A stretch of 64,000 nt of DNA, from the NCBI RefSeq assembly GCF_006345805.1, contig NC_043013.1, forward strand, positions 40,052,001-40,116,000, given 5' to 3'. Shown one piece after another: positions 1 to 64,000 of this stretch; position 1 is the stretch's first letter, and every line of letters starts with the position of its first letter. The position numbers and the translations under genes are program-made. Origin of the DNA: Octopus sinensis. Its lineage: Eukaryota. The notes below the pieces were generated by a model, which was given only the letters and a program-made list of their open reading frames with translations, was not told where the DNA came from and did no database searches.

Positions 1-244
1 CTATCTATCAATCTGTCTATCTATCTATCAATCTAATCCAATCTATTTATCTACCTATCTGTCAATCTAATCTATCTATCCACCTATCTATCAATCTAAT
101 CTATCTATCTATCTATCCATCTATATATCAACTCTGATTCCCATGGATAAGGTTGATTACCTTTCTCCTCTCCTTTCTCTTCGTCTCCATCTCCTCCTCT
201 CTCTCTGTCTCTCTCCCTCTCTCCACGCCCACACACACACCCAC

Positions 245-300
<56 letters not shown>

Positions 301-953
301 ATATATATATATATATATACATATCTGCATGTGTGTGTGTGTGTGCATTCCTGTGTTTGCCTCTGTATGTGTGTGTGTGTGTGTGTGTCACTTCTAATTC
401 TCACTTTATTATATAATTAATTGTAAAGTAGAAAGAACTCCTGCAGTTCTAATCCTGCGGCTGATTTGAACACCGTTCTTTACACACATCTGCGAAACGC
501 CTCCATTCCCCGCGCGCGCGCACACACACACGCACACACACACACATACATACACACGCACACGCGCACACACGCACACACGCACACACGCACACACACA
601 CACACACATACGCACACACGCAGGTATACACATGCACGCATACGCACATATAAATATATGAACAAGAACACATATACACACATATATACACACAACCACC
701 ACCACAAAAACCACCACTCCTACCACCACTACTATTTCTACTCCCACCATCACCAACACTACTACTAACACTAAAACTATCACTACTCCCACCACCACCA
801 CCACCACCACAATTACTACTATTATTGCTGCTGCTGCTACTACTACTACCACTACTACTACCACTGCGACCACAACCACCATCACTACTACGACTACTAA
901 CACTGCCACCACCACCATTACTACCACCAATTCAACTACCACCATCACTACTA

Positions 954-992
<39 letters not shown>
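1..992. repeat. Compound microsatellite block: (CTAT)n, (TG)n/(TA)n, (CA)n, (CAC)n/(TAC)n
   Basis: Simple repeats visible directly; they account for all ORFs in this interval. Confidence 0.95.
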
Positions 993-1333
993 TCGACATG
1001 GTTTGGCGAAACTGGAATAGCTGTTTTTGTTTTTGCATTTGTAATTATTCGTTAGACATGAAGGACGTAAAAGAGTGAAGAGAAAGGAAAGAAAAGATGA
1101 TAACGAGGGGTGAGGAGGATAGGAGTGACGGAGATGGTGGGAGATGGTTTTCTTGGAGATTCAGGAAGAGAGGAGGTGAAGGAGGAGGGCGGGGGAAAGA
1201 AAGACTGTGATAGTGGTTAGTGTTGTAATTATGGTGGTGATGGTGGTGGCGGCGGCGGTCGATGATGATGGTTGTGCGTGGGTGATGCTGGTGATGCTAA
1301 TGCTGCTGCCCCTACTGATGATGAGGGGGAAGC

Positions 1334-1368
<35 letters not shown>

Positions 1369-1374
1369 GTAGTT

Positions 1375-1412
<38 letters not shown>

Positions 1413-1680
1413 TACCAAAATTGAGCTCCTGGCCTCGGTGATGATAATCATTCTTCTAAATCTGCTTGGATTCCTTAGGGTTTAAGGTTAATGTTAGGGA
1501 TAATTAAAAAAAGAAATAATTTGGGAGTGCTAGAAGGTTGGGGTTAGTATTGGAAAGAGTGGAGAGGGGTGGTTAAGGTTAACGAAATTTAGACTGAACA
1601 ATATATTTGGTTATCTTAAATGTCTGGATCTCGTTTCAGCGAGATGTCTGTCTGCCAAAACTATTTTCCTCATCTTGAGT

Positions 1681-2045
1681 TCTTTCAATGGTTATTTCAA
1701 ATGTTATTTCAATGGTTATTTTAATGGTTATTTCAAATGTTATTTCAATGGTTATTTTAATGGTTATTTCAATTGTTGTTTCAATGGTTATTTCAATGGT
1801 TATTTCAAATGTTATTTCAATGGTTATTTTAATGGTTATTTCAATGGTTGTTTCAATGGTTATTTCAATGGTTATTTCAAATGTTATTTCAATGGTTATT
1901 TCAATGGTTATTTCAATGGTTGTTTCAATGGTTATTTTAATGGTTATTTCAATAGTTATCTAATGGTTATTTTAATGGCTATTTCAATGGTTATCTAATG
2001 GTTATTTTAATGGTTATTTCAATGGTTATTTCAATGGTTATTTCT
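1681..2045. repeat. 12-bp minisatellite (AATGGTTATTTC), about 30 units, with higher-order periodicity
   Basis: Units aatggttatttc, aaatgttatttc and aatggttgtttc recur in an ordered pattern. Confidence 0.95.
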
Positions 2046-2189
2046 TACAATCATTTGCATACGATATTCCTGAGCCAGACTTGGGATCGCAACAGAAGCC
2101 CTTTAATTTACCAACAGGTGTGCTTATCGAGAGACTAACCTATTGTCCGAAGACGTCTAAATAATGCACTTAACACATTTTTCTCCGGC

Positions 2190-2475
2190 GAGTGAAGGTT
2201 GTAAGGTCTTGAGTTCGATTCCCAGTAGAGCGCTGTGTCCTTGAGCAAAAATACTTTATTTCACATTGCTCCAGTCCACTCAGCTGGCAAAAAGGATTTG
2301 TACCTGTAATTCAAATTCAGATTCTGTATCACACTGAACCCCACCCCACCCCGAGAACTGCGTTAAGGATAGCGTGTCTTTGGAGTACTCAACCATTTGC
2401 ACCTTAGTTTCCCGAGCAGGCTGTTCCGTTGTCTGGATCAACAGGAACCCTCGTCGTTGTAACCGTTGGAATACC
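2190..2475 (+). mobile_element. tRNA-derived SINE, CORE-like family F. Other copies: 15950-16130 (fragment), 34955-35435 (+), 52670-53030 (-), 60490-60800 (-), 63680-64000 (-)
   Basis: B-box-like GAGTTCGATTCCC, then gtgtccttgagcaa...tttatttcac.ttgctccagtccactcagctggcaaa and a tail ending ...aaccctcgtcgt.gtaacc, shared among copies. The CORE label is from resemblance only. Confidence 0.8.
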
Positions 2476-3474
2476 AGTTTTTATTTGTTGGGTAAGGTCC
2501 TTACATCGACATGTCGGGGCAGTGCAAGAATTTGCTCCTGTTTATATTAGGTAAGGGCTTATTCCGATGTTAAGTCTGCGTATGATCGGTGAATGACGCT
2601 GTGTCTGGAATGTGCAAGATAGACCTATTTTGATTGGTTAACAAGGGTCATGTGGTGGAATATCTGACAAATGAAAAATATACATGGCTGGACTAACTAA
2701 TCTAGACCAATTGACATTAAGATGCAACTACTTTGGAAGAAATTTTACAGTTGGCGATTTATAAACCAAAAATCCTTTCTACGATAGGAACATGGCTTGA
2801 AATTTTGCAGGAGGATGCTAGTCGAATGCATCGACCCCGTTATATGACTGGTACTTACTACATCGACCTCGAAAACATGAAAAGCAAAGTCGACCTCGAC
2901 AGAATTTCAATTGAGAGCGTAAAAACGGATGAAATGCCACTAAGTATCTTACTCGGCATGAATACGATTCTGCAAGCTCGCCACTTTAAATATTAACATA
3001 ACATTGAGCACTAGGGACCCAATGTTATATCGCGATATTTCCGTGGGATCAAAAACGAGATTATCCTTATTTTGACTTCTCCAAAGGAAACAAGGATCGA
3101 ACTATTGTGTTCGGACGTTTAGGTTTCTTCATCATTGATGCTCTCAGCTGACATTTCCCCCATAAATTCGAATTGTGCTGGGATGAGGGCGCGGTAAACC
3201 CAAATAATATCAATGATCACACCTTAAAGAGATTTAAAAGGGATTAGTAGGAGGATTTCGGAAGTTTAGGTTAAACATAACAATTAGCATTAACTTAACG
3301 ATAACCATCGTAACACTTTATTTAAACACGACATACACTACCCCCAACGGAAACCAAATATGAGTTTTGTGTACACCCATAAAAATTCCAACCACACCCC
3401 GTAAAAATAATGAATTTTGAAGTTGGAATATCTTTAACATGGTCACCTCTTGCAATAATGATAACGTTGAACAA

Positions 3475-3874
3475 AAGGCGTCGAGCTGGTAGAATCGTTA
3501 GCACGCCGGGCGAAATGCTTAGCGGTATTTCGTCTGCCGCTACGTTCTGGGTTCAAATTTCGCCGAGGTCGACTTTGCCTTTCATCCTTTCGGGCTCAAT
3601 AAATTAAGTACCAGTTACGTACTGGGGTCGATATAATCGACTTAATCCGTTTGTCTGTCCTTGTTTGTCCTCTCTGTGTTTTTAGCCCCTTGTGGGTAGT
3701 AAAGAAATAGGTATTTCGTCTGCCGCTACGTTCTGGGTTCAAATTTCGCCGAGGTCGACTTTACCTTTCATCCTTTCGTGGTCGATTAAGTAAGTACCAG
3801 TTACGCACTGGGGTCGATGTAATCGACTTAATCCCTTCCCCCAAATTTGAGGCCTTGTGCTTCCTGTAGAAAGG
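3475..3874 (+). mobile_element. Composite SINE: family A tail-1 monomer joined to a tail-2 monomer
   Basis: tRNA-like head, central GAGGTCGACTTTGCCTTTCATCCTTTCGGG domain (MetaSINE-like by resemblance) and tail ...AAGAAATA at 3709. A second monomer begins at GGTAT (3710). 11-bp TSD taacgttgaac at 3462-3472 and 3876-3886. Confidence 0.9.
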
Positions 3875-4735
3875 TTAACGTTGAACGGGCCAGAAACACA
3901 TTCAGTGATTCACACGGATTGCACTGTGTAACAGGATTTTTTGCCCTTGTGTCACAACTGCTATTTTCTATTTGCTTATCCCTAGAAAATCTGAGAAATG
4001 GCTAATATTTGACTTCAAACATGCTTTACTTCAAACTCCCAAAGCATCGCTCTCAACACATGGTTATGATGCTCCCCCACTACTCTAGCTCGTGAACAGA
4101 AATGCATACATATTGTCAGCCACTAAAAGGCATGCACAATCGGTTAAGGTCAAGCAGCTGACAAGCAAATCTCTGGTATGGAGCATTGTATATGCTATAA
4201 CGATATTTTTTCTTCAGAAACTCAGCACTTAATCTGTCTGAAATGTTATGGAAAACAAGTAAATTTCAAAACATTGATGTCCAGATCACAAAAGCAAAGT
4301 TTGAAGGGAATAGAAGTCATTTCCTTTGATTTCAAGATAGAAGCAAATAGGAAATAACACTTGCTGGCCAAAGACAAAAAAAAAATTATAACACAAGTGT
4401 AATACTCCTATAATAGTATACACTTTTAGTAGAATGTACTCGGCTTTTTGTATATAGGAAATGGACTAGTCTAACCAGTTGGCATTGGAAAATTCCCAAT
4501 TATATTTATTTATGTAAATGTCTATAAGAATTCACCAGTTCTGATCTTTTGTTCAAATTTTTCAAAGAGATGTTAATAGGATGTTATACGTCTCTGAGAA
4601 ACAAAGAATATGACCGTATAGAAATGGAAGCCTGTGCTGTATTTCTCAACATTTTAATACTAAATGTTTCGTTGTTACTCTTGTTGTTCATATCAGTGTT
4701 ACTATTATTATCATTATTTTTTTTTTTTAATATTT

Positions 4736-4778
<43 letters not shown>

Positions 4779-4824
4779 CATTATTATTATTATTATTATT
4801 ATTATCATTATTATTATTATTATT

Positions 4825-4855
<31 letters not shown>

Positions 4856-4874
4856 TATTATTATTATTATTATT

Positions 4875-4947
4875 GAGTGAAAGAGCAGTGCATGCCACCA
4901 AAGTGACAGTGAGGTAAAATATACGAAGCCCAGTATACTCATCATGA
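4875..4947 (-). mobile_element. Truncated copy of the ~540-bp (AAT)n-flanked non-coding element
   Basis: Matches the gagtgagagagcagtgcatgcc end of the 7058 copy and lies inside (ATT)n. Confidence 0.85.
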
Positions 4948-4974
4948 AAGCCTATTATTATTATTATCATCATC

Positions 4975-5022
<48 letters not shown>

Positions 5023-5059
5023 GCTGTTGTTGTTGTTGTTGTTGTTGTTGTTAAAGTAG

Positions 5060-6950
5060 TGAAATCAGCGAGTGTTAGCACGCCAAGCAAAATGCATAGC
5101 GGCATTTCGTCTGTCTTTACTGTCTGAGTTCAAATTCCGTCAAGGTCGACTTCACCTTTCATCGATTCGGGATCGACAAAATAAGTACCAGTTAACCTCT
5201 GGGGTCGATGTAATGGACCTCCCCATCCATCAGATTTACTGCCAAAATAGGAAAGGGTTATCATTACCGCAGCGAGCTGGCAGAATCGTTAGCGCGTCGG
5301 ACACAATGCCTCACAGTATTTCTTCCTACGTTCAGAGTTCAAATCCTACCGAACTCAACTTTGCCTTTCATTCTATGGGGATCGATAAAATAAAGTACCA
5401 GTCGAGCACTGGGGTCGATGTAGCCAACTGCGTCCTTCCTCTGGAATTGCTGGACTTGTGCCAAAAATGAAAATAATTGTTATTGTTTAATCAAAGTCAA
5501 TACTGATCATGATCAAGATGGTCAATAATTAAAGACCTTCTAACCGTGACAATCCTTTCCGAAAATCGAACGGCTGCATGGAAGCTTTCCTTGACATAAG
5601 GTAACATATTTGAAGACAAGAAATCAATCAATTAAATCATCAATCCCAGTACATAACTGGTGCTTTATTTTTATCAAGCACGGTGCGAAGAAGTAAAGGC
5701 AAAGTTGACCTCGGCGGGATTTGAAACTAACCAACACTACAAGGCATGAACTCTGTCACCCTAACTCTTTAATAATTCTGTCTGATTTTGATACAAGGTC
5801 AGTAATTTTGAAGGGAGGGGCTAAATTGATTACATCGACCCTAATACGTGATTGGTACTTTATGTTTTCGGTCCCGAAAGGACGAAAGACAAAGATGACC
5901 TCGGCGGAATTTGAGATAAGGGCGTAATGAGTCGAAAGAAATACCCCTAGGTATTTTGCCTATCCCTCTGGTCTAACGGCTCTGCCAGCACACCGCTTTT
6001 AACTCTTTGATAATACGACCTGCTAGATGTAACAACTAAATCCAGCTCAAAACACACCCAACCATTTAATGAATTAGATCCGATAAAGCAATCCGGCATA
6101 CTTCTGAAAGGATAGGATGGTCACGCAATTGAAACGTCTTTGATCAGGGTTCAGCTTTGTCAAGCTTACGGAGTAAGGGTGGCGTACAGCGCCTTGTTTC
6201 ACATATCAAACCTCAGCCTCTTGGACTTTAGCGTACCTCCATCCTAATACCCATTTCTATTACCGCTTTACAGAAACTAGAGGTGTGTGTGTGCTTCCTA
6301 TTAATATCAATAATTGTTTATTTTCGACTAGAAAATCCGGAACTCAACCATGAAATATAATTGTTCCGTAGGGGCCATATGGTGATCCAGTAATAAAATC
6401 CCGTTCGAAATTTAATATGTATTAAGAAAACAAAAACCAAAATATAAAGCAGCCATATTGTTCCTCTGTATTGTTCGGTTGAATAAACTGGAGTAAAGTT
6501 TTGTTTGGTGATCGACGTCCGTTCTATTATCGATCCAATATCAAAATATTGGCAGTTGAAAACACTGGAATAAAACAAAATCTCAAATAAATTAACAGCA
6601 CTAACAACAATAGCAATAATAAAAATGAGGAGGAGGAGGAGGAGGGCTATCATCATCATCAACATCATCATTATCATCACAATCATGCTGATGACATTAA
6701 GTTTCTAATAATATTTATTCTCTAATAATATTTATTATTATTACCATTATTAAGGGGGCAAGAGGGCAGAATCGTTAGCACGCCGGACAAAAATGCATCA
6801 CTCTATTTCTTCCGGCCCTTTAGGTTCTGAGTTCAAATTCCTCCGAGGACAACATTACCTTTCATTCTTACGGGGTCAATAAAGCAATTACCTGTTGAGT
6901 GTTGGGGTAAATGTGATCGATTAGTCCCTCTCCCTAAATTTCAGAAAGGA
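5060..6950. mobile_element. Cluster of family A SINEs: about 5060-5250 (+), 5270-5480 (+), 5580-6000 (-), 6755-6950 (+)
   Basis: Recurrent gcagaatcgttagcacg / gagttcaaat / gtcgac...cctttcatc / ggggtcgat motifs; boundaries approximate. Confidence 0.8.
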
Positions 6951-7057
6951 TTATTATTATTATTATTATTGTTGTTGTTGTTGTTGTTGTTGTTGCTGCT
7001 GTTATTATTATTATTATTAATTATTATTATTATATTATTATTATTATTATTATTATT

Positions 7058-7596
7058 GAGTGAGAGAGCAGTGCATGCCATCAAAGTGACACTGAGGTAA
7101 AATATACGAAGCCCAGTATACCCACCATGACTACCCGTCTGATAAGGGTACACCAGGCACGTGCATCACAACCATATGTGCGCGACATGGTGATCTCATA
7201 TCAAGATAAACAGCACATGACCTTGCAGGTGGGGCCCAGTTAGAATTTTCTTCTGGTCGAGTAACCCATCCGGCTCAAAAGGTTCCTGAATAAGGGTTGT
7301 TTAAGGATGGTGAACGAAACACCCATGTTTCCAGAAGTGAATTATTCAAATAACAAAGAGTCCCTCTCAACACATGGCTATGATGCTCCCCCACTACTTC
7401 TGCTTGTGATCAGAGATGTACATATTATCAGCCACTAAGGGACAGGCTCAACTGGTTAAGATCAAACAAGTGACAAGCTAATCTGTGGTATTGAGCAGAA
7501 TATTTGCTGTGGCCCATCTTTTATACCAAGACAAAACAATGTACATAACACTTTCAATCAGTTAAGATCAGAAGCCACGTGAGCCACTGCCTGGTA

Positions 7597-7597
<1 letters not shown>
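7058..7597 (-). mobile_element. Near full-length ~540-bp (AAT)n-flanked non-coding element
   Basis: Flanked by (ATT)n on both sides; colinear with 8150-8629 and with the reverse complement of 54380-54916. Confidence 0.9.
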
Positions 7598-7633
<36 letters not shown>

Positions 7634-7659
7634 TTATTATTATTATTATTATTATTATT

Positions 7660-7755
7660 GAGTGAGAGAGCAGTTCATGCCATCAAAGTGACACTGGGGT
7701 AAAATATACGAAGCCCAATATACCCATCATGACTACCCGTCCGATAAGGGTACAC
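7660..7755 (-). mobile_element. Truncated ~540-bp element copy
   Basis: Same fixed end next to (ATT)n, truncated at the other end. Confidence 0.85.
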
Positions 7756-8047
7756 ACACATACACACACAAAGAATCTTTCCACCAATTGTGTTTGATTA
7801 TGCTGTCAATTGAATCCCTCGGTTCATTACAATTCCTCTTAGGAAGCTAAATAAAAATGAATACAATATATCTCACTTCACTGTCTTTCTGTCTTGACTG
7901 CAGCATACAGTAGAATATAAGAATGAATGTTTGAAATTTTATGGCTTAGGAGAAATCTGTATATTGGCGACAACAGGTCAACCACCGATATGTTAGCCAC
8001 CAACGGAAGGTAGTTGCTCAACAATTCCTGATTTTTATTATTATTAA

Positions 8048-8095
<48 letters not shown>

Positions 8096-8149
8096 TACTA
8101 TTATTATTATTATTATTATTTTTTAATTATTATTATTATTATTATTATT

Positions 8150-8628
8150 GAGCGAGCGAGCAGAGCATGCCATCAAAGTGACACTGGGGTAAAATATACG
8201 AAGCCCAGTATACCCATCATGACTACCCGTCTGATAAGGGTACACCAGGCACATGCATCACAACCATATGTGCGCGACATGGTGATCTCATATCAAGATA
8301 AACAGCACATGACCTTGCAGGTGGAGCCCAGTTAGAATTTTCTTCAGATCGAGTAACCCATCCCGCTCAAAAGGTCCCTGAATAAGGGTTGTTTAAGGAC
8401 GTTGAACGAAACACCCATGTTTCCAGAGGTGAATTATTCAAACCCAAAGAATCCTTCTCAACACATGGCTATGATGCTCCCCCACTACTTCTGCTCGTGA
8501 TCAGAGATGCACATATCGTCAGCCACTAAGGGACATGCTCAACTGGTTAAGGTCAAACAACTGACAAGCAAATCTGTGGTATTGAGCAGAATATTTGCTG
8601 TAGCCCATCTTTTTACCAAGACAAACAA

Positions 8629-8629
<1 letters not shown>
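8150..8629 (-). mobile_element. Truncated ~540-bp element copy
   Basis: Colinear with 7058-7597; (ATT)n on both sides. Confidence 0.9.
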
Positions 8630-8672
<43 letters not shown>

Positions 8673-8674
8673 TA

Positions 8675-8721
<47 letters not shown>

Positions 8722-8722
8722 G

Positions 8723-8787
<65 letters not shown>

Positions 8788-8790
8788 TTT

Positions 8791-9520
8791 CAGTAGTTTT
8801 ATTTTTATAGCGTGCTTTCACTTCACTACCGAGCGCAGCTCTGTGTGCCTTGGGTATGTGCTGTGATTTGTTGTGATGCTCTGATGGTTATTGTATGGAA
8901 AGTGTTCTGCGTAGGATGTGTGCAGTGCCTAGTAGTGCAATTTTCTGTATGTTATATGTGTTTGTAAGTCCTGGTGTTTTTGTTATGTATTTGTCTGAAT
9001 ATTTTTTTATCATGCCTAATGCACCTACTATGATAGGAATCAGTTCTTTGATTATTTTATTTTTTATATTATCATAATCATTAGGCTCCCCTTCGTTGTT
9101 TACATCGTGTTTGTTGGGAATGTTGCGTTTGTCTTCGTGTTTTACAGTTTCAGTGTTTATATTATTGGGCATTGTTGTGTGGCTTCTATCTACATTTTCC
9201 TGGTGTATTTTTTCTTTTAATGTTCTATTTCTATTTCTGATATTTTTTTGGCTTTGAGAATGTATCTTCGTACGTTAGCTAATTTATTAGGGTTCATTGC
9301 TGTATCCGAGTCTATATCTCTATTATTTTCCTTCCATATTTTATATGTATGTGTTGTATTTTCATTTTTTGGGTAGAGCATTGCTGTGAAGTATGCGTGT
9401 AAGATAGAAATGTATTCCTCACGTGTCCATTTACGTCTTTTGGGTTTTATTTGCGGGACATGAGGTACAACGTCCGGCCCATTATTTTGACGGTCGTCAT
9501 TTTCGTAGGGTACCGGTCCG
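8791..9520 (-). mobile_element. Internally deleted R4/Dong-like non-LTR retrotransposon (family A)
   Basis: Minus strand reads KRRKWTREEYISILHAY (N-terminal-like region), then joins in frame to the C-terminus IPIIVGALGMIKKY...LLGTAHILRRTLSIQ*. The 3'UTR is nearly identical to that at 25941. (AAT)n at both ends. Confidence 0.8.
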
Positions 9521-10494
9521 TATTATTATTATTTTTACTATTCTTCCACTGGGATCGGCTTTGCCTTTCATCCTTTCAGGGTTGATAAAATACGTACCAT
9601 TTGAACACTGGGGCAAATTTAGTCGATTTACCCACTCCTCTGAAATCGCTGGCCTTGTACCGAAATTTGAAACCACTATTATTGTTATATTATTATTATT
9701 ATTATTATTATTACTATATTATCGGTGAGCTGGAAGAATCGTTAGCCCTTCGAACAAAATACTTCGCAGCATTTTTTCCGGCTCTTTATGTCCTAAGTTC
9801 AAATCCTGGCTTGGTCAGTCTTGTAGGTCATCATTTCGAGGTTGATAGAATGAGTACCAGTTGAACTTCGAAGTCGATATAATCGACTTACCAGAAAAAC
9901 TGCATGAAAATCAGGAATTGTTGAGCAACTACCTTCCGTTGGTGGCTAACATATCGGTGGTTGACCTGTTGTCGCCAATATACAGATTTCTCCTAAGCCA
10001 TAAAATTTCAAACATTTATTCTTATATTCTACTGTATGCTGCAGTCAAGACAGAAAGACAGTGAAGTGAGATGTATTGTATTCATTTTTATTTGGCTTCC
10101 TAAGAGGAATTGTAATGAACCGAGGGATTCAATTGACAGCGTAATCAAACACAATTAGTGGAAAGATTCTTTGTGTGTGTATGTGTGTGTACTTGTGTGT
10201 GTGTGTGTGTGTGATGTGTGTTTGTGTGTGTGCGTGTGTGTTTAAAAGACGGCAGTTATATTACAAGCTTGCGAGCGCATCTATGTATATATGTACGTAT
10301 GTATGTATGTATGTATGTATGCATGCATGCATGCATGTATGTATGTATGTATGTATGTATGTATGTATGTATGTATGTATGTATGTATGTATGCATGTAT
10401 GTATGTATGTATGTATGTACAGTTCTATATTTAAGAGATGAGGAATTATGTACATTATTTATATTTGACGAATATTTCTCCTAATCTTGTTTGT

Positions 10495-10545
10495 TGTTAA
10501 CACGTTTCGGCTGATATACCCTCCAGCCTTCATCGGGTGTCTTGG
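10495..10545 (-). ncRNA. Degenerate hammerhead ribozyme in a Penelope-like terminal repeat
   Basis: gacac-CCGATGA-a-ggctg/cagcc stem II-GAAA-cgtg. The core has a U4>C change and stem I pairs imperfectly. Confidence 0.5.
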
Positions 10546-10858
10546 GGAAATTTCGAACCTGTGTTCTCATTCCTAAGGTATTTTTCGATGTTATTATTAT
10601 TATTATCATTATTATTATTATTATTATCATCATCATCATTATTATTATTATTATTATTCAGGTCACTGCCTGGAATCGAACTCGGAATCTTGGACTTAGT
10701 AGCCCGCGCTCTTAACCACTACGCCATATGTATGTGGCAAGTTCAAAACTATTCTCGTCTGTATGTATGTGTATGTGAGTGTGTGTGTGTGTTCAAATGC
10801 ATTGTGTATGCCTTGTACTTTATGATACAGTCCTCTCTTTACATTTAAATTAGCTAAA

Positions 10859-11850
10859 ATGTGTGACGTTTCTTATTTCTAAACAGGGAGGACTTTCGGA
10901 TCCCGGATGACTCGAGCTTCAGCTACTAAAGCTGTTGAATATTTCGAGAGTTACAGTCTCTAAATTCATGCTGGCATTCTAAAGTCAAGGTAAAACCAGT
11001 TCTGGCAAGCATAATTCTTGATGGAACCCAGAGATCATAGAGTGGATCCACATAATAAAACTTACTGTGTCTAAAAACCATGAAACTACAGCAACAAAAG
11101 TGAGAAAAGAGCTATACCACTACGTTACCAATCCCGTGTGAACTAAAACGTTAATCGTGTGCTTCATAAAGCTGGATACAATGAGGGTGTTGCAATGTCT
11201 AAATTTCTGTCCCTCATCAACATTGATAAGGGAAGGAAAATGGTGTCTAAAATAACGGATGTGAGCAATGGCTTAACTGAACAATTATCTTTAATGAATC
11301 AACATTTATTCTTTTTCAGCTTCAAGGATAACCTATGTCTGGACACAGCCCAATGAAGTCTTCAACTCAGCCGGTTTGACCTCTACAGTAAAGCATGGAG
11401 GTAATCTGTGATAATTTAAGCAACCGTATCACGGAATTCTCTTCAGTTGCTCTATATGGCAGACTTAACATCAAGGATTATCTGAGTATTTTAGCTGATC
11501 ATGTCCATCCTACCGTATAAACATTCTTCTCAGATAATCGCGAAATCTTTCAGGTTCATAATGTGCTGATTCACACGGCTGATGCTGTTCAAAAGTGATA
11601 CGTGGAGCACAAACGTCATGTAGACACTAACATCCACAATCACCGGATCTCAATATAATCGAACATTTATGGTGCATTTTGGAACAGCAATTGAGGAGCT
11701 GCTTCACCCTGCCATTGTTCCTGAAAGAGCCAAAGCAGGTTTTACAAGGGAAATGGATCAAAATTCCCCTAAGAACAGTTCAGAATCTGTACAAATAAAT
11801 TATTCGATGTATTAAAGCTGCGATAAGTGCCACCAACTTCGTATCAAATT
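10859..11850 (+). pseudogene. Decayed Tc1-family transposase
   Basis: Across stops and frameshifts: LHKAGY, TVKHGG, YLSILADHVHP, IFQ.HN..IHTA, PQSPDLNIIEHLWCILEQQLR. TIRs not located. Confidence 0.88.
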
Positions 11851-11921
11851 ATACAACTTCCATCTAACAAGGTATTTCCATAACTTTATCACCTGGTGAA
11901 TATGTGTCTGTGTATATATTA

Positions 11922-12139
11922 CGAGGGGGCGATGAAAAGTTCCTGGCTTTGGGTAAAAGAAAATACAGGAGGATCAGTTAATTATGATTTTATTCAACAT
12001 ATCTCCACCTCAGATTCACACACTTACTGCAGTGGCCCTTCAATTTTTTCTAAGCCCTGTAAAAGAACTCGGAAAGTTGGTTCTCTAACCAGGCTTTTCG
12101 CGACACCCTTAAAGCCAGGAAATTTTCAGCAACCCTTCG
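11922..12139. mobile_element. Mariner-type MITE
   Basis: ~29-bp imperfect TIRs (cgagggggcgatgaaaagttcctggcttt / aaagccaggaaattttcagcaacccttcg) with TA on both sides. Confidence 0.88.
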
Positions 12140-12220
<81 letters not shown>

Positions 12221-12689
12221 CGCACATACGCGCACACCTACGCATACACGCACACACACCTATGTATGACGACAGCGTAACTCCACTGCAGTTGAGGATG
12301 GAAATAACAAAAAGGAACATTATGTCACAGGAGATAAAAGTATTGGCGATGAATGCAACAACAACTAACGCAGCAGCAGCGGTAGCAGCGGAAGCAGCGA
12401 CCATTAAATGACCAGTCTAGAAACGCAGATTATCAGATTAAGTATGTCGGTGAAAGAATTTAATGATGTGATTACAAACGACGTCAGTGAATGACGTTAC
12501 TGGCTGACACCGAGGATCTGCCGTACCGACGAATGAATCTGAATCTCTAGTTACTTGACCTCCTAATAATAGCGACCAAATTTCCCTCAAATCAAGCACT
12601 TAAAACCTATAGGAAGGACGAATCTGAAAAATACAGGTGATAGAATAAATCAGTAGTCAAATGACCCCATCCACTCAAAATTTACTAGT

Positions 12690-13000
12690 CTTGGCTAGTG
12701 GTTAGAGCGTTGGGCTCACAATTATGTGATAGTGAGTTCGATTCCCAGACCGGGCTGTGTGTTGTGTTCTTAAGCAAGACACTTTATTCCACGTTGCTCC
12801 TGTTCACTCAGCTGTAAGAATGAGTTGCGACGTCACTGGTGGCCTTTCTCTTTGGACAGCATTGGTGGCGTGGAGAGGAGAGGAGAGGAGAGGCGACTGC
12901 TGGACTTCTATGAACAACCTTACCTGGACTTGTGCCTCGGAGAGTGACTTTCTAGATGCAATCTCATGATCATTCATGACCAAAAGAGGACTTTAGTGTG
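12690..13000 (+). mobile_element. tRNA-derived SINE, CORE-like family E. Other copies: 38841-39175, 40252-40410 (truncated), 43559-43885
   Basis: A-box-like ...agtggttagagc and B-box gagttcgattccc, shared body ctgtagaaatgagttgcga.gtcactgg and tail gacttgtgcctcggag...catgacc. Confidence 0.85.
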
Positions 13001-13205
13001 CCTAAATTAGAAATCATTCGTTAGCGCGACAAGCAAAATGCGTATCGGTATTTCTTCCGGCTTTACGTTCTAAGTTCAAATCCTGTCGAGTTCGACTTTG
13101 CTTTTCACTCTTGTGGAGTCGATAAAACAATTAGCTATTGAGCATTTGGGATCAATATGATTGACTAGCCCATGAATTCCAGGCCTTGCGCCTAATGTAG
13201 AAACA

Positions 13206-13289
<84 letters not shown>

Positions 13290-13530
13290 GAGTGAGAGAG
13301 CAGTGCATGCCATCAAAGTGACACTGGGGTAAAATATACGAAGCCCAGTATACCCATCATGACTACCCGTCTCAAAAGGGTACACCAAGCACGTGCATCA
13401 CAACCATATGTACGCGACACGGTGATCTTATATCAAGATAAACAGCACATGGCCTTGCAAGTGGGACCCAGTTAGAATTTTCTTCAGGTTGAGTAGCCCA
13501 TCCTGCTCAAAAGATCCATTATTATTATTA

Positions 13531-13582
<52 letters not shown>

Positions 13583-25940: not shown

Positions 25941-28654
25941 GCAGTAGTCTTTTTTATCACGTGCTTTCCCTGCACTACCGAGCGCAGCTCTGTGTGCCTT
26001 GGGTATGTGCTGTGGTTTGTTGTGATGCTCTTATTTTTACTGTATTGAAAGTGCTTTACATAAGATGTATGCAGTGCCCAGCAGTGCTATTTTGTGTATG
26101 TTATATATACTTGTTAGTCCTGGTGTTTTTGTTATATATTTGTCTGAATATTTTTTATCATACCTAATGCGCCTACTGTGATAGGAAATAATTCTGATTT
26201 TTAGACTCTACATTCTAGGTCTTTGTATTCAGAAAGTTTCTCCATTTCTTTTCTAGAAACATTGTCATCTGTTGGTATTGATACATCGATTAGAAATCAT
26301 TTTTTTTTCTTGGTGATCTCTGACGACTATATCCAGCCTATTGGCCTTAATTTCTCTGTGCATTGGCATATCTCAAAGTATGGTTGCTTTCTCATTTTCT
26401 GTGACCTTTTCTGGCGTGTGGCTATAACATCTTTTTTCTGTTGTTATTCCATAATGTTGGCATAGTTTCCAGTGTATGTAAGTCCCAATTCTGTCGTGTC
26501 TGTGAGTATATTCCTTCTTAGCCTGGACTGGGCAGCTAGAAACAATATGATTTATTGTTTCTTCTCATCTCCACATATTCTGCAGTTACTTGTATTTCTT
26601 TTCATTACATGTTTTTGGTAATTTCTGGTGGGAAGGTTTTGATCTTGTGCTACAATTAAAATTCCTTCAGTCTCTGCTTTACGTCCTGAGCTTCTCAGCC
26701 ATTGTTGGGATTTTGCTTTGTCTAGTTCTTTTCTGTTTAGTTTAACCCAGTATTTGCCATGAAAGGGCTTTTCTTGCCATCGTTTTATCATGGTCTGTTG
26801 CTGTTCCAGTTTTAGTTTGGATTTCAGTTGTTTTACAGCTTTTGTTGTTTCTTCTTTTTCTTCATAGCTGTTAGGTACTATGACTTCTTTTTTGTATTTG
26901 CCAGCAATCTTAAAGACTGAAAACGCTTTTTTGTTTTGTACGCGTTTTGCGGCTATTTGTATTAGCTTTCCTTGCTTCTGGAGTAGGTATTTCTGTAGTC
27001 CTATGGTGATTATTTTGTAATGGTTTTCTAGTTGTATAAGGCCTCTACCACCTTCGATACGTTGTATATAAACCCTTCTATGTCGGATTTTGGGTGGTTC
27101 ATCCTAAATCCTGTCGTTATTTTCCCCGTTTTCCTGTCTATTTTGATTAGTTCAGTTAAGAATATTGAAGCTGTAGCTTATAACTGGGACGGCTAAAGTG
27201 TTGATGCCTATTATCTTGTTTTTCGCATTCGGTTCTGTTTTCAGTATTAATCTAACTCGTCTATAGTATTCTTTTTTTAGCTTCTCTTCATTTGTGTGTG
27301 TTTAATCGTATCCAGTTCATTGATTCCTAAATATTTGTATGTCTGGCATTGGTCTAATTCTCTTATTTCATTTCCTTTATCTAGTGTGATGTTGCTACTC
27401 TTAACTAGTTTTCCTCTTTTCAAGGTGCTTTGGCACATTTTTCTAAGCCAGATTTCATGTTTAATGTTTCCAACAGTTTATCATTTGTAGTGTACTGTTT
27501 TAGGTCATCCATATATAAGAGGTAGTTGATTGCTTTGCCGTAACAGTTGTATTCACATCCAGTTCTGTTTAGCATGTTAGATAAATGTGTCAGTTCCAAG
27601 CAGAAAAGGAGTGGAGAAAGCGTGTCTCCCTGGAATATTCCTCTTCTAATGGGGATGGCTTTGGTTTTTATGAGTCCCTTTTTTGTCTGGAGTTGTCGCA
27701 CTGTCTGCCATTTATTCATGGAATGTTTTATATCTCTATATATATAAAACTGAGAATGTGTGTCTGTCTGTGTTTCCCTAAAACTTGAGAACTACACAGC
27801 CAATTTCATTCAAATTTTACACATGCCTTACTTAAGGTCCGGGGAGTGTCATGGGCAAAACAAATGTTCAACCTCTTGCCTATGATAGAGCCCATAGCAA
27901 TATCATATCTTCTCCACTATTTCAATATTACGTGTTAAAAGTGAAACAAAAACATTTCTCTATTTTATGTCAGATACTTTCACTTTAATCTAGGATAACA
28001 CAACCAACCGAAATAAAAAATAAAATTAAAGACTATTGTCTATAAAGTATACAATGTAGAGGAAAAAATTATTTGAACACCTAGAGGAAAGCACTGTTGA
28101 AAAGTGTCTTGGTGCGACTATGAAAGATATCAAGTATCTAACCAGAGGCGGTAAATTCGCCACAATAGAAGCAAGGTTCGAGTCAACGGAGCGTACAAGG
28201 GAGTACTCGACTCGATAATTTTATAATTATTGGTGCTACCTTGTTCATAGCTAGTGTTTCTAGGATTCATGTGTGGGGAATACTATCAAAAGCCTTTCGG
28301 TAATCGATCCAGACAATACTTAGACCCTTCTTCTTTCTGTGGCTGTCTTCAGTTATGGTTTTATTGATCAGTAGTTGGTCTTTATAGCCGTATGAGATAT
28401 GCAGCATCCCTTCTGCTCTTCTGGAAACAGGTTTTCTTCCGGATGTTTGCTTATTCTCTGCGATATTATTGCAGTAAAGGCTTCGTAAATTATAGGGAGA
28501 TAGGTTATGTAGGCCTGTAATTTTGTGGGTTTGCCGTTTCAGTGGATTTGGGAATTAGGATAGTTTCCCTTCCATGAGCCATTCAGACATTGTCTCTCGC
28601 TCTGCTAGTATTTCATTAAATTTCTCAACCAGATTTTTATGTGTTCCTGTTAGA

Positions 28655-28655
<1 letters not shown>
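25941..28655 (-). mobile_element. 5'-truncated, decayed R4/Dong-like non-LTR retrotransposon (family A), interrupted at 27733-28217
   Basis: WIDYRKAFDSIPH, RGIFQGDTLSPLLF, LLYMDDLK, WLRSSG.KAETEG.I..AQDQ and CRICG. 3'UTR shared with 8791; 3' end abuts (AAT)n. Confidence 0.9.
27733..28217 (+). mobile_element. Helitron-like insertion (5' part) inside the RT region
   Basis: Starts a|TCTCTATATATATAAAA followed by (GTCT)-type repeats; RT reading resumes after about 28218. No canonical CTAG 3' end at the junction. Confidence 0.55.
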
Positions 28656-28712
<57 letters not shown>

Positions 28713-28806
28713 GGTGTGGTGGTGGTGGTGGTGGTGGTGGTAGTGGTGGTGGTGGTGTGGTGGTGGTGGTGGTGGTGGTGGTGGTGGTAGTAGTAGTAGT
28801 AGTAGT

Positions 28807-30010
28807 AAGGTAGCGAGTTGGAAGAATCGTTAGCACGCCGGACAAAATGCTTAGCGGCATTTCGTCCGTCTTTACGTTCTGAGTTCAAATTCCGCTGGGG
28901 TAGATTTTGCCTTTCATCCTTTTGGGGTCAATGAAATAAGTACCCGTTGAGTGCTGAGATCGATGTAATTGACTTACCTCTTTCCCCGAAATTGCTGTCC
29001 TTGAGCCAAAATTTGAAATCATTATTATTAAGGTGGCGAGCAATGAAAATCATAAATTCGCTGAATGAAATACTTAGCAATATTTCGTCCGTCGCTACTT
29101 TCTGGATTCAAATTCCGCTGGGGTCGACATTACCTTCCATCCTTTCGGGATCGATAAAATAAACACCAGTTGAGTACTGGGGTCGATGTAATCGAATATC
29201 CAAATTTCAGGCCTTATACCTATAGTAGAAAGGATTATTATTTAGATGGTGTCCAGAAAATATCATGAGCACGCACAAACGCTTAGAGGCATTTTGCCCG
29301 TCTTTACGTTCTGAGTTCAAATTCCGCCGAGGTCGACTTTGCCTTTCATCCTTTCGTGGTCGATAAAATACGTACCAGTTGTGTGCTGGGAGTCTATGTA
29401 ATCGACTAGCTCCCCCCCTATAAGTTTCAGGCCTTCTGCCTGTAGCAGAAACGATTATTAAGTCGGCGAGCTGACAGAATCGTTATCACGACAGACAAAA
29501 TGCTTGTTCGTATTTCTTTCGACTCTTGAGGTTCTAAGTCCAAATGCCGCCGATGTCGACTTTGCCTTTCATCCTTTCGTGTGTCGACAAAATAAGTACC
29601 AGTTGAACATTGGGGTCGATACAATCGACAAACGTTTTCACCTAAAATTGCTGGCCTCGAGTCAAAACAAATTTGAAACAATTTTCTTTTGTCTTTTTTT
29701 TTTGAGAAATTGCTTCGTCTCCCTTTCTGGAAAAAGGTGCGCAGTGTGCGGTTCCTCTAGAACCCTACTTAGTGCTCAACTTAACTGATTCTAAAGAAGG
29801 AGAGACACAGTCATAGAAATGAATAGATCCCAATACATAACAGATTTATATGAATCGATCTTGGAAAGACGAAAGGCAAAGTTGAACTGAAAACGCACAG
29901 CGCCGGAATCTTACGATATTGTCAGATAGCGATTAAGGTTTTCTATTTTTTGCCTGGGGTCTATGTAATTGACTAGCTCCCTCCTTATAAATTTCAGGCC
30001 TTCTGCCTAT
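28807..30010 (+). mobile_element. Head-to-tail array of about 5 family A SINEs
   Basis: Repeated head/core/tail units at about 28807, 29030, 29245, 29460 and 29940. Confidence 0.85.
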
Positions 30011-30452
30011 AGCTAGGTAAAGGTTATATGGCGTGGTTTCTATCATTTTGTTAGACTAAGATATATTTTAAGCAGTTTTTTTTTTCTCTCTCACTGAGGT
30101 AGTCCATTGCATTTTTTAAGTCTGAACTTATATCAAGAGAAACACAAGGTGGTAATGAAGTGAATCAATAAACCAATACATCGATAGCGTCGGACGAATG
30201 AATGCAATCAACAACATGGATATATGTAGATATGCAGACATGTATTCAGAAATGAGTATTATTTCACCTGTCTGAACATCTAGATTATATTTACGTAAAC
30301 ATAAGCGTGAGAGAGTGTGTATTTATATATATATATATAAGGGACATGTAAAGACATCCCTAAGGTGAATAAGTGTGACGTCTATACTTGTGTGTTTTGG
30401 TTGTAAATTGCGAATAAGCCACTTTAATGATTTATATTTGTGTGTGTGTGTG

Positions 30453-30546
<94 letters not shown>

Positions 30547-30547
30547 A

Positions 30548-31611
30548 TCAGGCCATTAAGAATGAAATGTCCGATTTTGAACTGATAGCTTCTCTGACTT
30601 TATCTCAACAAAAATCAATACAGTTGATCAAAGTATGCGCCTAAATTATCAGCGCAATTTTGCCATTTTATTGGTAGCTTGTATACGCCGGCACCGAAGA
30701 ATTCTGGAAAGCAAGAGGTGATAAAATCACAAAAGGCTGTTTTGGCATCTTCTTCATATTTGAAGATATTTTTTTCCTTGCAAAATGTTGTCTAATGGTT
30801 GGAAAACGTGATAGCCAGTTGGTGTAAGGTATGGCGAATATGGTGGATGACAGAGTGCTTCCAAGTTCCAACTTGAGTAGCGTTCTTTGTGCAACATGTA
30901 GTCGAGCATTGTCTTGCAAGAGAATTGGCCTTTCTCTATCGACCAATCTCAGTTGTTTAACTGCAAGTTCACTCATCATTTCATCCAATTGGTTGATATA
31001 TATATCCGCTGTAATTGACTTACCAGGTCTCATGAAGCTGTTGTGGATGATACCAGCGCTAGACCACCAAACAGACACCATTAGCTTTTTTTGGTGATTA
31101 TTATTTTTGGGATTGTGTTTTGGCACCTTGTCTCTATCCAATCACCGTACAGAATGCTTGCTATTGTTGAAAAGAATCCATTTTTCATCACACATAACAA
31201 TACGATTCAAAAATGGATCGCTTTTATGCCGTGACAGCAAAGGACAGTAAGTTTCAAGACAACGTGTCATTTGATGCTCATTCAGTTCGTGTGGTACCCA
31301 CTTATCCAGCTGCTTTACCTTGCCGATTTTTTCAATTGGTCCAATACAGTCGGAATCGAAACATCAAACCTTATTGTTAACTCACGCATAGTTTGACATG
31401 TATCTGCTTTTTATCTGACCATGGGTTCACAAAAATTGATTTACATGAGAAAACTCACAACATAACCAGACATCATTAATTGCATTTCGAAAAGTGATGA
31501 TGTACTTTTTCAATGTTGTGAAACAAAGAATTGTCAAGATAGAACATTAGAGTTAAGGACTTGCAAACTGGATGCATAAGAAAATCGGACATTTCATTCT
31601 TAATGACCTGA
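30548..31611 (-). mobile_element. Mariner transposon with decayed, N-terminally deleted DD34D transposase (Hsmar1/cecropia-like sequence)
   Basis: ~30-bp TIRs tcagg(c/t)cattaagaatgaaatgtccgatttt with TA on the right and CA on the left; motifs WVPHEL, IVMCDEKW, LLQDNAR and HPPYSP. Confidence 0.92.
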
Positions 31612-32033
31612 TATATCTATATATATTTGTTCATACATACGTATGATCCGATGCACCATTCAGGTTTCGCCTCTAGTCTTTCTTGCGTTCAGCTCCCATA
31701 ACCGCGGGTACACACTGATCCTCCACATTCAAAGGCGTGCTATGATGTAATACAATTGCATTTATACTGTGATGTCATGTGTTGCCGATTACTGAAACAT
31801 ATGTAACATGAAATAGGTACTGTAACATGATATAAAGGAATGCGCCAGACAAAATGTTTAGCAGTATTTCTTCTTTGATTTACGTTCTGACTTCAAATAC
31901 CACCGAAGTTGACTTTGCTTTTCAGCCTTTTGGACTCCATAAAATAAGTACCAGTTGAGCACTGGAAGCGATGTATTCGACTTACGTCTGCCCTAAAAAT
32001 TGCTGACCTTGTGCCAAAATCTAAAACCAATTT

Positions 32034-32128
<95 letters not shown>

Positions 32129-32139
32129 TATATAAATAG

Positions 32140-32466
32140 GCGCATGGTCGTGGATTCAGTTCCACTGCGTGTCTTCAACTATTGCCTTGGACCGACCAAA
32201 GCCTTGTCAGTGGAAACTGAAAGAAGCCCGTCGTGTATATATGTATTTATTTATATGCGTGTGTCTTTGTTTCAGTGTTTTTCCCCGCTTAACGGTGTTG
32301 GTGCGTTTACAACCCCGAAATTTAATGGTTCGGCAAAAGACAACGATAAAATAACTACAAGTCTTTAAAAGATGTAAGTACCAGGGTGGATTCGCTCAAA
32401 TAAAATTCCTCAAGGCGGTGCTCCAACATGGCTGCAATCTGATGCCTGAATCAAATGAAAGATAAA

Positions 32467-32470
<4 letters not shown>
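32140..32470 (+). mobile_element. tRNA-derived SINE family G. Other copies or fragments: 46170-46350 (-), 48050-48125 (-), 58430-58600 with 59055-59270 (+), 61028-61402 (+), 62590-62740, 62745-63000
   Basis: Shared gccgaccaaagccttgtgagtgga.ttggtagacggaaactgaaagaagcccgtc, internal (TA/TG)n tract, and tail ggcggtgctccagcatggccgcagtcaaatgactgaaac. Confidence 0.85.
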
Positions 32471-32529
<59 letters not shown>

Positions 32530-32714
32530 ACTGATCCGTGATAGAAAATTCAAAAAAAAAGTACTCCATCTGGTGGCAGATGAATATTATTATTTAAAGG
32601 TCACAATACATGTATTAAAGCGCTACTAATAGTTTCATGTGCCAAAATCTAAAACCATAATATAGATGCATATATATATATATATATATATAATATATAT
32701 ATAATATATATATA

Positions 32715-33878
32715 TCTTATTATAAAAGGCAGATTTTATCTGCCTCCCTTTGGGAGCTATACAAATCTACAATATAGGATTTCTTCAATTACAATTTACC
32801 TACCATTTTTAAGAGTAGAATACATCGCGTCATGCCAGGTCCAGTTTTTAAAATTTAAACTCCAATTAAGCAAAATTTACAGAAAACTCACATTCTGGTG
32901 TGTGTGTCAAATGCTTTTCTTAGTCTGGTTTACACCACACGCAAACGCACACACACAGTGTGCAACGAATAAAATGAAAGTAAATAGCGACAGAGTGATT
33001 TGAGGAAGATTAAACTGAAAGTATTTAAACCACTACTCAAAAAATAAAAAAACACAGCAAACAGAAACAAATAAATACATAACCATTTACTCCTCACACA
33101 ATTTCTTGAATTAGAATTTACCTAAGATTTTTCAAAGTACTTCAGTGGGTGATGCCATAAAAAATCTCTTTCAATTTTACCACCAATTAAGACAAAATTC
33201 GAGAAAACTCAATATTTTAACATATCACTCCGAAAGCATTGATGTACATGTGTGCGTGCGTGAGTGTGTGTGTGTCATTCCTCACACACACGCATACACA
33301 TACATATACAACTACATACAACTACATACACATACAACTACATACAAACACGTGTGTGTTTGTTATTAGTAAAAAAGGCGCCAAAACTCAACTCACTTGT
33401 CATTCCAACACATTTGCAAAGACACACGGACGGACAGAAAAGGTAAATTGGTTTTTATTTTACTCTGTATATATTTTATTATATAATATTATATATAGAT
33501 ATATGTATATATAATTGCAGTATGAAACAGTGTTTATGTATAAACAGACGACACTTATATATAGTTACCAAGCCGCCCGAATTTACCTATTCATATTTAA
33601 ATGAGAATATCAGAGCAAATCTCTTTAGTACATTCGTGAAAACACGTATTATACTTCGTAAACACTTCAACTACAGTTTTGTACAAAAATCGAAGTGTAA
33701 TTTTAATTCCGTGAATTATGGGAGATTTTTTTCCGAAATTTGTTCCTATTGTGTTTTCAAAATTTGTAATTCTGACAAAAAATGGATACGAATTTCATTA
33801 TATCAAGCAGCGAGTCAGAATTCGAAGGATTTTCTACTGAAGACCTTCATAAAGGTCTATGACTGAAAAAAAAAAGCA
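32715..33878 (+). mobile_element. Probable non-autonomous Helitron upstream segment
   Basis: a|TCTTATTATAAAA start inside (TA)n; no CTAG end of its own before 33879. Confidence 0.5.
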
Positions 33879-34272
33879 TCTTTATATAAGAGTGAAGTTG
33901 TGTGTCTGTCTCCTACGACTTAGATTCCTAACTACTCCCACATTTTGCGGTGCAGTTTAACCAAAAGCGGGTATCTTATAGTCGTGATTCATATCGAGCC
34001 CTTCTGGGTATTAGCGTGCGTCTACGATGAGTCTACGATTTAAAAAAAATTTACCATCATATTTTTCCATTTTAATGCATTTTTTCGCTTTTATATAAGG
34101 GAAGTAACTCTCTACAAATATCTACGATGTGTCAACGATTTAAAAAATAATTTACCTTAATTTTTTTTCAATTTTTAATGCATTTTTTTGCTATTTTTTG
34201 GCTATAACTCTCTAAAAATGCTTATATATTTATTTCCCTTACAACCCGAGCAACGCCGGGCGATACTGCTAG
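33879..34272 (+). mobile_element. Non-autonomous Helitron
   Basis: 5' TC after A, (GTCT) motif, subterminal hairpin cccgagcaacgccggg, and 3' CTAG followed by T. Confidence 0.85.
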
Positions 34273-35160
34273 TATATATATATATATATATATATATAGT
34301 AAAACATAACTGCCACCACTACTACATGAACTTGAAGATTGCATAGTTTAATGCATGAAAGTACTAGTTCAATTAGAATGGACATTTAATATTCTATCAT
34401 TTCATTATATTATATTATCTTATATTATATCTTTATAAGATTGTTAATAAAACGTAAAAGTCAAAGCTGGAATTTCTTTGAGTAATATATTCTCCTATAC
34501 AGTGTTCTATGAGAAGGGGCTTTTAATGATTCATTGCGCTTTTGAGAAGAGTATTGTCTTGAAGTGGCTGTGTAATAAGTTTTCTTCTTTCCAAACCACG
34601 TTACGTCCCAGAAGGAATATATACGCCAAAGAAACCGAAAACCTCCCCAATGTTTCTTACGGACACTTACCACAGACACCTGATTCGGAGAAAAAAATGC
34701 TAAATTGCTGAAATATTATATGTCTAGGAAGAGTCATATTCTTTTATTCTTTTATTCTTTTACTTGTTTCAGTCATTTGACTGTGGCCATGCTGGGGCTG
34801 TCAATATTAATAACACGTGCTCTGGTTCAATTCCACTCCTTTACTATTAGTCACTGAAAAGGTTGAACAAATAAAGAGCTTTCACCAAAAAAAGGGGCAC
34901 CAAAATAAAACAAATGATTTACTGTTTAAGCGAGTTAAAAATACAATCGCGTGGCTTAGTGGTTAAGGCATTTGCCTCACTATCGTACGGCCATAAGTTC
35001 GATACCCGACGGCGCGTTGTGTCCTTGAGCAAGACACGTTATTTCACGTTGTTCCAGCCCACTCAGCTGGCAAACATGAGTTTCATTTGTAATTGAAAGG
35101 TCCAGCCTTGTCACATTCTGCGTCACGTTGAATCCCACCTAATAACTACGTTAAGGGCAC

Positions 35161-35327
35161 ATTTCTACTCGCAATACCAGAGGGCGCACACTCTCCTATC
35201 CTTATGTAATCTCCAGGGATACAGGCATCCAGCAACAGGACCTCCGTAATGCCACAATGGACCGTGAAGTCTGGCGTAGCATGGTAAATTCCATTGTCTC
35301 GACCACGGTCGAACAATGATGATGATG
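35161..35327 (+). mobile_element. 3' fragment of an RTE-like LINE nested in a family F SINE
   Basis: ...RDTGIQQQDLRNATMDREVWRSMVNSIVSTTVEQ*, then a (TGA)n tail; imperfect TSD aagggcac/aaggtcac. Confidence 0.75.
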
Positions 35328-35759
35328 AAGGTCACGTGTTTGTGGAGTGCCAACCACTTTATTTCACGTTGCTCCAGCCCAGGCTGTTCTGTTGATCGGA
35401 TCAACTGGTACACTCATCGTCGTAATCGACGGAGTAACTGTGTGTGTGCACGTGCGCGTCTATACATGTATGTGTGTTTTTTGTATTGGTGGTTGTGCAG
35501 GATGGCGATGTATGCGTATATGTATTTTAGCACGAGGGCAAAAGTATGGGAAAGATGTAAGTGTAGGTGTGGACTTGTGGTGGTGTGTTTGTGTGTGGCG
35601 GAGGATGTGTGCATGTGCTTGTGTTTGTGTTTATTGGTGTGAATGTGTGTACGTATGAGATGTTTGTGTGTTTGGCTGTGTGTGTAGACGTGTGGGACGC
35701 GTGGTTTTAGGGTTTATGTGTATCTGTATGAAGAGATGAAAGTGTGTGTATGTTTGTGT

Positions 35760-35965
35760 GTGAAAGAGAGAGAGAAAGAGAAAGAGAGAGAGAAAAAGTG
35801 AGAGAGAGAAATAGAGAGAGAAAGAGAGAGAGAGAAATAGAGAGAGAGAAAGAGAGAGAGAGAGAGGGAAATAGAGAGAAAGAGAGAGAGAAAGAGAAAG
35901 AGAGGGAGAGAAAAAGTGAGAGAGGGAAATAGAGAGAAAGAGAGAAAGAGAGAGAGAGAGAGAGG
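35760..35965. repeat. (GA)-rich polypurine tract; similar (CT)-rich tracts at 55225-55790 and 59485-60125
   Basis: Seen directly. Confidence 0.9.
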
Positions 35966-38900
35966 TGGTAGCGTGCGTGGAGATGCTTGTGTGGCCGGGT
36001 GTATAGGATGTTTGCGTGTCTGGGTGTATGAGACACGTGTGGTTGTAGGGTTTATGTGCATTTGTATGAATAGATGTGTGTGTATGAGAGAGAGAGGGGT
36101 AGCGTGCGTGGAAACGTCCTGTGTGCCCGGGTGTAGTAAAGGAGAGTGTGTGGGCGTAGGTGTGCGGTGATGTTTGGGTGTGGAGGGATGCTCCGTTGTA
36201 ACTATACATGTATGAGCATGTATTTATTTTTTACTAATGGTGAACTGATTAACACCTTATGATAATTAACTCACGCTAATCCAGTGCTATTCATCGACAC
36301 CAAAGCACAGTCACTCTACGAGTCAAGGAAACACGCCAACATTGCACCCTCTCTTCGTTGTCAACAATAAAACTAAACGATTCGACGAGGAATACAAAAT
36401 AGGGATTAAAATAGGGAAGCGCTAACCTTAAAACAAATTTGATGGAATTCTATGAGAGTTCAGTTACGAAATTGGCATTTTTGATCGAACCATTGTTCCC
36501 TATTTTAATCCTCACTTTCCACTTCAACTTATACCGGAGATGAAATGTTTTGTTCTTCAAAACTTTGAATCAGTCAAGCATAGAAATTCCTTTACTATAG
36601 CCACCTTTTGTACAAGTTGTGAAACTGGCGTACTTGACAGAGGCTATTCATGATTCTGCCAGTAAGTTGCAGTTAGAAGAAAACAAAGTGTCAGGGAGTG
36701 ATCGAAATACTGGATTCCTTGAGCCTTCTAGGGCAATCGTTCTTGACTTTTTTCTTCTTTTTTTTTTACCTATGGAATCACTTTGGTTACTATTTTACTC
36801 TGGTGGAACCCCCTAACCATTCCATGTTCTCAAGGTGGTTTTGTAGATGCTTCTTTACAAAATTCCTATTTTGTTTTTTGGCCCATTTACTTGTGTAGGT
36901 TTCCAACAGCTCTCACGAAAGAACCTGTTTCAATGGCTGGAAACGCTGAATAATGTTAAGCGTTTGACAAAGAAATCTGTTCTTTGCAATAAATCTAAAA
37001 CAAAGGGTTTTTTTATTATTTACCTCTACGAGTTTGCTAGTGTGGACCTCACCACCACCACCACCACCACAAAAAATTTATATGAACCCCCACCAGAGGC
37101 CATTGAAAACACTGTACTAAGATGGCGCTTTTCTGCTCCTTTGTGGGTGGCTGTCTTTGTCTACATTATGATAGCGTTCGTTTCTCGTGTTGTATTACAT
37201 TTTCGCTCAAGCCCCCGTTTATTTTTATAGATACACCCTCACGTTTTGCTACATGACATGTTTTGTATTATACGATATGTCCTTGAGGCTGATAAAGCCA
37301 ACATTGCTGTATGATGAAGAAATCTTTATTATCGTTGTTCTTGTTACTGTTAATACCATAATCATCTCCATCATCTCCATCATCATTCTTTTATTTCTAT
37401 CATTATTGTATTTCTCTGAACTATTGACGTCACAGCTGAAAGAGAGTTAGAGAGAGAGTGAGAGAGAGACATGCAGCCATCATTAGCTCTGTAAATACAA
37501 AATATTTGTGTCTTTTTTTATTTTAAAAAGACAAGCCAAGACAATACACGCCACTAATATGCGGACACATTTCCTGAAGTTAGCACAATAAAGCTTCTTT
37601 GGAATTATCTATGGAAAGAAAATGGCCAGCAAACTTTCTATTGCTATTCAAATAGGTGTTGTGAGCCGAACATTTCGGTTTTTCCTTTCATTTCGTTTCG
37701 TTTCGTCGCCAGATTATATCCCGGTGAGAAATCTATGAATATATGAATAAAACTATCATATTTAACATGTTTTGTTTTTATTTTCCTGTACTGAAAATAC
37801 TCAACGTGTAAATAGGTGACAAACGCAGCTATTTAACCGATCATACATCTACTAGCTAACTGCCTACTTATCTACGTATTTGATTATCTACATCTTTATG
37901 CAGATATACCTATAATTTTGTTTTTCTTTGCTATTAGCCTCGCGGCGAAAAGTAAACGAGTGTAAACAAATGTTTATATTTCTGCAAAAGATGCGCAGTT
38001 ATGCAAATTAGACTGACGATTTCAGCTGGTTTATGGCTGATATAAATAGCTATAAGTTGCCGATCTCAACATGGGCCGAATATGAAAGTATTTATTCTCG
38101 AGTAAGTTTCTAAAATGAGATTAGAAGATTCTAGAATGGCCCTCCCTACTGAGAGATATCAGCATTTGTTTGCACTCGTCTACATTTTGTAGCGAGGCTA
38201 ATGAAAAACGATTCGATGGTAGATTTACAATAAATTTCAGATTAATCAAAAATGCTGTGAAGCGCAAAATCAATTATGATGTTTTTAATTAATTCATTTA
38301 TTAACTCTTTCGCAAATGAATGCACCGTTATGCAAGTTACATCCTGGTTTGTGTCCGATATTAAAAGTTGTAAGTAATCAAACCCACCGTGGGACCTATA
38401 TAAACGTATTTGTTTTCGATTGGGTGTCAAGAAAATGGTGATTAAATTAGTTAAACTGGTCAAGACAATCATGAAAGGATTCTATCCACGGTGAGATAGC
38501 AACATATAACGAGGCTAATTAAAAAAAAATTGAAGTTAGACTTACCATAAATTTCAGATAACCAAAAATATTGTGAAGTGCATAATTGATTAATTGATTA
38601 ATTAATTTACTAATGAATGCACCTTTATGCCAATTACAATTACTGTTTCAGGTTTGTGCTTGATATAAATAGCGGTAAGCTTTCAATTTTCCAGTGGGGA
38701 GAAATTTTGGATGTTTGTTCTCAGTTCAGTCTTCAAAAAATGACGAAATTAGTCGAGATGATCCTTATATTTTTCTAACCACGGTGAGAAATGAACTTTT
38801 GATAACATTTCATAGTAAGTTTTAATGCAAGGTTTTAGATGAAGGCGCATTGCTCAGTGGGTAGAGCGTCGGGCTCACAACCATGTGGTGGCGAGTTCGA

Positions 38901-39249
38901 TTCCCGGACCGGGTTGTGTGTTGCGTTCTTGAGCAAGACTCTTTATTTCACATTGCTCCAGTTCACTCAGCTGTAGAAATGAGTTGCGATGTCACTGGCA
39001 TCAAGCTGTATCGACCTTTGCCTTTTTCCTTGGATAACATTGCTGGCATGGAAAGGGAAGGTTGGTATGCATGGGCGAGTGCTGGTCTTCCATAAACAAC
39101 TTTTCCCGGACTTGTGCCTTGGAAAGGAACTTTCTAGGTGCAATTTCATGATCATCGAAGGGAGTTTTTACCCGTTTTTTTACCAGATGTACCTACATCA
39201 ATTTTCAGATTTATCGCATTACTAGTGAAGTCACTTATTTACTTTTATA

Positions 39250-39500
39250 TTGGTTTGGTGCATAATTATTGCGGCTTTTTTTCAACAAATTTTATTCAAC
39301 AAAAACAATAACAATATTTAAGAAAAGCATCTTTAAATGACGGTGGTCTGACCGTCTACTAAGCAAATGGGAAGCAGTAATTGACGTAGATGGTGAATCT
39401 GCTCCGGAATAATCATTTAAAGATGTTTTTGTTACATGTTATTGCTTTTGTTGAATAAAATTTGTTGAAAAAAAGCCGCAATAATTATGCACCAACAAAA
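39250..39500 (+). mobile_element. Mariner deletion derivative (MITE) with long TIRs
   Basis: TIR ttggtttggtgcataattattgcggctttt resembles Hsmar1; arms about 80 bp; interior encodes RLLSKWEAVIDVDGESAPE*. Confidence 0.85.
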
Positions 39501-39574
39501 TCTAAACCTTGGATGACCAACAAGATCTTATTGGCCCAAAGGCCCTTACAGAACGTCTAGAAACAACATGTTGT

Positions 39575-39862
39575 TTGTTCCTTCTCGAGCCATACCTGGC
39601 TCATAAGGGCTGGTTTCCCGGCTTCATTGGCGTATAGGTTCCCCACCTGGACGGGACGCCGGTCTGTTGCAGGTGAGCTGCTTGATGCAGGAGGAAAGAC
39701 TGAGAGAAGGTTGTAGCGAAAGAAGGTTGTGGCGAAAGAAGGTTGTGGCGAAAGCCATTACTTTCTGCTGGCGCCAGGTGGAGCTTAGATGTGGAGCTGA
39801 GATTCGAACCCGCGATCCCTCGACCGCGAGTCCGCTGCTCTAACCACTAGGCCATATGCCTT
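39575..39862 (-). mobile_element. tRNA-derived SINE (family H); related copy at 50350-50653 (-)
   Basis: Head ggc...tggcctagtggttagagcagcggactc...gggttcgaa; shared ctggacggga.gcc.gtc. The 39.7-kb copy has three ~15-bp gaaggttgtggcgaa repeats. Confidence 0.8.
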
Positions 39863-40549
39863 CGCATTTTTTCAAAATGTTGTTGCCGAAATGTAAATGT
39901 ATTTCAGAGATTAGAGTGTTCTCGGCGCCAAGAAAACGATGTCTGTGGTGTGTATGTGTGTGTGTGTATCAAATTTTATAAGGAAAAGGTTGAGAGTGAT
40001 TTCGAAGTTTCGGCCAGCCTGCCATCATCTGACAATTTCATGACAGTAGTCAAGTCGAGACTTTGAATTCACAGCCTACTTTTCCTTTGAAAAAATTAAT
40101 GTAACAGCACTCTACGAATAAGTATTGGGTAATCCCCCATATATGTATATACATGTGTGTGTATGCATGTATGTATGCTTGTATTAATGTGTGTGTGTGT
40201 GTATATCATGTATGTATGTGTGTGTGTGTAGAGGGAGAGAGAGAGAGTGAATGCACATGCTTCAATGATTAGAGCGCTGGGCTTACAATCGTAAGGTTAT
40301 GAGTTCGATTCTCAGACCGGGCTGTGTGGTATTCTTCAGCAGGACACTTTATTTCATGTTGCTCCAGTTTACACGGCTGTAGAAGTGAGTTACGAAGTCA
40401 CTGGTGCTTCTGTAGTTCATACAAGGTAAGCCTATTTCTGTTATATTCGTTGCATTCACTGAGTGTATTTCAATAGAGAGAAATTTGTGTTTTGGAGCGA
40501 TAGCTCTATTTACAGCAAGTGGTATCTTGATACCCTACTAAATTTGTTT

Positions 40550-40574
40550 ATATATATATATGTATGTATGTATG

Positions 40575-40620
<46 letters not shown>

Positions 40621-40829
40621 GTGTGTGTGTGTATGTGTATATATATATATATGTGTATGTGTATATTATATATATATATGTGTATGTGTATATATGTATA
40701 TTTATATGTGTGTATATAATGTATATATATGTGTGTATATATTATGTATATATATATGTATGATAATAGTGTATATATATGTGTGTATATATATATGTAT
40801 ATATATATGTATGTATATATGTGTATATA

Positions 40830-40860
<31 letters not shown>

Positions 40861-40881
40861 GTATGTATATATGTGTATATA

Positions 40882-40912
<31 letters not shown>

Positions 40913-41672
40913 GTATGTATATATGTGTATATAATATGTGTATATATATATATATATATATGTATGTATATATATATATAATATGTATGTATTATATAGT
41001 AATATATATGTATGTATATATATATTATATATATATATATTGTGTGTGTGTGTGTGTATGTGTATATATATATATATGTGTATGTGTATATATATATATA
41101 TATGTGTATGTGTATATATGTATATTTATATGTGTGTATATAAATGTATATATATGTGTGTATATATATATGTATATATATCGATATATGTGTATATATA
41201 TATGTGTGTATATATATATGTATATATATATATATATGTGTATATATATATGTGTGTATATATATATGTATATATATCGATATATGTGTATATATATATG
41301 TGTGTATATATATATGTATATATATGTATGTATATATGTGTATATAATATGTGTATATATATATATATATATATGTATGTATATATATATATAATATGTA
41401 TGTATTATATAGTAATATATATGTATGTATATATATATTATATATATATATATTGTGTGTGTGTGTGTGTATGTGTATATATATATATATGTGTATGTGT
41501 ATATAATAATATATATGTGTATGTGTATATATGTATATTTATATGTGTGTATATAAATGTATATATATGTGTGTATATATAATATGTATATATATATGTA
41601 TGTATATATGTGTATATATATATGTGTGTATATATATATGTATATATATATGTATGTATATATGTGTATATA

Positions 41673-41703
<31 letters not shown>

Positions 41704-41903
41704 GATGTATAATTGTGTATATATATATGTGTGTATATATATATATATAATATGTATGTATATATGTGTATATATATATGTGTGTATATATATAATATAT
41801 ATATATGTATGTATTATATATATATATATATGTGTAGTATATATATCTATATATATGTATGTATATATATTATAATATATATGTATGTGTGTGTGTGTGT
41901 GTG

Positions 41904-41945
<42 letters not shown>
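40550..41945. repeat. 1.4-kb (TA)/(TG) compound microsatellite with an internal ~410-bp block duplication
   Basis: aatatgtatgtattatatagtaatatatatg recurs at about 40980 and 41392. Confidence 0.9.
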
Positions 41946-44492
41946 TTGAAAATCAAGAAGAGATTGGAAATTTATTCTCATCCAAAACTTTTTTATTAAA
42001 ATGTTTTCTACAGCATATATAATAATAAAAACCAACATATATTTCTACTGCCGCAACTGCACATTGTTCCGTATGCAATTATGCATCCTAGTCGCTGCAA
42101 TTTCATCAAGGACCCGTCATTTACGACGTTTTCAAAGTGAACCAATTCAAACAGGTTTCCGGCGTTGGTATTCAGTTGAAGGTTTATAACACTACTTTTT
42201 AAATCGAATTGAATTCTGGTCTTATAGGGAGATAGAGAGAAAAGTTGGGGAAGATCTCACAAAGCGCATAGTCCATGTTAATGAAAACAGTGCTGACTGT
42301 GTTATGTAAATAAATGATGTATTTTATTCATACATTTGGAGAATATTATATAAAATTCATTATCCAAAGAGTGACACAGGCAGAAATTAACAACCGAGGT
42401 ATAAGATGATGAATCACATGTAATTATTTTAATACGTGTCTCAGTTGTTGATTTATGTTTAACCACATATACTTAAATATGTATGTATGGTGGAGGGTGT
42501 CAGGAACAGGCTGTCTGTGTAGGTAAGATATGCAATGTCTAACCAGAATGAAATCATGGATATTAATTATTAAATATACAAATATTAAGTGATTTTGAAC
42601 CCAAAATAAAACTAATTTAATGCATAGAATTTAGTGTCTAATTCAGTAAATGGTTAACATTTTGGTGTTAGACACGCACAGTTTCAACTGCTTTTTAAAT
42701 TTTAATGTAAATACACCTAATTTTATTATAAATACACGTAATGCGAAAATCTATTAATCCCATTGCTTGTGATTCCATCTAGAGAAGACATAAAATGCTG
42801 TCTGATGGAAGCAGAATGAAAACTACTTACGTTCAGTAACAGCGTGAGGATTGTTATATTGCGTTCATGTGTTACAGTATGTGTGTGTATGTGTGTGTTG
42901 GTTTTTAATGAATACTGAGTTAATTTTAAAAGACACGTTATTCTCCGAAAGTAAAGCGGCGAGCTGATAGAATCGTTAGCACGCTGGGTAAAATGCTTAA
43001 CGGCATTTCGGCCTTCTTTACGTTCCAAGTTCAAATTCTGCCTGGGTCGACTTTGCTTTTCATTCCCTTCCGGATCAATAAAATATGTACCACTTGAACC
43101 CTGGGGTCAATGTAAACTACTTAGCCCCTCCCCCCCAATAAAAATGCTGTCCTTGAGCCAAAATTTGAAACCAATTTTTAGGAGACATGTAAATAAATGG
43201 TAAGCAAAGCAGCGAGCTGGCTTAAGCGCTAGGGCACGGGTTTTTTTTCGTTCTGAGTTCAAATTCCACGGAGTCCACCCTTGCTTTTATCCTTTCGAAT
43301 AGTTGAGTCGATGGCATTGAACAACATTTTCATCTTAAAATCTGCTGGCCTTGTGCCTAAATTTGAAATCATTATTCTGTGCATAAAATAATAATAATCA
43401 AATAAATATATGTGCATGTAAATACACGTGTATGAAAAATATAAATATATGTGAAATAAATCGTTTTTAAATATACGTATACACAATGTTGTATGTGTGT
43501 GTGTGTGTGAAGATTGTATTTTTTATTTATATGTATATTGTCTCTACGTGTGTGCTATGAAGGCACATGTCTCAGTGGTTAGAGCGTAGAGTTTACGATC
43601 GTGAGGTTGTGAGTTCGATTCCCGGACCGGGCTGTGTATTTTGTTCTTGGGCAAGACACTTTATTTCTCGTTGCTCCAGTTCACTCAGCTGTAGAATTGA
43701 GTTGCGATATCACCGGTGCCAAGCTGTATTGGCCTTTGCCTTTCCCTTGGTGTGGAGAGGGGTTAGGCTGGTATGCATGGGCGACTGCTAGCCTTCCACA
43801 AACAATCATGCCCTGACTTGTGCCTCGGAGGGTAACTTTCTTGCTGCAGTCACATGGTCATTCATGACCGAAGGGGGTCTCCTCTTGTATGTGTGTGTAA
43901 GTAGTGTTTACGTTTGTTTACATACGTATGTAGATACAACCTGACTTTGCTTTAATTCCTCCGCTTCAAATACGTTCTATAACTAAGTGAATCAAGCAAC
44001 AAAAAATTCGACTAGTTATAATATCTCCGAAATTAGGGGAAAGAGGGCTAGTCAATTTCATCGGCCCCAGTGTTCAACTGATATATATTTCATCGATCCC
44101 AAAAGGATGATAGCTAAGGTCGACCTCGCCTTAATCTGAAATCAGAACGTAAAGGCGAACGAAATCTGCAAAACATTTTGACTGGCGTGCTAACGATTCT
44201 TCCCAGTTCGTCGCTTTATCGATTAGTAATCAAGAAAGCAACAGTACATCGTCATGGAACTGAACTGGGAGCTATTAGATTGTAGTCAAACAATGTTTAT
44301 CTCTCTTAAAAGTCAAATTACCCATCTCACCTTTAGTAAGGTTATTTATCCTTTCACAATGAGGGTCACGGAAAAAATTTCTGTCTGACGTTAGATAACA
44401 AACAGTCACATGTAATCAGTTTTTCTTTGCCTACCAAAATTTGTGTCTTTGCTCATCTGAACCTGCCGTCAACTATAAAATAGCTCTTTCTC

Positions 44493-44889
44493 AAGGCGGC
44501 GAGCTGGCAGAACCTTTAGCACGCTGGGCGAAATGCTTATAGGTATTTCGTCTGCCGCTACGTTCTGAGTTCAAATTCCGCCGAGGTCGACTTTGCCTTT
44601 CATCCTTTTGGAGTCGATTAAATAAGTACCAGTTACGCACTGGGGTCGATATAATCGACTTAATCCGTTTGTCTGTCCTTGTTTGTCCCTTCTGTGTTTA
44701 GCCCTTTGTGGGTAGTAAAGAAATAGGTATTTCGCGTGTCACTACGTTCTGAGTTCAAATTCCGCCGAGGTCGACTTTACCTTTCATCCTTTCGGGGTCG
44801 ATGAAATAAGTACCAGTTATGCACTGGGGTCGATGACATTGACTATCTTCCTTCCCCAAATTTCGGGCCTTGTGCCCATAGTAGAAAAG
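44493..44889 (+). mobile_element. Composite family A SINE (tail-1 plus tail-2)
   Basis: AAGAAATA|GGTAT junction at 44725/44726; 16-bp TSD aaaatagct(c/t)tttctc at 44477-44492 and 44890-44905. Confidence 0.9.
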
Positions 44890-46345
44890 AAAATAGCTTT
44901 TTCTCCGCCCTGAATTCAACTCAGGAAGGCAAAATTTTAGAGAGAGATACTGACTAGTACTCAACGAAAACAAATAAAGTTGTCTTGCCTTTGCTATCGT
45001 AAGATGAATTTTCACACATATAACCTTCTTGCCTACACACAAAAACAGAAAGATAAATTTCGCAACTCACATTTTCTCCTTTCTCTTTTCGTCTTTTTCT
45101 TTCATCTTTCCATACAATAAAGTTTTCTCTGATAGCAAAAATGAAAATACACACGGTGCTGTTAAATCTAATAGGAAATTTCTCGCCATCTCATTTACCA
45201 ACACCAAACTTTTCTTCAGAAGCAGAAAAGACAATGAACGTTACATTCTTATTAAAGTAATTTTTTTTTTTTTTTTTTGCTTTTTATTCATTCACGTAAA
45301 CTTAGTTGTTCTTACAAAAGTTAGCTTTTGACTTATTTCTACCATTAATTCATCTTTATCTCATTTGCCAAAATTTGAATTTTTTTAACGAAGATTATGT
45401 TTCCTATTTGTTAACTGACTGTTCTCTTACTGAACTATGCAGGTATACCCATCTTGCTCTCTTATACAATATTTTAAAGCAATTTCTTTTCCATTGTTTT
45501 TGCGTGCTAAATTTTTAACAACCATTACACGTATGTAGAAAATTTTACAATGCGGCGAGCTGGCAGAACCGTTAGCGCGTCCGACAAAAATGCATAGCGG
45601 CATTTTTTCTTGATCTATACGTTTTCAGTTCAAATCCTAATGAAGTCGACTTTGCCTTTTATCCTTTCGGACTTAACAAAATAAAGGACCAGTCAAGTAC
45701 TAGAGTTCATATAATCAACATGCTTGTCCCATCCCCTCAACATTGCTGGCCTTGAACTCTACAGCAGACTGACGTCTCGTTCACGGGGTGAACGCCATCG
45801 AAACCAAAGTAACCGGCCTTATGAGTTCTAGGACTCAAGAAAAATCATTATCATAATGTACAGGTAACATAAAACTCGAATGAATTTCGTTCGAGAAAAC
45901 TCACTTCATTTTATGTTGTTCCAATCCATTCACCTGGGGAAAATGAGTAATTCGGCGACGCCAGAGAAACCGGGAAAACGTCCTCATGTTCCTTACAGAA
46001 TAATATGGACTGATCTCCGACATTTGATGTAGAGATTGAGAAAATTTATAAAATTGTTGAAATATTCATATTCAGCTTTTATCCTCGTTCTTGTTTAACA
46101 TTCATTGCCTGATTTAGTTTGAGCAAGTCCGCGGTCTTTAAAGATATTTTCCCGCTTGTATAGATCAGTTGTTATTTCCTTTCTTCTTCACCACCATACT
46201 TCTCAGATGTGGTAAAAAGCTTGCTTCCCAATCACGTGGTTCTGGAATCAGTCCAACTGTATGACACCTCGGATTAATGTTTTCTACTATTGCCTCGGGC
46301 AGTAGTGAGTGGATTTGATAGTTGGAAACTGAGTGAAGTCCGTCA

Positions 46346-46377
<32 letters not shown>

Positions 46378-46381
46378 CAAT

Positions 46382-46429
<48 letters not shown>

Positions 46430-46430
46430 T

Positions 46431-46690
46431 AATATGTGACAATTATTCGGTAGCCATGAAAAAACTCGGAGTTTTGGAGATTGGGGCGGAAACCAACGAC
46501 GCTATCTCTTCAGTTATCTGGCCATCGAAAAAATGCTATGAAAATTCCCGGCGTGGATTTCCGCCCGACATCCGAAACTCCGAGTTTTATCATGCCTACC
46601 GAATAATTGTCACATATTATATTTACAGATAAATTCCTCTATTTACATAATATCGAGGTCTCTTTCATTCGTTTGTTGTCTTACCATTTC
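46431..46690. mobile_element. Penelope-like inverted terminal repeat with degenerate hammerheads
   Basis: Arms 46431-46500 and 46550-46618; minus-strand CTGAAGA...AAAA-ctccgag-TT; same downstream extension as 58620-58885. Confidence 0.7.
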
Positions 46691-47262
46691 TATCAATATA
46701 TATATATACACATGTATATGTGGGTGGGTGCGGGTGTTTGTCCTTCACCACCGCTTCACAACTAGTGTTGGTGTATTTACGTCCCCGTAATCTACAAATA
46801 TCATTGAAGCTAAACAACACAGTACCATTCGCCCTAAACGGGACTGCCACATTAGGTTGGCAAATAATCGGTATGCGGTGAAGCAACTTGTTGCTAAACC
46901 CTTAATTAATATATATATATAATATATATATATATATTATATATATATATATTATATATATATATATATATATATCAATAATAACAAAGGGTAAAATTAA
47001 TTAATTAACCAGTAATCAATAATTTCACCAAGTAGAATTCGGCATGAAAAAGGACCATTTCACCGTAAACTAAAGTAATACTTTATAATAGGGTTCAGCA
47101 AAGATTTGCCTTACCACATACCGAAGTTTAGAAATAGCAGCCAAAGAACCTTAGCTATTTCTTCTACTTTAAAGAGAGACTCCTGGAAAAAAAACAAATT
47201 AATCGTAAACAATCCACGAAGGCAGAGAGGAAAAATAACGAAAATCAATCGATATTAGATTA

Positions 47263-47345
47263 CCCATGTACGCGTTTCAGAATTAGATCGGTATAAAGAA
47301 TATGAAATTTATACTTTACCCGAACATTTACTTCATCAGCCTGGG
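47263..47345 (-). ncRNA. Type I hammerhead ribozyme in a Penelope-like repeat (element about 47085-47360)
   Basis: cccagg-CTGATGA-long stem II-GAAA-cgcg-TA-catggg; palindromic stem III, GUA triplet, stem I 5/6 paired. Confidence 0.75.
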
Positions 47346-47583
47346 ACTTCACAATATTAAATATTAAAAATATTATATTGTTGCTAAACCCTTATTTATA
47401 TATACATATATACATACAAGGGTTTAACAACAAGTTGCTTCACCGCATACCGAAAATTTAGAAATAGCAGCCAAAAGACAGCTAATTCCTTTTTACTACA
47501 AATATGACTCCGCAGACAACAATATTTGTAACTCACATAGGCAAAAAGAAGAAAAAATAACGAAATCAAACAGTCTACGATTA

Positions 47584-47641
47584 ATAATGGACACGTTTCT
47601 GGATTAGAATTATACAAATTCATTTCCTTCATCGGCATAAT
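47584..47641 (-). ncRNA. Degenerate hammerhead in a sister repeat (element about 47420-47660)
   Basis: attatg-CCGATGA-a-gga..gaatt/aattc..tcc-a-GAAA-cgtg-TC-cattat. Confidence 0.6.
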
Positions 47642-47812
47642 ACTTCGAGAATTATAAATTTTAAAATGCTAAAAAACTTACCCTTTGCATCTTCGATCAA
47701 GCGCCATCGAAACATAACACAAAGTAGTCAGCACTTCCAAATTTATATAGACGAATGATTTCATATTTCCCTCCAAGATTACCATGTGCGTCACAAGATA
47801 GTACCGCAGAAA

Positions 47813-48041
47813 AAACTGCAGTTTGCTATCAGGGAGTGAAATAATCATTACAGATATAGGGTAAAGAATTATTAACTTAATAATTAATAAATTTTACCAT
47901 GTAGCTTTTTGTACAAGTTTTTACCGATAATGTTTTTTCCATACCGAAACTACTTGGTAAAATGTATTAATTATTAAATTAATAATTCTTTACCCTATAT
48001 CTGTAATGATTATTTCACTCCCTGAGGGCAAACTGCAGTTT
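47813..48041. repeat. Foldback element with ~75-bp inverted arms
   Basis: cagggagtgaaataatcattacagatatagggtaaagaattatt and its reverse complement; both ends carry the palindrome aaactgcagttt. Confidence 0.85.
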
Positions 48042-48336
48042 GCCAAGGTGTCACGTAGCGGGACTGAACCCAGAACCATGTGGTTGGTAAGTAAGCTACT
48101 TACCACGCAGCCACTCCTACGCCTATGCTAGATGATACTGCTAGATTATATTGCTCCGTTAGAGAATTTGAGTAAAATTATATTAATGTGTCCAACTAAT
48201 TAAAATATTCTATTTATTTATGCAGCTGAGGATAGCCCTGCATTTAAATTGATGTAATGATCGCATTGTTCAATTAAAAAGATCCGCTTGAAACGGTCGT
48301 ACTGCATCACCTCTTCATATCCTGTTGCTTATTTTG

Positions 48337-48377
<41 letters not shown>

Positions 48378-48520
48378 TATATAAATACGTATAACTCTAT
48401 GTAGAGATATACATATATATACATGTATAGATAAATGTTTGAATATATGTATACATATATGCATATATATGTATGTATGTATGCATATATGTATACATAT
48501 GTACATATATATGTATGTAT

Positions 48521-48568
<48 letters not shown>

Positions 48569-49194
48569 GTACATGTATATATGTATATATATATACATAG
48601 ACACACACACATGCACGCACGCGAACACTCACAAACACACACGCGCGCATGCACACACACACATACACACACACACACACACACACATAAGTAAATATTT
48701 GGTTTTGTTATGAAAATATTTCTGCGCGTTGTCTCTTAGTAAAAGGCATTTGTTGTTGATAATTTGCTTTATTAATGCTTCCCGCTTATTCTTCATTACT
48801 TATTCATGCCATGTTCCCGGTATAGATGTGATGCGAATGTATTACTGCAGTCGTATCTATTTTTTCTGAATATTCTGATAATTGCATCGCCATTTAACAT
48901 TCCGATAAGACTGAGCATAAAGAATTTAAGCGAAGTTCTAAATAGACGCGAAGAGTAAGTTTCTTCAGTAGATTAATACGTAATAATGATTTCAAATTTT
49001 GGCACAAGGCCAGGAATTTCGCGGGTGGGGACGGAAGTCGATTACATTGACTCCCGTGCTCGACTGGTATTTATTTTATCGACCCCGAAAAGATGAACGG
49101 TAAAATCGACCTCACAGCCACTGACTGTACAATTCACAGCTTCTAATTCAAGCACAAGATCAACAATTTTCGTGAGATGGGATTAGTTGATACC

Positions 49195-49426
49195 TATTTC
49201 TTTACTACCCACAGGGGGCTAAACACAGAGGAGACAAACAAGGACAGACAAACGGATTAAGTCGATTATATCGACCCCAGTGCGTAACTGGTACTTAATT
49301 TATCGACCCCGAAAGGATGAAAGGCAAAGTCGACCTTGGCGGAATTTGAACTCAGAACGTAACGGCAGACGAAATACGGCTACGCATTTCGCCCGGGGTG
49401 CTAACGGTTCTACCAGCTCGCCGCCT
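49195..49426 (-). mobile_element. Full-length family A tail-1 SINE with 13-bp TSD
   Basis: attagttgatacc at 49182-49194 and 49429-49441; on the sense strand the 3' end reads AAGAAATA|GGTATC. Confidence 0.92.
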
Positions 49427-51038
49427 AAATTAGTTGATACCGTCAACGCTAATCCTTCACTGGTATTCCATTTTATCAACCCTGGAGGGATGAAAGGCCA
49501 AGTTGAACTCGGTGGGATTTGAATTCATAATGTAAAGAGAACAAATGTCGCAAGGCATTTTTTTTCTTTCAACGATCGATTCTACCAGTTTGCTGCTACG
49601 TACAATTAATGTTTACAGTTTTAGGTTATTTAAATTTGTTTTCCAGTGAAAAGAGCCATATTGATCAAATGTCAGCCTCATTGACTGGGTTATCAGCAAA
49701 TGTTATATGTATGAACTGTTTCTTTGATGTTTGTAAGGTTCTGCAGCGATTCTCTATCAATTATGGAAATCTCATTCCACAGAGGTATATAGTTTCCTTT
49801 CTAGCATCATATATGTCCAACCATTCCTTCACTTACACGCTTTTTCCTCTCATTAAAACTTTTTCCTGTTATTTTATTCAGGCCATTAAGCCTTCGCTTC
49901 CGTTTCTGAAACTAAAGTGGCCAAACCAATTTGCTATCGTATCTGAAGTAATAATCAACCAACAAATCACCTCATGAAGGAAGGAATTTTTCAGCCAGAG
50001 TGAATACAACTGCTCTTGGAGTGATGGTCTCTACGAACATTTAACGGGCTTCATAAAATAAATGGCATTTTGAGTCCTGTAAGACAGCATATCTAATACT
50101 TGTAAGATGAAACACGACAGCTCTGATTTTTGCTGTGAGATGCAAAAAGCATCTTCTAGACTATAGGCGCTTTTAGCTGAGTAAACTCGGTTGTAAATAC
50201 CGGAATAGGTTTCTAACAGGACGATACCCACGTCTCTTGACGCACAAACTCTCACAGCCCCAGCAACGTCAATAACAGCCAGCGAGAAAACTTCGATGTG
50301 ACTAGAAATATCAACCACCTCGTAACGTATCCTAATATATTTCTTTTTATTTATGCGCCCTTTTCAAGCCTATCCAGGCTCATGGGCCCGGTTTCCCGGT
50401 TTCTATGGCGTATGTGTTCCTCCCAGCTGGACGGGATGCCAGTCCATCGCAGCGTTACTCAAGAAACAGGAAGGAAGAATGAGAGAAAGTTGGGGCGAAA
50501 GAGTACAACAGGGGTCGCCACCGCCTCCTTCCGGAGCCTCGTGGAGCTTTAGGTGTTTTCGCTCAATAAACACACACAACGCCCGGTCTGGGAATCGAAA
50601 CCGCGATACTCCGACCGAGAGTCGGCTGCCCTAACCACTGGGCCATTGTGCCTCCCCCCTAGTATATTAGGTAATGTTAAAATCCAAGCTGTGTCCCTGA
50701 AGCACATCTGCTTCTGTATGTAGTTGTTATATTTATGTGAGGTACGCATTAGAGTTGAAAGTTCTGGAAATATTGCTTGCAGAGTAATTTATTATCAAAA
50801 CAGAGGAATTGGGAAATTTTTGTAGGTGTTATTCATTCTCCATTAAACATGTTTCATTTGCTAATAGGAATTATATAATCATAAATGATTATATATTGAA
50901 TTTTGAGATACTAGAAGGCACCAACTCAACTCAGTATCAGAGCGAGCTAGAATCCGCAACTAGTATCACCGAATTCAATGTGTGAATGAAACGATTGTGT
51001 CACACAATTCAATATATAATCATTTATGATTATAGTAT

Positions 51039-51145
51039 TCTACGCTGAAGAGAAAAGAAGTTTCGGTAAGATAGAATTATTTAATATTTAATATTTAATT
51101 CTTATGCTTTCCTAAAAACTTGATTTCGAAACGTACGTCCGTAGA
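51039..51145 (+). ncRNA. Type I hammerhead ribozyme with extended stem II (element about 50990-51315)
   Basis: ctacg-CTGAAGA-gaaa...tttc-GAAA-cgtacg-TC-cgtag; perfect stem I, palindromic stem III, GUC triplet, predicted cut after 51139. Confidence 0.85.
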
Positions 51146-51328
51146 TAACTTTAAAATGTATGATAGATTGCCGTCAATTCATTCTCTCTTACCTGTTTGG
51201 TGCCTTCCAATTGCTGTTTTTACTGAGATCTCCCTTTTTAGTAGAAGAAATAGCTATAACTCTTTGACTGCTTTCTAAATTCGGTATGTGGTAAGGCAAT
51301 TCGTTGCTAACCCTTTATTGCTTAGTAT

Positions 51329-51373
<45 letters not shown>

Positions 51374-52189
51374 TATATATATACATATATTGTGAAGACT
51401 TATTGGTAAAGTTGTTGCACTCACGATTGCGAGATCGTGAGATCGATTCCCAGACCGGGCATCGTGTTCTTCAGCAAAGCACTTCATTTCACGTTGCTCT
51501 GCGATCATTTCAACATCTGATATGTGGCACCCAGTTGCACCTGTACAGGTAATGTCGATTTGATGGAGGGAGTGAGCTTATGTCTACACAAACATTTGGT
51601 CACTATAGACAAATAATTGTGTGGTTGTCGAACCTTCATACCGGAGAGTCCATTACATATATGTATGTGTGAGTGTGTGTATGCATGTGTGTATGTATGT
51701 ATATCTATCTGTATGTATGTTTATGTGTGCGTGTGTATATGCATGTAGATATATATATGCATGTATATACATATATATATTCACATATATAATCTCATAT
51801 CCATCCATATATTGTGGAGGGGAGGTCATCACCTGTAACACAACAAATACAACGATACAGAAAGTATCCTACTCCCCCGTGTCTACCTCACCCGCCTCCA
51901 CCAAGGTTACCTCGGCAAAAATTTCCCAGAAATAGTAGCCAAATTTCCCTCTAATCATACTCCAGCGTCTTAACGAAAAGTAAAGAGTAAAGTCATATTA
52001 GACAAAGAAATCCGAGATAAACTTATGATATGCAAAATAGAAAAGACGGGATGGTCACATCTGGAAAAGTTTTAGTTATAGACTACTCTCGAATTTACGA
52101 ATAAGTTAGACCTAATCAACAAGTATTATGCAAAACAAACAGGCACAGCTTTTGATAGAGGCGGGCGAAAGCTCTACTGTTATCTACGC

Positions 52190-52440
52190 CAGTGGTTCCC
52201 AAAATGGGCGATACTGCTTCCCTGGGGGCGATAGAAAGTTCCATGAGGTGTTGAAGAAAAGTGGGACGATAATGGTGTAGCGATCCATATCAAAACAACG
52301 AAAAATGGGTTCATTCGGTTAAGTTTTATTTGTGAAATACAGTTTCTTTGAATTAGGCTTCAGAAAGGGGTCTATGCTTGTGATTTTTAATTGGGGTGGG
52401 GGTGCTAGGAATGTGACCTGAAAATGTTTGGAAACCACTG
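52190..52440. mobile_element. hAT-type MITE
   Basis: TIRs cagtggttcccaaa / tttggaaaccactg; perfect 8-bp TSD atctacgc. Confidence 0.92.
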
Positions 52441-53439
52441 ATCTACGCGATAAACTCCTATTCGCCACCAGGTGGAATTTATGTGAGACAATGGCTTCTT
52501 CAATCGTACGCAGTTGTTTGATGTGAGTACCTCTGTGGCAGAGGAGCTTGATCAGTTCCTAATCAAAGGTTAAGCAATAACAGCAACAGCGGCAACACAA
52601 CAACAACAACAACATTAAGGAAAGCAATAAACAGTTGTTATTATGGCTGTCCGTCGATTCTACAATAACATTTTTTCTTTTCCATCTTCAGTTTCACCGC
52701 TTACTTAATGAGTACGCAGGTACGATGCAAGACCTGGCCCTCCGTCGGATACGACGACGAGTGTTCCAGTTGTTCCAATCACTGGAACAGCTTGCACGTG
52801 AAATTAGCGTGCAAGTAGCTGGGTACTCCACAGACACGCGTATCCTCAACATGGTCTTGGAGATATTCAGCGTGACTCACAGAATGTAACAAGGCTGGCT
52901 CTTGGAATTACAGGTACAACTCATATTTGCCAGCTGAGTAGACTGAAGTAACGAAAAATAATGTGTCTTGACCAAGGACACAGCACGCCGCCGGGAATCG
53001 AACTCACGGTCTTTCGATCATGAGTCGAATACTCATGATGCGGATAAAGGACTGTATCGTTGCGGCTTGATGATTTTAATTTGGCAGTGGTCATTGTTGG
53101 CCCTTCGTTCGTCCTTTCGCCTGATGTCTTTAAACCGAACCTTTTGGTTCCGTTTAAAACTGTTGCGTACAATCGTAGTAAGCTTTTCATCAAACCTTCG
53201 ACAGCAGCAAAAGCAACAACAGTCAGATGACCCAACGAGAAGGTCTGTCGATCTACTAGAAAGAGCAACTGTATTTCCCTCGAAATAGACCTCCTCCTAG
53301 TGTCTGATGAAGGGAAAGAAGCATTGAAAAACTACACCTTCAATGCCCGCAAAAGCATCGGAAAGCCATGGGTGGAACGCTTTTGACTATAGGCCTGCTC
53401 AGCCAGGGTTAACCTGGGACTAAATAACAACAGTGATAA

Positions 53440-53822
53440 TGGTTTCAAATTTTTGTTCTAGGCCAGCACTTTTGTGGAGAGGGGCTAAGCCGAATAAACC
53501 CACCCCAATGCTCAACTGGTACTTAATTTATCGGCCTCGAAAATATGAAAGGCAAAGTCGACCTCGGCGGAATTTCAGCTCAGAACGTAAAGACGGATAA
53601 AATGCCGATAAGTGTTTTACCCGGCCTACTAACGATTCTGCCAGCTCGCCCCCTTAGTAATAATAATAATAATAATCTTTTTTACTGGAAGCACAAGGCC
53701 TAAAATTTGAAGGACGGGATTAAATCGATTACATCGACCCAAGCGCGCAGCTGGTACTAATTTTATTGACCCCGAAGGGATGAAAGGCAAAGTTGACCTC
53801 GGCAGAATTTGAACTCAGAACG

Positions 53823-53862
<40 letters not shown>

Positions 53863-54275
53863 CCTTTCTGCTATAGGCACAAGACCTGAAATTTTGGGGG
53901 AGGGGGCCAGTCGATTTGATCGACCTCAGTAGGCAAAAGATACTTAATTTATCAACCCCGAAAGGATGAAAGGCAAAGTCGACCCCGGCGGAATTTGAAC
54001 TCAGAACGTAAAGACGGACGAAATGCCGCTAAGGAAAGCGTTTCGTCCGGCGTGCTAACGATAATAATCCTTTTTACTAAAGACAGGAAGCCTGAAATTT
54101 GAGGGAAGGGGATGAGACAATTACATCGACTCCAGTGTTCAACTGGTACTTATTTTATCGATCCGAGAAGACGAAAGGGTAAGTCGCCCTCGAAGAGATT
54201 TGAACTCAGAATGTAAAAAGCAAACAAAATGCCGCTACACATTCTGCCCGGCGTGCTAACTACTCTGCCACTTCA
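53440..54275 (-). mobile_element. Array of four family A SINEs
   Basis: Repeated ggatgaaaggcaaagtcgacc...gaatttgaactcagaacgt. Confidence 0.88.
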
Positions 54276-54292
54276 CCACCTTAATAGCAGCT

Positions 54293-54379
<87 letters not shown>

Positions 54380-54382
<3 letters not shown>

Positions 54383-54916
54383 GCCCTGATGCAGTACCAG
54401 GCAGTGGCTCTCATGGCTTCTGATCTTAACTGATTGGAAGTGTTATCATGTACATTGTTTTGTCTTGGTATAAAAGATGGGCTACAGCAACATTTTCTGC
54501 TCAATACCACAGATTTGCTTGTCAGTTGTTTGACTTTAACCAGTTGAGCATGTCCCTTAGTGGCTGACGATATGTGCATCTCTGATCACGAGCAGAAGTA
54601 GTGGGGGAGCATCATAGCCATGTGTTGAGAGGGATTCTTTGGGGGTTTGACTAATTCACCTCTGGAAACATGGGTGGTTCTTTCAACATCCTTAAACAAC
54701 CCTTATTCAGGGACCTTTTGAGCAGGATGGGCTACTCGACCTGAAGAAAATTCTAACTGGGCCCCACCTGCAAGGTCATGTGCTGTTTATCTTGATATGA
54801 GATCACCACGTCGCGCACATATGGTTGTGATGCATGTGCCTGGTGTACCCTTATCAGACGGGTAGTCATGATGGGTATATTGGGCTTCGTATATTTTACC
54901 CCAGTGTCACTCACTC
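54380..54916 (+). mobile_element. Longest copy of the ~540-bp (AAT)n-flanked element
   Basis: (AAT)n on both sides; a 22-bp deletion between cact microhomologies near the 3' end. Confidence 0.9.
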
Positions 54917-54973
<57 letters not shown>

Positions 54974-56451
54974 TAAGAATGGCAAGAACAACGGTAACAA
55001 TAACTCTGTGAGTAAGCACTATAATGGAAGCAACAAGAAACAACAACAACAATAGCAATGGCAATAACAGCAGGAACAACTACAACAACGATAACAGCAA
55101 TAACAACAGCAACAACAAGAAATCAACAAGCAAATGAAGATTATTCTTAATGATTGCTTTAAGAAAAAAAAATCAGAGGTTTAAGGCAAATACTAATAAT
55201 CAATAAGTTGGCATCTTCCCCCATCCTTCACACTTCTCTGCCTCATTCTCCTCCTGCCCTCTCTCTCTCCCTCCTTCTTCCTATCTCCCTCTCCCTCCCT
55301 CTCCTCCCTTCTCTTTCTCTCACTCTGTCTTCCTCTCCCTTCCACTCTCTCTCCCTCTCCCTCCCTCTCTCTCCTTCTCTTTCTCTCACTCTCTCTTCCT
55401 CTCCCTTCCACTCTCCCTCTCCCTCCCTTTCCCTCCCTCTCGCTCCTTCTCTTTCTCTCATTCTCTCTTCCTCTCCCTTCCACTCTCTCTCCCTCTCTCT
55501 CCCAATCCTCTTGCTTTCAGCGCGCCTAAAACTTCTTCATTATACGACTACAATTCTTTCACATTCTCCTCCCTCTCTCTTTCTCTCACTTTCTCTCCTT
55601 CTCTTTCCCTCTCTCTCTCTCTCTTTCTCTGTTCACTTTCTTTATCACTTTCTCTCCCTCTCTTTCTCTCTTTCTGTCTCTCATTCTCTCTCTTCGCTTT
55701 CTTGTGCACTATCTCTTTCTCACTTACCCTGTCTCTCTTCCCACTTCTCTCTCTCTCTCTCTCCCTCCCTTTTTGTCCGTCTCCCTCCTTCTTCACCACA
55801 CCCTATACCGTACCCCTCAGGCATCCACCCACCCACCTTCACACACACAATATTGTCCTCATACATTACACACCTTACTGACAAACAAATAACTCAACAC
55901 GTCAATAATTATTTAATCAGCTTCAAAATGTCTGCAAAGAAAGAAAGAAAGAAAAGGAGAGAGAGTGGGAGAATGTGAGGGAGGGGGTAGTAGATTTATT
56001 GCTTTTATTACTGTCTGGAAGGTATAAACAATCTTTTAGTGAGTGAAGAAAAAAATGATGTAGTGATGATGATGATGAGGAGGAGAAGGAGGAGGAGGAG
56101 GAGGAGGAGGAAGATGAGGATGATGATGGTGGTGGTGGTGGTAGTGGTGATGTTGGTGATGGTGGCGGTGGTATATAAGTGTATGTATATATATATATAT
56201 ATATATATAAATAAGGATAAGGTCATATATATAATTAGAAATATTGAATTTCTAAATGTCTCAAAGAGACATGAGCGGTGGTGGAGCGCGATAGAGTGGT
56301 TGTATACTGTCAACATAACGTGACAGTCCCGTAAGGGAATTACACCACCGCTGTTTAGCCCTTGGAAGCATCGACGCTTCCTGTCGGACTTGACACATTT
56401 CCTGTGTCCTTATATTTGCGAAGGGGAGGCAAGCACCCCCACCAGATAGGA

Positions 56452-56512
56452 TTCACACCTGAGAACATGCATGTTTCTGGGTCTTTACCCGTCATCAGCC
56501 CAGGATTGTGAA
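56452..56512 (-). ncRNA. Type I hammerhead ribozyme
   Basis: ttcaca-at-cctggg-CTGATGA-c-gggt(aaag)accc-a-GAAA-catgcatg-TT-ctcagg-tgtgaa. 12-bp stem I with a 2-nt bulge, palindromic stem III, GUU triplet; predicted cut between 56464 and 56463; C/A mismatch at the base of stem II. Confidence 0.75.
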
Positions 56513-56543
56513 CCTGCTAGTTAAAATCTTTATTATAGTTTTT

Positions 56544-57455
56544 TTAGTTTTTTTTCTTTTTTTTGGTCTTTGGGTGGTGATTCCACCCGTGTTCGCTTTC
56601 TATCCTCTTTTTTTCTGTTCTTTCCTTTTCTTTCTCCTTCACTAACTCGTCGCCACTTTCCACATTATCTGTTGTCACGATTTCCTCTTCCGCTTGCAAT
56701 TCCACATTCTCCTTTTCTAACTCCTCTGTCAAAGCCTCCATTCCTTCCTTCAGTGTTATCGTCTTCTCTTGTATTTCTCTTTGAGGACACACATCCTTCA
56801 TGTGCCCTCTGCTCTTACATTTATAACACACTGGAGGTCTCCCCTCCACCACGACACTCAGTCGTGTCTCGTCGGTGAACACCAACTCCTCCGGGATGTT
56901 ATACAAATCTGGCATGGTTATGTGGACTGAAGCTTGCACCGCATAACCCCACCAGTTTATTTCTTTCGACTTCTCCACCCTAAGAATGTCCACGCTCTCT
57001 TTGCAGTTGTAGATTATTGCAGCTACTATTCTTTCGGTATCAAGTTCCGGTGGGATCTTGCTTATTCGTATCCTCACTGCTCTTTTTTCACAATAACTAG
57101 GAAGTAGAACCCATTTTTCCGATCTCAACACTGTCATTGCGCTCTTCTTCGCTTCATCTTCATTTTCAAAACGAACGTCTACCGTAGCGTATTTTCTACC
57201 TCTATTGTAGAAGGTAATTGTTCATTTTATTTCCTGTAGACATTTCTTAATCTCTTCCACCTCTGCTACTTCTATTCTCTTTGAGACCACATTCCATGTT
57301 CTGTATGTTATGATTTTTTTCTCCGCTTCTTTCACTTCGTCTTCAGGTAGTGTAACTCTCAGACAGTCTCCTTCCTTCTTGAAGCTGTCGTAGTATTTCC
57401 TCAAATTTTCCTTCTAGACAATTATTTCTACCAACTGTAATTCGTTCGCAGCCAG
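56544..57455 (-). pseudogene. LINE ORF1/gag-like RNA-binding protein with CCHC zinc knuckle and an acidic, possibly coiled-coil, tail; two premature stops
   Basis: One reading frame of about 300 codons with TAG at 57416 and TGA at 57224. CYKCKSRGHMKDVC (CX2CX4HX4C, 56787-56828) is preceded by VVVEGRPP. RRM-like segments are inferred. Confidence 0.8.
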
Positions 57456-57724
57456 GATGTGTGTCCTCAAAAAGAAATACAAGAGAAGACGATAACACTG
57501 GAGGAAGGAATGGAGGCTTTGACAGAGGAGTTAAAAAAGGAGAATGTGGAATTGCAAGCGGAAGAGGAAATATCAGGTGTGAATCCTAGCTGGTGGGGAT
57601 GCTTGCCTCCCCTTCGCAAATATAAGGACACAGGAAATGTGTCAAGTCCGATAGGAAGCGTCGATGCTTCCAAGGGCTAAACAGCAGTGGTGTAATTCCC
57701 TTACGGGACTGTCACGTTATGTTG

Positions 57725-57760
<36 letters not shown>

Positions 57761-58626
57761 TCTTTTACTCTTTTACTCTTTTACTTGTTTCAGCCATATA
57801 TATATATATGGTAATTACATTCATACGTACGTACATACATATTAAACCTTGGTTTAATATATCAGTAATACAGAGAAAAATGTTCTGCAAAGTGGAGAGA
57901 CTGATATCACAAACACACACACACACATACAAGCTCCAAGGACATTATTAGCAGTGTAAATATTTTTAACCCCACTACTCCACGTAAATATAAGACACAC
58001 GTTTATCACACACATCCTCTCTCTCTTTCACGCTTTCGCGCTTTCACACACGTCTGTACCTGCTCTCCCACCTGTCAAAATGATTACAGACCAAACCGTT
58101 TCTTAAAACCTCTGCTTCCGCTTCACATCCTCAGACATCTAGCTCCAACTCCTGACCATTATCGATATAATAACTATATCGATATATCTATGACAGTGAT
58201 TATCAACCGGGATCTATATGTTCCTTGGGAATCTAGATATGATTTTGTTGTTAAAATTAATCTGCAATAAATTGACAAAATATTTTAAGAATTTTCTTAA
58301 TATTATTATCCTAATAATATTTAATAATAAAAGAATATAAGATTCTTTAAGCATCGACTGGCTAAGAGGGCCAATCTGAATAAAATAGGAATGAAAGGGA
58401 TCTATAGGTGAAAAACTTTTGAGAAAAACTGGCCTTGGCTGTGTGGTAAGAAACTTGCTTCCCAACCACATGGTCCCGAGTTCAGTCCCACTGCGTGGCA
58501 CTTGGGCAAGTGTCTCCTGTTATAGCCTCGGGCCGACCATAATCTTGTGAATAGATTTGGTAGACGGAAACTGAAAGCAGCCCGTCATATATATATGTGT
58601 GTGTAATATAATCTGTGAAAATTCGG

Positions 58627-58701
58627 TTGTCATAATAAGACTCCGAATTTCGGATATCGTGGCGGAAACCTGCTCCAACATCTCGTCAGTTATCGAGGCA
58701 A
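58627..58701 (-). ncRNA. Type I hammerhead, left arm of a divergent pair
   Basis: ttgcctcgataa-CTGACGA-gatgttgg...gatatc-c-GAAA-ttcggag-TC-ttattatgacaa. Confidence 0.7.
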
Positions 58702-58719
58702 TCAAATACCATTTTTTTA

Positions 58720-58794
58720 TTGCCTCGATAACTGACGAGATGCTGAAGCAGGTTTCCGCCCCGACATCCGAAACTCGGAGTCTTATTATGGCAA
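58720..58794 (+). ncRNA. Type I hammerhead, right arm (element about 58620-58885)
   Basis: ttgcctcgataa-CTGACGA-gatg...catc-c-GAAA-ctcggag-TC-ttattatggcaa; stem I is 5+5 bp around a 2x2 internal loop; GUC triplet. Confidence 0.8.
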
Positions 58795-58916
58795 CCGAAT
58801 AATTGTCACATATTATATTACAGATAAATTCCTCTATTTACATATTATCGTGACCTCATTCATTCTTTTGTTGTCTTAACATTACTCATAATATATATAT
58901 ATATATATAATATATA

Positions 58917-58959
<43 letters not shown>

Positions 58960-58960
58960 T

Positions 58961-59130
58961 TACGGGGACGTAAACACACCAACATCGGTTGTCAAGCGAT
59001 GGTGGAGGGAAAACACAGACACCCAATACATACATACATACGTATATATATACGTATGTATGTATTGGGTGTCTGTGTTTTCCCTCCACCATCGCTTGAC
59101 AACAGATGTTGGTGTGTTTACGTCCCCGTA
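58961..59130. repeat. Near-perfect 170-bp palindrome made from family G SINE body
   Basis: Arms differ by one base and one TATG unit; centred on cgtatatatatacg. Confidence 0.9.
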
Positions 59131-59546
59131 CCTTAGCAGTTCGGCAAAAGACACCGATAGAATAAGTGCTAGGCTTATAAAGAATAAGTCCTGGGGTCGA
59201 GTTGTTCGACTAAAGGCGGTACTCCAGCATGGCCGTAGTCAAATGACTGAAACAAGTAAAAGAGTAAAATAATACAGAATCAAGTCTGATTTATTTTGCA
59301 TTGCGTATTATAGACCAGCTTAGAACGAACTACGCTTAACAGCTTGTATTCTTGCGCTATTTTCTCCATATACGTAAACGACATTGTCATGCTTGACGTC
59401 TTCTAAGTAGGTAATTAGCATATATGAATTTGCTCAATAATGTCTTCGATAAACACAGTCGTTAAAATGAAGCGTCTCGACAACAAAACGTTTCTTTCCT
59501 TCCCCTCCTTTTCTCTCCGTTTCTCTCTCCCCTTCTGTATCTCCCC

Positions 59547-59578
<32 letters not shown>

Positions 59579-60084
59579 TTCTGTCTCTTTCTTTTTTCTC
59601 ACTCTTTCTCTCGCTCTTTGGCTCTCTCTGTCTCTCCTTTTCCTTCTGTCTTTCTTTTTCCCTTTCTTTCTTTCCTTCTTTTACATTCTTTCTTTCCCTC
59701 TTCTCTCTCTCTCCCACTCTTTCGCTCTCTTTCTGTTTCTGTTTCTCTTTCTTTCCTACTCGCTCTCTTTTTTTCCTTCTTTTTTCTTCTTCCCCTCTCT
59801 TCCCTTTTCTTTCTCTATCTCTGTCCCTCTTTCTCTCACTTTCTCACTCTCCTTCTCTCTCTCTCCTTTTCCCACTCTTTTTCCCTCTTCTCTCTCTCCC
59901 CTTTCCTTTCTCTATTTCTGTCTTTCTTTCTCTCTCTCTTTCAATCACTTTCTCACTCTCCTTCTCTCTCTCTCCTTTTCCCACTCTTTTCCCTCTTCTC
60001 TCTCTCTCTCCCCTTTCTCTATCTCTGTCGCTCTTTCTCTTTCGTTCTCCCTATCCCTCCCTCCCTCTCTCTCGTTCTCCCTTT

Positions 60085-60126
<42 letters not shown>

Positions 60127-61726
60127 GAATTCAAACTCAAAGTCACAGACGATACGCTCCATTATTTCTAATTGATCTTGCAGAATCGTTAGAACGTAGG
60201 ACAAAATACCTTTCGGTATTACTTCCGGCTCTTCTTTCACCTTCTAATTTTGAATCCCACCAAGATCAAACTTTACCTTTTATCCTTCCGGGTGCGATAA
60301 GATGAAGTACGAGTCAAATACTGAGGTCGCTGGTAACGATTTACCCCATCCCCTCCCCCTCAAAACTACTGGTCTTGTATCTACAGAAATCGATATTGTC
60401 AGCTTCTACAGAAAAGTTGTCTTTGGAGGTTTGCTGATCAGCTCTCTCTAATAGAGCCAAGATCGCTTAGATACGAAATAAGACATTATATCCTGACTCT
60501 CCGTCGGTTACGACGATGAGGGCTCCAATTGACACGATCAACGGAAGAGCTTGATTGTGTAATCAATGAGCAAGTGGCTGAGTACTCCACAAACACGAGC
60601 ATGCTTCGTGTAGTTCTTAAGGAGATTTAGCGTCACACAGAATGTGACAGTGTTGGCCCTTCGAACTACGGGTACCACTGATTTTTGCCAGCTGAGAGGA
60701 CTGGGGAGATGTGAAATAAAGTGTCTTGCCTCAGAGACAACGCGCTGACACGACCGTGCGATCGCGAGCCGAATACCCTAGATATTAAACCACGTGCCTT
60801 CTGAAAAAATTTTATATATACATGACTGATGCAACGATGTTTTTACCTCATGTCTTCATCTTTTGTAATCTTATTGCTTTTCCCATTCAATCCGTCCATA
60901 CTTACTTCTAGATTTGTTTGTGAATATTAGTCTTTAATATTTAAAATGTCTTTAGGTGGGGAAATCCTTGTCTTGTTTCTTTAGAGCAATCTTATAGCTT
61001 TGTGTCTCATATTCCTTTTCCTTCATTGGCGCAGGAGTGGCTGTGTTTTAAGTAGCTTGCTTCCTAACCACATGGTCCCGGGTTCAGTCCCACTGTGTGA
61101 CACCTTGGGCAAGTGTCTTCTACTATAACCTCGGGCCGACCAAAGCCTTGTGAGTGGACTTGGTAGACAGAACCTGAAAGAAGCCCGTCGTATATGTTTG
61201 TGTGTCTGTTTGTCCCTTCAGCATCGTTTGACAACTGATGCTGGTGTGTTTACGTCCCCGTAACTTAGCGGTTCGGCAGAAGAGACCGATAGAATAAGTA
61301 CTAGGCTTACAAAGAATAAGCTCTGGGGTCGATTTGCTCGACTATAAAGGCGGTGCTCCAGCATGGCCGCAGTCAAATGACTGAAACAAGTAAAAGAGTA
61401 AGTAGAAAACACAGCTACATACACTAAGGAGTCCCAATGAATTGGATGTTACTTGACAATGACTACCTAGCATCCTTCACTAAATACCAACGTAGTAATA
61501 TAACCCTCAAATTCCGATAGCTGCAATTGTATTTTAATTATACTTTAATGACAGATGGTTGCAAACCGTCAAGATCCATGAAATGGGATTGAATATGCTA
61601 CTAGTACAGACTGGAACTTCCTTGAGAAGATACTTGTCGAAAATTTGACTCATTTATTTGATAGCAATACTTGCATGCCAGTCAGTCACCCCATTGACAA
61701 TATGGAAGTGTGGTTACGATCGCGAC

Positions 61727-61774
61727 GTTGTCTATCATATAACTGGTAATGAATGTGGCAGGTCTTACATCGGA
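61727..61774 (+). pseudogene. GIY-YIG endonuclease remnant, Penelope-like
   Basis: VVYHITGNECGRSYIG resembles the VVY.I.C..C...YIG motif of Penelope-like elements; short and decayed. Confidence 0.55.
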
Positions 61775-63055
61775 AGAATCTTTCACAAACTGCCCATCAC
61801 ATAGAAATACTTCCTCTGTAAAAAAAAAAAAAAGAAAAGAAACATCAAGAGAGACGCTATAACAAGGATATAACGGTTATTATATAGATCAGAGAAAGAA
61901 AAGTTCAGAAAATTAAGGATCAAAGGAGTTATCCTGGTTTGAAACTTTAATCCATTCTTTAGTAACAAACATTATCTGAGCAACATAGGTTGGCTGTTTT
62001 GCTAATAGTCCGCACGTTCTGCATTTCTTCTCTTTAATGTTAGCGCTTGCAACAATAAATGATTATTATCTAGATCTGTACAAACAGTGCTAACTCATCC
62101 GCCGATAAGGCGGTTTTAATTTAAAATATTGAAAACCAGGGTAAATATATTAAATACATGAACCTTTGTACAAGTATATAAAGTTAAATGAATTTTATAT
62201 TCGATTAATCACAGTCACAACAAAAACCTATTAATCATGAAATTAGTGAGTCGAAAAATATTGGAAAATGTTTTCAAATTGATGTTGTCAATATGGTGTA
62301 CCTTGGCAGATAATCTTAGTTTGAGGGCAATATTATACTTAAAACTTGCTTATAAAAACTTGTTCGTTTTAAGAGATATTGTTGCGACTTAAATTTTTTT
62401 TTTTTTTATATATATTTATTCGATGGTTGTGGCTCTAATGCAGTGCTTCGTGTTTTCTGTGTAGATGAACAGGAGATTGTTAAGATTCAGTGAAAAGATG
62501 ATAACGACTTTAGAATCAAGCTCATTTATGATGATTAATGCTAAATTTTTTAAACTCGTGAATATTTTTTTCGGAATTTCTCTTTTTGCTGTTTTAACAT
62601 AGGTGTGGCTCTGAGCTAAGAAGTTTGCTTCCCAACCACATGGTTCCAGGTTCAATTCCACAGCGTAGAATCTTGGGCAACGGTCTTCTACAATAGTCTC
62701 GGACTTTAGTTGACAGAAACTGAAAGAAGCCCTATATATACGTGCAGGCGTGGCTGTGTGGTAAGTAGCTTGCTTCCTAACTACATGGTTCTGGGTTCAG
62801 TCTCACAGTGTCTTCTGCTATAGCTTCAGGCCGACAAAAGCCTTGTGATTGGATTTGGTAGGCGGAAACTGAAAGAAGCCCGTCGTATATATGTGTGTGT
62901 CTTTGTGTATCTGTGTTTATCCCCCCACTATTGCAAGACGATCGATGTTGGTGTGTTTACATCCCCTAAATTAGTGGCTCGGCGAAAGAGAAAGATAGTA
63001 TGATTACCAAATAAAACAAATAGGCCATCATCTATAAACAATATTTCGGGAATGA

Positions 63056-63450
63056 AGGCGGTGAGCTGGTAGAAACGTTAGCACGCCGGGCGGAATGCTT
63101 TGCGGTATTTCGTCTGCCGATACGTTCTGAGTTCAAATTTGCCGAGGTCGACTTTGCCTTTCATCCTTTCGAGGTCGATTAAATAAGTACCAGTTACGCA
63201 CTGGAGTCGATATAATCGACTTAATCGCTTTGTCTGTCCTTGTTTGTCCTCTCTGTGTCTAGCCACTTGTGGGTAGTAAAGAAATAGGTATTTAGCCTGT
63301 CTTTACGTTCTGAGTTCAAATTCCGCCGAGGTCGACTTTACCTTTCATCTTTTCGAGGTCAATAAATTAAGTACAGTTGCCTGCTGGGGTCGATCTAATC
63401 GACTGGTTCCCTCCCCAAAAATTTCGAGCCTTGTGCTTAGAGTAGAAAAG
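63056..63450 (+). mobile_element. Composite family A SINE (tail-1 plus tail-2)
   Basis: AAGAAATA|GGTAT at 63286/63287; 16-bp TSD aatattt(c/t)gggaatga at 63040-63055 and 63451-63466. Confidence 0.9.
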
Positions 63451-64000
63451 AATATTTTGGGAATGAATAAAAATAATTTAAGGTGCGATTTTTTTTATGA
63501 TATGCGTGTATCGTTGAGTTTGAACTCTAGATCCCATGCTAAATGTCGAAAGGTACATCAGAATATTTTAAACAAATTATAGTATAAATTTTCTGGTGTA
63601 TAATTTCATGTTGAAAACCAGAGTCTGTGATAGGTGAGAGTCGTTTTTCGAAGATGAATACCGTCAAAACTACCATTGGTACTTCGTCGGTTGCGACGAT
63701 CGGGGTTTCAGTTGATCCAATCGACGGAACAGCTTGATCGTGAAATTAACATGCAAGTGGCTGGGGACTCCACAAAAGGTATACCCTCAACGTAGTTCTC
63801 AGGGAAATTCAACGTGACACAGAGTGTGACAAGGCTGGCCCTTTGAACTACAGATACAACTCATTTTTGCCAGTTGAGAGAACTGGAGCAACGTGAAATA
63901 AAGTGTCTTGCTCAAGGACACAAGACGTCGCCGGGAATTGAACTCGCGATGCTACGATCGTAATCCGAAGACCCTCACTACCAAGTCACGCGCTTTCACG

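What the first reader, a model, noticed from the sequence alone, without database searches (positions are those of the whole stretch)
56311..57724. Candidate new mobile system: a hammerhead ribozyme and inverted termini around a lone gag/ORF1-like zinc-knuckle gene
Seen: a ~300-codon minus-strand frame with a CCHC knuckle and no RT or endonuclease. About 30 nt after its stop is a type I HHR with palindromic stem III, then a structured 152-nt tail (hairpins ggaagc/gcttcc and tccc/ggga) that is repeated inverted at the other end; no TSD is visible. Established: HHR-bearing terminal repeats, inverted 5' partial copies and palindromic stem III are hallmarks of Penelope-like elements (PLEs) and retrozymes, whereas RRM plus CCHC ORF1 proteins belong to LINEs. 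Inference: a non-autonomous PLE-type element that carries its own LINE-like RNA chaperone and borrows RT in trans, a combination I do not recognise.
Basis: partly seen in the sequence, partly recalled or inferred. Interest (0 to 1): 0.92.

Follow-up and report, generated by a model that had tools for sequence, protein, structure and literature searches.

The report
Dead LINE ORF1 fragment fused to hammerhead
In an octopus genome, a broken copy of a LINE retrotransposon's first gene sits next to a hammerhead ribozyme motif and an inverted partial copy; it is a real but single, decayed insertion, not a demonstrated new mobile system, though one breakpoint lies at the ribozyme's predicted cut site.

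Summary
The minus-strand frame is a pseudogene: it has no start codon and two in-frame stops. The inverted terminus has two parts, 155 nt of tail plus 118 nt of ORF. It lacks 217 nt, and that gap ends within 1 nt of the predicted hammerhead scissile bond. The hammerhead motif is far beyond chance (1 hit in the window; 3 hits in 3000 shuffles). It has a C·A mismatch at the base of helix II, and no Rfam hammerhead model matches it. The tail is not significantly structured.

The ORF belongs to a large octopod family of LINE ORF1 proteins (RRM-like fold plus CCHC knuckle). In Octopus vulgaris, O. sinensis and Argonauta hians, relatives are followed directly by an ordinary endonuclease/reverse-transcriptase ORF2. 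ORF1-only relatives also exist. I found no second copy of the hammerhead and tail, in about 220 kb of octopod DNA or in any collection I could search.

My best reading is a one-off chimeric, head-to-head retrotransposition product beside a (TA)n tract, with a footprint of ribozyme self-cleavage. Whether a PLE or a LINE reverse transcriptase made it is unresolved. Interest is moderate.

The parts
57728..57759 (.). (TA)16 microsatellite directly abutting the outer end of the inverted copy. It is either the target site or a simple-repeat 3' tail.
   Evidence: The window holds 25 (TA)>=10 tracts in 64 kb, so direct abutment is unlikely by chance (rough estimate about 0.002).
57573..57727 (+). Inverted copy of the 155-nt tail. 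It is sense on the + strand.
   Evidence: repeat I1, 97%; 5 mismatches against the forward tail.
57572..57572 (+). Junction nucleotide A. It sits where C1.1, the first base 3' of the predicted scissile bond, would be. It is either a non-templated base or a substitution.
57454..57571 (+). Inverted copy of an ORF1 segment, equivalent to forward 56797-56680.
   Evidence: repeat I2, 118 nt, 97%.
56544..57453 (-). Forward ORF1 pseudogene. It is 5'-truncated at about codon 7-14 relative to the Octopus bimaculoides relative P0001. In-frame stops lie at 57416-57414 and 57224-57222. It ends in a Lys-rich run and lacks the C-terminal part seen in relatives.
56787..56828 (-). CCHC zinc knuckle, CYKCKSRGHMKDVC.
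56523..56538 (-). CTATAATAAAGATTTT. This is the same AATAAAG-containing motif that closes the 3' UTR of ORF1-only relatives (L001 CTGTAATAAAGATTT; L005 CTATAATAAAGA).
   Evidence: Against L001, 4 of 300 shuffles score as well.
56449..56514 (-). Type I hammerhead motif. Helix I is 56514-56499 paired with 56463-56449. The CUGAUGA core is 56498-56492. Helix II and its loop are 56491-56478. GAAA plus helix III is 56477-56465. U17 is 56464. The predicted cut lies between 56464 and 56463.
   Evidence: Against: (no Rfam match).
56308..56462 (-). 155-nt tail, from U1.2 of the hammerhead to the common 3' end of both copies. It contains the hairpins GGAAGC/GCTTCC (56381-56364) and TCCC/GGGA (56338-56327).
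56214..56307 (-). 94-nt stretch between the tail end and the (TA)n tract. Its core (56279-56241) matches the reverse complement of the first 45 nt or so of the O. vulgaris ORF1-only element L005. It is probably family-derived sequence rather than random flank.
   Evidence: score 20 against a null of 8.3 +/- 1.6; 0 of 2000 shuffles reach it; no other copies.
56171..56213 (.). (TA)n tract on the 3' side.

Best explanation
The window is octopus DNA. The locus is an old, dead product of one complex retrotransposition event next to a (TA)n tract. It is not a working element.

The forward (minus-strand) part is a 5'-truncated cDNA of an RNA with two components. The first is an ORF1 sequence from an octopod LINE family (RRM-like domains plus a CCHC knuckle). 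The second is a segment of about 215 nt (56308-56522) that carries a canonical type I hammerhead and a 155-nt tail.

The inverted part was made from the opposite DNA end on a second RNA molecule with the same 3' end. That molecule had already cut itself at the hammerhead. The reverse transcriptase ran to the new 5' end (U17/C1.1), added or miscopied one base, and jumped into the ORF1 region of the other template for 118 nt. The two cDNAs were then joined head to head.

Shown: the anatomy, the family of the ORF, the non-random hammerhead motif, and the position of the breakpoint.

Inferred: self-cleavage in vivo, the template jumps, and the double-ended priming.

Not resolved: (1) whether ORF1 and the hammerhead segment were already joined in a source element or were joined by a template jump in this event; (2) whether the enzyme was the LINE's own ORF2 protein or a PLE reverse transcriptase.
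For: 1. Host. Dispersed repeats in the window are 80-92% identical to repeats in O. bimaculoides, O. sinensis and O. vulgaris loci.
2. ORF family. The closest protein is an O. bimaculoides CCHC protein at 53% identity. A profile search found 594 cluster representatives at E<=1e-3. All named members come from octopods.
3. LINE identity. Relatives are followed directly by an ORF2 with Exo_endo_phos, RVT_1 and zf-RVT in L004, L002 and L007.
4. Pseudogene state.
5. Both copies end at the same base, 56308. The inverted copy is a shorter 3' part of the same sequence.
6. The missing stretch in the inverted copy is 56463-56679. My descriptor places U17 at 56464 and C1.1 at 56463, so the breakpoint is within 1 nt of the predicted scissile bond. 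The junction carries one odd base. A random breakpoint would land that close about 3 times in 1100.
7. The hammerhead motif occurs at about 0.001 per shuffled window. The minimum-free-energy fold reproduces helices I and II.
8. None of eight distinct genomic loci holding relatives carries the hammerhead or tail, and their 3' UTRs show no similarity to it.
9. This LINE family forms head-to-tail arrays without poly(A) between units (L004, three 5.28-kb units; L001). That fits end-to-end template jumping.
Against: - No Rfam hammerhead model matches. The C·A mismatch at 10.1/11.1 would weaken catalysis, so activity is not shown. The mismatch may be a later CpG-type mutation, but that is only inference.
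- The breakpoint argument rests on one junction and was formulated after the fact.
- The 94 nt beyond the tail look family-derived. That fits better with the hammerhead and tail lying inside a family element than with a terminal, foreign RNA.
- I could not search the source genome, so 'one-off' is an absence of evidence from about 285 kb of octopod DNA.
[quoted passage not shown] That leans towards a PLE enzyme.
Confidence: 0.45

Rival explanations
1. ORF1, hammerhead and tail form a genuine multi-copy, non-autonomous element family with defined ends. It carries its own LINE-type ORF1 protein and is mobilised in trans by a Penelope-like element (PLE) RT/GIY-YIG enzyme that recognises the tail. 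This locus would be one aged copy.
For: - Both the inverted and the forward copy contain ORF sequence joined to the tail.
- The head-to-head inverted 5'-truncated copy, the adjacency to (TA)n, a possible one-sided 'extension' and a hammerhead near the 3' end are listed as PLE insertion features in PMC8557442.
- ORF1-only relatives exist as discrete units. L005 is a complete 2.1-kb element with an intact 379-aa ORF between two (TA)n tracts. L001 is a head-to-tail pair.
- The window's 94-nt terminal stretch is homologous to L005's terminus.
- A PLE with a CCHC ORF and a 3' hammerhead is on record: Chlamys-2_cBra (PMC8557442).
- A dispersed repeat with a minimal PLE-type hammerhead-like core occurs in the same genome.
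Against: - I found no second copy of the hammerhead and tail anywhere.
- None of the ORF1-only relatives has them.
- The hammerhead is not the minimal PLE type (PMC4209133).
- No PLE RT or GIY-YIG domain was seen, although my scan was partial.
- The ORF here lacks the family's C-terminal domain and is broken.
- Related full LINEs supply an obvious non-PLE enzyme.
Confidence: 0.2
2. The hammerhead and tail are the natural 3' UTR end of one octopus LINE subfamily. This copy would be an internally deleted derivative of HAL1 type, keeping ORF1 and the 3' end and moved by the parent LINE's ORF2 protein.
For: - The ORF family is LINE ORF1.
- ORF1-only derivatives keep the LINE-type 3' UTR motif GTCCCCT...AATAAAG.
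- The window keeps CTATAATAAAGATTTT just before the hammerhead.
- Family-like sequence lies on both sides of the hammerhead and tail.
- The stretch after AATAAAGA aligns weakly with L005 (TTGATAAGGGGAAAATACACTGAAAC against CTGATGACGGGTAAAGACCCAGAAAC). The alignment gives p of about 0.05 (92 of 2000 shuffles).
Against: - Three full LINEs and four ORF1-only relatives show no hammerhead by my descriptor and no similarity to the tail.
- A self-cleaving ribozyme just upstream of the 3' end would cut the coding RNA away from the part where reverse transcription starts.
- The L005 resemblance is of borderline significance and does not fold as a hammerhead.
Confidence: 0.15
3. Unrelated pieces. A hammerhead-bearing repeat (a retrozyme-like or PLE fragment) and a LINE ORF1 fragment landed next to each other by separate insertions. 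A later DNA-level inverted duplication and deletion made the repeat arms. The hammerhead motif has no function here, and the breakpoint coincidence is chance.
For: - The region is rich in repeats and microsatellites.
- The locus is old: the arms differ by 8 of 273 bases and the ORF has stop codons.
- Rfam does not recognise the hammerhead.
Against: - The two copies share the same terminal base.
- The inverted copy's internal breakpoint falls within 1 nt of the predicted scissile bond and carries one extra base, which is typical of RT template jumps.
- There is no microhomology at the deletion edges.
- The element's end abuts (TA)n exactly.
Confidence: 0.12

Closest known systems
Type I LINE ORF1 proteins (RRM plus CCHC) of L1/Tx1-type non-LTR retrotransposons, in the Khazina & Weichenrieder classification as summarised in PMC5203782
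   Same: Ferredoxin/RRM-like domains are followed by a single CX2CX4HX4C knuckle. In relatives the gene lies directly upstream of an ORF2 with APE, RT and zf-RVT domains.
   Different: Here the gene is a broken fragment with no ORF2. The clade of the octopod LINE was not determined by phylogeny.
HAL1 ('half-L1') ORF1-only derivatives of LINE-1 in mammals (recalled from my own knowledge, not checked here)
   Same: These are LINE derivatives that keep ORF1 and lack ORF2. The octopod loci L001, L003 and L005 look like this.
   Different: HAL1 keeps the L1 3' end and poly(A). This locus ends in a hammerhead and a 155-nt tail without poly(A), and has an inverted partial copy.
Metazoan non-LTR retrozymes (PMC7229834)
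   Same: Canonical type I hammerhead with a 6-bp helix I, a 4-bp helix II and a short helix III with a palindromic loop. GC content is low. A weak base of helix II has a precedent in the axolotl HHR_Amex2 U·U mismatch. The mobilising enzyme is unknown ('LINEs or PLEs').
   Different: Retrozymes are non-coding tandem repeats of 170-400 nt, each with its own hammerhead. Here there is one hammerhead, no tandem repeat, and a coding remnant attached.
Penelope-like element insertions (PMC8557442, PMC4209133), including Chlamys-2_cBra with a CCHC ORF and a 3' hammerhead
   Same: An inverted 5'-truncated copy abuts the 5' end. There is a bias for (TA)n, a possible one-sided extension, and a hammerhead near the 3' end.
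   Different: There is no PLE RT or GIY-YIG domain and no direct pseudo-LTR. The hammerhead is not the minimal PLE variant (helix II of 7-8 bp, helix I of 4-5 bp). The ORF is homologous to a LINE ORF1, not to a PLE protein.
Chimeric retrocopies made by RT template switching (for example U6-L1 chimeras) and HDV-like ribozymes at LINE 5' ends (R2, RTE, L1Tc); both recalled from my own knowledge
   Same: A cDNA continues on a second RNA after reaching the 5' end of the first. A self-cleaving ribozyme defines an RNA end that shows up in genomic copies.
   Different: The ribozyme fold is different (hammerhead) and so is its position (3' side). There is only one locus.

Membership tests
Hammerhead ribozyme, type I | Conserved core CUGANGA ... 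GAAA with an A15.1-U16.1 pair and H17 at the cut site | tested here: met
   CUGAUGA at 56498-56492. GAAA at 56477-56474. A15.1 is 56474 and U16.1 is 56465. U17 is 56464.
Hammerhead ribozyme, type I | Three helices in type I topology: helix I open, helices II and III closed | tested here: met
   Helix I has 6 bp plus a 6-bp extension. Helix II has 4 bp with a 4-nt loop. Helix III is palindromic. The minimum-free-energy fold gives helices I and II. Shuffles give 3 hits in 3000. Caveat: C10.1·A11.1 is a mismatch.
Hammerhead ribozyme, type I | Match to the curated Rfam covariance models for hammerheads | tested here: not met
   No hammerhead family was listed at gathering score or at E<=10, on 64 kb, 1.5 kb or 95 nt.
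Hammerhead ribozyme, type I | Self-cleavage | not testable with these tools
   The only evidence is indirect: the inverted copy's breakpoint lies within 1 nt of the predicted scissile bond.
LINE ORF1 protein, Type I (RRM plus CCHC) | CCHC zinc knuckle | tested here: met
   CX2CX4HX4C at 56828-56787. Pfam zf-CCHC gives 19 bits against a cut-off of 20.8. The family profile hits retroviral nucleocapsid knuckles.
LINE ORF1 protein, Type I (RRM plus CCHC) | RRM fold | tested here: inconclusive
   The AlphaFold2 model has pLDDT 88.6 and a beta-alpha-beta pattern. The best PDB matches are RRMs (TAP, UPF3B, MEC-8, Prp24), but with E >= 4.8e-3 and TM-scores of 0.3-0.5. There is no Pfam RRM hit.
LINE ORF1 protein, Type I (RRM plus CCHC) | Encoded directly upstream of an APE/RT ORF2 in full-length elements | tested here: met
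   Met for relatives: L004 in O. vulgaris, L002 in O. sinensis and L007 in Argonauta hians. Not met at this locus or in L001, L003 and L005.
Penelope-like element, or an element mobilised by a PLE | PLE-type RT with GIY-YIG endonuclease, in the element or as a partner sharing its 3' end | not testable with these tools
   None was found in the locus, in the window ORFs I scanned or in the related loci. The source genome could not be searched.
Penelope-like element, or an element mobilised by a PLE | Minimal hammerhead variant in a pseudo-LTR (helix II 7-8 bp, helix I 4-5 bp, almost no helix III) | tested here: not met
   The motif has the canonical build: helix I 6 bp, helix II 4 bp (compared with PMC4209133). 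No direct terminal repeat was found.
Penelope-like element, or an element mobilised by a PLE | Inverted 5'-truncated copy abutting the 5' end, next to a (TA)n tract | tested here: met
   compared with PMC8557442.
Metazoan non-LTR retrozyme | Non-coding tandem repeats of 170-400 nt, each with a type I hammerhead | tested here: not met
   There is a single hammerhead and no tandem copy. The inverted copy lacks the hammerhead. A coding remnant is attached.
ORF1-only LINE derivative (HAL1-like) | ORF1 kept, ORF2 absent, 3' end shared with the parent LINE, many copies | tested here: inconclusive
   The first two points are met. Only a 12-15-nt AATAAAG motif is shared with relatives' 3' ends, and the tail has no match. 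Copy number could not be measured.

The most novel reading that the evidence does not exclude
ORF1, hammerhead and tail form a real, multi-copy octopus retroelement: a protein-coding relative of retrozymes that carries a LINE-type ORF1 chaperone. It would be processed by its own hammerhead and copied by a borrowed reverse transcriptase, with head-to-head insertions at (TA)n. A weaker form is also novel: the locus is a fossil chimera showing that one reverse transcriptase copied both a hammerhead RNA and a LINE RNA. That would point to the enzyme that moves animal retrozymes.
Probability: 0.2. Interest if true: 0.75.

Novelty: new variant of a known kind. Interest (0 to 1): 0.4.

Why it matters
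Which enzyme mobilises animal hammerhead-bearing repeats (retrozymes) is an open question. PMC7229834 leaves it as 'LINEs or PLEs'.

A genomic junction in which a cDNA stops at a hammerhead scissile bond and then continues on a LINE ORF1 RNA would be natural evidence for two things. First, that the ribozyme cuts in vivo. Second, that the same reverse-transcription complex handled both RNAs.

The related loci add a side result. Octopods hold a large LINE family with Type I ORF1, and it has discrete ORF1-only derivatives and head-to-tail arrays. The octopus LINE paper I read (PMC9115989) names only RTE and Dong elements.

As it stands this is one decayed locus, so the value lies in a lead that a single genome-wide BLAST can test.

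Tried and rejected
- Rfam found no hammerhead on the whole window, on the locus or on 95 nt.
- Searching for more copies of the tail or hammerhead found nothing. I tried BLASTN against the window and 14 fetched loci. I tried exact-pattern scans of metagenome, viral and prokaryote collections. I tried a protein search with the open frame that runs through the hammerhead and tail. I also tried an exact look-up of the window's 197-aa ORF.
- I tested whether the tail is the 3' or 5' UTR of relatives. No local alignment scored above shuffles, except the AATAAAGATTT motif against L001.
- I tested whether L005 holds a decayed hammerhead after its AATAAAGA. The result is borderline (92 of 2000 shuffles) and the sequence has no hammerhead helices, so I do not rely on it.
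- I tested whether L005 has short terminal inverted repeats. It does not, beyond chance.
- I tested whether the 94-nt stretch is a common (TA)n-flanking repeat. No other copies turned up.
- L1-type twin priming was rejected. That mechanism inverts an upstream part of the RNA, whereas here the inverted piece duplicates the 3' end.
- The 'structured tail' was rejected as a significant feature.
- The long family members (P0025, P0044) are gene-model fusions to WD40 and LDL-receptor genes, not domain architectures of the element.
Full report
**What is there**

I read the locus on the minus strand. From 5' to 3' it contains:
- a (TA)16 tract at 57759-57728;
- an inverted block at 57727-57454;
- a long frame running from 57453 to the TAA at 56546-56544;
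- an A-rich run, then CTATAATAAAGATTTT at 56538-56523;
- a hammerhead-like motif at 56514-56449;
- a tail running to 56308;
- 94 nt of other sequence, then a second (TA)n tract at 56213-56171.

The inverted block has two parts. Positions 57573-57727 pair with the tail 56308-56462 (155 nt, 97%). Positions 57454-57571 pair with ORF positions 56680-56797 (118 nt, 97%). The inverted copy is therefore 'ORF piece plus tail', with 56463-56679 missing and a single odd A at the junction (57572). The two copies differ at 8 of 273 positions, mostly by transitions.

**The frame**

The frame is not open. It has no start codon and two in-frame stops, TAG at 57416-57414 and TGA at 57224-57222. The longest intact ORF is 197 aa. 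Homology to the closest protein starts at about residue 15 of that protein, right at the junction with the inverted block. The forward copy is therefore 5'-truncated. It ends in a Lys-rich run just after a conserved 'EGW..V.KKK'-type motif. It lacks the C-terminal part that relatives have.

**The hammerhead**

By hand and by my own descriptor, the motif has these parts:
- CUGAUGA;
- a 4-bp helix II (GGGU/ACCC, loop AAAG);
- GAAA;
- a palindromic helix III (ACAUGCAUGU);
- U17;
- a 6-bp helix I (CCUGGG/CUCAGG), extended by UUCACA/UGUGAA beyond a 2-nt bulge.

The descriptor finds only this site on either strand of the window. It found none in 100 Markov shuffles and 3 in 3000 mononucleotide shuffles. 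The minimum-free-energy fold reproduces helices I and II (z = -2.1).

Two points count against it. The pair at the base of helix II is C·A. No Rfam hammerhead model matches at any threshold I could set.

The build is 6-bp helix I, 4-bp helix II and a short palindromic helix III. PMC4209133 calls this build the canonical metazoan type I hammerhead, and PMC7229834 assigns it to animal retrozymes. It is not the minimal PLE variant. PMC7229834 also describes a natural retrozyme hammerhead with a mismatch at the base of helix II.

As a whole it folds no better than shuffles.

**What the ORF is**

The window is octopus DNA. Its dispersed repeats are 80-92% identical to repeats in Octopus loci.

- The nearest protein is an O. 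bimaculoides 'CCHC-type domain-containing protein' at 53% identity.
- A profile search of 1.84 billion representatives gave 594 hits at E<=1e-3.
- Every named hit is from O. bimaculoides, O. sinensis, O. vulgaris or Argonauta hians.
- Pfam sees only the knuckle.
- An AlphaFold2 model of the core is confident (pLDDT 88.6). Its best PDB matches are RRM domains, but the scores are weak.

Genomic context settles the family. In O. vulgaris (L004) the relative P0008 is ORF1 of a 5.28-kb unit. Its ORF2 has Exo_endo_phos, RVT_1 and zf-RVT domains, and three units lie head to tail. In O. sinensis (L002) and Argonauta hians (L007), ORF1 is likewise followed within about 50 nt by a homologous ORF2.

This is therefore a LINE ORF1 of the RRM-plus-CCHC kind (Type I as summarised in PMC5203782). 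It is met only for relatives at 27-38% identity.

**ORF1-only relatives**

Other relatives have no ORF2 within 10 kb.
- L001 (O. bimaculoides) is the closest subfamily. It is a head-to-tail pair of ORF1 units with a 3' UTR ending in CTGTAATAAAGATTT.
- L003 also lacks ORF2.
- L005 (O. vulgaris) is a complete element of about 2.1 kb. It has an intact 379-aa ORF and a 3' UTR ending in CTATAATAAAGA..., and it lies between two (TA)n tracts.

ORF1-only derivatives of this LINE group are therefore real. The conserved 3' UTR motif GTCCCCT...AATAAAG is shared by full and ORF1-only forms. The window keeps the same AATAAAG motif directly before the hammerhead.

The 94 nt between the tail and the (TA)n tract also match family sequence. 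They align to the reverse complement of L005's first 45 nt or so, and 0 of 2000 shuffles score as well. I found no other copies of this stretch.

**The hammerhead and tail elsewhere**

I found them nowhere else. They are absent from the rest of the window and from 14 fetched loci (about 220 kb of octopod DNA). None of the eight distinct genomic loci holding ORF1 relatives has them, and the metagenome, viral and prokaryote collections gave nothing. A protein-space search with the open frame through them also found nothing. No tool here can search the source genome, so copy number remains unknown.

**How it most likely arose**

Both copies end at the same base (56308), and the inverted one is the shorter. 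This points to reverse transcription starting at the same RNA 3' end from both sides of a break. L1-type twin priming does not fit, because it inverts an upstream segment rather than duplicating the 3' end.

The most informative feature is the inverted copy's internal breakpoint. The retained tail starts at U1.2 (56462). The position of C1.1 reads A. Everything from U17 (56464) back to 56680 is missing. That is what a cDNA would look like if its template had already been cut by the hammerhead, so that its 5' end is C1.1. The polymerase would then add or miscopy one base and jump to another template. A random breakpoint would fall this close about 3 times in 1100.

The head-to-tail arrays in L004 and L001 have no poly(A) between units. 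This shows that end-to-end joining of units is common for this LINE group.

I therefore favour a single complex event with template jumps and a cleaved template (confidence about 0.45). I cannot say whether ORF1 and the hammerhead segment were already joined in a source element. I also cannot say which enzyme acted. The related LINE ORF2 is an obvious candidate. The head-to-head architecture next to (TA)n is described as PLE-typical in PMC8557442, and a repeat with a minimal PLE-type hammerhead-like core occurs in the same genome.

**Comparison and verdict**

The locus combines known things:
- a Type I LINE ORF1;
- an ORF1-only state resembling HAL1;
- a retrozyme-type hammerhead;
- a PLE-like head-to-head insertion.

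It fails the defining tests for a retrozyme (no tandem repeat, not non-coding) and for a PLE (no PLE enzyme, no pseudo-LTR, not the minimal hammerhead). As a hammerhead it meets the core and helix criteria but not the Rfam model test, and activity is untested.

The interpretation as a new mobile system is not established: this is one dead copy, the ORF's relatives belong to ordinary LINEs, and there is no evidence of a family with common ends. The cleavage-site breakpoint and the link between ORF1-only elements and (TA)n are worth one genome-wide check. I rate interest at 0.4. The probability that a real ORF1-plus-hammerhead family, or an informative RT chimera, lies behind the locus is about 0.2.

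Noticed in passing
window 15835-15790 (minus strand); L002 15381-15516 and 20193-20370: A dispersed octopus repeat carries a minimal hammerhead-like core: CCTGTTTCTGACGAAGAGCTCCGCTCGAAACGTTAAACC. It has CUGANGA, one unpaired A, a GAGC/GCUC helix, CGAAAC and a palindromic ACGU. This resembles the minimal PLE hammerheads of PMC4209133. In L002 one copy lies right after the LINE's (ATT)n tail.
   Followed up: partly
L004 (O. vulgaris OX597840.1) 4445-19168: Three or more full LINE units lie head to tail with a 5.28-kb period and 98-100% identity. Each has ORF1 plus ORF2 (APE/RT/zf-RVT). There is no poly(A) at the unit junctions, and each unit has an internal A28 run about 30 nt before the ORF1 ATG. 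The array's right end is lost in an assembly gap.
   Followed up: partly
L001 (O. bimaculoides CM046605.1) 9929-13952: Three ORF1-family copies lie in the same orientation. Two belong to one subfamily (head to tail, separated by assembly gaps) and one to another (42% identity). After the ORF1 stop, an in-frame stretch of about 77 codons stays open (ETEKKRAKIKGLVRLKLESGTFDDE...). L003 has a similar stretch downstream of its ORF1.
   Followed up: no
L005 (O. vulgaris OX597833.1) 9674-9820: A 51-nt inverted repeat (90% complementary, 45-nt spacer) lies inside the 5' region of the ORF1-only element, just after its terminal motif. Its nature is unknown.
   Followed up: no
L008-L013 (Logan contigs from runs SRR11869384-94): Near-identical contigs of about 1.7 kb hold only an ORF1-family gene (294 aa, P0009) plus flanks. 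This hints that ORF1-only units may be transcribed or abundant in some cephalopod data sets. I did not check the species.
   Followed up: no
window 16863-17405 (minus), 23195-24001 (minus), 28066-28212 (plus), 30668-31141 (minus): Other transposon remnants in the window: a LINE ORF2 fragment (31-36% identity to L004 ORF2), a weak zf-RVT fragment, a small ORF1-family fragment, and a mariner-type Transposase_1 fragment (E = 1e-20).
   Followed up: partly
window 40400-42000 and 20332-20431: About 1.5 kb of TA/TG microsatellite accounts for the GC dip to 0.22 and the GC skew of 0.56. Separately, there is a 100-N assembly gap. The window holds 25 (TA)>=10 tracts in all.
   Followed up: yes
window 56065-56170: A GGT/GAT/GAG trinucleotide microsatellite block lies directly beyond the 3'-side (TA)n tract. 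It produces long spurious ORFs on both strands.
   Followed up: no
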